From: Candidatus Saelkia tenebricola
GTDB taxonomy: Bacteria > Omnitrophota > Gorgyraeia > Kaelpiales > Kaelpiaceae
Assembly (NCBI GenBank): GCA_030765145.1
Contig: JAVCDA010000002.1
Location: 16,320-80,319, forward strand
DNA: 64,000 nt
Reading direction: 5' to 3'
Part shown: positions 1 through 64,000 of the stretch, one piece after another
Layout of the letters: each line of letters opens with the position of its first letter
Numbering within the stretch: position 1 is the first letter of the stretch
The notes under the pieces: generated by a model
Told to the model about the DNA's origin: nothing
The model's input: the letters and a program-made list of their open reading frames with translations, nothing else
Database searches by the model: none
Program-made: the position numbers and the translations under genes

Positions 1-320
1 ATTTCAAATATCGGGATATTATAGTTTTTGATTATTTCTTTGATAACCGGAATTTGTTTTTTTAAAGTATCAGGTGTAGGTTTTCTTGTAGCTTTGTAAT
101 CTTTAAATAGTTCTTTCCTGAATGTAGGAGCCTTATGGTCAAGAGTAACAGCGAGATAGTCGGGGTTTCTTTCCTGGATAAGCTTTTTTAACATATTGAT
201 AAAACCATAAATAGCATTAGTTGGAAATCCCTTAGAATTGGTTAATCGTGGTAAGGCATAATAAGCTCTATAGATATAATTACTACCGTCGATTAGATAA
301 AGCGTTTTTTGAGAATCCAT
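1..320 (-). CDS. polA: DNA polymerase I, N-terminal 5'-3' exonuclease domain (partial; C-terminal portion lies beyond window start)
   Basis: Own translation of minus strand from ATG at 320-318: MDSQKTLYLIDGSNYIYRAYYALPRLTNSKGFPTNAIYGFINMLKKLIQERNPDYLAVTLDHKAPTFRKELFKDYKATRKPTPDTLKKQIPVIKE. This matches the conserved PolI/FEN 5'-nuclease start (LIDGS..YRA.YAL...T..G.PTNA.YGF, PDYLAV.FD, YKA.R...PD.L..Q). Confidence 0.75.
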   Translation of the reverse strand, partial: MDSQKTLYLIDGSNYIYRAYYALPRLTNSKGFPTNAIYGFINMLKKLIQERNPDYLAVTLDHKAPTFRKELFKDYKATRKPTPDTLKKQIPVIKEIIKNYNIPIFE

Positions 321-349
321 CTATATGTTTTAAGGATTAATTTGAGAGG

Positions 350-1141
350 TTATTCATCTCTGGGAATTAATTCAAGTATTTTCTCAAATTCTTGTTTCGC
401 CTTTACATTTTCATTAGAGTTTAAGAAGTCGGTGCCGTTTTTGACGTGTATGTTGATTTTCTGAATTTTATATTCAGAATTAGATTTGCTATACATTTCC
501 TGATATTTTAAATTATCAGGTGCTAAGTGAATTGCCTGTTTCAACTCATTATATGCATTTTCAAAAAGTTTCTTTTTGAAATAGAAAACACCTTTCTGAT
601 AATGTTTGGCAGCCAAAATTTTGTTGGATTCTTTATCTTCTTTAAGTTTTCCGGCAATCTCCTGGGCAAGAACCTTAGCTTCTATCTCTTTTGCCATCTC
701 AGGCGCGTATTTCCAAATTTTCTCCCATGCTCTTTTTGTCCAGGAATCATTTGTTTTACCGAGTTCTGCTCTTTTTGCGAAATGCACAAGAGCTTTTTCT
801 ATTTCATTCATTCGCTCATATAAAAGCCCCAGGTTCATATGTGCTTCAGCAAAATCAGGATTTATTTGAATAGCTGCAATATATTCGTTCAGTGCTTTAT
901 CAAGATAGCCTTTTATTTCGAATACTATTCCGGCGTCATTATGAGGTATAGCATAGAACGGATCCAAGGCCGAAGATTTTTTATAGTACACTAAGGCCAT
1001 TTCAATATCACCTGCGGTTTGAGCTTCATACCCCTTACTTCTATATACCCTTGCTTCGTTGAAGAAATCCTCATTTGTTGCCCAAGCAAGTGAATAAAAC
1101 ATTAACATCACAAATACGATTATTTTCATTTTATCATTCAT
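350..1141 (-). CDS. TPR-repeat protein with N-terminal signal peptide
   Basis: Signal-like N-terminus (MKIIVFVMLMFYSLAWA). Repeated TPR-type motifs (AxxxYxxAL/ALxxDPxxAxAHxNLG) occur throughout. The start overlaps the upstream stop (ATGAATGA). Confidence 0.65.
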   Translation of the reverse strand: MNDKMKIIVFVMLMFYSLAWATNEDFFNEARVYRSKGYEAQTAGDIEMALVYYKKSSALDPFYAIPHNDAGIVFEIKGYLDKALNEYIAAIQINPDFAEAHMNLGLLYERMNEIEKALVHFAKRAELGKTNDSWTKRAWEKIWKYAPEMAKEIEAKVLAQEIAGKLKEDKESNKILAAKHYQKGVFYFKKKLFENAYNELKQAIHLAPDNLKYQEMYSKSNSEYKIQKINIHVKNGTDFLNSNENVKAKQEFEKILELIPRDE

Positions 1142-1601
1142 TGTTTATCGGCTCGTATAATTGAATTCTCTGCTGTGCTCTCCAGACCCAAGGATCATCT
1201 TTTTTATTTGAATATTTTACTCTTAATTTATAATAATGAACTGCTTTCTCAGCATTATCCATTTTCTCATATAATCGAGCTAAGTTAAAGTAAGAAGAAA
1301 GAAATTTTTCATCAACATCAATTGCTTTTTTATAAGTATCCTCCGCTTTAGAATACATTTCTTTTACCTCATATATAATGCCTAAATCATTATATATTTT
1401 TGCGTTGTAAGGATCAAGGTAAGTTGCTTTTTTATAATAACTTATAGCTTTACTCCAGTCTTTCTTATCCTGGGCAAACCTTCCCTCTTTTTGATAATTA
1501 AGGGCTTCTTCTTTTATAAAGATTTCTGTTTTAAACGATTTGCAGCTTGATAGCAGCAGGCACAGAAACAATAAGGAATAAAACTTAAGAGATTTCATCA
1601 T
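1134..1601 (-). CDS. TPR-repeat lipoprotein (start set at internal MM; ORF track extends to 1721)
   Basis: MMKSLKFYSLLFLCLLLSSCKSF is a lipoprotein signal with lipobox LLSSC; TPR motifs follow (YYKKATYLDPYNAKIYNDLGIIY, FNLARLYEKMDNAEKAVHYY). The track's longer N-terminal extension overlaps the upstream gene and lacks signal-peptide character. Confidence 0.6.
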   Translation of the reverse strand: MMKSLKFYSLLFLCLLLSSCKSFKTEIFIKEEALNYQKEGRFAQDKKDWSKAISYYKKATYLDPYNAKIYNDLGIIYEVKEMYSKAEDTYKKAIDVDEKFLSSYFNLARLYEKMDNAEKAVHYYKLRVKYSNKKDDPWVWRAQQRIQLYEPINNE

Positions 1602-1635
1602 ACACTTGTTTAGCAGTAGATTAGCATTTAATAAT

Positions 1636-2226
1636 TTATCTGTAAAGATAAAATTCATCAATAAAAATTCTTCCAGTTTTTTTTGTAACTGTTTTCTCAT
1701 CAAATATAATTGAAAATTCATATACTTCGCTGAAGTCTTCTGCTTTATTCATTGCTTCAAACGGAACAACAATTTTCCTCCATTTTGAAGTAATACCTTC
1801 AACTAAAAAACTTGCTATTTTTCCGTGAATATTTTTCATCTCAACGGTCAAAGTCTCAGTATAACCTATGCCCTCGTCTCCTTTTGCATAGAAAGAAAGA
1901 TATTCCCAATTTCTTAAATCCATTCTTTCAAGTCTCATCCAGAATCCGTTATAAGCAGGAGAATTTGGGGAATCAACGTCATAGTCTAAAGTAAGGCTGC
2001 AGCCTCGGCCGTTATAAGCTATTCTGGGATCACTTGTGATACTTTCATTACAGAACTGAGACCTGTCCCATTCAATCCTGTTCCATGTTCCGTAATCACC
2101 GCTGATTAAGTTAGGTTTTTCTCCTCTGTCAAAATCTGCGATTTTTAATTCCTCAGCATTTAACAAGGAGAAGTTCAGGATTAGCAAGGATAGCAGTAAA
2201 ATAGTAGGTTTTCTCATATAAACCAT
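1636..2226 (-). CDS. secreted hypothetical protein, beta-sandwich/CBM-like by composition
   Basis: Signal peptide MRKPTILLLSLLILNFSLLNA. The mature part is rich in W/Y/G/D (DYGTWNRIEWDRSQFC...NGRGCSLTLDYDV), as in carbohydrate-binding beta-sandwich modules. No family was confidently recognised. Confidence 0.45.
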   Translation of the reverse strand: MVYMRKPTILLLSLLILNFSLLNAEELKIADFDRGEKPNLISGDYGTWNRIEWDRSQFCNESITSDPRIAYNGRGCSLTLDYDVDSPNSPAYNGFWMRLERMDLRNWEYLSFYAKGDEGIGYTETLTVEMKNIHGKIASFLVEGITSKWRKIVVPFEAMNKAEDFSEVYEFSIIFDEKTVTKKTGRIFIDEFYLYR

Positions 2227-3896
2227 CCAAATTTAAAGTATACTGTATCTATATTGTCATTTACGTTGATATAGTCTGTATAACGGTATCCAACTCTTAA
2301 ATCTATCAATCCGGGTTTCCTGAGCATTAATTCGCCTCGTGTAGTTATATTGTCGAACTCGCTAAAACCAAGTCCGTTTCCGTAATCTAAGCCGAATGTG
2401 AATTTTAAATCCCTGATTATTTCATATTCCAGTTCATTTTCCCATGTCCAAGAAGATGCGGATATTGTCTGAGCGGATACAGTAGAAGGAGATTTAATTC
2501 TGGTATAATCAACATAAGTCCAGTCTGTTTTATACATCATTTTTCCATTAATCCCCTTTTCTACCTTTAAGCCTGTTTTTTTTGTCCACCAGGTATCCTG
2601 GCTGGGAGAGTGCTGTTGTTTCTCCCAGTAAAAGTGGGGTTTGATTCTTAAATATTTGCGCTGGTTATAAAAATCTAATTCTAATGTATAGTTTCTTTCA
2701 TATGCTCTTCGCTCACTCCACCCTTCCTCTTCTGCCCGCTTATATTCTCCATTCCAATATTGATAGTCGAATTTGATTCCGAATGTTTGATCTAATAAAG
2801 CACTGTATGGTGCTGTTTCAAATCCAACTAGATAAGAATTGCAAGGAATGTAGCCTGCCTCATCGGTTACTTTATTACTTATATTTACCGTATCTCCGTA
2901 GCGTAGTTTTAGTTTTAAGTAGCCCAGTTTTTTTATTCTTGGGATTGTGTATTCTAATTGATAGTATTTTTCGTCGTAATTATCGAAATAAACGTCATTT
3001 GAACTCCACAATGTTTTAGCCGGATATTTTCTTTTTACTTTTTCTTGATGGTTAATAAAAGTAAATTTGGGTAGATTTTCCTTAATATGAAGAATAATTT
3101 CTTCTCGATAATACTCTTGCTTATTAATTGATAAGTAATTTCGTACTTCATCATTTCGCCGCTGGTTGAATTCCTGTGCTTCCAGCATCAAAGTCTCTAT
3201 CCCCACACGTTCTTCATCATATTTATACTCACCTCTTACCCCAATCCAGGGGTGTATTTTTAAGCCCTCCCTGTCTTTAAAGTAAGGAATCCTGAAATCC
3301 CTGTGTTTTATATGATAGGGGTCTAATATCGTATTAACCGTTGCACCTTTTTTCTCTGCTGAATGCGCATCTATTGCATCTATCTGCTGAAATTCAGCAA
3401 TGATTGCCCCTTGTTTTTTAACTGTAAAATGAGGTGTTGCCTGTTCTTCTTCAATAGATTGTGTATGTTTAGGAAATTGCTTTACCGTTACGACAGGTGT
3501 TAAAACTTGCTTTTGCTGTTTGGTAACTTCTGGAATTAAATTTTGCACCCTTTTTTCTTTAATAACAGGAATGGTTGCGGTTTCTTTTTCCATAAGGACT
3601 ATTTTTATGGGGGGGTGTTTTGTTGTTTTTGTTTTTTCAACATTGGCTAAGACAATTTTGCGTAACTCGGGATTAAAAGGATAAATCTCACTTGCCTTTA
3701 GGTAATAATTTTTGGCAAGCTGAGGATTTTTCAGGGCTACTTCTTTTCCTTTAGCGATTAGAGTATAAGATAATTTTACTTTCCATGCGGGGTATTCTTT
3801 TTCAGATGCCGATAATGATTTAGGAAAGAGAAAAAAATAGCAGATGAACAAAATAGAAAAATATACTTTTAATCCGGTTATTTTTTTGAAAACCAT
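2214..3896 (-). CDS. hypothetical outer-membrane beta-barrel-like protein
   Basis: Signal peptide, then an N-terminal TPR-like segment and a P/T/Q/K-rich linker. The C-terminal ~350 aa are rich in alternating aromatic/polar residues and end YFKFGWFI, an OMP-like C-terminal aromatic signature. Confidence 0.45.
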   Translation of the reverse strand: MVFKKITGLKVYFSILFICYFFLFPKSLSASEKEYPAWKVKLSYTLIAKGKEVALKNPQLAKNYYLKASEIYPFNPELRKIVLANVEKTKTTKHPPIKIVLMEKETATIPVIKEKRVQNLIPEVTKQQKQVLTPVVTVKQFPKHTQSIEEEQATPHFTVKKQGAIIAEFQQIDAIDAHSAEKKGATVNTILDPYHIKHRDFRIPYFKDREGLKIHPWIGVRGEYKYDEERVGIETLMLEAQEFNQRRNDEVRNYLSINKQEYYREEIILHIKENLPKFTFINHQEKVKRKYPAKTLWSSNDVYFDNYDEKYYQLEYTIPRIKKLGYLKLKLRYGDTVNISNKVTDEAGYIPCNSYLVGFETAPYSALLDQTFGIKFDYQYWNGEYKRAEEEGWSERRAYERNYTLELDFYNQRKYLRIKPHFYWEKQQHSPSQDTWWTKKTGLKVEKGINGKMMYKTDWTYVDYTRIKSPSTVSAQTISASSWTWENELEYEIIRDLKFTFGLDYGNGLGFSEFDNITTRGELMLRKPGLIDLRVGYRYTDYINVNDNIDTVYFKFGWFI

Positions 3897-3941
3897 AATA
3901 TATCCGCTATTTTCCTAATTTAGATATACTATAGCAATAAT

Positions 3942-5102
3942 TTACTTTTTTTTCAACTCTAAATTGGGTATTTTCAGTTTTACTTCTTCTAATATTACTT
4001 TAAGAGGGATTTTAAATTTAAGTGCTAAGAGCTTACAATCTTCGTATTCCGGTTTGATTTTAGAAACCCCTTTAATGTTTGAAATTTTAATTCTTACTTT
4101 ACCGTATTTTATATTGATGTATTTCATTTCCTGAAACAGTTTCCTCCTGTTTATTTTTTGATATCTTATTCCGTTTGTGGTTGTTTCTTTAAAGATTGCA
4201 TCCAGCAAACATTCCAAATTATTTTTATCCGAGAGAACTTTAACCGTAAAACCAATTCTGTTTTTTTTGCCGTAATGAGAATGTATGTAAACATCTAAAG
4301 CACCTGATTTAAAGAGTTTCTCCTGCAAGTAAGATAAGACTTCAGGTGTCTCATCATCTACTGCTGTCTCAATAAGGTATATTTCTTCATCCCTTAAATT
4401 CAAATCTACATCCGCTAATATTAGTCTTAACAGGTTGGGTCCGACTTTAAGTTGTTTATTTCCAGTAGCATAAGATGTTTTAATAGCTGTGAATTCTGAC
4501 ATCAAATGCCGGGGATTAGACAATGTTTTGATGATGCTCGCTCCGGTAGGAGTAATAATCTCTTCGTCAATATCTATATATCGTAATTTAAACCCCTTAA
4601 GTATCTCCAGTGTTGCCGGTGCAAAAGAGGGGTATTTCCTGCCCTTTTTGTAAAATCGAGGTATGTTTATAGAGGTTATGAAACAATTCTTAACTCCTAA
4701 ATCATCAATCATAAGTCCTGCTCCTACTGCGTCAATTAGAGTATCAACTGATGCAATCTCATCACTGTGGAGATGATGTGTATTGTGAATCTTTTTTTCA
4801 ACTTCAATAAGATTCTCTACTATTTTTAGTGCAATTGTCTCTGCTGTTTCGCTTAATTTTGATTTACGAATTATTTCTACAATTTCCACCAACTCTAAAT
4901 GCTTCAAGTTCTCATCGAAGATTATTAACTTGTTGACTTTGAAATGTCCGGAATGTATTTTTTTTATTTTTATCCTGGTTTTGTATTTAAATTTAGCAAG
5001 CAAATCATTTATTTTATCAACTTTACACCCTAAACCTATTGATGCGGCTAAAAACATATCTCCGCTTATTCCTGGTTGTGTATCGATAATTAAAGATTTC
5101 AT
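3942..5102 (-). CDS. larC: nickel-pincer cofactor biosynthesis protein LarC (DUF111 family)
   Basis: N-terminus MKSLIIDTQPGISGDMFLAASIGLG matches the LarC/DUF111 hallmark (ID...GISGDM.LGAL.DLG). Length is ~390 aa and it is adjacent to larB with a 4-nt overlap. Confidence 0.8.
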   Translation of the reverse strand: MKSLIIDTQPGISGDMFLAASIGLGCKVDKINDLLAKFKYKTRIKIKKIHSGHFKVNKLIIFDENLKHLELVEIVEIIRKSKLSETAETIALKIVENLIEVEKKIHNTHHLHSDEIASVDTLIDAVGAGLMIDDLGVKNCFITSINIPRFYKKGRKYPSFAPATLEILKGFKLRYIDIDEEIITPTGASIIKTLSNPRHLMSEFTAIKTSYATGNKQLKVGPNLLRLILADVDLNLRDEEIYLIETAVDDETPEVLSYLQEKLFKSGALDVYIHSHYGKKNRIGFTVKVLSDKNNLECLLDAIFKETTTNGIRYQKINRRKLFQEMKYINIKYGKVRIKISNIKGVSKIKPEYEDCKLLALKFKIPLKVILEEVKLKIPNLELKKK

Positions 5103-5839
5103 AGTTTATTTATGAGATATGCCATTGTCGCTGCGCCTATGCCGTTATCAATATTTACAACAGCTGATCCTAAGCTACATGAGTTGAGCATTGTTAAAAG
5201 AGCAGAGAACCCTCCCAAATTAGTACCGTATCCTATGCTTGTAGGCACAGCTATTAGGGGTTTTGATACCATGCTTGCTATTATTCCCGGCAAAGCTCCT
5301 TCCATTCCGGCTGCTACTATTATACATTTTGACTCCTCAATTTGCTCTATTTTATCCATTATTCTATGTAATCCTGCTATTCCAAGATCATAAAATCTAT
5401 TAACATGAGCTCCTAAAAGTTCCAGAGTGAAAGCTGCTTCTTCCCCAACCTTAATATCGGAACTCCCAGCAGTTATAACAGCAATAAGTCCGGATTTATT
5501 TTTGGGAGGAATATCCAAATAACCAATTGAAGCAGTTTTATTATATTTAAGTTTTGGAAATGTTATTTTCAACTTTTTATAGATAGTATATTCCAAGCGG
5601 CTCATTATGAGTGGTGAAATAGATTTAGTATTTTTTAAAACTTCCTTTAGAGTCTTAATATTTTTATCTTTTGCATAGATTATTTCAGGAAAACCTCGCC
5701 TTAGATATCGCTGAGTATCAAAAGTTAGATTTTTCTTTTCAACAAAGGGATACCACTTAAGGGTCTTTAAAGCATCACTTAAGGATAATGTACCCTGTTT
5801 ATATTGATTAAGAATTTCCTCAAGGTTTGAAGTGGTCAT
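5099..5839 (-). CDS. larB: nickel-pincer cofactor biosynthesis protein LarB (PurE-like carboxylase/hydrolase)
   Basis: The C-terminal half carries a PurE-fold motif (IIVAAGMEGALPGIIASMVSKPLIAVPTSIGYG...GGFSALLTMLNSC). Length is ~246 aa and it is coupled to larC. Confidence 0.75.
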   Translation of the reverse strand: MTTSNLEEILNQYKQGTLSLSDALKTLKWYPFVEKKNLTFDTQRYLRRGFPEIIYAKDKNIKTLKEVLKNTKSISPLIMSRLEYTIYKKLKITFPKLKYNKTASIGYLDIPPKNKSGLIAVITAGSSDIKVGEEAAFTLELLGAHVNRFYDLGIAGLHRIMDKIEQIEESKCIIVAAGMEGALPGIIASMVSKPLIAVPTSIGYGTNLGGFSALLTMLNSCSLGSAVVNIDNGIGAATMAYLINKL

Positions 5840-5847
5840 CTATGTGT

Positions 5848-6195
5848 TTAGTATTTGAGTATGTAATAAAGAAGCATGAAAATTAAACAAAAACTCATAA
5901 TGTAAAAATCATTGAATTTAATGAATTCTAAAAGTTTATCCCTAAAACATAATTTTTCTTTTAGGTATTCTATTTCTTCCTGAGAAGGTAGGTTTCGATA
6001 CTCAACGATTTTATCTCGAATGTGTGGCATATTAGCTTGTTCTTTATATTTTTCCAACTCCTGCTGCGAAAAACGAATAAATTTACCCGCAATTTTATAA
6101 TGGGGTATTTTATGTTTTTGAATAAAATCTTCAAATTCCTGGGTATTAATATCCAAAAATAGAGCTGCTTCATTAGAAGTTAGAAGTTTATCCAT
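5848..6195 (-). CDS. excisionase-family helix-turn-helix protein with C-terminal transmembrane helix
   Basis: N-terminal HTH (LLTSNEAALFLDINTQEFEDFIQKHKIPHYKIAGKFIRFSQQELEKY) followed by a hydrophobic C-terminal helix (FYIMSFCLIFMLLYYIL). Confidence 0.5.
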   Translation of the reverse strand: MDKLLTSNEAALFLDINTQEFEDFIQKHKIPHYKIAGKFIRFSQQELEKYKEQANMPHIRDKIVEYRNLPSQEEIEYLKEKLCFRDKLLEFIKFNDFYIMSFCLIFMLLYYILKY

Positions 6196-6204
6196 CGCTA
6201 TTAC

Positions 6205-6714
6205 TTAAGATACTTTTTCTTTAGAAAGCCAGTTTTCAACTTCTTTGGGGTCAAAAAGATACCGCGAGCCTTCTCTGATTACAGGAACTTTATTTTCTTG
6301 AGACCAGTCTAAGAGTGTCGATTCTTCTATTTGTAAGTAAGTAGCCATTTCTCTAAGAGTGAGATATTTTGATTTTGTTTCTGCATTCATGGTGCATAAT
6401 CCATTCAGAAGTGCACCTTCCTCAACAACCAAAAGAGGAGATCTTATTTCTCCTGTAACATTTGCAGGAGAAATAAGTCTGAGTCGTCTTTGGGCGGAAA
6501 TGTTTCCTTCAATTTTTCCTGCGACAGTAATATCTTCACCCATAATTTCCGCTTTTACGCTTGCATTTTGGCCTATAAAAAGTGTTCCTTTGGTATTTAA
6601 TTTACCTTGAAAAGTACCGTTGATAGTTAGATTGACAGAATCTTTAAAGGTAAGCTCTCCCTGCATGTCTGCATTGACTTCCAGTATCTTTTCTTCAACT
6701 TTTCTTTTTGCCAT
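6205..6714 (-). CDS. bactofilin-family (DUF583) polymer-forming protein fused to C-terminal excisionase-type HTH domain
   Basis: Beta-helical bactofilin repeats (TINGTFQGKLNTKGTLFIGQNASVKAEIMGEDITVAGKIEGNISA...VTGEI...VVEEGALLNGLCTM). The C-terminal ~55 aa (KYLTLREMATYLQIEESTLLDWSQENKVPVIREGSRYLFDPKEVENWL) are an excisionase/MerR-like HTH. Confidence 0.7.
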   Translation of the reverse strand: MAKRKVEEKILEVNADMQGELTFKDSVNLTINGTFQGKLNTKGTLFIGQNASVKAEIMGEDITVAGKIEGNISAQRRLRLISPANVTGEIRSPLLVVEEGALLNGLCTMNAETKSKYLTLREMATYLQIEESTLLDWSQENKVPVIREGSRYLFDPKEVENWLSKEKVS

Positions 6715-6736
6715 TATTCTGCCTCCTTTTAATAAA

Positions 6737-7408
6737 TTATGTTTGCGAATAAATCCAACGTGTGAATTTTATACCGTTTATGCGAGCAATATCTTCTGAT
6801 ATATTGGGCATGTGTTTATCCAACAAGCGTAGTTTTAATTCAATAATATATGTGATGTGTTCTTTATCTTTAAGTGAAACTTCAAAATCTTTTATTTCTA
6901 CATTGTATTCAGATAAAATGCTGCGTATTTTCTCAAGGAGGTGAATTTCACCGGTTGTTTCCACCTGCAATGTTTTGTATAAAGATTTACGTAATAATTT
7001 CTTTTCTATCCCCGCAAGCAGAAATAAAACAATGAGTATAATAATTGTGGTAAAAATTGCTGGTAGATATAAACCAACTCCTATTGCAAGTCCAATTCCG
7101 GCAACCGCCCACAAAGAAGCTGCGGTAGTCAATCCCCGTATTGAAGCTCTGAATCTGATAATTGTTCCGGCACCTAAAAACCCTATTCCGCTTACTACTT
7201 GAGCTGCTATTCGTGACGGATCTGCAGAATTTCCGTATACGGAATACATATAAACAGAAGTCAACATTATAAGACAAGATCCGATACCTACAAGGATATG
7301 GGTTCTGAATCCAGCTGCTCTACCATGAGTTTCTCTTTCCAATCCAATCAGTCCAGACAGAACAGACACCAATACTAATTTATATAAAATGACTACGTTT
7401 TCTCCCAT
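6737..7408 (-). CDS. MgtC/SapB family membrane protein
   Basis: LIGLERETHGRAAGFRTHILVGIGSCL matches the MgtC signature. Four to five TM helices precede a C-terminal ACT-like soluble domain. Confidence 0.8.
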   Translation of the reverse strand: MGENVVILYKLVLVSVLSGLIGLERETHGRAAGFRTHILVGIGSCLIMLTSVYMYSVYGNSADPSRIAAQVVSGIGFLGAGTIIRFRASIRGLTTAASLWAVAGIGLAIGVGLYLPAIFTTIIILIVLFLLAGIEKKLLRKSLYKTLQVETTGEIHLLEKIRSILSEYNVEIKDFEVSLKDKEHITYIIELKLRLLDKHMPNISEDIARINGIKFTRWIYSQT

Positions 7409-8391
7409 TTCTCCTCAAAAGTTGAATAAGGTTCAAAATTAATTTTGGTTCCCAACTTTTTATTATACAACTCATAGCCTAATCCTGCAACCATTCCTGC
7501 ATTGTCAGAACAGTATTTCATCTCAGGAAGGTATATGTTGAGACCTGAATCAGATAGTTTTCTCCTCAGGTTTTTGTTGGCAATAACACCTCCTCCGACA
7601 ATCATTCTATTGATACCATAATCTAAAACGGTTTTTTTAACCTGCTTAAGTAATGTTGTCAGTGCAGCCTCCTGAAATGCATAGCAGATTTCATCTGTTT
7701 TAGTTTTATCTAAAATCTCAAGTTTTCTTGTGTAATACAACACAGCTGTTTTTAATCCACTGTAACTAAAATCATAACCGCTTTTTACTGAAGGTGCCGT
7801 AAAATGCAATTCTTTATTTTTTGCTGAATTTGCTTTTCTTTCGATTACAGGTCCTCCGGGAAATCCCAGATTTAAAATCTTAGCAACTTTATCGTATGCT
7901 TCACCTAAGGCATCGTCTCTTGTTTTGCCTATTACTTTAAAGTCAGTAAAACTATTTAGTAAAAATAAGCTTGTATGCCCCCCGGAAACGACAAGTCCTA
8001 AAGATGGAAATTCTATGTTATTGTTCGAAAGGCATGCTGCATAAAGGTGGCTTAATATGTGGTCAACAGCAATAATAGGTTTTTTGAGTGCAAAGCTAAG
8101 TGATTTTGCAAATATTATTCCTATCATTAAAGAGCCAATTAAACCCGGTCCTTGGGTAACAGAGATTAAATCAATTTCAGAAAGAGATGTTTGAGATGTC
8201 TTAATTGCTTCTTCTAAAACAGGTAGGATTACTTCTACGTGATGCCTTGTTGCTATTTCAGGAACTATTCCCCCATATTGTTTATGGATGTCGAGACTCG
8301 AGGCGATTACATTAGCTAAAACTGTTTTACCGTTTTCTACTACTGCAACGGATGTTTCATCACAAGAGGTTTCTATTCCTAAAACTTTCAT
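7393..8391 (-). CDS. tsaD: tRNA N6-adenosine threonylcarbamoyltransferase TsaD (Kae1/Gcp family)
   Basis: MKVLGIETSCDETSVAVV start and a conserved HH motif; the ASKHA fold is seen throughout. Confidence 0.9.
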   Translation of the reverse strand: MKVLGIETSCDETSVAVVENGKTVLANVIASSLDIHKQYGGIVPEIATRHHVEVILPVLEEAIKTSQTSLSEIDLISVTQGPGLIGSLMIGIIFAKSLSFALKKPIIAVDHILSHLYAACLSNNNIEFPSLGLVVSGGHTSLFLLNSFTDFKVIGKTRDDALGEAYDKVAKILNLGFPGGPVIERKANSAKNKELHFTAPSVKSGYDFSYSGLKTAVLYYTRKLEILDKTKTDEICYAFQEAALTTLLKQVKKTVLDYGINRMIVGGGVIANKNLRRKLSDSGLNIYLPEMKYCSDNAGMVAGLGYELYNKKLGTKINFEPYSTFEEKWEKT

Positions 8392-9440
8392 TTTAAATTC
8401 GATAGTTGAGTTGGATAGGTGTTTTCAATTATTTCAGGGATCATCTCTTTAATCGTCTTTAAAGTTATGTGTTTTGTATGTCCGATGGCAATCGCATAGC
8501 CTTGTTTTTGAGAAAGAGCTATAGCTTCTCTGATCCGAGTTTTTATGTAATCACTGTCGAGTTTGTTATCCAGAAAAACATCCCTTTCAAAACACACTAT
8601 TCCTATTTTTTCTGCACAGTCTTTGGCTACGGAATCAGAAATGACTTTGCTATCCAAATAGTAAAATCCTTTTTCATTTAATATTTTAAGAATCAAAGAC
8701 ATTTTTTCTTCATTTTTCGAAAGCAAAGACCCCATATGATTATTTACCCCTTTAATATTACTCAAATTAAGCAAGAAATTTGTCAATATTTTCTCCACCT
8801 CTTTATCACTCATGGTGTCTCTTATTGTAAACTTTTCTAGGTATTTTTCCATCTTTCTCGATTTTTGAGGTTGCATTGGAAGATGCAGCAATACTTCATG
8901 GCTGTAATCGTGGGCTATTTTGTTTATGGTTTTAGAATATCTTAATCCCGGGAGAATTGAGATATTTAAAGGGATATTAATTTCCTTCAGGTATGGAATT
9001 ACGGATTGAGAATATCCCCAGTCGTCTATTACAAGTACAAGATATCCTTTCGTTTTTATGTTTAGATTCAATTTGTAGACTAAGATGTTTTTAAAAAATA
9101 TTTCAAATGCAAAATGTTTTTCTTTGTTCTTAAGAGATTGTTTTTTTAATGCTAAGCTTTTTTTTCTCAAAAAATTATTTATGTTTTTGTGAAACTGCTG
9201 GATAGGAAAGTCCGGGCTTATGAAGTATTCTTTTTCAATGTAAGTATAGGTTTTGTTTTTGTATTGTCTTTGTTCCTGAATGTTGTTTGTTAGGTTTTTC
9301 TCCTCGATTCCAAAACAAGAAAATAGTTCTTCAAGGGAATCACCTGGTTTAGGGATTTCATTGGAATAATTTTTAAGCAGATAATTAAACAGCAAAAAAA
9401 CAAGAATAAGAGGAACAATAAATTTTAAGATTAATCTCAT
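8388..9440 (-). CDS. divergent polysaccharide deacetylase family protein (YibQ-like)
   Basis: GYLVLVIDDWGYS...NISILPGLRYS...HLPMQPQ matches the divergent polysaccharide deacetylase family; it has an N-terminal TM helix. Confidence 0.7.
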   Translation of the reverse strand: MRLILKFIVPLILVFLLFNYLLKNYSNEIPKPGDSLEELFSCFGIEEKNLTNNIQEQRQYKNKTYTYIEKEYFISPDFPIQQFHKNINNFLRKKSLALKKQSLKNKEKHFAFEIFFKNILVYKLNLNIKTKGYLVLVIDDWGYSQSVIPYLKEINIPLNISILPGLRYSKTINKIAHDYSHEVLLHLPMQPQKSRKMEKYLEKFTIRDTMSDKEVEKILTNFLLNLSNIKGVNNHMGSLLSKNEEKMSLILKILNEKGFYYLDSKVISDSVAKDCAEKIGIVCFERDVFLDNKLDSDYIKTRIREAIALSQKQGYAIAIGHTKHITLKTIKEMIPEIIENTYPTQLSNLK

Positions 9441-10723
9441 TGAGAATCTATAAGCATATTATTATACTGGATGAGCCCTTTCATAATATCTATTGCTTGT
9501 TCCAATTGAGAATCTATTATTTTTTTCTTTTTATTTTCTATAGGAAACGTTTCTTTCCCATCTTCTATTTCTTTAAATATTTTTTCTGCAGCAACTTCCT
9601 CAGGTACTTTTTTAACAAATTGTGTTTTATTTATTAAAATATCGGGTTGAATTCCTTTTTCATGAATCAAGCTTCCGTTAGGTGTATAATAATGGGCCGT
9701 TGTAAGTCTTAGAGCGGAACCGTCTTTAAGAGGTATTATCGTCTGAACAGATGCTTTTCCGAATGACGATTGACCTATTATGAGGGCTCTGTTGTTATCT
9801 TGAACAGCTCCGGCTAAAATCTCAGAACCGCTTGCACTACCTTTGTTTATCAAAACGATTAATGGTTTTTTAATAAAAATGCCACTTTTGGATTTAAATT
9901 CCATATCCTGAGTGGAGTTTCTCCCCTTTGTGTATACAATTAATTTGTCTTTAGGTAAAAATTCACTTGTAACCGCTACTGCGACATCAAGTAGACCACC
10001 GGGGTTATTTCTTAAATCCAGAACAAGTCCTTCTATTTTTTCTTGGATAAGACTATTTAAGGCTTTTCTAAAGTCAGGAAGTGTGTTTTCCTGGAATTCA
10101 AGTATCTTTATGTATCCAATATTCTCGGTTATTACCTGGGTATCTTTTACGCTTTCTATTTTTATAATGTCTCTCATTATTTTAAAATCAATAAGTCTTT
10201 GTTCTGATTCTCTTAAAACAGTGATAAAAACTTCTGTTTTTGGTTTTCCGCGAAGTTGTCCTACTGCTTCTAAAAGAGTGATGCCTTTTGTGGATTCCCC
10301 CTCGATTTTAACAATCCTGTCTCCTGCTTCCAGTCCGGCTTCATACCCTGGTGTTTCTTCCAAGGGTGATACAATAGTAAGAACGCCGTCTTTTATTGCT
10401 ATTACAATTCCGATTCCTCCGAATTCTCCTTCTGTTTCAACTTTAAGTTCTTTATACATGTCAGGAGGTAAAAACTGGCTGTAAGGATCTAATGATGCCA
10501 ACATTCCCCCTAGAGCACCGTAAATGATATCTTTGGCAATTTGATCCTCCACATATTCTTCCTGAATAAGATTTATTACATCTGAAAATATCTCCAAATT
10601 AGCATAAAGATCCTGATCCAAAGACTTAGAAGAGATTTGGGAATCCAGGTCCATAGAGTAGATGTTGTAACCTATAGTAACAAAAAACGTTATAAAAACC
10701 ATTAGCATAATAACTTTTTTCAT
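9437..10723 (-). CDS. ctpA: carboxyl-terminal processing protease (S41 family, PDZ domain)
   Basis: PDZ segment (GLEAGDRIVKIEG) and the S41 catalytic region (LINKGSASGSEILAGAVQDNNRALIIGQSSFGKASVQ); N-terminal signal anchor. Confidence 0.9.
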   Translation of the reverse strand: MKKVIMLMVFITFFVTIGYNIYSMDLDSQISSKSLDQDLYANLEIFSDVINLIQEEYVEDQIAKDIIYGALGGMLASLDPYSQFLPPDMYKELKVETEGEFGGIGIVIAIKDGVLTIVSPLEETPGYEAGLEAGDRIVKIEGESTKGITLLEAVGQLRGKPKTEVFITVLRESEQRLIDFKIMRDIIKIESVKDTQVITENIGYIKILEFQENTLPDFRKALNSLIQEKIEGLVLDLRNNPGGLLDVAVAVTSEFLPKDKLIVYTKGRNSTQDMEFKSKSGIFIKKPLIVLINKGSASGSEILAGAVQDNNRALIIGQSSFGKASVQTIIPLKDGSALRLTTAHYYTPNGSLIHEKGIQPDILINKTQFVKKVPEEVAAEKIFKEIEDGKETFPIENKKKKIIDSQLEQAIDIMKGLIQYNNMLIDSQ

Positions 10724-12162
10724 TTTCCTTCCTCCTTATTTAATTTCTCATTAAGTAGTTTATTTACCATAGCAGGATTAGCTGTTCCTTTAGTTAATCT
10801 CATAACTTGACCGACTAAAAATTTTAAAGCGCTATTTTTACCGTTTTTATAATCTGTTACGGCCTGAGAGTTTTCTTTACATGCTGTTTCTATTACATTT
10901 TTGATTTCAGATGTTTCATTCATTTGCTTAAGGTTTTTTTCTTCAATATATTTTTCGGGATCAATATCATAATTTAATAAATCGAATAATAATTCTTTTG
11001 CGGTTTTAATCGATATTAGTCCTTCTTTAACCAAGTTTAAAATTTTTCCGCAATTTTTAGGAGTAAGTTTGATATTAGATAATTTAATTTTTTTTTCATG
11101 AGCTACACCGACCATATCACTAGTAAGGAAATTGCAAACAGCTTTTGGATTAATATGAAACTTTAACGTTTCTTCGAAATAGCTGGCAATAAATTTATCT
11201 CGTACTAGGAGATCTGCATCATATTCGCTAAGAAAATAATCTTTCTTGAATCGTTCTCTTTTAGCCATGGGTAATTCAGGAAGCTCATCCTTAAATTTAT
11301 TCCGCATCTTATTTGAAATTTCATATGTTAGGAGATCTGGATCTGGAAAATAACGGTAATCATGAATATCTTCTTTGCTTCTCATAGATGTTGTCTTTTG
11401 CTTAAGAGGGTCCCAGAGCCGTGTTTGATGAGTTACTTTTTCACCTTCCTCAAGAAGTATCGTCTGTCTTTGAATTTCATATTCCAGAGCTTGCCTGATT
11501 CCTTTGAATGTATTCATGTTCTTAAGCTCTATTTTTGTGCCTAACTTCTTATCCCCTGCCTTGCGTAGAGATATATTAGCATCACACCTTAAACTGCCTT
11601 CTTCCATATTACAATCAGCAATTTCTAGATATAAAATCGTTATTTTTAATTCTTGCAGAAAATCATATGCTTCATCAGGTGAGTATATATCAGGTTCGGT
11701 TACAATTTCAATAAGAGGAATACCTGTTCTGTTAAGATCAACAAAACTAATTTTTCCGTTTTGGTCATGAATAAGTTTGCCTGCGTCTTCCTCCATATGA
11801 ACTCTATTGATTTTTACCGGATTAGAACTACGGTTTTTAATTTTTAAAAAACCATTACGACCTACGGGTGTCCCATACTGAGAGATTTGATAGTTTTTCG
11901 GCAAATCCGGGTAATAGTAATTCTTTCTATCAAATGTAATAGATTCAGATACTTGACAGTTTAAAGCTAGAGAAGATTTAATGGCATAATGAAAAGCTTT
12001 TTTATTAAGTACCGGTAGCACTCCCGGTAGTCCCAAACAGATAGGACAGGTTAGTGAGTTGGGTGAATTCCCGAATTTTGTAGAGCAAGAACAGAAAATT
12101 TTACTCTCTGTTGAGAGGTGAATGTGGATTTCTAATCCTATTACCGGTTCAAATTTATTCAT
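10720..12162 (-). CDS. gatB: Asp-tRNA(Asn)/Glu-tRNA(Gln) amidotransferase subunit B
   Basis: MNKFEPVIGLEIHIHLSTESKIFCSCST is the canonical GatB N-terminus; the length fits and a C-terminal YqeY-like domain is present. Confidence 0.95.
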   Translation of the reverse strand: MNKFEPVIGLEIHIHLSTESKIFCSCSTKFGNSPNSLTCPICLGLPGVLPVLNKKAFHYAIKSSLALNCQVSESITFDRKNYYYPDLPKNYQISQYGTPVGRNGFLKIKNRSSNPVKINRVHMEEDAGKLIHDQNGKISFVDLNRTGIPLIEIVTEPDIYSPDEAYDFLQELKITILYLEIADCNMEEGSLRCDANISLRKAGDKKLGTKIELKNMNTFKGIRQALEYEIQRQTILLEEGEKVTHQTRLWDPLKQKTTSMRSKEDIHDYRYFPDPDLLTYEISNKMRNKFKDELPELPMAKRERFKKDYFLSEYDADLLVRDKFIASYFEETLKFHINPKAVCNFLTSDMVGVAHEKKIKLSNIKLTPKNCGKILNLVKEGLISIKTAKELLFDLLNYDIDPEKYIEEKNLKQMNETSEIKNVIETACKENSQAVTDYKNGKNSALKFLVGQVMRLTKGTANPAMVNKLLNEKLNKEEGK

Positions 12163-13604
12163 TTTTGTAATTTTTCTATTAGATAAGCAGTATTTAACAT
12201 TTTCTGTTCTTGGAAAAAATCAGCCATTATTTGAATACCTATAGGTAAATTATTTTGCGTTGTGCCAGCAGATACTGAAATTGCCGGTATCCCTGCCAAA
12301 TTTGCAGGTATGGTGAAAATGTCGGATAAATACATTTGAAGCGGGTCGGTTTTCTCTCCTATTCTAAATGCTGCAGCAGGAGTTGTGGGAGAAATTATGC
12401 AATCGTATTTTTTGAAAGCTTCTTGAAAGTCGTTTTTAATAAGGGTTCTAACTTTTGCAGCACGCAGGTAATAAGCTTCATAATATCCGCTGGATAATGA
12501 ATATGTCCCAAGAAGCATCCTTCTTTTTGCCTCTGCTCCAAAGCCGGCTGATCGTGTTGCCAGATACATTCTTATCATGGGATTCTTCACGTTTTTAAGG
12601 AGCTGATTGTCCGCTACCCTTAGCCCATATTGAACACCGTCATAGCGGGCTAAATTTGAGCTTGCTTCAGATGGGGCTATAATGTAATAACAGCTTATTG
12701 CATATTCTGTATGAGGAAGGTTCATTCTTTCTACTTTTGCACCTTCTTTTTTAAGTTGCCCTAAAATGAATTCTATTCTTTCTTTAATTTTGGAATCTAT
12801 TCCTTCAGAAAAATATTCTTCAGGTACGCCGATTTTAATGCCTTTTATTTCATGAGTAAGTTTTTTACTAAATTCAGGTACAGTTTCTTCTGAAGAAGTA
12901 GAATCTTTAGGATCAAATCCGGAAAGAACTTCTAACAGTAACGCTGCATCTTTTACATCGCGTGTTAAAGGTCCTATTTGGTCTAAACTGGATGCAAATG
13001 CAATTAATCCATATCTTGACACTCTGCCATATGTTGGTTTTAGACCTACTACATTGCATAACGAAGCAGGTTGCCTGATAGAACCTCCTGTATCGGACCC
13101 CAATGCCCAAAGTGCTTCTTCACTTCCTACTGCCGCTGCAGAGCCACCGGATGAGCCTCCGGGAACGCGAGTTGCATCATAAGGGTTTTTAGTCACTCCG
13201 TAACATGATGTTTCACATGATGATCCGAATGCAAATTCATCCATATTGGTTTTGCCAAGTAGAATAGCACCGTTTTTTTCCAACAGTTCGATTACAGTTG
13301 CATCATAAGGCGGCTTAAAACCAGATAGTATATTAGAACTGCAGGTAGTAGGCTCATCTTTTACGCATATATTGTCCTTAATAGCAATCGGAAGCCCTGC
13401 GAGTTTTAAATTGAGATTACCTTTCTTATCCAGCTCTGTTGCTTTTTTAAGAGTTTTTTCGGGGTCTATAAAGACATAAGCATTAATATTTTTATCTGTT
13501 ACAGTTATTTTATCGAGATAAGCTTTTGTTGTTTCTTTTGCCGTAATTTTTCCTGATGAAATTAAATCCCGTAATTGAAAGGCAGTTAATCTTGTAAGGT
13601 CCAT
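12159..13604 (-). CDS. gatA: Glu-tRNA(Gln) amidotransferase subunit A
   Basis: Amidase signature GGSSGGSAAAV with the catalytic Ser-cisSer-Lys context; 481 aa. Confidence 0.95.
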   Translation of the reverse strand: MDLTRLTAFQLRDLISSGKITAKETTKAYLDKITVTDKNINAYVFIDPEKTLKKATELDKKGNLNLKLAGLPIAIKDNICVKDEPTTCSSNILSGFKPPYDATVIELLEKNGAILLGKTNMDEFAFGSSCETSCYGVTKNPYDATRVPGGSSGGSAAAVGSEEALWALGSDTGGSIRQPASLCNVVGLKPTYGRVSRYGLIAFASSLDQIGPLTRDVKDAALLLEVLSGFDPKDSTSSEETVPEFSKKLTHEIKGIKIGVPEEYFSEGIDSKIKERIEFILGQLKKEGAKVERMNLPHTEYAISCYYIIAPSEASSNLARYDGVQYGLRVADNQLLKNVKNPMIRMYLATRSAGFGAEAKRRMLLGTYSLSSGYYEAYYLRAAKVRTLIKNDFQEAFKKYDCIISPTTPAAAFRIGEKTDPLQMYLSDIFTIPANLAGIPAISVSAGTTQNNLPIGIQIMADFFQEQKMLNTAYLIEKLQK

Positions 13605-13606
13605 TT

Positions 13607-13891
13607 TTAATATACCTTTGGTACTACGAAGAAGTTGTCTTGTTTATCAGGTGCGTTTTTTAACGCTTCTTCAGATGTTAAAGAAGGTCTCACTGTATCA
13701 ACACGCAAAACATTTTTTAAGTTCAAAACATTGAAAGTAGGAGCGATATTTGTAATATCTATCTTCTTAAGTTTCTCTATATATTCCAGAATTTTATTAA
13801 GTTGTGAAGAATAAAGTTCAAGCTCATCATCGCTTAGATGTAAGCGTGCAAGATGTCCAGTATGAGATACTATTTCCTTGGAAATTTGCAT
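13607..13891 (-). CDS. gatC: Glu-tRNA(Gln) amidotransferase subunit C
   Basis: A 94-aa protein directly upstream of and coupled to gatA, with GatC-like sequence (LARLHLSDDELELYSSQLNKILEYIEKL). Confidence 0.85.
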   Translation of the reverse strand: MQISKEIVSHTGHLARLHLSDDELELYSSQLNKILEYIEKLKKIDITNIAPTFNVLNLKNVLRVDTVRPSLTSEEALKNAPDKQDNFFVVPKVY

Positions 13892-14328
13892 AGCAACTGT
13901 ATATCACAGGGGGGTAAAAAAATCAAGAATAGTATTTTGAAATGCAAAACTGTTAGTCTTCAGAAGGTAAATATGCCGGAGAAAAGATATCAAAAATAAC
14001 TTTTTGTAGAATTAGTAAAATTAGGTGAAGAAGTAATATGGAATATGAGTTTTATATCATTTTCTATCAGTAACTTGGGTATCTTATTTAAGTAATTCAT
14101 TATTTGATCCGAAGGAATTCTATAGCGAGGGAATAATTTGTTTGAAAAATAATCTAAATCAATATTTATAATAACAATTTTACCCCTGTATTTATTTTGC
14201 TTTATCCATTTAGTACTGAAGGATTTGTAGACAAAACAATGTTGTTTAGAGAGCTATATTATTTTATCTCGTTATTTGTAAAAACGGCTAATATATGGCA
14301 TACTATTAACAAATAGGGGGATGGTTTA

Positions 14329-15171
14329 GTGAAAATAAGACAAAGTACTGTTATTCTTATATTCTCTATGTTTCTTTGTAATGTTCTTTTGCCTATATCT
14401 TCAGTGTGGGCCCGGAGAATAAGAGAAGATAAAATTGTTTTTTCTGCAGAAATTATTGAAAGAAACGTTACAGAGTGGGAAAACTGCGGTTTGCCTTTTG
14501 CTGTTATTTCAGAGGTTGACGGGCAGACACTTAAACAGCCTATAACAATTGTAAAAAAACCAACTTTAATGACTACATTTTATCGTCATTTGGCATGTAA
14601 ATTATTAGGAGAATATTTCCTTAGTCTAGGAGTGTATGAAAATGAACATATACCGTCTTTGATAACATGGGGAGATGGATGTTACTATTATCTTTATTCG
14701 GAAGGATTAAGTCATTATCCTCTGGAAGTACGCGGCAAGGAGATTCAACTGGCAGAGTGGGATGAATTTAACACAGTTTTTAGAGAAGCAGGGTTTTTTA
14801 CCGATAAGGATATTACTAAGGGAGAAAGAGCCGAGCTTTCTAATAATATTATTCTTAATCATTCGTTAGAAGAAGCTGTGTTATCAGATGTTGGAGAGCT
14901 TAGCTCCTGGAAAAGAATTGATTTTGAATTTTCCAGTTTTTCTTCACCTTTAAAGGGAGCTTTTATACATAACGAGCTATGGGATGATTTTTTAGTAACC
15001 CATAGCGAGGGGTTACAACAGCAATTGGGGCGGGAAAAATTTAAGCTTCTAAATATTTGTGTTACAGCTCTTAAAAATTTAGGTAAACTTTCTGAATCTC
15101 AGGAACAGATATTCAAAACCCTGTTTTTTCAATATCAAGGGGAATTACTTAGGGAATATCTTCCGGACTAA
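14329..15171 (+). CDS. hypothetical secreted protein (GTG start, strong SD)
   Basis: One of only two plus-strand genes in the window (the other is 54020..54433). It has a GTG start, and AGGGGGA ends about 9 nt upstream of the GTG. Signal peptide MKIRQSTVILIFSMFLCNVLLPISSVWA; no family recognised. Confidence 0.5.
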   Translation: MKIRQSTVILIFSMFLCNVLLPISSVWARRIREDKIVFSAEIIERNVTEWENCGLPFAVISEVDGQTLKQPITIVKKPTLMTTFYRHLACKLLGEYFLSLGVYENEHIPSLITWGDGCYYYLYSEGLSHYPLEVRGKEIQLAEWDEFNTVFREAGFFTDKDITKGERAELSNNIILNHSLEEAVLSDVGELSSWKRIDFEFSSFSSPLKGAFIHNELWDDFLVTHSEGLQQQLGREKFKLLNICVTALKNLGKLSESQEQIFKTLFFQYQGELLREYLPD

Positions 15172-15320
15172 TTTAATAATATTCTGTTTTATTTCTCCTG
15201 AGTAACAGTCAGTTACAAAATTTATCCAATACAGGGAGAAATAAGTTAATAGGTATTGCTTATACTTTCTTGCCCCCCCAATCTAAAGATGGTATTTTTA
15301 CAAAAAGACAGAGTTGATAT

Positions 15321-16112
15321 TTAATGCAGGATATTGTTATGTATTTTAAGTTCTTTTTGAACTTGTTCGATTCTTTCGTCTAGAAAGGGATGTGTTTTTA
15401 GATAATACCTTCTAATCGGTGAATCAAATTGAAATTTTTGTATTTTCTCTAATAGGGATATCATTCCTTGGGGGTTGAAACCGGCTTTTTGAAGATATTT
15501 TAAAGCTAATTTATCTGCCTCGAATTCTCTTTCTTTACTGTAAGCAAGAAGCAGCAATATCATGGCAACTTGACTGTTTTTAGCAGTACGCATATCAGGT
15601 GAACTTGTACCTACTATTATAAGTAAAGCCTGAGTGCCTATTGCTTCCTGAAGTTTAAGGATGTTGTGCCTTAAAACGATATGAGATAGTTCATGGGCTA
15701 GTACAGCAGCTATTTCATCCTTCCCTTCCAGCATATCCATAAGGGTTTTATTGATATAAATATAGCCTCCCGGCAATGCAAAAGCATTTGGGCCTTTATC
15801 AGAAGAGTCTTCATTGTGATTATTTTTTTCTTCGTCTATTATATCAAAGTAATATACCAGTCCTTTTCTGTCACAGTGTTCGACGAGTTTATAACCCACT
15901 TCATTAACAACGTCTCTTAAACGGGGATCTTTTGTTATTTCAAATTCTTCTTCAACCTGCAGGGAAATTTTTTTACCCAATTTTACTTCTTTTTCTTCGG
16001 ATATAAATGTCATGTTTTCTTTTCCGGTTAAGATGTTATAGTCAATAGATGCACATCCAAAAAAGAGAGTTATTAATAGTAATTTAGGTAAGAAGAATAT
16101 TTTATTTACCAT
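15321..16112 (-). CDS. M48-family Zn metallopeptidase, lipoprotein
   Basis: HEXXH motif in LAHELSHIVLRH with a downstream E, and a lipobox (LFFGCAS). Confidence 0.8.
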   Translation of the reverse strand: MVNKIFFLPKLLLITLFFGCASIDYNILTGKENMTFISEEKEVKLGKKISLQVEEEFEITKDPRLRDVVNEVGYKLVEHCDRKGLVYYFDIIDEEKNNHNEDSSDKGPNAFALPGGYIYINKTLMDMLEGKDEIAAVLAHELSHIVLRHNILKLQEAIGTQALLIIVGTSSPDMRTAKNSQVAMILLLLAYSKEREFEADKLALKYLQKAGFNPQGMISLLEKIQKFQFDSPIRRYYLKTHPFLDERIEQVQKELKIHNNILH

Positions 16113-16266
16113 TTGTTTTTTTAAGCGTTGCGAGTATTTTATCCAAAGTAATAGAAATGTTTTCTAAAAGTTCTGTTTGCTTTTTCCAAATATCTTCCTG
16201 TTCTTTTTGGGATTTTTTTGCTTCTTGAGCCAATTTCATCATATTGCCAATTTCGCCTATATTCAT
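16104..16266 (-). CDS. unannotated small ORF (54 codons), predicted helical protein
   Basis: Own translation: MNIGEIGNMMKLAQEAKKSQKEQEDIWKKQTELLENISITLDKILATLKKTNGK. It fills the gap between two minus-strand genes and overlaps the M48 start by 9 nt. There is no homology evidence. Confidence 0.2.
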
Positions 16267-16285
16267 TATATTCTCCTTATTAACC

Positions 16286-16648
16286 TTATTGCAACTGATA
16301 CCGGGAAGAGTCCCTTAATTGCAAATATTGATTGTTAAAATCGATTATTTTAAGCGTGGCATCCTTTACTTTGATTATATCAGGATTGGGAAATTTTAGG
16401 ATTATCGGAACATTGTTTTCTACATAAGTTAACAATAATACTTTCATCTCATCTGAATATTCATATCCGGAGTAATAGAGATTCTCTCCCATTTGAGATA
16501 ATATTTTTTCTCCGGCACTAAAAGTATAAGTCTTGGGTTCTGATACTGCATTTAACATGCCTCCTAAAATATTGTCTAAATCTGATCCAAAACCTGTTTT
16601 TATACCTATGAGCAAAATGATAGCCGTTATGACTGTTATGTATTTCAT
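16286..16648 (-). CDS. small hypothetical secreted protein
   Basis: Signal peptide MKYITVITAIILLIGIKTGFG; no family recognised. Confidence 0.45.
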   Translation of the reverse strand: MKYITVITAIILLIGIKTGFGSDLDNILGGMLNAVSEPKTYTFSAGEKILSQMGENLYYSGYEYSDEMKVLLLTYVENNVPIILKFPNPDIIKVKDATLKIIDFNNQYLQLRDSSRYQLQ

Positions 16649-16668
16649 TTAAATCTCCTGTTTTGAAT

Positions 16669-17865
16669 TTAAATAAGATCTGTTAGTTTATAACTGTTAA
16701 GAGCATCGTTATTGGTTATTTTTTCTATTATTTGAGATAAATGCTGGTTATTGTTTTCCTCTGGTGTATTAATGAAGATAATTTCACTCAAAGCTATATT
16801 GTCGGGGTTTTTAAGAAAGTAAATTTCATCTTCTTTTACAATCAAAATATTATGCTCTTTAAGGTAATTGATAATTTTAATAATCTTAGTATCGTGTATA
16901 TTTAAATTCCCGCTGATTTTTTTATGATTTAAAGGAAATTCTCCGTCTTGAAATTTTTTTACCATAAACTTCAGTGTTTTAAGTATATCGTTTAATTCTA
17001 ATAGCGAAGATTCATTATCACGTTGTATATTTTTTAAATTTCTGCGGTTTTGGAATACGAATCCAAGTTCTGCTCCAAGAAGAATAACTATCCAGCTAAA
17101 ATAAATCCAGACCATAAATATGGGTAAAGTTGCAAAAGTTCCGTAAATGGCATTGTACCTTGTGATACCGATTTGAAATTTCAAATACCCCCACTGAAAT
17201 ATCTGCCAGATTGTTCCAGCAATAATACCTGAAATAAGTCCTGTTGTTAAGTTTACTTTTTTATTTGGCATGAACATATAAAATATGCTGAGTGCAAGCC
17301 AGATACTGATAAAAGGAAGGAATTTTATTATAGAAAAATATACATTGTTGATGAAAGAAAATTTAAGCAGATTTTGTACCAGTATATTTGATGAAATGGT
17401 TGCGGTGAAAGTAAAGGTTAGAAATACAAAAATCGGACAAAGGATAACTACTGTTAAATAATCAGATATTTTTCTTGTGATTCTTCTGGGGGCATTTACT
17501 TCCCAAATAGAATTAAATACTGTTTCAATCGAGCCTAATAATCTTATTACGGTGAGGAAAAGAAATATTATTCCTGTTGTACCTAAAGTTGTAAGGTTTG
17601 TGTTTTTAATATATTTTATTATGTTTAAAAACAGGTCTTGTTTTCCTAAAGCCAGTTTCTCAAGAACGATATTTTGTAAAAAATTCTGAATACCTAGGCC
17701 TTTGGATATTGCAAACAAAAGAGCTAAAAACGGTATTAATGTCAAAAGGGTGATAAAAGTAAGTGCTGCAGCATGAAGATTGCATTTATCTTTCGTAAAA
17801 TTATTTACTATGCATTTTATAAAAAACCCTGGTTTCCTGAATACCCTTCCTAATTTATTGGCCAT
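16669..17865 (-). CDS. YihY/BrkB family inner-membrane protein with C-terminal winged-helix-like extension
   Basis: N-terminus ...CNLHAAALTFITLLTLIPFLALLFAI and six TM helices typical of YihY/virulence factor BrkB; plus an extra ~110-aa soluble C-terminal domain. Confidence 0.75.
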   Translation of the reverse strand: MANKLGRVFRKPGFFIKCIVNNFTKDKCNLHAAALTFITLLTLIPFLALLFAISKGLGIQNFLQNIVLEKLALGKQDLFLNIIKYIKNTNLTTLGTTGIIFLFLTVIRLLGSIETVFNSIWEVNAPRRITRKISDYLTVVILCPIFVFLTFTFTATISSNILVQNLLKFSFINNVYFSIIKFLPFISIWLALSIFYMFMPNKKVNLTTGLISGIIAGTIWQIFQWGYLKFQIGITRYNAIYGTFATLPIFMVWIYFSWIVILLGAELGFVFQNRRNLKNIQRDNESSLLELNDILKTLKFMVKKFQDGEFPLNHKKISGNLNIHDTKIIKIINYLKEHNILIVKEDEIYFLKNPDNIALSEIIFINTPEENNNQHLSQIIEKITNNDALNSYKLTDLI

Positions 17866-18700
17866 TATTGTTTTCCTTTAGTTTTTCTTTTAACGATTGC
17901 AAAGTATCTTCTTTCATTTTAAACGAATGTTCTTCAGCAGGGAATTTATCCTTATGAACATCATCTTTGAATTTATTCAGAGCATCTTCTATTTGAGAGT
18001 TTAAATTCAAGTATTGTTTAATAAACTTAGGTTTGAAACAGCTGACGAGTCCCAGTATGTCAGGGGTTACCAAAACCTGTCCATCACAAGAGCTCCCTGC
18101 TCCTATTCCGATTACAGGTATAGTGAGTTTTTGAGCTATAATCTTTGTTAGCTGGTGTGGAACACATTCAAGTATTATGGCAAAACAACCGATTTCCTCT
18201 AAAAGGATACTGTCTTTATAAATTGTCTCAGCAGAAGATAAATCTCTACCCTGGACTTTAAGCCCACCTAAAATTGTAGCTGTCTGGGGAGTTAGCCCCG
18301 CATGGCCCAATACAGGTATACCTGCTTTTAATATGGCTTTTATCTGTTCTTTATGAGCTCCTTCTACTTTTACAGCATCACAACCAGCTTCCTTAATAAA
18401 TCTGCCAGCATTTCTTACGGCATCTTCAGTAGATATTTGATAGGATAAAAAAGGCATATCACCTATCAGAAACGTATCCGGTGCTCCTCTCCTTACAGCT
18501 TTAGAATGGTGTATCATCTCATTCATTGTTACGGGAATGGTTGATTCATAACCTAAAACCGTAGTTCCCAGGGAGTCTCCTACCAATAAAATATCAATGC
18601 CTGCTTTCTCTACAATTTGTGCTATGGGATAATCATAGGCAGTAAGCATTGTGATTTTTTCTTTCTTACTCTTTATCTCTGGAATTGTTAGCTTAGCCAT
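17855..18700 (-). CDS. panB: 3-methyl-2-oxobutanoate hydroxymethyltransferase
   Basis: ITMLTAYDYPIAQIVEKAGIDILLVGDSLGTTVLGYESTIPVTMNEMIHH is near-canonical PanB. Confidence 0.9.
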   Translation of the reverse strand: MAKLTIPEIKSKKEKITMLTAYDYPIAQIVEKAGIDILLVGDSLGTTVLGYESTIPVTMNEMIHHSKAVRRGAPDTFLIGDMPFLSYQISTEDAVRNAGRFIKEAGCDAVKVEGAHKEQIKAILKAGIPVLGHAGLTPQTATILGGLKVQGRDLSSAETIYKDSILLEEIGCFAIILECVPHQLTKIIAQKLTIPVIGIGAGSSCDGQVLVTPDILGLVSCFKPKFIKQYLNLNSQIEDALNKFKDDVHKDKFPAEEHSFKMKEDTLQSLKEKLKENNNGQ

Positions 18701-19638
18701 CTTAAATCCCCTTTGTCTTTTTTAATTAAGGTACGTTTTGATACAGCTTTTTTTATCCACCTTCTATCCTTGATAAATTCTAATACATAATGAGGCTTTT
18801 TGGGAAGCAAGAAAATCCAAAGATATATATCGTATAAAATTGTGAATGGAATATGTTTTATAAAATTCGCTAAATTTTCGTTTTTAATAAAAGTAGAATA
18901 ACGGTTTTTAATAAGCTGGAATTTAAATTCGCTTGATAAGTTGAGATATCCTAATCGTTTTCTCCTTTTCCAACCTGTTATTCCCCTATGGTGGTAAGCT
19001 ATGGCATAAGGAGTAAAATAACTGTTCCATCCTGCATTATGAGCACGCCAGTTTAAGTCTAAATCTTCCAAATATGCCTGATAATCTTCATCAAAATATT
19101 CCTGCTCCATTTTAATATCAAATAGCATTTCTTTTTTATAAAGCGCACAAGCACCTGATACACCCCAGACATAACCTTCTTCAAACTGATTTCTTTCTTT
19201 CTGTTTATAACCTCTTTCATGTGCACGCCTGGCGAGTGTCAGGAATTGACCGGTAGAATCTATTTTCTTTGTTTGTGGATTTAACAACTTGCCTGATATA
19301 GAGCCTATTTTTCTGTCTATTTTGAACTTGGGTAATACCTTTTCCAAATAATCATTGTTTAAGAAAACATCGTTATTAATGCAAAATAAATATTCCCCAT
19401 TTGAGGATATAATGCCTTGATTGTAAGATTTAGAGACCATCATGTTTTGACTGTTTTGAATTATTTTAGTCTGGGGAAAATATTTTTTTACCATTTCAAC
19501 TGACTCATCATTCGATGCATTATCCACTAAAATAACCTCAATATTTTTATATGTCTGGTTAAAAATAGAGTTAAGACAAACCTTTAAGATTTTTTTTCTG
19601 TCTTTATTTATTACGATAAAAGATACAAGTCCATTCAT
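18688..19638 (-). CDS. family 2 glycosyltransferase
   Basis: VSFIVINKDRKKILKVCLNSIFNQTYKNIEVILVDNASNDES, a GT-A N-terminal motif with a DxD region. Confidence 0.8.
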   Translation of the reverse strand: MNGLVSFIVINKDRKKILKVCLNSIFNQTYKNIEVILVDNASNDESVEMVKKYFPQTKIIQNSQNMMVSKSYNQGIISSNGEYLFCINNDVFLNNDYLEKVLPKFKIDRKIGSISGKLLNPQTKKIDSTGQFLTLARRAHERGYKQKERNQFEEGYVWGVSGACALYKKEMLFDIKMEQEYFDEDYQAYLEDLDLNWRAHNAGWNSYFTPYAIAYHHRGITGWKRRKRLGYLNLSSEFKFQLIKNRYSTFIKNENLANFIKHIPFTILYDIYLWIFLLPKKPHYVLEFIKDRRWIKKAVSKRTLIKKDKGDLRWLS

Positions 19639-19641
19639 TTT

Positions 19642-21363
19642 TTACCCCCCGGAAGCAGAGTATGTTCTTGTTGCTAATGTTACTCTATCTATTGTAAGGT
19701 CTGATGCAGACCAAAGCAGCTGCGATAGCTCTGAAATATTTAAAGGTTCCCTGCTGTATTTTCTTATCGATTTTCTTTTATATAGTGCTTCTTCAATAGA
19801 TATTTTTCCTTGATAACGAGAGTGAGGAAGCTGAATTATTTGCTCGGCAAACACTGTCGAATTCAGTGAAAATAGAAAAATAAAAGCTATTATTGTTTTA
19901 AGCTTTAAATATTGCAACTCTGTTTTAAAGCGTCTTTTAAGTTTTTCCAATAATAATTTTAAGCCGTACTTTTTATACCGCGAGAATAAAAATTTTAAAG
20001 GATTTTTAGTCAAGCTCGTTTTCAGAAATAAATGATCTCGTATAATAAGAGCAGTGTTTTTAATATTCTCGATATTGTCTTTGTTATATTGAGGATAATT
20101 TACTATAACTGAATTGGCTCCGTCAAAAGAATGAGAATCATTATTAGCAAGGTATCCATTTTTTTTCACCCAGGAATAAAACGGTGTACCCGGAAAAGGT
20201 GTTGCTGTTGATATTTGAGCATTTGCAATTAGTCTCTCTTTAATTAAACGTTTCATAAAATTAATTGTTTGGCTATCTTCTGCCGGGGTAGCTTCGGGCA
20301 GCCCAAACATAAAAGTGGCATACATCTTAAGACCGATGTTCTTAGCGTGTTTTAATAAATCAAGGATTCGGTCTGTTTCCATAGGTTTACCTATTTTTTT
20401 GCTCAATGGTAAAGAGGCTGTTTCAATTCCGAACCGGATTTTATAATATCCTGCTTCTTTCATGATTGTTAAAATATCTTTATCTAAGATTCTGATATCG
20501 CACATTGCTTCATATTTTAGATTTGAAAGATTTTCTTCTTTAAGTTTGGAGGCAAGTTCTTTAATAAAATCTTTATCACCGTTATGAGTTTCTTCATCAA
20601 AAAATATGCCTTCCATTTGGGGGTATTTATTTTTCAAATATTTAATTTCATTTATTATATTATTTACATTTCGAGGTCTCCAGTTCCCCTGGGCATAATA
20701 TATATTTCTTGAGACACAAAAATTACAGTTCCCCCTGCATCCTCTTGAAGCATAAGCCTGGATTTCTATATATTCTGAACTTGGTTCACCGGGTGTAGCA
20801 TAATCTATTCTTTTAATATCAATGTCTTCCGGAAAAGGTAGGCGAGAAAAATCAAGAAGCGGTCTTCTTTGATTAGGATATAATCCTAAAATAGTATTTT
20901 TATCTTTATTTTGAAATAATTCTAACAAAGTCAGCTCAAATTCACCTATACAAACATAGTCTACGCCTTCTTTTATTAATTCATTTGGAAATACTGACGC
21001 ATGTTGGCCTACAAATACAACTTTAACAGGTAATTTCTTTTTTAAGTTTTTTCCAACCCAGAGATTCTCTTGTATTGTTCTGGTAGATGACTCTATTATA
21101 AGCCAATCAGGTTTTTGGTCTAAAATTTTAGCAAGTGTCTGGTATTTGTCCCACCTTTTAAGACAAGGATCTATCAATTTGATTGCATGAGGAGTTTCCT
21201 GCTTTAATAAAGACGAGGTATAAGCTAACTCCCAGGGGTAATAAGCAAACCAGGATGATTTCAGGCGCACGCCTTCAGACCAGCGAGAAGGAGAATGAAT
21301 TATGTAATATCCCAGGTCATCTTTACCTACAGAGTTAGTTAAAATAATTTTTTCTTTAAACAT
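19642..21363 (-). CDS. B12-binding (class B) radical SAM protein with C-terminal TM segment and truncated SagB/nitroreductase-like tail
   Basis: Radical SAM motif CRGNCNFC. The N-terminal region is homologous to the N-terminus of the 1928-aa protein, including a shared SRW motif (HSPSRWSEGVRL vs VRAGSRWPHLKH). After a TM-like segment (IIAFIFLFSLNSTVFA), the last ~55 aa (IEEALYKRKSIRKYSREPLNISELSQLLWSASDLTIDRVTLATRTYSASGG) resemble the first third of a SagB-type dehydrogenase and stop abruptly. Confidence 0.8.
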   Translation of the reverse strand: MFKEKIILTNSVGKDDLGYYIIHSPSRWSEGVRLKSSWFAYYPWELAYTSSLLKQETPHAIKLIDPCLKRWDKYQTLAKILDQKPDWLIIESSTRTIQENLWVGKNLKKKLPVKVVFVGQHASVFPNELIKEGVDYVCIGEFELTLLELFQNKDKNTILGLYPNQRRPLLDFSRLPFPEDIDIKRIDYATPGEPSSEYIEIQAYASRGCRGNCNFCVSRNIYYAQGNWRPRNVNNIINEIKYLKNKYPQMEGIFFDEETHNGDKDFIKELASKLKEENLSNLKYEAMCDIRILDKDILTIMKEAGYYKIRFGIETASLPLSKKIGKPMETDRILDLLKHAKNIGLKMYATFMFGLPEATPAEDSQTINFMKRLIKERLIANAQISTATPFPGTPFYSWVKKNGYLANNDSHSFDGANSVIVNYPQYNKDNIENIKNTALIIRDHLFLKTSLTKNPLKFLFSRYKKYGLKLLLEKLKRRFKTELQYLKLKTIIAFIFLFSLNSTVFAEQIIQLPHSRYQGKISIEEALYKRKSIRKYSREPLNISELSQLLWSASDLTIDRVTLATRTYSASGG

Positions 21364-22453
21364 CTTTAAGAATAGAAATTAGTTTTTGAGTCTGGTTTTC
21401 TACTGTGTAATTATTCTCTATCTTTTCTCTGGCATTTGCACCGATTTTTTTTCTTAAAGAAGAATTTCCAGCGAGTTTTAGAATCGATCCTTTAAATTCC
21501 TCTTTATTTTTAGCCAGCAACCCATCTACTCCATCGTTAATAATATTTTGAGTTTCTCCAAAAGATGTTGCTATAACAGGAATACCTTTGGCCATAAATT
21601 CCAGTATTTTAACCGGAAATTTTGCTTCTGTGAATTTGTTTTCTATTGCAATCGGGAAGATACCTATATCAACATTATCTAAATATCGGGGTATATCACT
21701 TGGCGTAATCCAGCCTTTAAATGTCACATTTTTAATCCCCTCTTTTTTTGCCTCATCTTGAATGTTGGATTTCCATATTCCATCACCGATAATTTCTAAT
21801 TGTATATTAGGAATATCTTTAACTATTTCCAATATCCATTGCAGATTGATAAAATCTTCATGTCTGAACATTGTTCCTATCCAGGCTAATATCGTAATTT
21901 TTTTGTTCATATGGTTTTGTTTTATCTTAAAGTGCTCTATCTCTATTCCGGGAGCAAGATAAAATACACGGGGGGTAATATTTTTTATGTAATTATAAAG
22001 AAAGTTGCTTCCGGCCAAATTAAATAAAGCTTTTTTAGCTGTTATTTTAAAAATAAATTCGGCTTTTGATTTAGGTAAGAATCCCAATATGGGAGTTATA
22101 TTTTCCCTGAATTCCCAATCGTCAATGTCATAGATGTATTTTATCTTATTTTTAAATGCATAAAAAAGAGGTCCGAAAGAATGATAATTCAGGCGCTGGA
22201 TAATCAAAAGTGGGTTTTTGAATTGTTTAAGGTATGTATATGCTTTTTTATTATATTTTATTTTATCAGCTATAGTAAGAAAACTTTCTAAATTACCGCT
22301 TAAAGCTCCTAAGTTTTCAGAAAAGGACAATACACAAGACGTATAACCTTGTTTTTGTAAACAATTTGAGAAATTATATGCTCTATACCTTGCCCCGGGT
22401 AGAACTTTGCTTTCTCTGGTAATGAATATTATTTCGTAATTTTTTAAATTCAT
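21356..22453 (-). CDS. family 1 (GT4-type) glycosyltransferase
   Basis: C-terminal GT-B motif EAKFPVKILEFMAKGIPVIATSFGETQNIINDGVDGLL. The annotated start overlaps the upstream gene by 71 nt, so the true start may be slightly downstream. Confidence 0.75.
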   Translation of the reverse strand: MNLKNYEIIFITRESKVLPGARYRAYNFSNCLQKQGYTSCVLSFSENLGALSGNLESFLTIADKIKYNKKAYTYLKQFKNPLLIIQRLNYHSFGPLFYAFKNKIKYIYDIDDWEFRENITPILGFLPKSKAEFIFKITAKKALFNLAGSNFLYNYIKNITPRVFYLAPGIEIEHFKIKQNHMNKKITILAWIGTMFRHEDFINLQWILEIVKDIPNIQLEIIGDGIWKSNIQDEAKKEGIKNVTFKGWITPSDIPRYLDNVDIGIFPIAIENKFTEAKFPVKILEFMAKGIPVIATSFGETQNIINDGVDGLLAKNKEEFKGSILKLAGNSSLRKKIGANAREKIENNYTVENQTQKLISILKDV

Positions 22454-23615
22454 ATCCTTTCAAAACCTGCTCATAAATTTGCAACAAATTCTCAGCCGTT
22501 GTGGGCCAGTTATATTTTTCTTCAGCTCTTTTTCTTGATAAAACTGCCATCTTCTCTCTTAAGGCAGGTTGAGATAACAGTTCATTTATTCCGCCAGCAA
22601 ACACAAGATGATTACCTGGTTCTACCAGAATTCCTACTCCACCAACCATATTCCTGACCTCGCCTACGTTACTTGCTACAATGGCTTTGCCAGAAGCTAG
22701 GTATTCAGCTAGTTTTAAGGGGCTTTTAGATTGAGTTATGGCATTATTTTCAAAGCAGGCTGCACAAACATCGGCTGCTGCTATATATTTTGCTGTTTCT
22801 TCATGCGGAATAAATCCTGTAAAGATAATCTTATCTCTTAGCCCTAAATCTAAAGCTAATGATTTCAGTTCGCTTAATCTATACCCTCCGCCAACTATAA
22901 AAAACATAGCTGTAGGATACCATTGAATCACAACACTTACAGCATGGATAAATAGTTCTGCATATTGTGCTCCATGCAGCTGACCTAAATACAATACGAT
23001 TGGTCCAGTTAAACGGTATTTTTCTCTTATCAGGGTATTTTTATTTTGAGGATTAAAAATAGTCAGGTCAGCTCCTACATGAGCAGATGTGGTTCTTTTT
23101 GGGGATACTCCATATTCATTTGTAGCAAGCTGTATGAGACGATTACTTGAACAAGAGATTGAATCGACAAATTTCGGTAAAGCCCTTTCTAAGATCCACA
23201 TATATATCCCTATAAGAGGAGAAGCTGGTTTACCATAAAAATAAATTTTTGTTTCCCAATCATCCCAATCATAATGAATGGGTTTGTTCTGAATCCAGGA
23301 AGCTATGATTGCAGGGATAGATGCATAATGGAAACACTTTTGAAAATGCACTATATCAGCCCATTTTATTTCTCTTAAAAGTTTAACAGTGTTTTTAAAA
23401 AGGATATTTATTCCTCTTCTTCTATCCATTGGTATGATTTCTATGTTGTGCCAAATAAACCGCTGTTTTTTTAAATCTTTTAAATGTAGCGGAAAATATG
23501 CAATCTTTACACTGTGGTTAACTTTTATAAATTCCCGAGCTAAAGATTTAATTCGTATAGTCCAGGGTTCTGAGAGATCAAATAAATCATGCGGATGTAT
23601 CATAAATATTTTCAT
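22383..23615 (-). CDS. family 1 (GT4-type) glycosyltransferase
   Basis: GT-B C-terminal motif TGFIPHEE...PLKLAEYLASGKAIVASNVGEVRNMV, with an E-x7-E-like region. Confidence 0.8.
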   Translation of the reverse strand: MKIFMIHPHDLFDLSEPWTIRIKSLAREFIKVNHSVKIAYFPLHLKDLKKQRFIWHNIEIIPMDRRRGINILFKNTVKLLREIKWADIVHFQKCFHYASIPAIIASWIQNKPIHYDWDDWETKIYFYGKPASPLIGIYMWILERALPKFVDSISCSSNRLIQLATNEYGVSPKRTTSAHVGADLTIFNPQNKNTLIREKYRLTGPIVLYLGQLHGAQYAELFIHAVSVVIQWYPTAMFFIVGGGYRLSELKSLALDLGLRDKIIFTGFIPHEETAKYIAAADVCAACFENNAITQSKSPLKLAEYLASGKAIVASNVGEVRNMVGGVGILVEPGNHLVFAGGINELLSQPALREKMAVLSRKRAEEKYNWPTTAENLLQIYEQVLKGYEFKKLRNNIHYQRKQSSTRGKV

Positions 23616-23621
23616 AACAAT

Positions 23622-26600
23622 TTAACTTCCGGGGAATATCACCATTCGCCGTAACTTTCTTAAAATCCAGAGGTAAGTTTCAGCAATTAAAGTTAATAGA
23701 ATTATTAAAACCAGATATGGCAGCTTATACATTCTCACCCTAGGTAGAATCACAGTAGATTGGATGTTTTTTTCTTTTTTAGGTAAATCTTGGATTGAAT
23801 TAACAATAGTCTTTAGCGTTTCAATGTCATGTTTCTCAACATTTATTTGTTTACCTTCCTCTATATTTGTCTCCATTACCTTAAATCCCAACTGTTTGGC
23901 AACTTCTAAGATGCGTTCTCCTCTTGTTTTTCTTATATCGTATGTATTGCCATCATACGTTTGCCAGAGATAATGCCAATTATTTTGAGGAAGAGGTTTT
24001 AAATTGTATTCAGTTATGTTTTTATATATTGCTGTTCCGGCAATTAAATGAAGTGTGTTTATTGATTTTATAGTGTTGATGTAATTGCGATTTCTTTTTA
24101 TAAATTCAATTGTTTCTTGAAATTCCTTTTCTCCTTCAGATGGAAATCCAATCATAGTAAATATTTCTGTCTCAATTCCGGCTAAAGATGATTTTTTTAT
24201 AAATTGTTCCGCATCGCTTGATAAATAGGATTTTCGCATTTTTTTTAAGACTTTATCCGATGCACTTTCAAGTCCTATTTGAAGATTAATACAACCTGCT
24301 TGTTTCATTTTTTTCAAAATAGGTATATCCATATCTTTTCGAGGTATTGCTTCTCCTGACCAGGTAATATTCAATTTGTTTTTTATAATCAAATCGCATA
24401 ATTTATCCAATACTTTAGGATTACCATTTATTAAAGGATCGCAGATTGTGAAGTTTTTTATATTGTTATGGTGAAGATGATACTTTAGTTCCTGAAATAT
24501 ATGTTCGGCAGTTCTTGATCTATATTTAGATACGAGCTCACAGTTTATGCAAAATGCGCATTTACCTGTGCATCCCCGAGACCATTCCAAAATCAATGAT
24601 TGCCCGAAGTAAAGGTTAAGATTAAAATCTTCATAAGTTGGGAAAGGTAATGTATCTAAATCCTCAATTAACTCACGAGGAGTATAAATCCATAAGCCGT
24701 TTATTTTGGAAACAGTTCCCTTTATAATTCCAGAGCATTCCTTATCAAGTAGCTCAATCAATGCTTCTTCCCCCTCTCCCACAACGAAATAGTCAATATC
24801 ATCAGATATATTATCTATAAAAATTTTACGGGAATGTTCACTTAAACATGCCGGTCCACCGAGAATAATTTTTTTTGTTTTATCACGTTGTTTTATTCTT
24901 TTAATAAATTCAATAGTAATCCGTTCTTTGGGGTCTACAATTGAAAATCCTATATAGCCTGCTTCTGTTTCAAGTATTCTATCAACTGCTTCATTTATTT
25001 TTTGATCAAAAAATTTACACACTACAGGAAACCAGTCTTCTTCACTCCAGAAGTTTTTATTTTCTACATGCCACATCAATTTAAGATCTTCTGGTGCACT
25101 ATTATAAAAATCTATATTGAAGTCACAAAGAACAGCTTTATATCCATGGTTCTTTAACATACTTGCTAAGTAAGCCATACCTACGGGAGGATTGTTAATT
25201 CCCCAGGGCGGTGTAGTAATAAGTGCTATATGAGGTTTATTGGATACACTTGTTTTTCTTTGAGGTAATGCTGTTGCTTCTGTTGTATATGAAATATCTA
25301 ATTTATTAAGAAGATTATGGACTTTTTCTACCCTTTCCATACGTATATCAAAGTTATTTACATCCCTTATGAACCAGTTGGAATCGGGATTCTCCTTGGG
25401 GAATTCTATGTGATATCTTCCAGGATTAGAAAACAATTCGGATCCTGCCATTATGAATAAAGGATTTACAGATTTGACAAAATCAATGTGGTTTTTGTTT
25501 TCTTTTATAAAATCCAGAGTTAAATTTAAATCATCTGCTGTCTCTTGTGGAAAACCGACAATAAAATATAATACATTTTGAATACCTGCTTTTTTTGTCA
25601 ATTCCAGTGTGTGTGAGGAATCTTTAGTTGAGAATGTTTTACCCATAAGATGTAATATTTTATCACTTCCGCTTTCTGTTCCGTATTCCAATCTGAAGAA
25701 TCCGGCAGCTTTCATTTTCTTAAGCAAAGACAGGCTCATATCTCTTGGTATAGCAAGACCGGTAAGGTTGATAGAGAGATGGTTTTTTATTATAAGGCTA
25801 CAGACTTCATCTAGCCATTTTAAGTCTGCATTAACTGAAGAATCTACAATTGAGAAATAAATTTTGCCCAAAGTGTTTTTGTAGAACTTAAGCTCCTCAA
25901 CTATTCTTGTGGGAGACTTTTTTTTGTAGTATTTGCTCAGAACTTTAAAATCACAGAAGGAACATTTGCCGATACATCCCCGGGACCATTCAACAGCCAA
26001 GCTGTTTTTTGCAATGTATGAACCAAGAGAAAAATTTTTATATTTTGCATAAGAATAGGAATCTAATTTTTTTAAAGTTTTTATCGAAGATGTAATTCTG
26101 CTTTTATCTTTAAGAACAATGATGTTTTCTACATCGTTTATGGATTGGTTGTATGTTATTTTATCAATCAGTTTAGTAATGGCCTCTTCACCCTCTCCGC
26201 ATACGATAACATCAACTTTATCTTTTATTAATTCTAATAATTCTTCTCGCTGCTCTTTTACAGTAACTGAAATTCCTCCCAGTATTATCCATTTTTTAGG
26301 TGCGTGTTTCTTTATCTCCTCAATCACCCATTTAATCATCAAATACATTGAATTTGAGGGAACTGAAAATCCTACGATTTTAGCATCATTGTTTTTCTCA
26401 AGAGTTTGTTTTATTTCATTAAAAATATCACTATATTTTTTTAGAAGGTAAAAAATAAATTCTGGTTTTCTCCAATATAAAGTATGGTCCATTCGCCAGT
26501 ATTTTTTGTCTTCTTCTTTTACTTTATTGTATAAGAAAATATTTATGTCCAAAACCTCAACATCAAAACCTTTATTTTCCAAAACTTCTGATATTACGGC

Positions 26601-27554
26601 CAGGCCTACAGGCGGCCTTTCAATACCCCAGGGAGGAGTGATAATTAATTGAATCTTTTTTTTAAAACTACTGGGGGTAGTTTGTGCACATTCACATTTT
26701 AGGCATATAAAATTATTATCTGGAGGAATTTCACCCTGTATTTTCTTTCTAATGGCGGTATATTCTTGTCCTGTCCAGATGTTTTGGATAGATTGTTTTT
26801 TTAAATTACCCAATATAACTTCTGATTTCCAGTCCATACAGCATAAGACTACATCTCCGTTACTCAATATGTGAATCATTTCATTAGTCCATATGGAATT
26901 GCAACCGTATATTTTTTTATGTTTTATTTTTGGAAGGATCGGTACATTTCCGGCCCGGGATATCGGATTTGAATAAACATTAATGCGAGATAATCCTTGA
27001 TTCTCCCAGAAACTTACAGCTTCTTCTATTTCTTTATCATTGAGATATGAGTTTTTAAGCATTGTTACCATGATAAAGTCAGAGATTTCACCCTTAATTT
27101 GTTTAGAGATTTTTATGAAATTCAGCATATTATCCAGTGCTTTTTCAGGATCTATTCCCATAACTGAAGATATAGTGTTGTTTCTGATGCCATGCAGGCT
27201 GAAACCTATCCAGTCAATGTTGCTCTCTATCAATCTATGTGTGAAATCAGAATCCAGTAAAACACCATTGGTAAGGATATGTGTAGAAACTTCAGGTGAT
27301 TTTTTTTTGATGTAAGTAATTTTATCCGGCAACTCTTTATCCAAAAGAGGTTCATTCATAAGATAGGGCATTATAACTTGGACTTCTTTTTGTTTTGAAC
27401 ATTCGTCGATAATGTTTTTAAAAAGATTGCCATCTATTTTTTCACCGGAGATTGTATCTTTAATATGAGGGTAGGGGCAGAAAAAACATTTCCCGTTACA
27501 TCCGGATATAGTTTGAATCATTATATGAGTTGGGAACTTAAGTTTTGGTGTCAT
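23622..27554 (-). CDS. giant three-module radical SAM protein (SPASM-type rSAM + two B12-binding class B rSAM modules) with C-terminal membrane anchor
   Basis: There are three CxxxCxxC motifs: CNGKCFFC (N-terminal; downstream SPASM-like Cys-rich region GDVVLCCMDW...FICLKCEC), CIGKCSFC and CTGKCAFC. The latter two are each preceded by a Rossmann-like B12-binding segment (ITPPWGIERPPVGLAVISEVL... and ITTPPWGINNPPVGMAYLASML...). The C-terminal hydrophobic helix is LPYLVLIILLTLIAETYLWIL. Confidence 0.85.
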   Translation of the reverse strand: MTPKLKFPTHIMIQTISGCNGKCFFCPYPHIKDTISGEKIDGNLFKNIIDECSKQKEVQVIMPYLMNEPLLDKELPDKITYIKKKSPEVSTHILTNGVLLDSDFTHRLIESNIDWIGFSLHGIRNNTISSVMGIDPEKALDNMLNFIKISKQIKGEISDFIMVTMLKNSYLNDKEIEEAVSFWENQGLSRINVYSNPISRAGNVPILPKIKHKKIYGCNSIWTNEMIHILSNGDVVLCCMDWKSEVILGNLKKQSIQNIWTGQEYTAIRKKIQGEIPPDNNFICLKCECAQTTPSSFKKKIQLIITPPWGIERPPVGLAVISEVLENKGFDVEVLDINIFLYNKVKEEDKKYWRMDHTLYWRKPEFIFYLLKKYSDIFNEIKQTLEKNNDAKIVGFSVPSNSMYLMIKWVIEEIKKHAPKKWIILGGISVTVKEQREELLELIKDKVDVIVCGEGEEAITKLIDKITYNQSINDVENIIVLKDKSRITSSIKTLKKLDSYSYAKYKNFSLGSYIAKNSLAVEWSRGCIGKCSFCDFKVLSKYYKKKSPTRIVEELKFYKNTLGKIYFSIVDSSVNADLKWLDEVCSLIIKNHLSINLTGLAIPRDMSLSLLKKMKAAGFFRLEYGTESGSDKILHLMGKTFSTKDSSHTLELTKKAGIQNVLYFIVGFPQETADDLNLTLDFIKENKNHIDFVKSVNPLFIMAGSELFSNPGRYHIEFPKENPDSNWFIRDVNNFDIRMERVEKVHNLLNKLDISYTTEATALPQRKTSVSNKPHIALITTPPWGINNPPVGMAYLASMLKNHGYKAVLCDFNIDFYNSAPEDLKLMWHVENKNFWSEEDWFPVVCKFFDQKINEAVDRILETEAGYIGFSIVDPKERITIEFIKRIKQRDKTKKIILGGPACLSEHSRKIFIDNISDDIDYFVVGEGEEALIELLDKECSGIIKGTVSKINGLWIYTPRELIEDLDTLPFPTYEDFNLNLYFGQSLILEWSRGCTGKCAFCINCELVSKYRSRTAEHIFQELKYHLHHNNIKNFTICDPLINGNPKVLDKLCDLIIKNKLNITWSGEAIPRKDMDIPILKKMKQAGCINLQIGLESASDKVLKKMRKSYLSSDAEQFIKKSSLAGIETEIFTMIGFPSEGEKEFQETIEFIKRNRNYINTIKSINTLHLIAGTAIYKNITEYNLKPLPQNNWHYLWQTYDGNTYDIRKTRGERILEVAKQLGFKVMETNIEEGKQINVEKHDIETLKTIVNSIQDLPKKEKNIQSTVILPRVRMYKLPYLVLIILLTLIAETYLWILRKLRRMVIFPGS

Positions 27555-30500
27555 GTGTTCTTAGAGAATATTCTTTCGTGAATTTCTTCATTGTGCATTA
27601 AATTGTCACATTCTTTAAAACAATCCATTTTTGCAAAATAAGGTTGGGTTTTTTTTAACAATTTAGCGCGAGCTCTAAATCCATTGTAGAGCTGAGAATA
27701 CCAGATGTCGTTGAATGATTGTAGCATAATGTTGCCCATCGGGTAATTTATACCTCTACAGCAAGGTATGATTTCTCCATTCCCCAAGAGGCGGGTGAAA
27801 AACCATCCCACATAACACGGTATCTTATCAATTCTGTTTCTGTCATAATTTCCGGTTGGGGTTCTTGATTCAATTCTTTCTTTAAAACCAATTAGATTCT
27901 CTATTTCTATATTGTTATCTTTTAAATAGTTTTCTGCTTTGATTAATTCTTCTTTTGATTTAATGTATTGATTTTCGTTTAAAAGAAGAAAATCAGTTTC
28001 TCCTTTAAAAACGTCTGCAAATGTAAAATAAACAGCATCTGCACCTGTTTCTTTGGCAAATTGTGCCATTTGGAATATTTTATCAAAATTATTGTTTGTT
28101 ATTACATTTGCGATAGTAACTTTAGTTTGTTTTCCCTTTAAGGAGTTTAATATTGTTATGTTTTCTCTGATCTTTTCAAAATCTGCAATTTTTGTTCCAG
28201 GATGCATTTGAGTATAAGTGTAAGCATCTGGAGCCCAAATACTTAGGGCCATTTCATCCAGATTGAGTTTTATTATATCTTTTAACATGCTTTCTTTGAT
28301 ATTGTAGAAATTTGTTGTAAGAGTTGTTTTTATATTTCTTGATTTTGTCAGGTCCAATAAATCCAGAATTCCTTCATAAAGCAGAGGTTCTCCCCCACCT
28401 GTAAAACGTATTATTCTTGCCCCCATACCAGATGCCTCATCAATAAAAGATGCCATTCTTTTATACGGTATTTGTTTGGCTAACCACTCAGGTGAAGGTT
28501 TATGTTCTTTAAGATGTGTAGAATACAACCAGCAGGCATTGCATTTCAACTGGCATTTATTGGTTACATCAATCACTATGTGCTCCGGACCCTGATAAGC
28601 ACATCTACCGTTAATTATCCCAGCAGTTAACTTAATGGGTGTTTTAAGCAAAGGTTTTTTGTTGATAGGTAATTGGGGAGCTTTTTTTCTCTTATATCGT
28701 TTATACTTTACAAATAGATTAAGAAAAAATCTTTCTACATGTGTAAGTGACATTATTTTTTTATGCATATGGATATTTCTTCCGATATCATCACAGCTTT
28801 TATAACAGCCAGCTTCTTCTGTATTGGGATCGTTGCCTATCAGTTTAAAAAAATTATCATTCTTCGCATAACAAAGCATCTTCTTCCGACAGTATATCTG
28901 TTTCGGCGAATTCCATATTTGAGAGAATTTTTCTTCATACAAATTACCTACAGGAAACCTGTGAGATTTAAGGCAGGTATTGATATTACCATCAGGTAAA
29001 ATCCTTGCAAATAACCAGCCTATATAACATGGAATAGCATCGATAATATTTTTATCGTATTTGGCTTCTAAAGTTTCTTTCTCCTTGCTGATTCTTCTTA
29101 AGAACTGGTCAAATCTAAAGAGATGTACTCCCTTGTAATCGAAATTGAGCATCATTTCTCTTGCCACACTTTGACATGTTTTATGTAATTGTTTTCTTTC
29201 CTCCCTATTTAAAGCTAATGCCTCAGTTTTACCGGGTATAGTATCTATCAGAGTAAATTCCACAGATTCACATTTTGTATATTGAGCAAATTCAATCATT
29301 TGTTTTATCTCATGGTAGTTTAAATTGAATATCACCTGATAAAGTTTTATATAAGGTGTTTTGTTTTTTTGTTTGTTAAGATATGTCAAATTCTCTTTAA
29401 TCTGTGCAAAAGTAGCTTCGGTTTTGTTAGGATGAGTTCTAGCATAAGTTTTTGGAGTTCCTGCCCAAACACTTACGGTTAAATGATCAACACCGATGTC
29501 GATAATACGGTCTATTTTTTCCTTACTTAGAAGCGTAAAATTAGTATTTACATAGCAAATAAGACCCAGTTTTTTTGTGTATTCTAAAATCTGCATTATC
29601 TCGGGATGCATAAATGGCTCACCGCCACCGGAATAATAAACCTCTTTTGCGCCAAGCGTCTTAGCTTCATCTAAAAGTTCCTTTATTATCGCTTTTGGCA
29701 GGTATTGTTTTTTCATCTCTTGCGACATTTTTTTTTCTTCTAAAAGAGGAGAGTTGCACCAGCATCCTATACAATCATTATTACAATCATTCGTCAGATC
29801 GATTTGAATATGAAACGGTCCTTTGTAGGCAAATTCACCGTCAAAAACACCTATTATATCCAGGTAGTGATTAATAAAATTTCTGGGGATTAAAAATTTT
29901 GTTATTCGTTTAAAAGTAGCCTTTCTTCCGTGTGTTTTAAAAGATTCTTTGAGCAGTTTTAACGGTTCTTTTTTTTTATATACACTCGACGGGTCACAAA
30001 AGCAATTTTTATCATAATCCTGTGTTTTTATTTCTAGTTCCAGTCTTGCAAAATGAGGAAAATAAGAACCGGAAAACAATTCGATTTTATGGGGCCCATT
30101 TTTAAGGTATACTTCTATTTCGGGAAAAAGTTTAAGGTGTTTTTTAGTCCAGCCCGAAGTAGAGCTTTTCATAATCTTACCAAAATATTCACCGTCTATT
30201 TTGATCTCAACAGGTCTGGGTATTTCAGCAGCATATTTACTGAAGAGCTTATAGAGACCAGGTTCATTAGTATCAAAGAGATATTCTGCAAATCCAAAAC
30301 CTGCACCGCCGTCTATAACAAGATTATTACCGAAACCATTATCTGCTTTGTTTAAATTACCCCGGGAAAAACTTTGAGAAGGAATAATAATCTTATTCTT
30401 GTTATAAATAGTTTTTATGGATGGCTGCTTTTGAAATTCCGTTTTTTTTGTATGTTCCAAAACTTTTTTATGCACCATTAAATTCATCCCCAGATTATCG

Positions 30501-33337
30501 CAAACTTTGTAACAATTTATTTTTTCGAAATATTTGTCTTTTTTATTCAGAAAACGCGTTTTATGCCTAAATTCATCATAAAGGTCTGAATTCCAAATAT
30601 GGGAAAATCTTTTTTCTTTAACATTACCTAATATTAATTCATCTGCTTTGCAGCACGGTTTTACATCACCATTTGTTGTTATGCGTGTAAAATTCCATCC
30701 TGCATAACACGGTAGAGTATCTATAAAATCCCCATCCAAATAAGTTGTTTCTTTAACGATTGAATTAACTCTTCTTATAAAAGTTTCGATGCCTAAAATT
30801 GTTAAAAGATGTACTTCAAACGGAGTGTTTTTATCTTTATCATAACAGGAAGTGCGTAAAACACATTTTTTACATGTATTGTCGGAAAAATGATATTTCA
30901 CATGTCTTACATCTTTATCAGGATAAGGTGTTTTTCCTGTACTGTAGTTACCTTTAGGGCATTTTGCCATCCTAATCCCGTTAATTAATTGAAAATTTGA
31001 GTCTATTTTCTTTAAAAATCTTCCAAAATCAGAGAGTTCTTTACGGTGACTAGGGTTATCATAAATCAATAAATCTCGATCTGATATGAAATCAGGTATA
31101 TAATCCGACCTGTTTTTGAATTTATTAAGTATATCTTCAATCTCTTCTGCTTCTTTTTTTGTAATAAGCAAATGGTCTGTTTTTCCAGGGATAGAATCCA
31201 TAAATTGAAATTCTAAATAATCAACACCCATGTTAAGAGCAAAATCGAGCATTTCAGGTATATTTCTGTAATTTACTTTAGAAATCACATTGTATATTTT
31301 AAGAGCAGGAGTATCGTTTTTTCTCGTTTTTATTAAATATTTAAGATTGTTTCCTATTTTTTCAAACATATCTTCGCTTGATCCAGGATGGGTTTTACAA
31401 TATGTCTTAGCATCCCCAGCCCATAGGCTTGCTGTAATGTAATTTAATCCTAATCGGATGAGGCGAGTAATTGTTTCTTTATCAAAAAGAGTGAAGTTTG
31501 TTATCAAATGACATCTCATTCCTCGGGCTTTTATATATTTAATAATTTCAAAAATTTCCGGATGCATTAATGGTTCTCCACCGCCTGTGATCTGTATTTC
31601 TTCGGTATCCAGCTTATGAAGTTCATCAACCAGATTCTTTATAACGTTAAGGTCAAGATGTTTTTGAAGTTCGGGATCCTGGCGATTTTTGTTTATAAAT
31701 GGTGAGTAAAGCCAGCACCCAATGCATGAAATATTGCATTTGTTGGTTACGTCAATAACAGCAATTTTAGGTCCGCAATATGCTCCGTTTCCTTTTAAAA
31801 TACCTTTAAGCAGATCATTGCTTTTTCTGGTTATATCCGTTATTTCTTTGGTTTTGGAGAATGAAGACATATGTTTTTTTACATTAAGATAAGAGTTTTT
31901 CTTTTCCCAGGCAAATTTAATTCCATAGAGTTTCACACAATCCAGAAAAAGTTTGAGTTCTTGCGGTAATGTTTTTTTAAGCAAAAGTTTGTTTTTATGC
32001 TCGAACCAGCTTCGATATGCTTTGTTTAAATAATTCTCCAATTCCTCAGGGGTGACATTCTCAATGTTTATTACCGCTGCTTTATGACCGTCAAATAACC
32101 CCCAGTCATTCGGTTCTTCCCAGCCTCGCTCTTTAAGAATATTAAAATAACTTGTTCCGGGAAATGGTGTTGTTATTGAGAACTGAACGGAATAGGGATT
32201 CAATTTTTTTGCTAAGTCAATTGTTTCTTCTATTGTTTCTTTTGTTTCGCCCGGCAAACCGAATGTAAAGGTTAGATGAGTTTTAATCCCCAGCTTGTTT
32301 GTTAAATGTATCATTTTTACAGCATGTTTTAAGTCCATGTTTTTATTGGCGTTGTCGACTAATTTTTGAACTGCGGACTCAACGCCGTATTTTACAGAAT
32401 AAAGACCTGATGAGCGAAGCTCACATAGTAGCTCTTCGTCCATTAAATCAGGCCTTGCCATAATTGCCCAAGGGAATTTTAATTTCCTATTTTTTATTTC
32501 TTTGGCAATGTTAATAAGAAATTTCTTATTAACATTTGCTGTATCATCGTCTATATAAATAGATTTAAATCCCATTTCTTTTATTAGATATTCCATTTCA
32601 TCTACAACTTTATAAGGATTGCGTAATCGGTAAGTACTACCTTGATACATAATGTGCGGCCAGAGACAAAAAATACATTCATAAGGACATCCTCTTGAGG
32701 CCCACATCTGAACAGATGGAAGAGGCATGCCTCCAGGAGCATCAACGTAGTTTTGCATTTGGATATTATTTCTATGTGGCCAGGGTAATGAGTCCAATTC
32801 TTTTATAAGAGGCCTGGGGTGGTTTTTACACAATTGCCCGGAGTGCCTGTATATCAATCCTTTAACAGATGAAAAATCCTTATTCTGTTTTATTGTTTGC
32901 GCTAATTCAAGAAGAGTTTCTTCATATTCTCCTACCATTACAAAATCTATAAAAGGTTTGTTTTCTAAAAACGACAAGTTTCTCATGTTGTATTCAGGTC
33001 CACATACAACAATCGGTGCGATATTTCTCAATTGTTCTAACAGAGATAAGTCATACTGTAATGATGGTGTTGATGTCTCTGCTACAATTAGATCAGGATT
33101 TTTTTGTTTTAAGAGTTTCATGAAATCTGATATTTCAATCTGTTCTGCAATAGCGTCTATAAACTCTGCCTGAAATCCATTTTTTATAAGTAAAGAAGTA
33201 GCATATCCCAGGAAAAATGGATAAGGTAAATAGTCTTTCTCGCTATAAGGATGTTTTAGATGAGGCCACCTGGATCCGGCTCGCACTCCCCAAAGGCCGT
33301 TACTTTTCCAGGGCATATTGGTAATTATTATTTTCAT
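27551..33337 (-). CDS. giant four-module radical SAM protein (B12-binding class B rSAM + three paralogous SPASM-domain rSAM modules)
   Basis: There are four CxxxCxxC motifs: CPYECIFC (in a B12-binding module, N-terminal ~470 aa), CNISCIGC, CNNDCIGC and CQLKCNAC. Each of the latter three is followed by GGGEP and a SPASM-like Cys cluster (CY.GW.F.R....G...PCC...C...C). The three SPASM modules are mutually similar, indicating internal triplication. There is a 4-nt overlap with the downstream rSAM gene. Confidence 0.85.
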   Translation of the reverse strand: MKIIITNMPWKSNGLWGVRAGSRWPHLKHPYSEKDYLPYPFFLGYATSLLIKNGFQAEFIDAIAEQIEISDFMKLLKQKNPDLIVAETSTPSLQYDLSLLEQLRNIAPIVVCGPEYNMRNLSFLENKPFIDFVMVGEYEETLLELAQTIKQNKDFSSVKGLIYRHSGQLCKNHPRPLIKELDSLPWPHRNNIQMQNYVDAPGGMPLPSVQMWASRGCPYECIFCLWPHIMYQGSTYRLRNPYKVVDEMEYLIKEMGFKSIYIDDDTANVNKKFLINIAKEIKNRKLKFPWAIMARPDLMDEELLCELRSSGLYSVKYGVESAVQKLVDNANKNMDLKHAVKMIHLTNKLGIKTHLTFTFGLPGETKETIEETIDLAKKLNPYSVQFSITTPFPGTSYFNILKERGWEEPNDWGLFDGHKAAVINIENVTPEELENYLNKAYRSWFEHKNKLLLKKTLPQELKLFLDCVKLYGIKFAWEKKNSYLNVKKHMSSFSKTKEITDITRKSNDLLKGILKGNGAYCGPKIAVIDVTNKCNISCIGCWLYSPFINKNRQDPELQKHLDLNVIKNLVDELHKLDTEEIQITGGGEPLMHPEIFEIIKYIKARGMRCHLITNFTLFDKETITRLIRLGLNYITASLWAGDAKTYCKTHPGSSEDMFEKIGNNLKYLIKTRKNDTPALKIYNVISKVNYRNIPEMLDFALNMGVDYLEFQFMDSIPGKTDHLLITKKEAEEIEDILNKFKNRSDYIPDFISDRDLLIYDNPSHRKELSDFGRFLKKIDSNFQLINGIRMAKCPKGNYSTGKTPYPDKDVRHVKYHFSDNTCKKCVLRTSCYDKDKNTPFEVHLLTILGIETFIRRVNSIVKETTYLDGDFIDTLPCYAGWNFTRITTNGDVKPCCKADELILGNVKEKRFSHIWNSDLYDEFRHKTRFLNKKDKYFEKINCYKVCDNLGMNLMVHKKVLEHTKKTEFQKQPSIKTIYNKNKIIIPSQSFSRGNLNKADNGFGNNLVIDGGAGFGFAEYLFDTNEPGLYKLFSKYAAEIPRPVEIKIDGEYFGKIMKSSTSGWTKKHLKLFPEIEVYLKNGPHKIELFSGSYFPHFARLELEIKTQDYDKNCFCDPSSVYKKKEPLKLLKESFKTHGRKATFKRITKFLIPRNFINHYLDIIGVFDGEFAYKGPFHIQIDLTNDCNNDCIGCWCNSPLLEEKKMSQEMKKQYLPKAIIKELLDEAKTLGAKEVYYSGGGEPFMHPEIMQILEYTKKLGLICYVNTNFTLLSKEKIDRIIDIGVDHLTVSVWAGTPKTYARTHPNKTEATFAQIKENLTYLNKQKNKTPYIKLYQVIFNLNYHEIKQMIEFAQYTKCESVEFTLIDTIPGKTEALALNREERKQLHKTCQSVAREMMLNFDYKGVHLFRFDQFLRRISKEKETLEAKYDKNIIDAIPCYIGWLFARILPDGNINTCLKSHRFPVGNLYEEKFSQIWNSPKQIYCRKKMLCYAKNDNFFKLIGNDPNTEEAGCYKSCDDIGRNIHMHKKIMSLTHVERFFLNLFVKYKRYKRKKAPQLPINKKPLLKTPIKLTAGIINGRCAYQGPEHIVIDVTNKCQLKCNACWLYSTHLKEHKPSPEWLAKQIPYKRMASFIDEASGMGARIIRFTGGGEPLLYEGILDLLDLTKSRNIKTTLTTNFYNIKESMLKDIIKLNLDEMALSIWAPDAYTYTQMHPGTKIADFEKIRENITILNSLKGKQTKVTIANVITNNNFDKIFQMAQFAKETGADAVYFTFADVFKGETDFLLLNENQYIKSKEELIKAENYLKDNNIEIENLIGFKERIESRTPTGNYDRNRIDKIPCYVGWFFTRLLGNGEIIPCCRGINYPMGNIMLQSFNDIWYSQLYNGFRARAKLLKKTQPYFAKMDCFKECDNLMHNEEIHERIFSKNT

Positions 33338-34098
33338 TACACGTTAAATTCCAACACGATTTTAAAAATTTTATGACAGCCTGCATTATATATCTTCTCG
33401 TTTAGTAATGCAGCCTGAACAAAATATCCGTTTGAGAATCTGGTTGTATTTTGGATGATTATTTGTGATACATTAATAGAGTCAATAATAGAAAATTTTA
33501 ATTTTCCAATCTCTGAAGAATTATCCCTAATTTTAAACGAAACTTCTTTTTCGTTTAGTGGAAATTTAACAATATTTTTAATATTGGTTGTTTTAGGTAG
33601 AGAAAACTCTCTATTTTTCACCGATATCTGATTATTAATGCAAGTATGATTTAAGATGATTCCAGATTGAAATTCTTCGATAGAAATGCTGTTTTCCAGA
33701 TTCAAAAACACTTCCCATATCATTGTGTTAGATTTTAATGAGATTTCCCAGAGTTGCGTAAGCGGTAAATTCCACCAGTATTGTTTTACAAGAATTTTAT
33801 TGTTATTGAGTTTCTGAAAAGAAAATTTTGATTGGATAGAGTCATGATATTTATCCAAATTTTTCAATCTACTGCTTAATCCCACATTATTTGTTAGAGA
33901 TATATCTTTAAAGTTTATATGTATCTGAGTGGGATTAGCGGTAACCCTAATATCATTTGCATTGACAGATATTGTTTTTAAGCCTTTTATTTTTTTTGAT
34001 TTTATTTTAAACGAAACATAGTCCCAGGTTTTCATAAAAGTTAATAGAACACCATTTTCTTTAAAATGATGGAAAGTTTTTTTAACTATTTCCATCAT
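33337..34098 (-). CDS. hypothetical protein, paralog of adjacent gene and of Wzt C-terminal extension
   Basis: No signal peptide. It shares motifs with ORF 34082..34762 and with the Wzt C-terminus (DISLTNNVGLSSRL vs KNIILTKNLGLYSSIY vs QAITTDLGIFASY; QYWWNLPLTQLWEISLKSNTMIWEV vs GEWINAPHRQTWDFILTDNTLQWNIT). Confidence 0.45.
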   Translation of the reverse strand: MMEIVKKTFHHFKENGVLLTFMKTWDYVSFKIKSKKIKGLKTISVNANDIRVTANPTQIHINFKDISLTNNVGLSSRLKNLDKYHDSIQSKFSFQKLNNNKILVKQYWWNLPLTQLWEISLKSNTMIWEVFLNLENSISIEEFQSGIILNHTCINNQISVKNREFSLPKTTNIKNIVKFPLNEKEVSFKIRDNSSEIGKLKFSIIDSINVSQIIIQNTTRFSNGYFVQAALLNEKIYNAGCHKIFKIVLEFNV

Positions 34099-34762
34099 TT
34101 TCTTCTATCTTTATCGTAGTTTGTAAAGTTATAGAATAATCTTCTGCTATTGATTGTTGGGAAGGATTTATAAATAGCGTTTGTATTATTCGGGCGGAAT
34201 CATTAGGAGATGTGTTTTCTATGGCAATAAGAGCATTTGGTTCTGTTAGAGGAGGAACAATTTTTAAAAGCGGAAGTTTTTTTGTTTTATCTGCACTTAA
34301 TATAACTTCTACCCCTTTTATCTTAGGACTAGACCATATTCTATCCCATAGTAAACCGTTATAATTAGTAAAAAACTCAGGAAATTTACCTGCTGCATAA
34401 TCATTGATTTTCCAAGAGGTATACATCTCATTCAGCATGAAATTTTGCTGAATCATATTAATTGTAAAATTATTTAGATTCTTACAAGTAATATTCCACT
34501 GTAATGTATTGTCTGTAAGAATAAAGTCCCATGTTTGCCGGTGTGGTGCATTAATCCATTCCCCATAAAGTTTAAGCTTATCTTGAGTTATCTCAATAAC
34601 TTCCCAAGTTGCAAAACGGGAATCAAACCATTTTTGTTCATGATATATACTGGAATATAACCCCAGGTTTTTTGTTAAAATTATGTTTTTGTATGATAAA
34701 CTGCAATATCCCAGTAGAAAATCAATTTGAATGCGTTTGTTTTTTAAAGACAGTTCTTTCAT
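34082..34762 (-). CDS. hypothetical protein, paralog of adjacent gene and of Wzt C-terminal extension
   Basis: See the previous feature; 17-nt overlap with the downstream gene and 4-nt overlap with wzt. Confidence 0.45.
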   Translation of the reverse strand: MKELSLKNKRIQIDFLLGYCSLSYKNIILTKNLGLYSSIYHEQKWFDSRFATWEVIEITQDKLKLYGEWINAPHRQTWDFILTDNTLQWNITCKNLNNFTINMIQQNFMLNEMYTSWKINDYAAGKFPEFFTNYNGLLWDRIWSSPKIKGVEVILSADKTKKLPLLKIVPPLTEPNALIAIENTSPNDSARIIQTLFINPSQQSIAEDYSITLQTTIKIEENDGNS

Positions 34763-36621
34763 AGGCTTAAGGTTATCAGAAAGTCATTTTGATTTATAAT
34801 AGATAAAAATTTTATATTTATTCCGACATCATAGTTGTCTTTGACTATTTCAATAGTTGTTTCGCGGTTAAGCTTAATATTAAGCGGCTGAATTAAATTT
34901 TTCGTCGATTCTAATCTCAAATTGCTTGCCGTTAAAATGCTTGTTTTTTCTGTAACAGTTCCTTCTGTATGGTCGGTTGTATAATGTTTGTAAAGCAAAT
35001 CAGGAAATATGACAAAACCTATTGATATAGCAGGGGTTGATGAAGAGAGCTTAAACGTTACCTTGTTTTTATGTGTAGCAGATGAAAATAGAAGCGATGC
35101 ATTGTTTTTGATAAAATATATTGAGAATTGGGTGTTAGGAAAATCTTCAATATTTATGTCTTGGCACTTGAAATCTTCAAGCGCTTTTTTTTGAGTGTTA
35201 CTCAAGAAGTTTATTCTTTTGATAAGCGGTGATTGTATTTTTTTGTTCTGAATTAACGAATTGTTGATTTCCGTTAGTAAATCAGCAATAATCAGAAGGT
35301 TGTTTGACTGTTTTATCTGATGAGTATTTTTTTCTGTGAGTAACATTTTTAAGCTTATACTGGATTCAGTAACAGGAATTCGTACCACTCGCGCAGGATG
35401 ATTGAAATAGTGATTAAATAGTTCAAAACACACTGTTTTATCCGAGTAGGTGAATAATGAAACTTCCGGATAGTCTATTTTTGATTGAGGAATTATCTTT
35501 AAATGATTCGAGGACATTTCGCCTTGTTTATACCATTCACTCATTAATTCCTTATCTACCGGCGGTAGTTCTAAAACATCATTTTGCGTCTGGAATTTTG
35601 AATAGATATCACAAAACATTAAGTTTAATTCCATCTCAGGAAATTCTGATTCTAGAAAAAAACTTATATTTTCTTGGGATATTTTTATCTTGAATATACA
35701 TACTGGATTATCGGCATATATCCCTTTAGCTTCAATATAATCGAATTTTTCAGTTGTCTTCCACGATAAATCCGTAGAATATATTATCGCGTTATTTTTT
35801 TTATAAGAAGCAAATATGCCCAAATCTGTTGTTATGGCCTGATTTTTATGCCTTATAGTTATTCTTCCGTTGTTAAAAACCAGATTGGTTTTTTCATTTT
35901 TAACACAAGCTATCCCCCACAAATTCCCGGATAAATCTGTAAATATATTTTTTACTTCTTCCATGCTTCCTTGAGCAAATATTTTGCCTTTTTCCAAAAC
36001 AATGCATCTTTGACATAATAGATTAGCTAAATCAAAATTATGTGTTACAAGGATTACTGTTTTACCGCTCGATATAATGTTTTTTATTTTTATGATGCAT
36101 TTTTTTTGAAAATGAAAATCTCCGACAGCTAAAATATCATCTATAATCAATATCTCAGGGTCGGTATGAATTGCCAGTGAGAATGCCAATCTTAAGTACA
36201 TTCCCTGAGAATATGTTTTCAATGGCGCGTATATAAAATCCTTTAATTCTGAAAACTCAATAATATTATTTAAAACGTTTTGATCATGAATTCCATAAAA
36301 TTTAAGAACCATTTTAATGTTCTCATATCCTGTAAGTTCAGGGATAAAACCTGCTTCCAGTTCAAAAATACCCCGCACATTTCCGTTAACAGTGATTTCT
36401 CCTTTATCAGGCTTAATTATCCCCGCTATTGATTTTAAAAGTGTAGTCTTGCCTGCTCCATTAGACCCTAAGACAGCCAGTACCTCCCCCTTATATACAG
36501 TAAGAGTAATATCATCTATAGCTTTGATTTCTTTTTCTATCTGTTTTTCAGGATAGCTGAATTTTATCCTGTAATTTTCAGAAACATTTTTTACTGTAAC
36601 AGCAATATTCTCATTTACCAT
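34759..36621 (-). CDS. wzt: ABC transporter ATP-binding protein, Wzt/TagH/KpsT (polysaccharide exporter) type, with ~380-aa C-terminal extension
   Basis: Walker A GSNGAGKTT; signature YSQGMYLRLAFSLAI (the YS.GM..RLAF pattern typical of Wzt/TagH); Walker B ILIIDDILAVGD. The long C-terminal region is consistent with a Wzt-type substrate-terminus-binding domain. Confidence 0.85.
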   Translation of the reverse strand: MVNENIAVTVKNVSENYRIKFSYPEKQIEKEIKAIDDITLTVYKGEVLAVLGSNGAGKTTLLKSIAGIIKPDKGEITVNGNVRGIFELEAGFIPELTGYENIKMVLKFYGIHDQNVLNNIIEFSELKDFIYAPLKTYSQGMYLRLAFSLAIHTDPEILIIDDILAVGDFHFQKKCIIKIKNIISSGKTVILVTHNFDLANLLCQRCIVLEKGKIFAQGSMEEVKNIFTDLSGNLWGIACVKNEKTNLVFNNGRITIRHKNQAITTDLGIFASYKKNNAIIYSTDLSWKTTEKFDYIEAKGIYADNPVCIFKIKISQENISFFLESEFPEMELNLMFCDIYSKFQTQNDVLELPPVDKELMSEWYKQGEMSSNHLKIIPQSKIDYPEVSLFTYSDKTVCFELFNHYFNHPARVVRIPVTESSISLKMLLTEKNTHQIKQSNNLLIIADLLTEINNSLIQNKKIQSPLIKRINFLSNTQKKALEDFKCQDINIEDFPNTQFSIYFIKNNASLLFSSATHKNKVTFKLSSSTPAISIGFVIFPDLLYKHYTTDHTEGTVTEKTSILTASNLRLESTKNLIQPLNIKLNRETTIEIVKDNYDVGINIKFLSIINQNDFLITLSL

Positions 36622-36668
36622 AGTTTTTCCTAATTCTGTTTTTTACTGCATAATATTTTATAACAATT

Positions 36669-37430
36669 TCAAATTTTTTTCAGGATTGAATTCTCCATTT
36701 TTTTATATAAAAAATAAGCCAGAATCAAAAATAATACAGCAAATATGAAAGCGTAAACATTGCCTCTACCCATAAAAGATGAGTAGTTTTCCAGCAATAC
36801 GCTTCTGTAAAGATCTATGAAATATGAAAGAGGATTACAATAAATTATAAATCTAAATCTTAACGGTACCATCAGAGGATTGTAGAAAACAGGTGTTAGC
36901 CAAAATAAAACCATAAGAACTGTTCCTAAAATGTGTTCTAAGTCTCTGATGTATAAATTGGTTATAGAAATTATAATCGTAACTGCTGCCAAAAATATAG
37001 TAAAGGAAACTGTTGGAATAATCAAGAGTATGAATTTATATAATAAAGCAGGATTATAAAAAGCAAAAACAGGCAGAAGTACCGCTATTCCTATTAAATG
37101 TTGAATTAGATTTGAACATGTTACAGAGAGAGGATACAAGAGATGAGAAAATGGAAATTGATGCATCATGGGTTTTTCTCTTACAAAAGCCTGGGTAGCT
37201 TCCGTTGTTAGATTGGTAAAATACAACCAGGGAATAAGCCCTGAAAGAACAAAAATATGAAAATCTTTCTGATCTATTTTGAGTACTTTCATAAAAACAA
37301 ATGTTATAGCAATCATTAGAATTATAGGTATCAAACCTGCCCACAAAATACCCAGAAAGGTAGAAGCATATTTGAATTTTAAATTTCTAATTGTTAAATC
37401 TCTTAAATTCTCGATGGTTTTTATTAGCAC
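36669..37430 (-). CDS. wzm: ABC-2 type polysaccharide exporter permease (Wzm/TagG-like)
   Basis: Six TM helices in 253 aa; adjacent to and co-oriented with the Wzt ATPase. Confidence 0.75.
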   Translation of the reverse strand: MLIKTIENLRDLTIRNLKFKYASTFLGILWAGLIPIILMIAITFVFMKVLKIDQKDFHIFVLSGLIPWLYFTNLTTEATQAFVREKPMMHQFPFSHLLYPLSVTCSNLIQHLIGIAVLLPVFAFYNPALLYKFILLIIPTVSFTIFLAAVTIIISITNLYIRDLEHILGTVLMVLFWLTPVFYNPLMVPLRFRFIIYCNPLSYFIDLYRSVLLENYSSFMGRGNVYAFIFAVLFLILAYFLYKKMENSILKKI

Positions 37431-38314
37431 CTGTTTCTCTCCTTGATAAAACTTTGCAATTCTTTTAATGCTGTTTTTGTATAGCTATAATTGCTTATTA
37501 ATAAAAATATTAATCGCGGCAGGTCATATAATAACAGGGATAAAATAATATAGGCCGTATTTTTAAGTTTAAAATATTTTAAAATAAGAAAATATCTGTT
37601 TCTAAAAGAAAGGTATTGGGCGTGTTTTGAATTTATATTGCTCCCGCCGCGATAATGATATCCAATAGCTTCGGGGATATATTCAAAACGGTATCCTTTA
37701 TTCTGAGCTCTGATAGCAACATCGAAATCTTCCACCAGATAATGTAGTTTAGAATCGAAATATTCTCCATTTGCACCAACTATGTTTTCTAACATCGATC
37801 TTTTATATACAGCTGCACATGCACATGGTCCGATGACTTTTAAAGAAGAGGCTTTAAAATTTTTATATAATTTTCCTGCTCCGTGGTCATAGAAACGATA
37901 GAATTTAGTTAATATAATACCTAAAGAATCAATACGCTTAGGATCTCTCATGTTTAAAACAGTACCTCCCCACATACCGGTATCAAACGATGCATTTAAA
38001 CTTCTGTGGATAATTTTAGAAATATAGTCTGGTTGTAAAATAACATCAGAATCAAGTGTCATAACATATTCAGAATTTGTGTTTTTTATAACCTGGTTTC
38101 TGGCAAAACATACTCCGTAATTTTTAATATTCCTAATAACAGGAATATTAAACTCGTTTAAAATATCCGCTGTATCGTCTTGGGAATTGTTATCAACAAC
38201 CCTTATTTCCACATAGGGATAATCTTGAGCTAAAACTGATTTTAGACATTTTTTAATAAACTTCCCGGCATTATATGCAGGTATTATCACCACTACCTTA
38301 GAATAACTATCCAT
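37424..38314 (-). CDS. family 2 glycosyltransferase
   Basis: VVVIIPAYNAGKFIKKCLKSVLAQDYPYVEIRVVDNNSQDDT, a GT-A N-terminal motif. Confidence 0.8.
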   Translation of the reverse strand: MDSYSKVVVIIPAYNAGKFIKKCLKSVLAQDYPYVEIRVVDNNSQDDTADILNEFNIPVIRNIKNYGVCFARNQVIKNTNSEYVMTLDSDVILQPDYISKIIHRSLNASFDTGMWGGTVLNMRDPKRIDSLGIILTKFYRFYDHGAGKLYKNFKASSLKVIGPCACAAVYKRSMLENIVGANGEYFDSKLHYLVEDFDVAIRAQNKGYRFEYIPEAIGYHYRGGSNINSKHAQYLSFRNRYFLILKYFKLKNTAYIILSLLLYDLPRLIFLLISNYSYTKTALKELQSFIKERNRC

Positions 38315-38348
38315 TTAAGTATTTATGCCACCTCTAAAATAATAAATG

Positions 38349-38945
38349 CTAATCCTTCTTTCCGTACTTATTGAAATATAGTATTTTCTCCAATGGTCTT
38401 TTAGGTACGTAATGAATACCTTTTTTATCTTGGTAGTATTTTGTTTTTTTATCTGTTTCTATAGTTTTTGGGGTCTCTTTCGGATATCCTAATGCAATTA
38501 AGGAATCAAGCTTTACGTGTTTTGGTAAGCTTAAAATTTTAGAGATTTCTTTTTTATTTATTGCGCCCAACCAACAGCTTGCTATTTTAAAACCCAATGC
38601 CGACAACATGATGTTTTCAGCCGCAGCACCGAGATCCCTTAAATCAGATTTTGAGCTTCTAGTACAATTTATAGCAATCCCTACATAATAAAGAGGTCTT
38701 TCCTTAATACCAGGAGTTCCTTGGGGATATATATATGCAGCCCATTTTGTATAAGGGAATATTCTTTGTGTCGTTTTGTTATTGGTTATTAATATATATT
38801 CCAAAAACTGTAAATTTGCAGCGCTCGGCGCACATCTGGCAGCATTAATAATCTTTTTTAAAACAGGAAGTGTTATTTTACGTCGAGAAAATTTTCTAAC
38901 AGTTCTTCTTTTGATAATCAAACTATATAACTCATTTTTTTCCAT
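38349..38945 (-). CDS. nitroreductase-family flavoprotein
   Basis: KRRTVRKFSRRKITLPVLKKIINAARCAPSAANLQ is a classic nitroreductase N-terminus (R.S.R.F....I......I..AA..APS..N.Q). Confidence 0.75.
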   Translation of the reverse strand: MEKNELYSLIIKRRTVRKFSRRKITLPVLKKIINAARCAPSAANLQFLEYILITNNKTTQRIFPYTKWAAYIYPQGTPGIKERPLYYVGIAINCTRSSKSDLRDLGAAAENIMLSALGFKIASCWLGAINKKEISKILSLPKHVKLDSLIALGYPKETPKTIETDKKTKYYQDKKGIHYVPKRPLEKILYFNKYGKKD

Positions 38946-38950
38946 ATTAA

Positions 38951-39451
38951 TTAAAATTTTTCCCAGTGCAGCAATTCGTCAAGAGGTCTCTTCTCTGCCT
39001 TAGTAATTAAATCATTTTTAGGATAACCCAAAGATATTATGCTTATTAGATTGTATTCTGATGGTGCTTTTAACAGTATTTTTATATCTGGAACATAATC
39101 TTTTTTATCTCCGGCAATCCAGCAGGATGCTATTCCATAACTCGTTGCAGCAAGCAAAATATTTTCAGTTGCAGCTGAACAGTCCTCAAGGTAATATTTC
39201 GTTGGCCTGGAGAATATAACTATACAAGCAGAAGCTTCTTTTAAAAAAAGTGCGTTTCTGTTTGTTAAGCGGGAAATTTCTTTAAGAGTTTCTTTGTTCT
39301 TTATTACAATAAATTCCCAAGGTTCTTCTCCTCTTGCTGTAGGAGCCATATGACCGCAGTCGATTAAGTCTAATAAGATTTCATCGGAGATTAGTTTGTC
39401 TTTATATTCCCTAATGCTGCGTCTTTTTTTTATTATTTCTCTTGTCCCCAT
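38951..39451 (-). CDS. nitroreductase-family flavoprotein
   Basis: KKRRSIREYKDKLISDEILLDLIDCGHMAPTARGEEPWEF is a nitroreductase N-terminus; it lies in tandem with the previous nitroreductase. Confidence 0.75.
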   Translation of the reverse strand: MGTREIIKKRRSIREYKDKLISDEILLDLIDCGHMAPTARGEEPWEFIVIKNKETLKEISRLTNRNALFLKEASACIVIFSRPTKYYLEDCSAATENILLAATSYGIASCWIAGDKKDYVPDIKILLKAPSEYNLISIISLGYPKNDLITKAEKRPLDELLHWEKF

Positions 39452-39452
39452 C

Positions 39453-41243
39453 TTAATCCATTTTTAAAATTGCCAAGAATGCTTCTTGAGGGATATCGAC
39501 TTTACCAAATTTTTTCATACGTTTCTTACCTTCTTTTTGCCTGTCCCAGAGTTTTCTTTTTCTTGTAATATCTCCCCCATAGCATTTTCCAGTAACATGT
39601 TTTTTTAAAGCAACTACAGACTCGCGGGCAATAATTTTTCCTCCTATTGCAGCTTGAATTGCCACTTCGAATAACTGCCTTGGGATCGTAGATCTTAATT
39701 TTTGAACCAGCTGCCTGGCTTTATAATTGGATTTCTCTTTATCTATTAAAAGAGATAGCGCTTCGCAGATTTCTCCGTTGATAAGAATATCAACCTTAAT
39801 TAAATCAACTTCTCTATACTCTAAAAACTCATAATCCAAAGAACCATATCCACGGGTCATGGATTTTATTTTATCATGGAAATCAATCAATATTTCCGCC
39901 AGTGGTAATTCATAAGTCAATCCTACTCTTTTTTTGCCGTAATACTCTGTTGCTTTATATATTCCTCGTTTTGCCTGGGTAAGCTCCATAATAGCCCCAA
40001 TTGAATCTGGAGGCACTAATATATAAGCTTTGACATAAGGCTCCATTACTTGTGTATCCCGGGATTGATTGAATTTAGAAGGTGTATCAACCTCTATTTT
40101 CTCCCCAGTCTTTTTTAAAACAATATATTTTACGTTTGGAGTGGTAATAACAATGTTTATTTTGAATTCTCTTTCTAGTCTTTCTTGGATAATTTCCATA
40201 TGCAAAAGCCCTAGGAATCCGCATCTAAAACCCGGTCCTAAGGCAGGAGAATTCTCCGGCTCAAATATCAATGCTACATCAGTAAGTGAAAGTTTCTCTA
40301 AAGCTTCTCTTAAGATATTGACATCAGACGTACTGACCGGATAAAAACCTGCATAGACCATTGGTTTATGTTTTTTAAATCCCGAAACAGCAACAGATGT
40401 GGGGTTTTCAAATGAAGTTACAGTATCTCCTGAAATTATCTCTCTTGGAATTTTAATGTTTGCAGTAATAAAACCTACATCTCCAACACTAAGCGAATCA
40501 ACAAACTTAGGGTAGGGAGTTAATATTCCGATTTCTTCGACTTCATATTCTTTACCTGTGGCAAACATTTTTATTTTATCTTTGGGTTTTATTATGCCGT
40601 CAAAAACTCTTAAGTAAATAACCACCCCTTTATAAACATCGAAATAAGAATCAAATATCATTGCTTTAAGAGGTTCTGAGACGTCTCCTTGCGGTGGAGG
40701 TACATCTTCTACAATACGCCTTAAAATATCGTCAATCCCAATACCCTCTTTAGCGCTGGCTCTTACGATTTGTTCCTTTTCTATTTGCAGGATATCTTCA
40801 ATCTGAACCTCGATTTCTTCTGCTCGTGCATTCGGCAAATCTATTTTGTTTATAACAGGAATAATTTTTAAGTTTTTTTCAAGAGCAAAATGAAGATTTG
40901 CAACAGTCTGCGCTTCAACACCCTGAGCAGCATCTACAACTAAAAGAGCCCCTTCAGAACAGGATATGGATTTTGTAACTTCGGACGTAAAATCCACATG
41001 TCCCGGGGTATCGATTAAGTTAAGTTCATAGTTTTCTCCATCATAGTTATATAACAGTCTTACAGCACTTGCTTTAATAGTTATTCCCCTCTCCCTCTCT
41101 AAGTCCATATCGTCAAGAATTTGGGATTTAAAAGATCTTTCTGTTATAGCATTTGTATTGAGTAGAAATCTATCTGCAAGCGTAGATTTTCCGTGGTCAA
41201 TATGTGCAATTATAGAAAAGTTTCTTATTAATTTAGGATCCAT
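39453..41243 (-). CDS. lepA: elongation factor 4 (LepA)
   Basis: IRNFSIIAHIDHGKSTLADR G-domain motifs, 596 aa, and the LepA-specific C-terminal domain (...GKCYGGDITRKRKLW). Confidence 0.95.
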   Translation of the reverse strand: MDPKLIRNFSIIAHIDHGKSTLADRFLLNTNAITERSFKSQILDDMDLERERGITIKASAVRLLYNYDGENYELNLIDTPGHVDFTSEVTKSISCSEGALLVVDAAQGVEAQTVANLHFALEKNLKIIPVINKIDLPNARAEEIEVQIEDILQIEKEQIVRASAKEGIGIDDILRRIVEDVPPPQGDVSEPLKAMIFDSYFDVYKGVVIYLRVFDGIIKPKDKIKMFATGKEYEVEEIGILTPYPKFVDSLSVGDVGFITANIKIPREIISGDTVTSFENPTSVAVSGFKKHKPMVYAGFYPVSTSDVNILREALEKLSLTDVALIFEPENSPALGPGFRCGFLGLLHMEIIQERLEREFKINIVITTPNVKYIVLKKTGEKIEVDTPSKFNQSRDTQVMEPYVKAYILVPPDSIGAIMELTQAKRGIYKATEYYGKKRVGLTYELPLAEILIDFHDKIKSMTRGYGSLDYEFLEYREVDLIKVDILINGEICEALSLLIDKEKSNYKARQLVQKLRSTIPRQLFEVAIQAAIGGKIIARESVVALKKHVTGKCYGGDITRKRKLWDRQKEGKKRMKKFGKVDIPQEAFLAILKMD

Positions 41244-41244
41244 T

Positions 41245-42654
41245 TTATTTTATCGATAAGGCAAATTTTTTACCGAAAGAAACAAGCTTTTTAACCTTAT
41301 CAATGGAAGAACTTTCAGAATATATCCTTAAAATAGGTTCTGTTCCTGATAATCTGAAAATCAGCCAGCTGTCGTTGGCGAGAATTATTTTTATTCCATC
41401 AGTTTTTTTGATATCCACAACTTCAAAATTACAGACTTTTTTAAACGGATGACTTTTCAGCTTTTTGAAAAGTTTGGGTTTTAATTTGTCAGGATAGTGA
41501 ATATCGACTCTTTCGTAGTAAAACTTGCCAAATTCATCCTCGACTTCATGGATAATCTGATTGATTCCTTTGTTTTCATGAGCCATAAGTTCAACCAGCA
41601 AAAGTCCGCTCAAAACACCGTCTCTTTCAGGGATATAGTTTTTAAACCCAATACCACCGGATTCTTCTCCTCCTATTAAAACATCTATTTTTTTCATAAG
41701 TTCAGCAATATGCTTAAAACCAACTGGAGTTTCATATACCTGGAGTTTAAATTTACGGGCAATAACTCCTATTAAAGAACTATTAGATATTGTTTTTACA
41801 ACTGCACCTGTTTCTTCCCGGTTTTTGATGAAATGGATAAGTAAAAGAGCCATGATCCATCCGGGATTTAAGAAACGCCCTCCCTTTGCTATCGCACCGA
41901 TTCTGTCTGCATCCCCGTCGGTTACAAGACAGATGTCATATTTGCTGCTCTTCATGATAGATAGAGAGTCTTTAAGGTTTTTAGCAATAGGTTCCGGACT
42001 AATTCCGCAAAATGAAGGATTTAATTCACCCCTTATTGTATCAACTTGACAATTTGAACCTGCTAAAATATCACACAAGAGATGATCTCCTGTTCCATAC
42101 ATCGCATCGTGTAAGATTTTGAATTTACTTTTTTTGATAACATCAAAGTTAATATAATTTCTCAAATATTTGACATATTCTTTTCTATAATCAGTTTCTA
42201 TAATCTTTCCCCTTTTCAAAGCTGTATCGTAATCCATTTCTCTTACTTTTGATTTCCCGAACAATTTCTCTATTTTTTTTGTTTCTGTTAAGGCGGCAGG
42301 AGAAGCCTCATCTGTTCTTATTTTTATCCCATTAAAATTCGCAGGATTATGGCTTGCCGTAATCATTATCCCGCCGGAAAATTTATATTTTTTGATTGCG
42401 AAGCATAAACAGGGAGAAGGTAAAGCGGATTTAAATATCCAAACACCTATATTATTTGCCGCTAAAACAGATGCAACTGTTTTAGCAAATTCCGGGGATA
42501 AAAATCTGGTGTCAAACCCCACAACTACTTTTAAATTTCTTTTTTTTGTATCTTTTAGAGAATCAGCATATGCCTGGGCAACTTTTCTTACATTCTCAAA
42601 TGTAAAATCTTCAGCGATTATCGCCCTCCATCCATCAGTTCCGAATTGTATCAT
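41245..42654 (-). CDS. phosphoglucomutase/phosphomannomutase family protein (phospho-sugar mutase)
   Basis: N-terminal FGTDGWRA motif and the active-site serine loop TASHNPANFNGIKI. Confidence 0.85.
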   Translation of the reverse strand: MIQFGTDGWRAIIAEDFTFENVRKVAQAYADSLKDTKKRNLKVVVGFDTRFLSPEFAKTVASVLAANNIGVWIFKSALPSPCLCFAIKKYKFSGGIMITASHNPANFNGIKIRTDEASPAALTETKKIEKLFGKSKVREMDYDTALKRGKIIETDYRKEYVKYLRNYINFDVIKKSKFKILHDAMYGTGDHLLCDILAGSNCQVDTIRGELNPSFCGISPEPIAKNLKDSLSIMKSSKYDICLVTDGDADRIGAIAKGGRFLNPGWIMALLLIHFIKNREETGAVVKTISNSSLIGVIARKFKLQVYETPVGFKHIAELMKKIDVLIGGEESGGIGFKNYIPERDGVLSGLLLVELMAHENKGINQIIHEVEDEFGKFYYERVDIHYPDKLKPKLFKKLKSHPFKKVCNFEVVDIKKTDGIKIILANDSWLIFRLSGTEPILRIYSESSSIDKVKKLVSFGKKFALSIK

Positions 42655-43343
42655 TGCTTTCTCCTTTTAACATTTTTTAAACTATTAATTGCTTCTGTTC
42701 TATCTGAAGCTCCAAATATATATGTACCTGCAACCAAGATATTGCAACCTGCTTCAACTGCTGACTCAGCTGTTGAAGCATTTATTCCACCGTCTATTTG
42801 TATATCACCTTTAAACTGAAGGTCTTCTCTTAATATTCTTACTTTATCTAAAACGTCGTTAATAAATGATTGCCCTCCGAATCCTGGATTGACAGACATA
42901 ATAAGTATAAAATCTAAATCTATAGTGCTTAGAATTTCCCGGAAACATTCTACTTTAGTCGGCGGATTTATTGTAAGAGCGGTGCGTATTCCTTTTACGC
43001 TTTGATATGTTTTAACGAGATTTTTGATATTTAACCCCGTATCTTCTAAAAACACTTCAACATGAAAATTAATTATATCAGCTCCTGAATCTATAAACTC
43101 AGGAATATATTTGTAAGGATCTTCAATCATTAAATGGACGTCTAAAGGAAGGCTTGTAACTTTTTTTATGGTTCTTACAATCCCAGGACCTATTGTGATA
43201 TTAGGTACGAAATGTCCATCCATAATATCAATGTGCATTAAATCTACACCCCGTTTTTCTACGTCGATTAGCTCTTCAGCAAGTTTAGAATAATCCGCAG
43301 CCAATATTGACGGTGCGATTTTGATTTGAGGATAGTAAACCAT
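42651..43343 (-). CDS. rpe: ribulose-phosphate 3-epimerase (start moved to MVYYPQ; ORF track extends to 43415)
   Basis: IAPSILAADYSKLAEE...LMHIDIMDGHFVPNITIGP is canonical Rpe. The track's 24-aa N-terminal extension overlaps the upstream gene and is not Rpe-like. Confidence 0.9.
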   Translation of the reverse strand: MVYYPQIKIAPSILAADYSKLAEELIDVEKRGVDLMHIDIMDGHFVPNITIGPGIVRTIKKVTSLPLDVHLMIEDPYKYIPEFIDSGADIINFHVEVFLEDTGLNIKNLVKTYQSVKGIRTALTINPPTKVECFREILSTIDLDFILIMSVNPGFGGQSFINDVLDKVRILREDLQFKGDIQIDGGINASTAESAVEAGCNILVAGTYIFGASDRTEAINSLKNVKRRKQ

Positions 43344-43362
43344 AATTATTTCTCCTTGTTGT

Positions 43363-44433
43363 TTATTTACGTTGTTTTCTGGCAAATAGAGAGTATACCC
43401 TGCTAACGTTTTCAAGGGTTATTATGCCTTTTAAAATTCCTTCGTTATCAATAACAGGCAGTGCTTTTAAATGTGTGCTTTCCATTTTGCTATAAGCGCT
43501 TCCAAGGAATTCACTACTTGTTGCAGTAGGAAAATCTACCAGCATGATTTCATACACTTTCTTATCTAATTCTTTATTTTGGACGGTTAAAATAATCTTC
43601 TCACGCGGTAGGAATCCAGTTATTCTACCTTCATCTGTTACAACCGGAAAATCTTCTTGATTAGAATGTAGCATCTGGTTTAAAACATCCGACATAGTAG
43701 TTTGGGGATTTACTGAATAAACATTTTCCGGGAGAACATCCAAAACTTTAATGTTATTTAGTGTAGATTTTAAACTGGCAACGGATTGTTCCTGAGAAGC
43801 TGCCATAAATACGAACAATGCAATCAAAAGCAAAATTAAATTAGGCGGCTGTGACGTTAGAGCTATAAATGCAAATATTAGTGCAAAAAGATGCCCGAAT
43901 CCGACAGCTATTTTTGTTGCTTTCAGGTAAGAAAATTTTATTGCCAAAAGAGACCTTAAAATTCTTCCGCCATCCATAGGGAAAGCCGGCAACAGGTTAA
44001 ACCCTGCTAAAATCGGATTTATCCAATAGGCATAAGCCATTGTACCTGACCAAGTTATGAGGCTAGGATGAGAAAGAGAATATGAACCTAAAACAATCTT
44101 CAACGGAAAATACAAAACAAGTGCCAGTATTATGTTAAATAATGGGCCGGCGATTGAGATCATGAATTCTTGCATAGGGGTTTTTGGGTTCGAGCGCATA
44201 TTAGCAATACCCCCAATAGGTAAAAGAATTATCTTATCAACCTTGATTCCGTAATTCTTAGCAACTACGCTGTGCATTAATTCGTGCGCAGCAACGCAAG
44301 TAAAAATTGCACATATTATAAAAATCCCTTTCATTCCGTACATAAACCAGAAGAATATTGGCAAAATCAAAAATGTTATATGCATCTCTAATTTTATGCC
44401 CAGTATTGTTAATATCTTAATCGTGCCTTTCAT
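43363..44433 (-). CDS. M50-family (site-2 protease) metallopeptidase with C-terminal CBS domain pair
   Basis: HExxH in AAHELMHSVVAK within a TM helix; multiple TM helices; C-terminal CBS-like repeats. Confidence 0.8.
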   Translation of the reverse strand: MKGTIKILTILGIKLEMHITFLILPIFFWFMYGMKGIFIICAIFTCVAAHELMHSVVAKNYGIKVDKIILLPIGGIANMRSNPKTPMQEFMISIAGPLFNIILALVLYFPLKIVLGSYSLSHPSLITWSGTMAYAYWINPILAGFNLLPAFPMDGGRILRSLLAIKFSYLKATKIAVGFGHLFALIFAFIALTSQPPNLILLLIALFVFMAASQEQSVASLKSTLNNIKVLDVLPENVYSVNPQTTMSDVLNQMLHSNQEDFPVVTDEGRITGFLPREKIILTVQNKELDKKVYEIMLVDFPTATSSEFLGSAYSKMESTHLKALPVIDNEGILKGIITLENVSRVYSLFARKQRK

Positions 44434-44842
44434 TTCTCAACCATTCCAGATAAGATTGTAAGATTATTTGAGCAGATATCATATCTAATTTGCTCTTCTG
44501 TTTTTTTGCATTCAATTCTCTTAGAGCCATCTCTGCTTCTTTTGTAGAAAACCTTTCATCCCATAATATAACCTTAGTATTAAAATGATGTTCAATCAGC
44601 TCTGCTGTTTTTTTTGTTTTCATTGTGGCAGTTGATTCTTCGCCGTATTTATTCAGAGGATTTCCAATAACAACGCTTTGGATATCGTAAATATTAAAAT
44701 ATTTTGATAATTTGTTTAACAAATCAGACCTTCCTCGGATGTGTAAAACATCTAGCCCTTGAGCAAATATTTTTAAAGGGTCAGATACCGCAACCCCTAC
44801 CCTCTTTTCTCCTAAATCAAGCGAGAGGAATCTTTTTTCCAT
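44417..44842 (-). CDS. ruvX: Holliday-junction resolvase-like nuclease RuvX/YqgF
   Basis: [17 protein letters not shown]-terminal motif; 141 aa. Confidence 0.85.
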   Translation of the reverse strand: MEKRFLSLDLGEKRVGVAVSDPLKIFAQGLDVLHIRGRSDLLNKLSKYFNIYDIQSVVIGNPLNKYGEESTATMKTKKTAELIEHHFNTKVILWDERFSTKEAEMALRELNAKKQKSKLDMISAQIILQSYLEWLRNERHD

Positions 44843-45635
44843 CTAATACACTCCTGATTCGGCGAGTGAATTTGGCTATTTCATCCACTGCCATTTTTTT
44901 ATTATTAATGTTTTTCTCAATAATTTTAACAATAGCACTTCCGATAATAATGCCGTCTGCATATTCTGCTAATGTTTTTGCCTGTTTAGCTGTCGAAATA
45001 CCAAACCCCACACAAACCGGAAGAGTTGTATTCTTTTTAACCAGTTTAATGTGTTCTATCGCTTTTTTTTCAAAACCTTGATGTTGACCAGTCACACCTT
45101 TAATAGAGATGTAATAGATAAATCCTGATGCATTACTATTAATTTTTTTCATTCTCAGAGAAGGTGTTGTCGGAGAAATAAAACATATTGAAGCAAGATC
45201 TATTGCTTTTGAATTTTTGATGAATTTCTTTGATTCCTCAAATGATAAATCAGGTATTATAATTCCATCTAACTTTGTTTTTTCACAAACCTTAAAAAAC
45301 CTTTCCTCACCCATCATGAAAACAGGATTATAATAACTCATAAAAAGAATTGGCACCGAAATTTGTTTTTTTATGTTTTCAAGCATTTTGAATCCTTCTA
45401 TTAAACTAGCACCTTTATTAAGAGCTCTTATCGAAGCTTTCTGTATTACAGGACCATCTGCCATGGGGTCGGAAAATGGAATACCTATCTCAATTGCATC
45501 AGCTCCATTATTCTCGAGGGCTTTAAGTATTTTAAGAAAATATTCTTTATCGGGATCCCATAGAGTTACAAAGGGGAGAAACAGCTTTCTTTTTTGTTTC
45601 TTAAGCAGCGTAAAATGTTTTTGTAATGAATTCAT
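44817..45635 (-). CDS. trpA: tryptophan synthase alpha chain
   Basis: LPFVTLWDP...[24 protein letters not shown] is canonical TrpA. Confidence 0.9.
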
Positions 45636-46807
45636 ACTAAATGCTCCTTAACTATATCAATGTCTTTATCTCCTCGTCCGGAAAGGTTGAGTATCACAAT
45701 ATCCAGTTTTTTAAATCTCTTTTTATGTTTTATAAGATAACCTATGGCATGCGAAGGTTCTAATGCAGGTATTATACCTTCGGTTTCAGATAAAAACTTA
45801 AATCCTAAAAGCGTTGTTTTATCATCAACCGCATAATATTGGGCACGTTTTATATCTTTATAATAAGCATGTTCAGGACCTACTCCGGGATAATCAAGCC
45901 CGGCAGATATTGAATGTGCTGTTTGAATCTGCCCGTTCTTATCTTGTAGGAGATAACTTTTTGCCCCCTGGAAGACTCCTATTGTTCCCTTACATAAACT
46001 GGCTCCATGCTCTTTGGTATTTAAGCCCCGTCCAGCAGGTTCAACACCGATAAATTTTACTCTTTTATCTCTATAAAACGGATGAAATAACCCCATAGCA
46101 TTGCTTCCTCCGCCTACACAGGCAACAAGATAATCGGGCAAACGTTTTTCATGCCTTAAAATCTGTTTTTTGACTTCCTTACCTATAATGCACTGAAAAT
46201 CTCTTACTATCATAGGATATGGATATGGACCAACAATAGAACCTATAACGTAATGTGTGGTATCAATATTACTAACCCAGTCTCTAATTGCCTCATTGAT
46301 AGCATCTTTAAGCGTCATGCTTCCAGAATCAACGCATTTAACTTCAGTTCCTAAAAGCTGCATCCTAAACACATTAAGGCTTTGCCTGTGCATGTCTTCT
46401 TTCCCCATGTAAACACAACATGGCATTTTGAATAAAGCTGCTGCTGTTGCTGTTGCAACACCATGCTGGCCTGCACCTGTTTCAGCTATAATGCGTTTTT
46501 TACCCATCATCTTTGCCATTAAAACCTGCCCCAGAGTATTGTTTATTTTATGGGCACCGGTATGAGCTAAGTCTTCACGTTTTAAATAAATTTTAAATCC
46601 TAAATATTTGGAAAAATTTTCTGCAAAATAAAGCGGGGTTGGTCTACCTGCATATTCTTTGAGATAATAATTGAGTTTGTTTCTAAACTCTTTAGATTTT
46701 TTGAAATAAGCGTATGAAGTTTCAAGCTCATTTATTGCTACGATAAGAGTTTCAGGGACAAATTTCCCGCCAAAATTTAGAAAATAACCTTTTTTATCAG
46801 GATACAT
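45632..46807 (-). CDS. trpB: tryptophan synthase beta chain
   Basis: GGKFVPETL, the PLP-lysine motif [11 protein letters not shown], and a GGGSNA region. Confidence 0.95.
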
Positions 46808-46810
46808 AAC

Positions 46811-47335
46811 TCATCTGCCTATTTGTTTACGGAACAGTTCCCGTATTTGTTTAAATATATCATTGTATTCTTGTGTCCTATAATCAGGGTAAGTCCATAG
46901 AAAATTCTGAAAATTATCATCTTTATAATAAAGGGTTATTTCTGCATATATACCTTGTGATAAATAAAACCTCTGGAGATTATCTTTTGTTGAAGCTAAA
47001 ATCAATTTCCCTTCGTTTAAATATCCAGGATCAATATTGATACTCCGTTTTGAATTAATTGCATTTTTTTTCTCCAAAATATTTGTGTGAAGTTTTATGC
47101 CAGAAAGTTCTTTAGGGTGTATCAGCTTCTTGAAGCTTATGAATCTTCTAAGCAATCTCTCCCCCATCTCTTGAGTATAATAATCTGTAAAATTAAAATC
47201 GATTATATTACTTTTAAAATCTATTTTGTCGTATTTTCTTTCTAACATTTTCTCAACATTTTCGAATAAGCTGCCATTGTTTGAAATCATACCCATTATC
47301 AGTTTTACAGGTGATACCTTCCTTACAAGCCCCAT
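46811..47335 (-). CDS. hypothetical protein inserted in trp operon (possibly a DUF-family protein)
   Basis: A 174-aa protein between trpF and trpB, translationally coupled on both sides; no family confidently recognised. Confidence 0.4.
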   Translation of the reverse strand: MGLVRKVSPVKLIMGMISNNGSLFENVEKMLERKYDKIDFKSNIIDFNFTDYYTQEMGERLLRRFISFKKLIHPKELSGIKLHTNILEKKNAINSKRSINIDPGYLNEGKLILASTKDNLQRFYLSQGIYAEITLYYKDDNFQNFLWTYPDYRTQEYNDIFKQIRELFRKQIGR

Positions 47336-47958
47336 TCTTCTTCCCAGATAGAAGCTACAAATTTAGCCATTAATTCATGATCTTTTATTCCTGGAGAGCT
47401 TTCTATTCCGGATGAGATATCTACTGCATAAGGATTGACTTCCTCAATAGCCTTTTTTATGTTATCCGGATTAAGTCCTCCGGAAAGAATTATCGGTATC
47501 TCAAACTTGCGCGCTCGACGTGCTATATCCCAGTCAAAAATTTCACCAGTCCCACCGGCTACATTTTTCTTATAGCTATCCAAAAGTATTGCATCTAAAA
47601 AATTATATTCACTGATTATATCAAGCAATTCTTCCCCCTTAACCCTAAGTGCCTTTATGCAGCGGTATCTTCCCTGGACTTTTCTGCAAAATTCAGGGGG
47701 CTCGTCGCCATGAAGCTGGATCACATCAAGCTTACAAACAGATGCAATTTCTTCTATTTCTGGAATATCTGAATTTAAAAACACACCGACTCGCAAAACA
47801 AAAGGCGCAAGGTGCGAGATTATCTCAGCTGCTTTTAATGGTGTAATATATCTGGGGCTGGTTTTTGCAAAAACAAACCCAATTGCACTTATTCCAAGGC
47901 GTGACGCAGCTAATGCATCCTCAGTATTCGTAAAACCGCAAAATTTAATCCTGACCAT
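47323..47958 (-). CDS. trpF: phosphoribosylanthranilate isomerase
   Basis: MVRIKFCGFTNTEDALAASRLGISAIGFVF is the canonical TrpF start. Confidence 0.85.
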   Translation of the reverse strand: MVRIKFCGFTNTEDALAASRLGISAIGFVFAKTSPRYITPLKAAEIISHLAPFVLRVGVFLNSDIPEIEEIASVCKLDVIQLHGDEPPEFCRKVQGRYRCIKALRVKGEELLDIISEYNFLDAILLDSYKKNVAGGTGEIFDWDIARRARKFEIPIILSGGLNPDNIKKAIEEVNPYAVDISSGIESSPGIKDHELMAKFVASIWEEEWGL

Positions 47959-48742
47959 AACCCAATAAACTCCTTATTTTTTCTGCTGAATCAGGCGAGG
48001 TTAAAATAGATTCGCCTATTAAAAAAGCATCTGCGCCTAAACTCTTTAAGTATAGAATATCTTTATAATTTTTAATTGCGCTTTCAGATATTTTAAAGAT
48101 TTCTTCCGGAATTTCCGGAAGAAGATGCGTTGATATTTCAATATCTGTCTCTAGGGTAGATAAGTTTCTGTTGTTAACTCCGATCATTTGAGGCGTCAAC
48201 TCCAAAACTTTATTTAAATCATCCTGGTCATGGATTTCAAACAAAACATCCATTTCAAGATTACAAGCTACGTCATTTAACAAATCTAATTCTTCTAAGC
48301 TTAGTATTTTTGCAATAAGAAGCACAGCATCAGCTTTAAAATATTTACTTTCATATATCTGATATTCGTCAATTATAAAATCTTTTCTTAAGACAGGTAA
48401 CGTTGTGCTTTTTTTGATATTTACTAAATCTTCTGTCTCACCTTTAAAAAAATCTTTTTCTGTAAGGACTGATATTGCAGCAGCTCCGTTAAGTTCATAG
48501 AGCCTTGCAATTTCAATTATACTTGCATCGCTATCTAAGATGTCCCCCTCAGAAGGAGAGGCTTTTTTAATCTCAGCGATAATTCTGATGTTCGCTTCTT
48601 TTTCTTTAAGAGATTTTAAAAAATCGCTTTGGCCAAATCCCTCTTCAAAAAGAGCTTTTTTTAGCTCTGAGAGAGAAAATTTTTCTTTTGTTTTCGCGAT
48701 TGCTGCTCTTTTTTTCTCTAATATATTATTCAGAATAGACAT
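47945..48742 (-). CDS. trpC: indole-3-glycerol phosphate synthase
   Basis: IIAEIKKASPSEG motif and a TIM-barrel pattern. Confidence 0.85.
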   Translation of the reverse strand: MSILNNILEKKRAAIAKTKEKFSLSELKKALFEEGFGQSDFLKSLKEKEANIRIIAEIKKASPSEGDILDSDASIIEIARLYELNGAAAISVLTEKDFFKGETEDLVNIKKSTTLPVLRKDFIIDEYQIYESKYFKADAVLLIAKILSLEELDLLNDVACNLEMDVLFEIHDQDDLNKVLELTPQMIGVNNRNLSTLETDIEISTHLLPEIPEEIFKISESAIKNYKDILYLKSLGADAFLIGESILTSPDSAEKIRSLLGYGQD

Positions 48743-49748
48743 TTTTAAAATATGCTCTTATTTGGTTTAATTTTTCCAAAACTTTTTTATCTTTCAACAA
48801 AACTTTTATTTTTTCATATCCTTCACGAGGATTTTTTACTTCATCCAGCATAAATAAAGTCCACCCGGCATTGAGGGCAATAGCATCTAATTCAGGAGAA
48901 TTTATACCATTTAAGACTTTCTCTGCTTTTTCTTTTGATTCGATAAGATTAGATACTTTTAATGCATTCGGAGATAAATTTTGATAATTTAAGTCTATTG
49001 GCATAATTTCAATATCTGTAATCTCTCCATTTTTAAGCAGCTTGGCTGAAGTAGTCGTAAATATCGATATTTCATCCATACCGTCATTTGCATAAACTAT
49101 CAGCGCAGCATTCAAATTCAGATTCTTAAGAGCATTTGCAACAGGATCAAGTAGCTTCTTGTCATATACACCGAGTATCTGATAATTTGGGTTCGCTGGA
49201 TTTGCCAAAGGCCCTAAAATATTGAATATTGTTCTCATCCGGAGATGTTTTCTTACCGGCATGGCATATTTCATTGCCGGATGATAATAGGGGGCAAAAA
49301 TATATCCAAAACCAACCTCTTCTATAGCTTTTTCTAATATATTCTTATCTTTAATGAGAGGTATTCCTAAAGATTCAATTAAATCAGCGCTTCCGCAAGA
49401 GCTTGAAACAGAACGGTTTCCGTGTTTAGCAACAGGTATTCCATATGCTGCAAGCACGAGTGAAACAATGGTTGAAATATTGAAGGTATAAAGTCCATCT
49501 CCACCCGTCCCGCAGGTATCTATCAATCTGCTAACTTTAGGACGAATAGGTATTGCTTTTTCTCTTAAAACAGAAGCTGCAGCAGCTATCTCATCAGGAG
49601 TTTCAGTTTTCTCCTTAAGAGTGGTGAGAAATGAGGAGATTTCATCAAAAGATGCAGTTCCGGTCATAATTTCCCCCATTACAGCCTTCATAATATCTGA
49701 AGTAAGATTTATCTTCTTTGTTAATAATTTAATAGCATCGTTTATCAT
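48726..49748 (-). CDS. trpD: anthranilate phosphoribosyltransferase
   Basis: IDTCGTGGDG motif and 340 aa. Confidence 0.9.
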   Translation of the reverse strand: MINDAIKLLTKKINLTSDIMKAVMGEIMTGTASFDEISSFLTTLKEKTETPDEIAAAASVLREKAIPIRPKVSRLIDTCGTGGDGLYTFNISTIVSLVLAAYGIPVAKHGNRSVSSSCGSADLIESLGIPLIKDKNILEKAIEEVGFGYIFAPYYHPAMKYAMPVRKHLRMRTIFNILGPLANPANPNYQILGVYDKKLLDPVANALKNLNLNAALIVYANDGMDEISIFTTTSAKLLKNGEITDIEIMPIDLNYQNLSPNALKVSNLIESKEKAEKVLNGINSPELDAIALNAGWTLFMLDEVKNPREGYEKIKVLLKDKKVLEKLNQIRAYFKNVYSE

Positions 49749-49820
49749 AACTTATTATTTTATAATATAAGGGTTTTAATTACAATTTTATTCTTGGGAT
49801 TTGCAGAATTAAAGGTTTTT

Positions 49821-50144
49821 CTATACCTCTTTTACTTCACTGTCCAGCCATTTTAAATAATCGCTGTTTCCTTCAACAACGGGTAAAGCCATAATTTCGG
49901 GCATTTGATACGGATGTATTTTCTTGATAGCCTTTTCTATTTTATTATAGAGTGCTTTTTTGCTTTTTATGATACAAATCCATTCATTGGCGTTTTCTAC
50001 ATTACCTTCCCACCAATAAGAGCTTTTTACAGGGCCTAATACTTGGGTGCAGGCTGCGAGTTTTTCCTGAATTAAATCTTCTGCTATTTTTTCAGCATTC
50101 TCTTTGCTGTCGGTTGATGTGATTATCTGGATATATTCTCCCAT
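49821..50144 (-). CDS. cutA: divalent-cation tolerance protein CutA (start moved to MGEYIQ; track extends to 50183)
   Basis: YIQIITSTDSKENAEKIAEDLIQEKLAACTQV...WWEGNV...E matches the CutA1 fold signature. Confidence 0.8.
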   Translation of the reverse strand: MGEYIQIITSTDSKENAEKIAEDLIQEKLAACTQVLGPVKSSYWWEGNVENANEWICIIKSKKALYNKIEKAIKKIHPYQMPEIMALPVVEGNSDYLKWLDSEVKEV

Positions 50145-51624
50145 AAGAGCCTCCTTCTTCTTGCAACCTTTTAAGGATATCAACCATGCCTCTGGTATCT
50201 AAGTCACAATATTTCTCTAGTGAGGCGTAAATATCGCGACGTTTTTTCTCATCTGTATCTTTATTAAACGTTACCGTATAATACTGAATACTTGCTTCTC
50301 CTCCATCGGCAATTTCCATGTCTTTATAACTATCTTTAGTAAGAACAGGGAGCACTTTTTTAAGCGAATTGCTACCCTGTTGAGAAGGATGATGGTAAAA
50401 AAAACTCCTGAATGGCATCAACAAATCAGAGAATCTACTCTCAATCTCATCAAACCAATCCTGATATTGAGTAAAAACCTCACTTGACTTCCTGAGTACA
50501 TTTATTTCAAAATTAGCGTTATAGGCTATAATAGAACCACGTAAACCTAATAATTTTTTAAGATTTTTTAAAACTTCAATTCTGGGATCTTCTTCACCTT
50601 GTGCAAGATAGGCATATACATCAGGTTTTACTCCCTCTTCTCTTATAACATATAAAACATATTGGAACGGAATATATTCATAAGGCCTTGATAAATCATA
50701 AATCGGAATAGCTGGATTTATGGTTTCAAAATCCAAAAAATAAAGCGGATATTCCAACTTGCTCACAAACTCTCGCAGAGCTTCTTTGTTTACATAAGGA
50801 GTCTGTTCCTTATAACTTTTAAGTTGAATAGTTTGCTTTTCACTGAGTATGAAATCATCAGGGATATCTTTGATATCCAAAATACCCATATCCAAAAGAT
50901 CAAAAGCCAATGTTTTCCCTCTGTAAAGGTTAAATACATTACTCCCAGTAGGAAGAAAACTCCAGCAAATATATTTAAGAGGACATTGATAAGGCTTATC
51001 ACACTGTTGGCCTATGGGTGTATCGGGACATTTTTTAGAATCAATGGTCTTAAACATATTGGCAATATTCTCTTCTATAGTATTGATATTTTCCTCTACT
51101 TCATAGCTGATATTCTCAATACTGAAGAGGCTTAGAGGGTCAATTTCACCATGTTTAATATATTCGTTATTAATATGAACAAGAAAGCAGTTTTTGATTT
51201 TCAGCCCGGATTTTTCCAAACAGTATCTCTGGAAAGCAACATCGTTAATATGTTCTTTTTTAACCCGGGTTGTACTTTTAACCTCAATAATATCCCATGA
51301 ATCATCTTCTGCAGGATTTAAGATGTCTATTCTGGAATACAGATTGTTTGTTAAAATACCTGCTTCAAATAACGAGTTGCGTTGTTTCAGAAGTTCTTTA
51401 GTTTGATTGATATTGGTCATGAAGGCTGTTTTAGGAATATCAATCCCTTGAGGATATAATCTTTTAGCTAAATCACCTACTAATTGACCCTGTTGAAATC
51501 TAAATTGAGTAGCTAAATCAAAATCAGGTATTTTATCCGGTTCATTATACTTAGTCCATAAATATTTAGGACATTGTAATCCAATTAAATACTTTGATTT
51601 TGTAAGCAGCTTGCTATAAGCCAT
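50092..51624 (-). CDS. DUF2779-like predicted nuclease (PD-(D/E)xK/Cas4-like with Cys cluster)
   Basis: N-terminus SKLLTKSKYLIGLQCPKYLWTKY resembles the DUF2779 hallmark; Cys cluster CPDTPIGQQCDKPYQCPLKYICW. Confidence 0.55.
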   Translation of the reverse strand: MAYSKLLTKSKYLIGLQCPKYLWTKYNEPDKIPDFDLATQFRFQQGQLVGDLAKRLYPQGIDIPKTAFMTNINQTKELLKQRNSLFEAGILTNNLYSRIDILNPAEDDSWDIIEVKSTTRVKKEHINDVAFQRYCLEKSGLKIKNCFLVHINNEYIKHGEIDPLSLFSIENISYEVEENINTIEENIANMFKTIDSKKCPDTPIGQQCDKPYQCPLKYICWSFLPTGSNVFNLYRGKTLAFDLLDMGILDIKDIPDDFILSEKQTIQLKSYKEQTPYVNKEALREFVSKLEYPLYFLDFETINPAIPIYDLSRPYEYIPFQYVLYVIREEGVKPDVYAYLAQGEEDPRIEVLKNLKKLLGLRGSIIAYNANFEINVLRKSSEVFTQYQDWFDEIESRFSDLLMPFRSFFYHHPSQQGSNSLKKVLPVLTKDSYKDMEIADGGEASIQYYTVTFNKDTDEKKRRDIYASLEKYCDLDTRGMVDILKRLQEEGGSYGRIYPDNHINRQQREC

Positions 51625-51673
51625 CTAAAAGAGAATCTTCAAGAAAAACTAAATTTGTTTATAAATTCAAACT

Positions 51674-51913
51674 TTATTCCATATGACTCAGTGCTTCCTG
51701 CATCAAAGGAAGAATACCTTCTACCTCCTCCTTAGTTATACGGCCGAGCTTTGCAAATCTTAATTCACCGGAAGGTCCCTGACTTTCTCTTGAAATCTGA
51801 AGTTTTTTTGTTCCCTTATTGTAAGAATATACGCTAACTGTAAGACGCTCTACATCAGTTTCCCAGACAGCAGAAAACAGAGATTCATCTAAAGTAGGGT
51901 CATAACCTGGCAT
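51674..51913 (-). CDS. small hypothetical protein, tentatively PC4/YdbC-like ssDNA-binding fold
   Basis: 79 aa. The pattern LTVSVYSYNKGTKKLQISRE...LRFAKLGRITKEEVEGIL resembles bacterial PC4-like proteins. This is a weak, memory-based assignment. Confidence 0.3.
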   Translation of the reverse strand: MPGYDPTLDESLFSAVWETDVERLTVSVYSYNKGTKKLQISRESQGPSGELRFAKLGRITKEEVEGILPLMQEALSHME

Positions 51914-51975
51914 ATCAATCCTCCTTTTTGTATGATTTATAGAATCATACTATATCTGACAGTAATATTCAACAA

Positions 51976-52968
51976 TTATGATTTCTCAGGAGGAGCCATA
52001 AATTCAGCTCCTATAGGTTCTGGCAGAGATTCCTTAATTATTTTTTCTATTGTATTTTTTGCTTCCCTATCAAGCTCCCATCCCATAATCTCATTAACAA
52101 CCTCTAACTGTTCAGGTTGCCTGGCACCCCAAAGTGCAATATCAACCCCTTCATGATCTAAAACCCAACGCACAGCTATATAAATAATACCTTTATCGTA
52201 TTTACCTTGTGTAAACTCATTCAGCTTTTCAACCGCATTTAAATATTTACTATAATTAGGCTCCTGAAATTTAGGATCTATTTTTCTTATATCATCTCCC
52301 TTAAATTCAGTATCAGACTTCATTCTCCCGCTCAATAACCCCCGACATAATGTTCCATATGTTAAAGTCGTAATACCGTAAGTATGACAATACGGTAGGA
52401 CATCAAATACTGCACCCTGTTCAAAAAGATTAAATGGTGGTTGAGATGTGTGTAATGGAGAATACTCTCTGAATTTATCCATCTGCTGTGGAGAATAATT
52501 GCTTGCTCCAATAGCACGGATTTTACCATTTTTGTAAAGCTCATGCATAACATCAGCAGTCTTACCTATTGGAGTTGAGGCATCAGGCCAATGTACCTGA
52601 TAAATATCGATATAATCCGTACCTAAACGTTTTAACGACTCATCTATTTCTTTTAAAATTCTTTTTTTGCTGGAATTCCGAAAAATTTTATTTCCATCCC
52701 ACTCAAGCCCAACTTTTGTCGCAATAATGACATCTTCACGCCTGCCGTAAATAGCAAGAGCTTGGCCGATAATCTCTTCAGCTTTACCCATGCCGTATAC
52801 GGGAGCAGTATCTATCAAATTAACTCCTCTTTCTAGCGCAGCAAGAATAGTGTTGATAGCATCGTGCTCACTGGTCCCGCCCCAAAGCCAGCCGCCTATA
52901 GCCCAACTCCCAAGACCGATGCGGGAAACAGGCTGAATATCAGTATTCCTTATTTTCGTATATTTCAT
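51976..52968 (-). CDS. aldo/keto reductase
   Basis: IGLGSWAIGG...NLIDTAPVYGMGKAEEIIGQAL, an AKR N-terminal motif. Confidence 0.85.
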   Translation of the reverse strand: MKYTKIRNTDIQPVSRIGLGSWAIGGWLWGGTSEHDAINTILAALERGVNLIDTAPVYGMGKAEEIIGQALAIYGRREDVIIATKVGLEWDGNKIFRNSSKKRILKEIDESLKRLGTDYIDIYQVHWPDASTPIGKTADVMHELYKNGKIRAIGASNYSPQQMDKFREYSPLHTSQPPFNLFEQGAVFDVLPYCHTYGITTLTYGTLCRGLLSGRMKSDTEFKGDDIRKIDPKFQEPNYSKYLNAVEKLNEFTQGKYDKGIIYIAVRWVLDHEGVDIALWGARQPEQLEVVNEIMGWELDREAKNTIEKIIKESLPEPIGAEFMAPPEKS

Positions 52969-53074
52969 AATATTAATTATACAATATCAGAAAAAATACT
53001 TATATCGAAAACTGAAGGAGTATTTGTGGATTCTCTAATTAGTTTTTCAGTATATCTTATCTGCAAAAAAAGAT

Positions 53075-53851
53075 TTATTTTTGGGATTGGAAAATATTTT
53101 TGATTATATCCGTTGTTTTCCCTGCTACTCCCTCAACAACTTCCTTGGCCCCTCTTCCAAGACCACCGATAGTTTTATTCAAAACTCCAGTAGTTAAGTC
53201 TTCTATGGCGCGCAAATCAAAATCGATTAATTTTGCTATATTTGTTTTTATCAAAGCTTTTACAACAATTAGACGTGCCAGAGATTTAAAATCAGTGATA
53301 TTCTCATATTCCTCATCAATGTTTACTTTATATTCTTCAATCTCAGGTTCACCGCCTTTAGAATAATCTTTATAGATAACACGTTCGATTTTTAATTTTA
53401 ACATATCTATCTGAACGTTGTTTTTATCCGGGGTTTCTTTTTTTACTGCAAGCTTTTCTTTTTTTTGCGATTCTTTAATCACTTTCAAAGAGTTAAGGTT
53501 TAGCTCGCCATCTTCATTTTTTATTACCACAAATTCTTTCAAGTTAATTCTAATTTCTTTAAAGTAAATAGTACCTTTTAATATTGCAGGTAAATCATAA
53601 TTGATATATATCTCAGGCATCTCAACCATTAATCTGTCTTTAAAATTCGGAGGATTATATAATTTCATCTCTTCTATCCCTATGATAGTTTCTTTTATGC
53701 CCACGTTCATATCTTTAATACTAAGCTTAAGTCCGGTAAAAGCTTTTACCCCTTTTGAAACAGCAAAATTCACCACCAGGTTTTTAAATAAAAAAAGACA
53801 AACTATTAAAATTAGAGTAATTAAAGTCAGTATTTTAATTATTTTTTTCAT
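53075..53851 (-). CDS. hypothetical membrane-anchored protein
   Basis: N-terminal TM helix (ILTLITLILIVCLFLF); a beta-rich, charged soluble region. Confidence 0.4.
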   Translation of the reverse strand: MKKIIKILTLITLILIVCLFLFKNLVVNFAVSKGVKAFTGLKLSIKDMNVGIKETIIGIEEMKLYNPPNFKDRLMVEMPEIYINYDLPAILKGTIYFKEIRINLKEFVVIKNEDGELNLNSLKVIKESQKKEKLAVKKETPDKNNVQIDMLKLKIERVIYKDYSKGGEPEIEEYKVNIDEEYENITDFKSLARLIVVKALIKTNIAKLIDFDLRAIEDLTTGVLNKTIGGLGRGAKEVVEGVAGKTTDIIKNIFQSQK

Positions 53852-54019
53852 TTACTTCTCCTTTTTATTCAATTTTTATAGAAGTTTTACCAACATGACT
53901 AATAATAACATATTTAAAATCAGCTTTCAACATTTGAAACTCTTACAACTATTAAAATTAACTTGTTTTTAGATTAATTTTATGATTATATTATTCAAAG
54001 ATATTAAAAGGAGGAAATA

Positions 54020-54433
54020 ATGAGAATTGTTTTAAAGAAGGTTTTTATAGTAGGTTTGCTATTTATTATTACTGGTTGTAATTTGTCTCCTTCTGAATTG
54101 GGTAGATCTTTAGAATATAAAGGCAGTGATCTTTATTATACAGATACTGTGACAGAGACAGAGGCTCGGGTATTAGGCGACTACTTATCAGATACAGGCT
54201 TTTTTAAGGAAGATAACCCTGGGACAACACAAATAAGAAAAGAAGATGATGTATATCAATTACGTATGGTTGTAAAAGAAGGAACTGCAGACGATATAGA
54301 CTTTTTGAACAACGCTGCAATGTTTGCTGCCCATATATCAAAAGATGTTTTTAACGGTACTCAAGTTGAGATGCACCTTTGTAATAAAGATTTAGAAACT
54401 ATTCGAGTTGCTACATACAACCTTGTTGATTAA
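54020..54433 (+). CDS. hypothetical lipoprotein
   Basis: Lipobox LFIITGCNL; 137 aa; second of only two plus-strand genes. Confidence 0.45.
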   Translation: MRIVLKKVFIVGLLFIITGCNLSPSELGRSLEYKGSDLYYTDTVTETEARVLGDYLSDTGFFKEDNPGTTQIRKEDDVYQLRMVVKEGTADDIDFLNNAAMFAAHISKDVFNGTQVEMHLCNKDLETIRVATYNLVD

Positions 54434-54463
54434 GAATAATCTGTAATTTCTTAAATATACTTT

Positions 54464-54883
54464 TTATTCTCCGATAATTTTAATTAAAATACGTTTTTTT
54501 CTCCTGCCGTCGAATTCAGCGTAGAAGATTTGCTCCCAGGGGCCTAAATCTAATACCCCATTTGTAACAGCAACAACCACTTCTCTTCCCATAATTTGGC
54601 GTTTAAGATGGGCATCACCGTTATCTTCCATAGTTCTGTTATGCAGATATTGAGAAGTCGGCTCATGAGGAGCCAATTTCTCAAGCCACCTCTCATAATC
54701 CTCTATTAATCCATTTTCATCATCATTAATATACACACTTGCTGTAATATGCATAGCATTCACCAGGCATAAACCTTCCCTAACCCCGCTTTTTTTAACC
54801 AGTTCCTCAATCTTACCGGTTATATTAATGTATGCCCGGCGGGTTTTTGTATTAAACCATAAGTATTCAGTTAGAAATTTCAC
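54464..54883 (-). CDS. YjbQ/UPF0047 family protein (secondary thiamine-phosphate synthase-like)
   Basis: ...[23 protein letters not shown]...[29 protein letters not shown] matches YjbQ family conservation. Confidence 0.8.
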
Positions 54884-54890
54884 TTATTAA

Positions 54891-56297
54891 CTAATCCGCC
54901 TTCAGGTAAACGCTTTCACCTTTCTTAGGCACATGTGGTTTTATATCCAATTTTCTGCGCATTGATTCTCTTAATATTTCCAGCTGCTCCGGCTCACCGT
55001 GAACAAGGAAAACTTTTTTTAATTGACCTTTACAACCCTGGGCATACTGTAAGAGACCCTTTTTATCTGCATGAGAACTAAAGGCATTAACAAGGACAAC
55101 TTCTGCTTTTAAATCATAAAGCTGTCCGAATATACGCACTGTATCTCTTTTCTCAACAATTCGTTTACCTAATGTATCCTTTGCCATAAAACCGATAACA
55201 ATAATAGTATTTCTGGGATTTTCAATATTATTTTTTAAATGATGTAGTATTCTTCCGTTTTCACACATTCCAGATGCAGATATAATTATTGAGGGTTTCG
55301 TAACGCCGTGTAATTTTTTAGAAGCATTTACATCTTTGATATATGTAATATTCCCGTATCCTAAGGGATCTTCTTTATCCAGAAATGCTCTTGCTGTTGC
55401 CTCGTCAAAGTACTGTGCATTATCCCTGAATACCTCTGTTAAATTGACTGCCAGCGGACCGTCAACATATATAGGAATTTTTTTAATCTTCTTTTTTCTC
55501 ATAAGCTCACTTATAAAAAATACAATTAATTGCGTTCTCTCAAGAGCAAAAGAAGGTATTATAATTTTCCCCCCACGCTTAATTGTCCTTGTTATAATAT
55601 CGGCAAGTTTTACCTCTGCATCTTTTATGTCATCATGCAGTCTTTTCCCGTATGTGCTCTCTATTATAAGGTAATCAACATCTTTGGGTATTTCAGGATT
55701 ACGTAAGAGCGGCATATCAACGCGTCCTAAATCAACAGCATATGCTATTCTGATAGATTTTTTCCTTGTTTTTACCTCAAGCATAGCTACTGCTGCACCT
55801 AAAATATGGCCCGACTCATAGAAAGTGAGGGTTACATCTTTTGTTAAAGGAAACTCTCTGTGATAATCTATGGGTCTTAGATATTTAAGAGCTTTTTTGG
55901 CTTCTTTCTGGGTATAGAGAGGTTCTCTAGCCGGAAGGCCACGGCGCTTGTTTATTTTATTAACGTATTTTATGTCTTCTTCTTGGACAAATCCTGAATC
56001 CATAAGCATATAGTGGCAAAGATCTCGCGTTGCTGGAGTGCAATACACAGAAGACCTGAACCCTTTTTTTATTAATGTCGGAATATTCCCACAATGGTCA
56101 ATATGGGCATGAGATAAAACACAGGCATCAATATTATGTGGGTTGAATGAAAAATACGAATTTATTTTATAATATTCATCACGTTTTCCTTGAAAAAGTC
56201 CACAGTCTATAAGTATTTTAGATTTAGGTGTTGAGAGAAGATGCGTTGAGCCTGTAACTGTTCCTGCCCCGCCGCAAAACTTTAAAGATACCGCCAC
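54891..56297 (-). CDS. MBL-fold beta-CASP family RNA-metabolising hydrolase
   Basis: LIDCGLFQG...LSHAHIDHCGNIP metallo-beta-lactamase motifs, 468 aa with beta-CASP-like C-terminal motifs; perfect SD (GGAGGTG) upstream. Confidence 0.8.
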   Translation of the reverse strand: MAVSLKFCGGAGTVTGSTHLLSTPKSKILIDCGLFQGKRDEYYKINSYFSFNPHNIDACVLSHAHIDHCGNIPTLIKKGFRSSVYCTPATRDLCHYMLMDSGFVQEEDIKYVNKINKRRGLPAREPLYTQKEAKKALKYLRPIDYHREFPLTKDVTLTFYESGHILGAAVAMLEVKTRKKSIRIAYAVDLGRVDMPLLRNPEIPKDVDYLIIESTYGKRLHDDIKDAEVKLADIITRTIKRGGKIIIPSFALERTQLIVFFISELMRKKKIKKIPIYVDGPLAVNLTEVFRDNAQYFDEATARAFLDKEDPLGYGNITYIKDVNASKKLHGVTKPSIIISASGMCENGRILHHLKNNIENPRNTIIVIGFMAKDTLGKRIVEKRDTVRIFGQLYDLKAEVVLVNAFSSHADKKGLLQYAQGCKGQLKKVFLVHGEPEQLEILRESMRRKLDIKPHVPKKGESVYLKAD

Positions 56298-56531
56298 TTT
56301 TCACCTCCTGAGAAAACAGGTTAATATTAAAATTTTAAAACGTCCATTTATTATATCAAGAAAATATGAAATGGGAAGAAACTACATTTAAAGCAAAAAA
56401 TTGATTCGCCAAAACACATGATATCTAACATAAGATCCTAAAACAACTCTTTATGTTTTTACTGTTAATTTTTTAGGAACCATTGTTCTACATAATTCGA
56501 ATACAATGTTATTCTACTACAATATTATCCC

Positions 56532-57164
56532 TTAATTTTTCAAAGAGTTATATTCTTTAATCAGAGTCTGGATAGAATCTTTGATGAGTGAAAATCGACG
56601 ATTTTTAAGCCATTCTTCCTTGAAGATACTTGAACCAAAAGCAACTGCCGATGTTCCGGATAAGAAAAATTCTCCTATATTTTCAGCTGACACACCGCCA
56701 CAGGCAAGAATCTCAATATCTTGCAACGGAGCTTTTATCTCTTTTATATATGAGGGGCCGAAAAACTTAAGAGGAAATACTTTTACCATAGTAGCCCCTG
56801 CACAATGAGCATTGTATATTTCATGAGGAGTCAATGCTCCTGGAAATACAGGTATTCTATTCTTAATGCAGAACTTTACAACTTCATCTATTAAAACAGG
56901 TGAGACTATAAACGTTGCTCCGGAATCTATTGCTGTATGTAGATCTTCAAGCGTTAACACAGTTCCCGCACCTATCATAAGGCAATCGTGGGATTTTTTT
57001 ACCATCCGTCGTAATAGCTGTGGAGCTCCTGGAGTATTCATAGTGATTTCAAGAGTTCTAAGACCTGATGCAATTACAACATCAATAATCTCATCGATTA
57101 TATCTAATTCTACCCCTCGTAATATCCCTAAGACAGGTAACTTTTTGAACTTCTCTATATCCAT
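56532..57164 (-). CDS. KDPG/KHG aldolase family protein (Eda-like)
   Basis: KLPVLGILRGVELDIIDEIIDVVIASGLRTLEITMNTPGA matches the Eda family N-terminus; 210 aa. Confidence 0.7.
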   Translation of the reverse strand: MDIEKFKKLPVLGILRGVELDIIDEIIDVVIASGLRTLEITMNTPGAPQLLRRMVKKSHDCLMIGAGTVLTLEDLHTAIDSGATFIVSPVLIDEVVKFCIKNRIPVFPGALTPHEIYNAHCAGATMVKVFPLKFFGPSYIKEIKAPLQDIEILACGGVSAENIGEFFLSGTSAVAFGSSIFKEEWLKNRRFSLIKDSIQTLIKEYNSLKN

Positions 57165-58115
57165 TCAGTCTAATTCCACATCTATTAAACTCTCGTAAAA
57201 TTCGCGATAATTTTCTTTTTCCTCGCTATTACGTAATGCCATAGCTGCTCTGGGGTGCTCGTTCATCATACCCGATATAGCATAAGGAATAATGTAACCC
57301 CACTCTATTTTTTCTCTTAAGGGAATAAATTCATCAGATATCAAATCCAAAATTGGACGGATATCAAACTTTGGATTCTTTAAGAATCCAATTAATAATT
57401 CCAAAGTACAATTTCCTGCTGCGCGTCCTATGCCATATACTGTTCCATCGAGATAATTAACACCATGAATAATTGCCTCAATAGTATTGCCAAAAGCGAG
57501 CTGCTGGTTGTTGTGTCCGTGAAACCCCACTTCTTTTGTCTTTAAAATAGTTTTGAACTTCTTTACCAACCATTCAACAGACTCTTGATATAACGCTCCG
57601 AAACTGTCTACAATGTACACTGCCTGGACCCGACTTTCTTTTTCAATCTGATGCAGCGCTTCATCTAATTCAGGTCCTTGGTCGCGGGAAATGGCCATAA
57701 TATTAATAGTCGTCTCATAGCCCTTCTTGTCAAAATCATTTGTCATATGTATTGCCTTATCAATATCTTTAACGTAAGAGGCAACCCTTATCATGTCTAC
57801 TGGACTTTCACATGAAGGTTTAATATCGTCCAACTCAACACGCCCTACATCAACCATAATAGAAATCTTTGTTTTGGATTCAACACCGTCAATTGTTTTG
57901 CTAATAAGTTCATCTTCACAAAACTTCCAAGCGCCGAATTCTTTAGATGAGAAAAGATTCTTAGAATTTCGATAGCCTATTTCCATGTAATCAACTCCAG
58001 CCTCAGATAGAGCTTTATAAACTGTTTTTACAAATCGTTCTTCAAAAAAATGATTATTAATGAGTCCTCCGTCACGAATAGTACAATCAAACACTTTTAT
58101 TTGCGGTCTATACAT
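57165..58115 (-). CDS. HMGL-like (LeuA/CimA/DmpG-family) catalytic-domain protein, short form lacking LeuA regulatory domain
   Basis: IKVFDCTIRDGGLINNHFFEERFVKTVYKALSEAGVDYMEIGY is a DRE-TIM metallolyase N-terminus; 316 aa; adjacent to ilvC. Confidence 0.65.
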   Translation of the reverse strand: MYRPQIKVFDCTIRDGGLINNHFFEERFVKTVYKALSEAGVDYMEIGYRNSKNLFSSKEFGAWKFCEDELISKTIDGVESKTKISIMVDVGRVELDDIKPSCESPVDMIRVASYVKDIDKAIHMTNDFDKKGYETTINIMAISRDQGPELDEALHQIEKESRVQAVYIVDSFGALYQESVEWLVKKFKTILKTKEVGFHGHNNQQLAFGNTIEAIIHGVNYLDGTVYGIGRAAGNCTLELLIGFLKNPKFDIRPILDLISDEFIPLREKIEWGYIIPYAISGMMNEHPRAAMALRNSEEKENYREFYESLIDVELD

Positions 58116-58227
58116 TTTTTCTCCTTTTTTAATGATTTATTCGGGAGGTAATTATACCAAACATCAAGATTATTATACAACTAATACCTTCGAAAATTGC
58201 CCAGATGCAATCGATTAGGCTATTATT

Positions 58228-58261
58228 AAAAAAAAGTGCACAGCAAATGCTGTGCACTTTT
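58228..58261 (-). terminator. rho-independent terminator (bidirectional-capable) downstream of ilvC
   Basis: Perfect 9-bp inverted repeat GTGCACAGC-AAAT-GCTGTGCAC (58236..58257), flanked by an 8-A run on one side and a T run on the other. On the minus-strand transcript this gives a GC-rich stem followed by 8 U, 22 nt after the ilvC stop. Confidence 0.6.
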
Positions 58262-58282
58262 GGGTTTTTGAAATCAGAAAAA

Positions 58283-59269
58283 CTATTTAATCCAAGGCAT
58301 CATCTTACGAAGCTTGGCTCCGACTTTTTCTATTTTTTCTCCCTCTGCCTTTTTCCTTGCAGCAAGGAATTTCTTCCTACCGGCTTTATTCTCTTCAATC
58401 CATTCTTTTGCAAAACTACCTGACTGAATCTCTTTTAAAATCTTTTTCATCTCAAGACGAGTCTTGCTGTCAATTATTCGTTTACCTCTTGTGTAATCCC
58501 CGTATTCTGCGGTATCTGATATAACATACCGCATTTTTTGGATTCCATGTTTATACATTAAATCAACAATAAGCTTTAACTCATGAAGACACTCAAAATA
58601 AGCAATTTCAGGCTGATATCCTGCATTCGTAAGAGTATCAAACCCTGCTTTAACGAGTTCTGTTGCCCCACCACATAATACAGCCTGTTCACCAAACAAA
58701 TCGGTCTCAGTTTCTTCTTTAAAAGTTGTCTCTATAACACCTGCCCTTGTACCTCCAATTGCCTTAGCAAATGCCAAAGCAATTTTTTTAGCCTGTTTTG
58801 TAGCATCCTGGTATACAGCAATAAGACAAGGAACACCTTTTTTCTCTAGATACATATCGCGAACAAGCGTGCCTGGACCTTTAGGAGCTACCATAAAAAT
58901 ATCAATAGACTTTGAAGGAATAATCTGCTTGAAATGAATATTAAAACCGTGTGAAAAGCTTATTGCAGCATCTTTTTTTAAGTATGGCTTAATTTGCTGA
59001 TAAATAATTGCCTGAACATGATCCTGAGCAAGCATATGAATGATATCTGCACATTTAGCTGCCTCAACAGCTGTTGTAGGCTTGAAACCTTCTTGTACAG
59101 CTAGTTTATAATTGAGTGTATTTTTAAGTTCTGCAATTATAACTTTTATTCCGCTATCGCGCAGATTTAAAGCTTGAGCTCTACCTTGAGCACCGTACCC
59201 GATAATTGCTACGGTTTTCTTTTTAATAACACCAAGATTTGCATCTTTATCGTAATATACTTTTGCCAT
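58283..59269 (-). CDS. ilvC: ketol-acid reductoisomerase
   Basis: [26 protein letters not shown] Rossmann motif and 328 aa (class I KARI). Confidence 0.95.
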
Positions 59270-59285
59270 TTTTAATACCTCCTTA

Positions 59286-59762
59286 TTATTCTTTACCTAT
59301 TGCAATAACTCCTGTACGCATTACTTCCTTGATACCATAAGGCTTAAGAAGTTTTAAAGCAGTTAATATTTTATCTTTATTGCCGACTATTTCAACACAC
59401 ACTGATTTAAGACCAACATGCAAAATGCTCCCCTCTAATATCTCAACAACTTCAATTATATGAGATCTGTTCTGAGCTGTCAGAGTTATCTTCAAAAGCA
59501 AAATCTCTCTATCAATAAAATCTTTTTTGGTAAAGTCCTGAATAGATACCACATCGATGAGTTTATTGAGCTGTTTTTTAACCTGTTCAAATGTCTTTTC
59601 ATTTGCATTAACAACTATTGTCATACGTGATGTATCCGGCGATTCAGTCTCAGCAACAGCTAAAGAATTGATATTAAAACCTCTGGCACTAAATAGGCCT
59701 GCAACACGGGCTAAAACACCGAACTTATTCTCAACTAGAATAGATAATACATAGTTTTTCAT
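59286..59762 (-). CDS. ilvN: acetolactate synthase small (regulatory) subunit
   Basis: [27 protein letters not shown], an ACT domain N-terminus typical of IlvN/IlvH. Confidence 0.85.
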
Positions 59763-59764
59763 AT

Positions 59765-61435
59765 TTACGCCATCCCTCCTATCATTCTGTCAATAGCCTC
59801 ACCCGCAGGTACCATAGGAAAAACATTTTCAAATTCCTCAACCATAAAATTAATCACAACAGGTTTGGTCTTACTCTTTAGAGCTTTTTTCAAAGCAGGG
59901 ACAACCTCTGTTTTTTTAGTAACTTTTATTCCTATTGCACCATAAGCTTTTGCTATCTCAACAAAATCAGGACTCTTAAGGCATGTATATGAATATCGTT
60001 CTTTATAAAACAATTCTTGCCACTGTCTTACCATACCTAAACAACCATTGTTTAATATTGCAATAATCACAGGAATTTTACCAGTAACAGCTGTTGCAAG
60101 CTCCTGGATATTCATCTGTATTGAACCATCTCCTGCAATATCTATAACTATCTTTTCGGGATTCCCTACCTTAGCACCTATTGCTGCAGGAAAACCGTAT
60201 CCCATAGTTCCAAGACCACCAGATGATAAAAATGTCCTTGGTCGGGTATACTTATACCAGTGAGCAGACCACATTTGATTCTGTCCCACTTCAGTTGTAA
60301 TAATGGCTTCTCCTTTTGTTACCTCGTAAATCTTCTCAATAACATACTGAGGCTTTAGCTTACCACCCGTTTGATATTTTAAGGGAAAATCTTTTTTCCA
60401 GGTTTTAACCTGCTTAATCCAGTCCTTTATCTCAGGTTTTTTAACCATTTTATTTAGTTCCTGCAGGATACTTTTAGCATCCCCGACTATAGGAACATCT
60501 ACATCAACATTTTTACTAATTGCTGAAGGATCAATATCAATATGTATTATTTTAGCATGAGGGGCAAAAGCCTCGATTTTACCAGTCACTCTATCATCGA
60601 ATCTAGCGCCAACAGCAATAATTAAATCCGAATTCTGGATTGCCAGATTTGCAAAAACAGTACCATGCATGCCGAGCATAGCAAGAGAAAGTTCATGGTC
60701 TTGAGGAAACCCCCCTAACCCCATAAGTGTCATTGTAACAGGTATCTGACATTTCTCAGCCAACTTTTTAAGTTCTTTATGAGCTCCGGAAATAATTACA
60801 CCTCCACCTGCATAAATAACTGGTTTTCTGGATTTCGCAATCAAATCGCTTGCTTTTTTAATCTGAAGAGGATGCCCTTGAGTTACAGGTTTATATCCAC
60901 GCATTGAAACTTTGTTCTGATAGTGAAAATCCATCTTTTGAAGAGTTATATCAACCGGTAAATCTATTACAACAGGACCAGGTCTACCAGTTGAGGCACA
61001 GTGAAAAGCCTCTTTAATTGTTGGTCCAAGCTCTTTTATATCTTTTACAAGATAGTTATATTTTGTAATCGGACGCGTTATACCTGTTGTATCTGCTTCC
61101 TGAAAAGCATCATTTCCTATCAAGTGTGTTTTAACCTGACCTGTAATACAGACCAAAGGTATCGAATCCATATAAGCTGTAGCAATACCGGTTACAAGGT
61201 TAGTTGCTCCAGGACCTGAGGTAGCAATACATACTCCTACACGACCTGTACTTCTGGCATAACCATCTGCGGCATGTACTGCACCTTGCTCATGACGAGT
61301 AAGAATAAATTCAACAGGGGCATCGTATAAAACATCAAAAAGAGGCAAAACTGAACCTCCGGGATAACCGAAAATATGCTTTACCCCCTCTTTTTTTAAT
61401 GCTTCAACAACAATTTGTGCACCAGTCATCTTCAT
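59765..61435 (-). CDS. ilvB: acetolactate synthase large subunit
   Basis: [32 protein letters not shown]..., ThDP-binding motif (GDGS...NN), 556 aa. Confidence 0.9.
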
Positions 61436-61494
61436 AGCTTGATTAATATATCAGAATTATATAATTATATCAAGATTTTTTAGTGTACAACCAT

Positions 61495-62466
61495 TTAATA
61501 TTGCCCGACTATCTCCTCCATTACATCTTCAAGAGTAACTATTCCTACCACCATACCTATAGAATTACGTATCCCAACCATATGAACATTATTTTTAAGC
61601 ATTTTTATCAAAAGACAATCTAAATATGTATTATCATCCACATAGAACAATGGATGTATTAATTCTGTTATCATCATTCCATCTTCAATATCCTGAATTA
61701 AAAAATCCATATAATTAATCAAACCTATATATTCTTCCTTTTCTTTATCATAGATAGGAAGACGCGAAAAATTATACTTTTTGAATTCATCTACTGTTGC
61801 TTGAATCCCGATATTTTTATCTATAGCCACAACTTTTTTAATTGGAATCATAATCTCCTTGACCTGTCTTTTACCTAAATCAAAGACTTTATAAAGTATC
61901 GTTGTCTCATGATCTTCTAATAATCCTTTCTCTTCACTTTTTGATATCACAGCTTTTATCTGATCTTTGGTTCGTATCGTTTTTATGCGCATAGGAACAT
62001 TAGTAAAAAAATTTATTAATCTTGAAGGCAGAAAGTAAAAGATACAAGAGAGCGGATACATCAGGTAGTACATTATTTGGAATATTTTCACTGCATGAAA
62101 AACCAAGATTGGTTTTGTGCGGAAGATGCTCTTAGGTAAAATTTCTGCGAATATAATACTTATAGGTGTTATGAAGACAACTGTCAATAATTCAGCTTCC
62201 GAACCTTTTAAAAATTTAATAGCTGTTGAAAGAAATATCATAACAGCACCGGTCAAAGCAAAATTGGTAGCTACAAGCGTGATACTTACCAGCTTCTCTG
62301 TATTATTCATCCTTTTTAACAACCAGATATAAGATCGTCTTTTTGAATTACGCATCTCTTCAACCATGGAAACAGGAACTGACATAAGTCCTGTTTCATA
62401 CCCCGAAGAAAACCCGGCTAATGCTAAAAATAAAAATAAATATAATAAAAGAGTTATTATCCCCAT
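61495..62466 (-). CDS. CNNM/HlyC/CorC-family membrane protein (DUF21 + CBS pair, no CorC domain)
   Basis: DUF21 TM region (SGYETGLMSVP...), a CBS pair, and it ends ...TLEDVMEEIVGQY. Confidence 0.75.
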   Translation of the reverse strand: MGIITLLLYLFLFLALAGFSSGYETGLMSVPVSMVEEMRNSKRRSYIWLLKRMNNTEKLVSITLVATNFALTGAVMIFLSTAIKFLKGSEAELLTVVFITPISIIFAEILPKSIFRTKPILVFHAVKIFQIMYYLMYPLSCIFYFLPSRLINFFTNVPMRIKTIRTKDQIKAVISKSEEKGLLEDHETTILYKVFDLGKRQVKEIMIPIKKVVAIDKNIGIQATVDEFKKYNFSRLPIYDKEKEEYIGLINYMDFLIQDIEDGMMITELIHPLFYVDDNTYLDCLLIKMLKNNVHMVGIRNSIGMVVGIVTLEDVMEEIVGQY

Positions 62467-62624
62467 ATTAATCGTTCATTTTTTTAATAGTTACTTTTTT
62501 AATTTTATTTCTGCTTACTTCGTCAATAAAAAACTTCAAATTCCTGTATTCAATTGACTGTCCACTAGAGGGAATTTTCTGAAACAAATTAAAAAGAAAT
62601 CCTGTCAGAGATGATATCCCCCCA
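62467..62624 (-). pseudogene. out-of-frame 3' segment encoding the rest of a CorC_HlyC domain (continuation of the 62605..63702 gene if one G is added to the G6 run)
   Basis: Own translation with a seventh G inserted in the run at 62618..62623 (plus-strand C6): MGGISSLTGFLFNLFQKIPSSGQSIEYRNLKFFIDEVSRNKIKKVTIKKMND*. This matches the CorC_HlyC consensus (TLaGl.l..lg.iP..Ge.ve...l.f.v.......I..V.v). It ends 1 nt before the next gene's ATG. Confidence 0.6.
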
Positions 62625-63702
62625 TTTTCAATCTTAAATTTAAAACCTCGCTTAATTCGTTTAAAGAAACATTGCCCGAAATATGATATGTCGAAGAATC
62701 GATTACTGTTATTCTGCTTTTTTCTCTTCTAAACTCATTTTCTATTTCACCTACCAGCTCCTCCAGTATATCTTCCAATGTCACAATTCCTGCAGTACCA
62801 CCGTATTCATCAACAATAATAGACATTTCTTCGTTTCTTTCTCTAAACTGTAGAAGAAGCTCATCTATTTTCATTTGTTCGGGAATTGCTAATAGCGGAT
62901 GTATTAATTCCTGCCAATCAGAAAAATGTTTCAAGAGTAAATCTCGGGCATATAATACTCCTATAATATTATCTATAGTTTTTTCATACACAGGAAATTT
63001 AGTATGTTTTTCCTTCTTAATAAGATCTTTAATCTCTGCTAAAGACAAGTTTTTAGAACAAGATATGATTTCTACTCTAGGGGTCATGATTTCTTTTACC
63101 CATCTTTTACCGAAATCCAAAACCTTCTCAACTAAAATTCTTTCTCCTTTTTCCAATATACCTTTATCTTCTCCGGCTTTGACGATTGCGTAAAGTTCAG
63201 ACAGTGCCGGTTTGGTTTCCAGAGATCTTATATCTATATCTATAAATAACGCTAGTTTTTTAGTAGTTTTTGTCAAAATTTTCTCAAGTGGAGAAATTAA
63301 CCCCGATGAGACCGAAAGAAAAAAGGTTGAGAAAACAGAAAATTTATCAGCAAATCTTAAAGCAATCAGCTTCGGAAATATTTCTCCCAGGAATAATATA
63401 ACCGATGTAACAATTAATATTGATATAAAGATACTAAATTCCGGATAAAAATGATAAAAAAGCGCACCGACAATACTTGCTGTAACTGTATTTGCAATGG
63501 TATTTCCCGTAATAATAAGAGAAATTGTATCAGTAGGTCGGATTAAAAAAGACCTCAATCTTTTCCAAGCTTTAATATTTTTATGTTTGAGCTCGATTTT
63601 TTCATATTCCGTTAAGGAAAAAATTGCACTTTCAGAAGAGGAATATAAAGCTGAAAGAATCAAAAATAACGGCAGGAGTATATAATGGAGCAAAACATTC
63701 AT
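62605..63702 (-). CDS. CNNM/HlyC/CorC-family membrane protein, apparently truncated by a frameshift in a G6 homopolymer
   Basis: DUF21 (SSESAIFSLT...) plus a CBS pair plus the start of a CorC_HlyC domain (YHISGNVSLNELSEVLNLRLKMGG), then a stop. The remainder of the CorC domain is encoded in the +1 frame immediately downstream. Confidence 0.7.
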   Translation of the reverse strand: MNVLLHYILLPLFLILSALYSSSESAIFSLTEYEKIELKHKNIKAWKRLRSFLIRPTDTISLIITGNTIANTVTASIVGALFYHFYPEFSIFISILIVTSVILFLGEIFPKLIALRFADKFSVFSTFFLSVSSGLISPLEKILTKTTKKLALFIDIDIRSLETKPALSELYAIVKAGEDKGILEKGERILVEKVLDFGKRWVKEIMTPRVEIISCSKNLSLAEIKDLIKKEKHTKFPVYEKTIDNIIGVLYARDLLLKHFSDWQELIHPLLAIPEQMKIDELLLQFRERNEEMSIIVDEYGGTAGIVTLEDILEELVGEIENEFRREKSRITVIDSSTYHISGNVSLNELSEVLNLRLKMGGYHL

Positions 63703-63720
63703 CTGTAAAGATTGTAGGCA

Positions 63721-64000
63721 TTAATGTAATCAACTGTTTTATCTGACATCAGATAGCGAATGGATTTATTATCTTTCACTCTTTTACGTAAGTAAGAAGA
63801 GGAGATAGAAATTTTGGGCATTATAAGTTTTTCCATTTTGACATCAACCGGATTTTTTATATCAAAATTTTCTCTCCCGGCAACTATAAAACCAGCTATT
63901 TTAATCAGTTTGGAATAATTTTTCCACGTTCCAATTTCCTTGAAAGCATCTGAACCTAAAATAAAGTAGAATTCCGTTTGAGGATATTTTTTTATGAGTT
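63721..64000 (-). CDS. nadD: nicotinate-nucleotide adenylyltransferase, C-terminal part (partial; N-terminus beyond window end)
   Basis: Own translation of the minus strand: ...YFILGSDAFKEIGTWKNYSKLIKIAGFIVAGRENFDIKNPVDVKMEKLIMPKISISSSYLRKRVKDNKSIRYLMSDKTVDYI*. It matches the NadD C-terminal motifs (GSD.F..I..W, ISST.IR.R...G.SIRYL.PD.V..YI). Confidence 0.75.

Follow-up and report, generated by a model that had tools for sequence, protein, structure and literature searches.

Two small genes beside a Wzm/Wzt exporter of Candidatus Saelkia tenebricola appear to encode detached copies of an Omnitrophota all-β domain with a probable role in glycan recognition

The window, a 64,000-nucleotide stretch of the Candidatus Saelkia tenebricola genome, carries two small genes, ORF226 and ORF253, between the Wzt gene of a glycan exporter and a gene for a radical-SAM giant. 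Residues ∼236-421 of Wzt, ORF226, and residues ∼38-246 of ORF253 are three copies of one ∼210-residue all-β domain family. These copies belong to a conserved design that is split in this lineage, and on balance we favor the reading that the domain would recognize a glycan and couple its tailoring to its export. The genes and domains of the cluster are as follows.

34759-36621, minus strand: Wzt (620 amino acids), placed, like ORF226 and ORF253 below, as in the original prediction
35917..36621, minus strand: ATPase (nucleotide-binding) domain of Wzt, residues 1-∼235 (PF00005, E 7e-21)
35359..35916, minus strand: Wzt C1, a "first-type" copy of the repeat domain, residues ∼236-421 (broad HMM, E 2e-23)
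34762..35331, minus strand: Wzt C2, a lineage-specific region, residues 431-620 (conserved in orthologs)
34082..34762, minus strand: ORF226, a free-standing single-domain protein (broad HMM, E 8e-49, whole protein)
33337..34098, minus strand: ORF253, a ∼40-amino acid leader and one domain copy (broad HMM, E 1e-25, residues ∼38-246)
36669..37430, minus strand: Wzm, the ABC-2 type permease partner of Wzt (PF01061 ABC2_membrane, E 1.5e-12)
37424..38314, minus strand: GT2 glycosyltransferase, at the cluster's upstream edge (PF00535, E 1.8e-28)
27551..33337, minus strand: rSAM1928, a radical-SAM giant of 1928 amino acids (Pfam and NCBIfam hits)
23622..27554, minus strand: second radical-SAM giant, 1310 amino acids (Pfam: three Radical_SAM stretches, B12-binding, SPASM)
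22383-23615, minus strand: GT4, downstream cluster gene (Pfam)
21356-22453, minus strand: second downstream GT4 (Pfam)
19642-21363, minus strand: B12-radical SAM, downstream cluster gene (Pfam)
18688-19638, minus strand: GT2, downstream cluster gene (Pfam)

Adjacent genes with PF00005 and PF01061 domains identify the transporter as a Wzm/Wzt-type ABC-2 glycan exporter. The best solved relative of its Wzt, the Aquifex aeolicus protein (PDB codes 6amx and 7k2t; E 1e-56), aligns with query residues 23-234 only. The best NCBIfam matches of the ATPase are TagH and galactan Wzt/RfbE, all below the equivalog cut-offs, and the exporter is therefore not assigned to an exact substrate class. The neighboring rSAM1928 comprises one B12-binding radical-SAM module and three radical-SAM/SPASM modules (Pfam: four Radical_SAM stretches, three SPASM, and one B12-binding). 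The stop codon of Wzt and the ATG of ORF226 overlap in an ATGA, ORF226 and ORF253 overlap by 17 nt, and ORF253 and the radical-SAM gene meet in a TAATG. Both small genes are thus translationally coupled, and because all of these junctions overlap, the pieces are probably made together.

Homology of the Wzt extension and the two small proteins had originally been proposed by eye, and it is borne out by profile searches. A broad HMM built from 236 domain copies, all from other, unrelated proteins, matches all three sequences with the E values listed above, and no other ORF of the window falls below E 1. ORF226 and ORF253 match directly (BLASTP E 2e-9), and the profiles of their orthologs align over 190 columns (hhalign probability 97%, E 5e-11, z = 25 versus column shuffles). 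The ORF226 family also aligns significantly with Wzt residues 232-430 over 177 columns (hhalign E 2.7e-6), scoring 45.5 where no shuffle exceeds 22.4 (z = 11). A direct BLASTP comparison of Wzt with ORF253 gives no match, and the ORF253 family profile does not align significantly with Wzt (E 0.07 and 0.024, z = 2.5); it is solely through the family profile that these two sequences appear related. Of the two recurring motifs first noticed, one is present in Wzt (NQAITTDLGIFASY), ORF226 (NIILTKNLGLYSSI), and ORF253 (DISLTNNVGLSSRL), whereas the other is confined to ORF226 and ORF253 (WINAPHRQTWDFILTDNTLQW and WWNLPLTQLWEISLKSNTMIW) and is degenerate in Wzt.

The resemblance had also been ascribed to the entire ∼380-residue extension of Wzt. 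This holds for the first ∼190 residues (∼236-421), whereas residues 431-620 (C2) are without significant similarity. No domain HMM matches C2 (E 0.5 overall), an HMM derived from C2 retrieves its own orthologs only, and its AlphaFold model, based on an alignment of 3 sequences, is unusable (pLDDT 39). C2 is possibly a degenerate middle copy; its match to the profile of middle copies is in register but weak (hhalign score 20.3, E 0.015). An internal repeat in the Wzt tail, C1 against C2, was considered and rejected (E 0.26).

The domain family comprises 532 cluster representatives at E ≤ 1e-3. In 82 of the best 150, a Walker A motif is present at the N terminus; 79 of these 82 carry 2-8 copies of the domain. 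All members with a named source that we looked up are from Omnitrophota. In the usual architecture, 2-8 tandem copies follow the ATPase domain of Wzt, and another copy forms the N terminus of the adjacent B12-radical-SAM enzyme; some proteins even combine ATPase, repeats, and radical SAM in a single chain. The fusion partners are limited to enzymes of glycan handling and tailoring, namely Wzt, radical SAM/SPASM, GT39/PMT_2, and a sulfatase. Neither Pfam nor NCBIfam contains a family for the domain, and searches of the literature on Wzt and radical SAM, or on Omnitrophota and radical SAM, brought up no account of the system. The family is thus new to annotation, with more than 500 representatives labeled as hypothetical or by their ATPase, radical-SAM, or GT39 part alone.

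To place the two small genes in this architecture, we compared the cluster with four related loci (L001-L004) and 23 other Omnitrophota loci from GTDB (L005-L027). The latter were collected with a sub-family alignment, since an alignment of diverse copies is too divergent for a locus scan, and they are biased toward one last-copy subtype. The order Wzm, Wzt, copy, and radical SAM is the same in L001-L004 and, as far as the contigs extend over these genes, in L005-L027. Immediately upstream of Wzt, a Wzm homolog is encoded in L001-L004 and in 19 of the 23 GTDB loci, these being the 19 whose contig reaches that far. The GT2 gene upstream of Wzm keeps its position in L001-L004, and GT4 homologs stand downstream of the radical-SAM genes in most related loci. 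In 20 of the 23 GTDB loci, a leader and one copy are fused to the N terminus of the Wzt-adjacent radical-SAM enzyme, and in 18 of these 20 the fused enzyme is B12-binding and aligns from residue 1-3 of rSAM1928. Together, ORF253 and rSAM1928 are collinear with these fusions, the two being divided exactly at the linker. The modules of rSAM1928 occur as separate genes in other loci. The Omnitrophota design thus consists, in this order, of Wzm, Wzt (ATPase and 2-8 copies), a ∼40-amino acid leader and one copy on the first, B12-binding, radical-SAM enzyme, further radical-SAM enzymes, and GT4 glycosyltransferases. The Saelkia/Kaelpia lineage has the same design cut differently, with ORF226 and ORF253 separate and the radical-SAM enzymes fused into giants.

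The positional classes of the copies agree with this arrangement. C1 is nearest to the copies that open the tandem arrays (35 of the best 40 phmmer hits; class-HMM score 86 for first copies versus 21-52 for the other classes), and ORF226 is nearest to the last copies (33 of the best 40; hhalign score 263 versus 128-178, class-HMM score 140 versus 78-108). By its sequence, ORF226 is accordingly classed as the detached last repeat of Wzt. For ORF253, the domain part does not discriminate between the "last" and the "radical-SAM N-terminal" class by sequence. The profile of its leader scores 22.7 in hhalign against that of the fused leaders (E 1e-4; 0 of 200 shuffles as high), although the single leader sequence scores 7.6 bits against the leader HMM, within the shuffle range. 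Judged by synteny, collinearity, and leader, ORF253 is the detached N-terminal module of the B12-radical-SAM enzyme. The two genes therefore map onto the phylum-wide architecture as detached parts, instead of encoding "extra" modules or specificity swaps as the original prediction had it.

The split arrangement is kept in five loci (the window and L001-L004), and free-standing intermediates are also found in L012 and L026. We infer the direction of change, fission versus fusion, from distribution. ORF226 has 9 orthologs with 57 invariant columns, and dN/dS is 0.11-0.13 for ORF226 and 0.14-0.21 for ORF253; both genes are under purifying selection. Because the source is a metagenome-assembled genome, and Wzt is split, possibly erroneously, in L022, the arrangement might be taken for a frameshift artefact of the assembly, or the ORFs for decaying remnants. 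This is scarcely credible, given that the three overlapping genes recur in four other loci that belong to different species and share 30-68% identity, that nine separate ORF226-type proteins of 219-226 amino acids are on record, and that dN/dS stays within 0.11-0.21.

The AlphaFold model of ORF226 (pLDDT 83.8, pTM 0.85) shows ∼18 strands, and the structural similarity of this predicted model places it among the galactose-mutarotase-like supersandwiches. Foldseek returns 48 PDB matches at E ≤ 1e-3, which are similar in predicted fold only and include aldose-1-epimerase-like proteins, N-domains of cellobiose phosphorylases, polysaccharide lyases, GH38, and YidC P1. The supersandwich matches have query-normalized TM-scores of 0.45-0.65 at 6-12% sequence identity; the best is a putative aldose 1-epimerase (PDB code 3nre; E 5e-7, TM-score 0.65). 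A sequence-profile search of the PDB with the domain gives nothing meaningful. The supersandwich fold is also that of YidC P1, the function of which is not carbohydrate binding.

With a putative epimerase as its best structural match, the domain might itself be catalytic and act on a sugar substrate like a mutarotase or epimerase. Such an activity appears improbable: sequence identity is 8-12%, and the seven columns in which the same residue is conserved at ≥70% across all four positional classes (T, G, W, W, Y, F, and P) are of aromatic or structural character and not a catalytic set of acids and histidines. Tandem arrays of 2-8 copies would likewise be unusual for an enzyme. The domain thus shares its predicted fold with the galactose-mutarotase-like domains, most of which bind carbohydrates or serve glycan enzymes as accessory domains, but differs from them in genomic and domain context, in having no evident catalytic residues, and in showing no profile match to solved chains.

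The original prediction had taken the modules for paralogs of the C-terminal domain of E. coli O9a-type Wzt. Structures of this classical Wzt_C domain (PF14524) are E. coli O9a 2R5O and A. aeolicus 6O14/7K2T. In line with the prediction, the module is placed where Wzt carries its substrate-recognition domain, right after the hinge of the Wzt-type ATPase of an ABC-2 glycan exporter, and is presumed to recognize the substrate. The paralogy, however, is contradicted by sequence and predicted fold alike. At E ≤ 1, PF14524 is not matched by Wzt, ORF226, or ORF253, nor is it matched at E ≤ 1e-3 by any of 33 family members. The solved full-length Aquifex Wzt aligns through its ATPase part only, and Wzt chains are absent from the 50 best PDB fold matches. 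Unlike the classical domain, a strand-swapped jelly-roll dimer of ∼150 residues, the Omnitrophota domain measures ∼210 residues, is modeled as a supersandwich and not as a jelly-roll β-sandwich, occurs in tandem arrays of 2-8, and is also found on radical-SAM tailoring enzymes and GT39 transferases. That ORF226 and ORF253 are additional soluble paralogs of the classical domain that recognize a capped glycan terminus is therefore very improbable, notwithstanding the all-β sequence and the matching location C-terminal to the ATPase domain, the more so because the copies map onto the conserved architecture and are hence not extra.

The reading we favor is that the domain serves to recognize a substrate, without catalysis, and would bind the lipid-linked glycan built by the GT2 and GT4 enzymes of the cluster. 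Copies on the first tailoring enzyme and on the exporter would let both read the same polymer, and tailoring would thereby be coupled to export. A connection of this kind, already suspected in the original prediction, has strong comparative support in the copy that the Wzt-adjacent radical-SAM enzyme carries in 20 of 23 loci, and the sequences indicate that both machineries probably share one recognition module. Glycan binding is suggested by the predicted fold, by the fusion partners, and by the glycosyltransferase-rich cluster, and a hand-off between tailoring and export is proposed; the substrate could instead be a non-glycan polymer. The copies encoded on their own would act in trans, for which the classical Wzt binding domain, functional in trans when expressed separately (PMC9445017), provides a precedent in the case of ORF226.

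Alternatively, the domain may be a module for protein-protein docking or oligomerization, the homotypic contacts of which assemble a tailoring-export complex that does not bind the substrate directly. The presence of the identical domain type on both partners would suit such a role, as would the scaffold-like arrays of up to 8 copies, the strand exchange by which classical Wzt binding domains dimerize (PMC9445017), and the fact that YidC P1 has the same fold and is not an established lectin. Yet the fusions to GT39/PMT_2-type membrane glycosyltransferases and to a sulfatase fit a shared substrate better than a shared partner, and the fold family is mostly carbohydrate-binding, so that we regard docking as rather unlikely, if worth keeping in mind.

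The proposed substrate recognition by a common module recalls the RiPP recognition elements (RREs), winged-helix domains that bind peptide leaders and, in radical-SAM/SPASM peptide maturases, are either fused to the N terminus of the enzyme or encoded by a small neighboring gene. The Omnitrophota domain follows the same logic, being fused N-terminally to a tailoring enzyme or encoded separately, but it is all-β and resides in a context of glycosyltransferases and Wzm/Wzt.

ABC transporter-dependent glycan export is understood from a few proteobacterial and Aquifex systems, in which a single jelly-roll domain of Wzt reads the terminal cap. Tentatively, we propose that the Omnitrophota possess a previously undescribed module, unrelated to this classical domain, that is common to the first radical-SAM tailoring enzyme and the exporter, with GT39-type transferases as additional carriers in some proteins, and that certifies a radical-SAM-modified glycan and hands it over from tailoring to export; its arrays of 2-8 copies may bind along the polymer multivalently and not only at a terminal cap. 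An entire phylum uses a different, unannotated module, present in up to eight repeats on the ATPase and also on the radical-SAM tailoring enzyme. The lineage-dependent gene boundaries, with a copy either fused or free-standing, constitute a natural experiment, and ORF226 and ORF253, as small soluble proteins, are suited to the study of what the module binds and how tailoring may be coupled to export.

The cluster is encoded as follows, beginning at its upstream end.

37424-38314, minus strand, GT2 gene at the upstream end of the cluster
36669-37430, minus strand, Wzm
34759-36621, minus strand, Wzt (620 aa)
34082-34762, minus strand, ORF226 (226 aa)
33337-34098, minus strand, ORF253
27551-33337, minus strand, radical-SAM protein of 1928 aa (rSAM1928)
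23622-27554, minus strand, radical-SAM protein of 1310 aa
down to 18688, minus strand, two GT4 genes, a B12-radical SAM gene, and a GT2 gene

The Wzt stop codon and the ORF226 start codon overlap as ATGA, ORF226 and ORF253 overlap by 17 nt, and the ORF253 stop codon overlaps the radical-SAM ATG as TAATG. Outside the cluster, the remaining window carries housekeeping genes. Exact protein matches assign the window to a metagenome-assembled genome of Candidatus Saelkia tenebricola (phylum Omnitrophota). Two nitroreductase-family genes (38349-39451) lie directly upstream of the first GT2 gene, a position that is kept by two genes in the syntenic locus L001 and by one gene each in L002-L004.

ORF226 and ORF253 are paralogs (BLASTP E 2e-9), and profiles of their orthologs from the four syntenic loci align over 190 columns (profile-profile, 97% probability, E 5e-11). 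By BLASTP, the match of ORF226 to Wzt is marginal (E 0.006); at the profile level, the ORF226 family aligns with Wzt residues 232-430 over 177 columns, nearly the whole of both sequences (E 2.7e-6), with a score of 45.5 against column-shuffle controls of mean 14 (SD 2.8, maximum 22.4). ORF253 alone showed no significant similarity to Wzt in pairwise or profile comparison. An exhaustive search with a profile of the three copies returned 532 cluster representatives at E<=1e-3. An independent HMM, for which 236 full-length copies from these other proteins were the sole input, matched ORF226 (E 8e-49), ORF253 (E 1e-25), and Wzt residues ~236-421 (C1; E 2e-23), and no other part of the window, translated in six frames, gave a match. 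ORF226, ORF253, and the first half of the Wzt tail are thus confirmed as homologs. The original prediction had included the entire extension, and this part did not hold, as Wzt residues 431-620 (C2; 34762-35331) do not significantly resemble C1, the small ORFs, or the family.

A Walker-A ATPase domain opens 82 of the top 150 representatives and is followed from about residue 234 by one to eight copies of the repeat domain, most often three. The domain is also fused to radical SAM/SPASM enzymes, and one protein (P0043) combines the ATPase, five copies, and radical SAM in a single chain. In 8 of 33 scanned proteins, it is fused to GT39/PMT_2 membrane glycosyltransferases, and once to a sulfatase; P0025, P0087, P0096, P0125, P0142, and other Omnitrophota proteins carry 2-3 copies C-terminal to GT39/PMT_2, once with the sulfatase. 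Every looked-up member that carries a source name comes from Omnitrophota. A scan of GTDB species representatives yielded 23 loci, most of them labeled Omnitrophota, three labeled "uncultured Planctomycetia", and three without a phylum name.

As far as the contigs reach, one gene order is common to all 23 loci: Wzm, then Wzt, then a frame that overlaps the Wzt stop and encodes a ~40-aa leader plus one copy. Wzt carries 2-6 copies that end exactly at its C terminus (four loci hold only a truncated Wzt). In 20 loci, a ~25-aa linker joins the leader-plus-copy to a radical-SAM enzyme within the same frame; in two (L012 and L026) the leader-plus-copy is free-standing as in the window, and in L017 the frame stops at the contig edge. 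In 18 of the 20 fused proteins, the alignment of the radical-SAM part with rSAM1928 starts at residue 1-3 of the latter (E about 1e-150). In L022 (7096-10639), Wzt is split after the first repeat into a 512-aa frame and a 724-aa frame with three copies, the result of either another independent fission or a frameshift in the assembly.

The positional classes of the repeat (first, middle, and last Wzt copies and the radical-SAM N-terminal copy) place the window's modules within this order. C1 matches first copies best (35 of 40 top hits; hhalign 163 versus 31-97; class-HMM 86 versus 21-52), and ORF226 matches last copies (33 of 40 top hits; hhalign 263 versus 128-178; class-HMM 140 versus 78-108). 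The domain part of ORF253 alone gave no class assignment in these comparisons. At the profile level, the ORF253-family leader matches the fused leaders (score 22.7, E 1e-4; none of 200 shuffles as high); the single-sequence test was not significant. Because the fused counterparts are collinear with rSAM1928 and the leader profiles match, ORF253 corresponds to the N-terminal module of the B12-radical-SAM enzyme, here detached from it. The two genes had been regarded as "extra" paralogs, a description that these assignments do not support. The leader itself is ~35 aa long, amphipathic, and partly hydrophobic (consensus NNYxKFKxHLKxxGLFYALWRGVKYFIFLVRK); it precedes the radical-SAM-associated copy across the phylum (L005-L026) and is retained in ORF253 residues 1-40 (33979-34098). 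Membrane association and docking are possible roles.

Wzt and ORF226 together amount to 846 aa (620 plus 226), the usual three-copy Wzt being somewhat longer (about 900-940 aa). This total fits a three-copy Wzt severed ahead of its last repeat, with C2 as a putative diverged middle copy. Against the middle-copy profile, C2 matched weakly but in register (E 0.015), its AlphaFold model failed (pLDDT 39), and it may be a degenerate middle repeat. Conservation of C2 is confined to the Saelkia/Kaelpia clade, and no relatives were detected beyond it.

Four other loci show the same split, with 30-68% amino-acid identity, and nine ORF226-type proteins (219-226 aa) are on record. Estimated dN/dS is 0.11-0.13 for ORF226, 0.14-0.21 for ORF253, and 0.07 for the ATPase domain, ratios that are rough, as dS is near saturation. 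These values show purifying selection on both genes and, together with the recurrence in four loci and the nine ORF226-type proteins, rule out an artefact or decay.

The radical-SAM enzymes appear to have undergone the reverse of the Wzt split: separate ~400-500-aa genes in many loci, they are fused into giants in the window, which suggests fusion in this lineage. The two giants contain seven Pfam Radical_SAM stretches (four in 27551-33337 and three in 23622-27554), and the homologous modules are separate genes in other Omnitrophota loci (compare L018 and L020, L007 with 1237, 409, 415, and 388 aa, and L012 with 499, 484, 397, 416, and 384 aa). Between radical-SAM modules, rSAM1928 residues ~940-1170 (29828-30520) form a ~230-aa insert with no Pfam match at E<=0.1; visual inspection suggests that it is rich in beta structure and carries GxG and aromatic motifs, and it could be another binding module.

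ORF226 and ORF253 have no significant Pfam or NCBIfam match, and in the multi-copy proteins domain models recognize only the ABC, radical-SAM, or PMT parts, leaving the repeat uncovered. Searching PDB sequences with a profile gave no meaningful match. Among solved proteins, A. aeolicus Wzt comes closest to the window's Wzt (E 1e-56), and the alignment ends at residue 234, even against full-length 404-residue chains with the classical binding domain. The AlphaFold model of ORF226 (11-sequence alignment; pLDDT 83.8, pTM 0.85) is all-beta with about 18 strands, and Foldseek against the PDB returned galactose-mutarotase-like supersandwiches (E 5e-7 to 1e-3; query-normalized TM-score 0.45-0.65), among them a putative aldose 1-epimerase, the YidC P1 domain, cellobiose phosphorylase N-domains, polysaccharide lyases, and GH38 and GH36 accessory domains. 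The classical binding domains of Wzt, in contrast, are strand-swapped jelly-roll dimers (PMC9445017), so that the repeat domain is predicted to be a different, non-homologous module at the same position of Wzt. The O9a-type assignment proposed originally is therefore not supported: with no match to Wzt_C (PF14524) and a predicted supersandwich instead of a jelly roll, the repeat falls outside the Wzt carbohydrate-binding domain family, which is nevertheless its closest functional likeness.

Seven columns are conserved in each of the four positional classes (T30, G34, W53, W78, Y114, F127, and P164, numbered as in ORF226); most are aromatic or structural, and they lend no support to a catalytic role. 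An ARxxQ/GRxxQ arginine is near-invariant in the family and kept in all five ORF253 orthologs; the window's ORF253 (33337-34098) has a tyrosine there, at residue ~225 (NGYFVQ).

Beyond the homology, architecture, positional equivalence, and purifying selection established here, the predicted fold typical of carbohydrate-binding accessory domains, the exclusive fusion to glycan-handling or tailoring enzymes, and the glycosyltransferase-rich cluster with its Wzm/Wzt exporter suggest that the domain serves as a non-catalytic module recognizing the lipid-linked glycan of the cluster. The main rival, that the copies are homotypic docking modules assembling a complex, seems less likely to us; the fusions to GT39 and to the sulfatase speak mildly against it, and if the GT39/PMT_2-borne copies are periplasmic, substrate binding would be favored over partner binding. 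Recognition modules shared by the exporter and the first tailoring enzyme would mean that both probably read the same polymer feature, the detached copies acting in trans. Such action has a precedent in the classical Wzt binding domain, expressed apart from a truncated transporter (PMC9445017).

A literature search gave no description of either the domain or the cluster. In its logic, the repeat domain resembles the RRE domains of RiPP maturases, recognition domains that occur either as fusions with radical-SAM enzymes or as separate genes next to them. It is a putative new family of Wzt-associated recognition modules whose distribution is also new: the modules form tandem arrays and are shared with tailoring enzymes. 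The proposed link between tailoring and export is strengthened by the presence of the same module on the exporter and, in 20 loci, on the radical-SAM enzyme, and such shared reading would couple radical-SAM tailoring to export.
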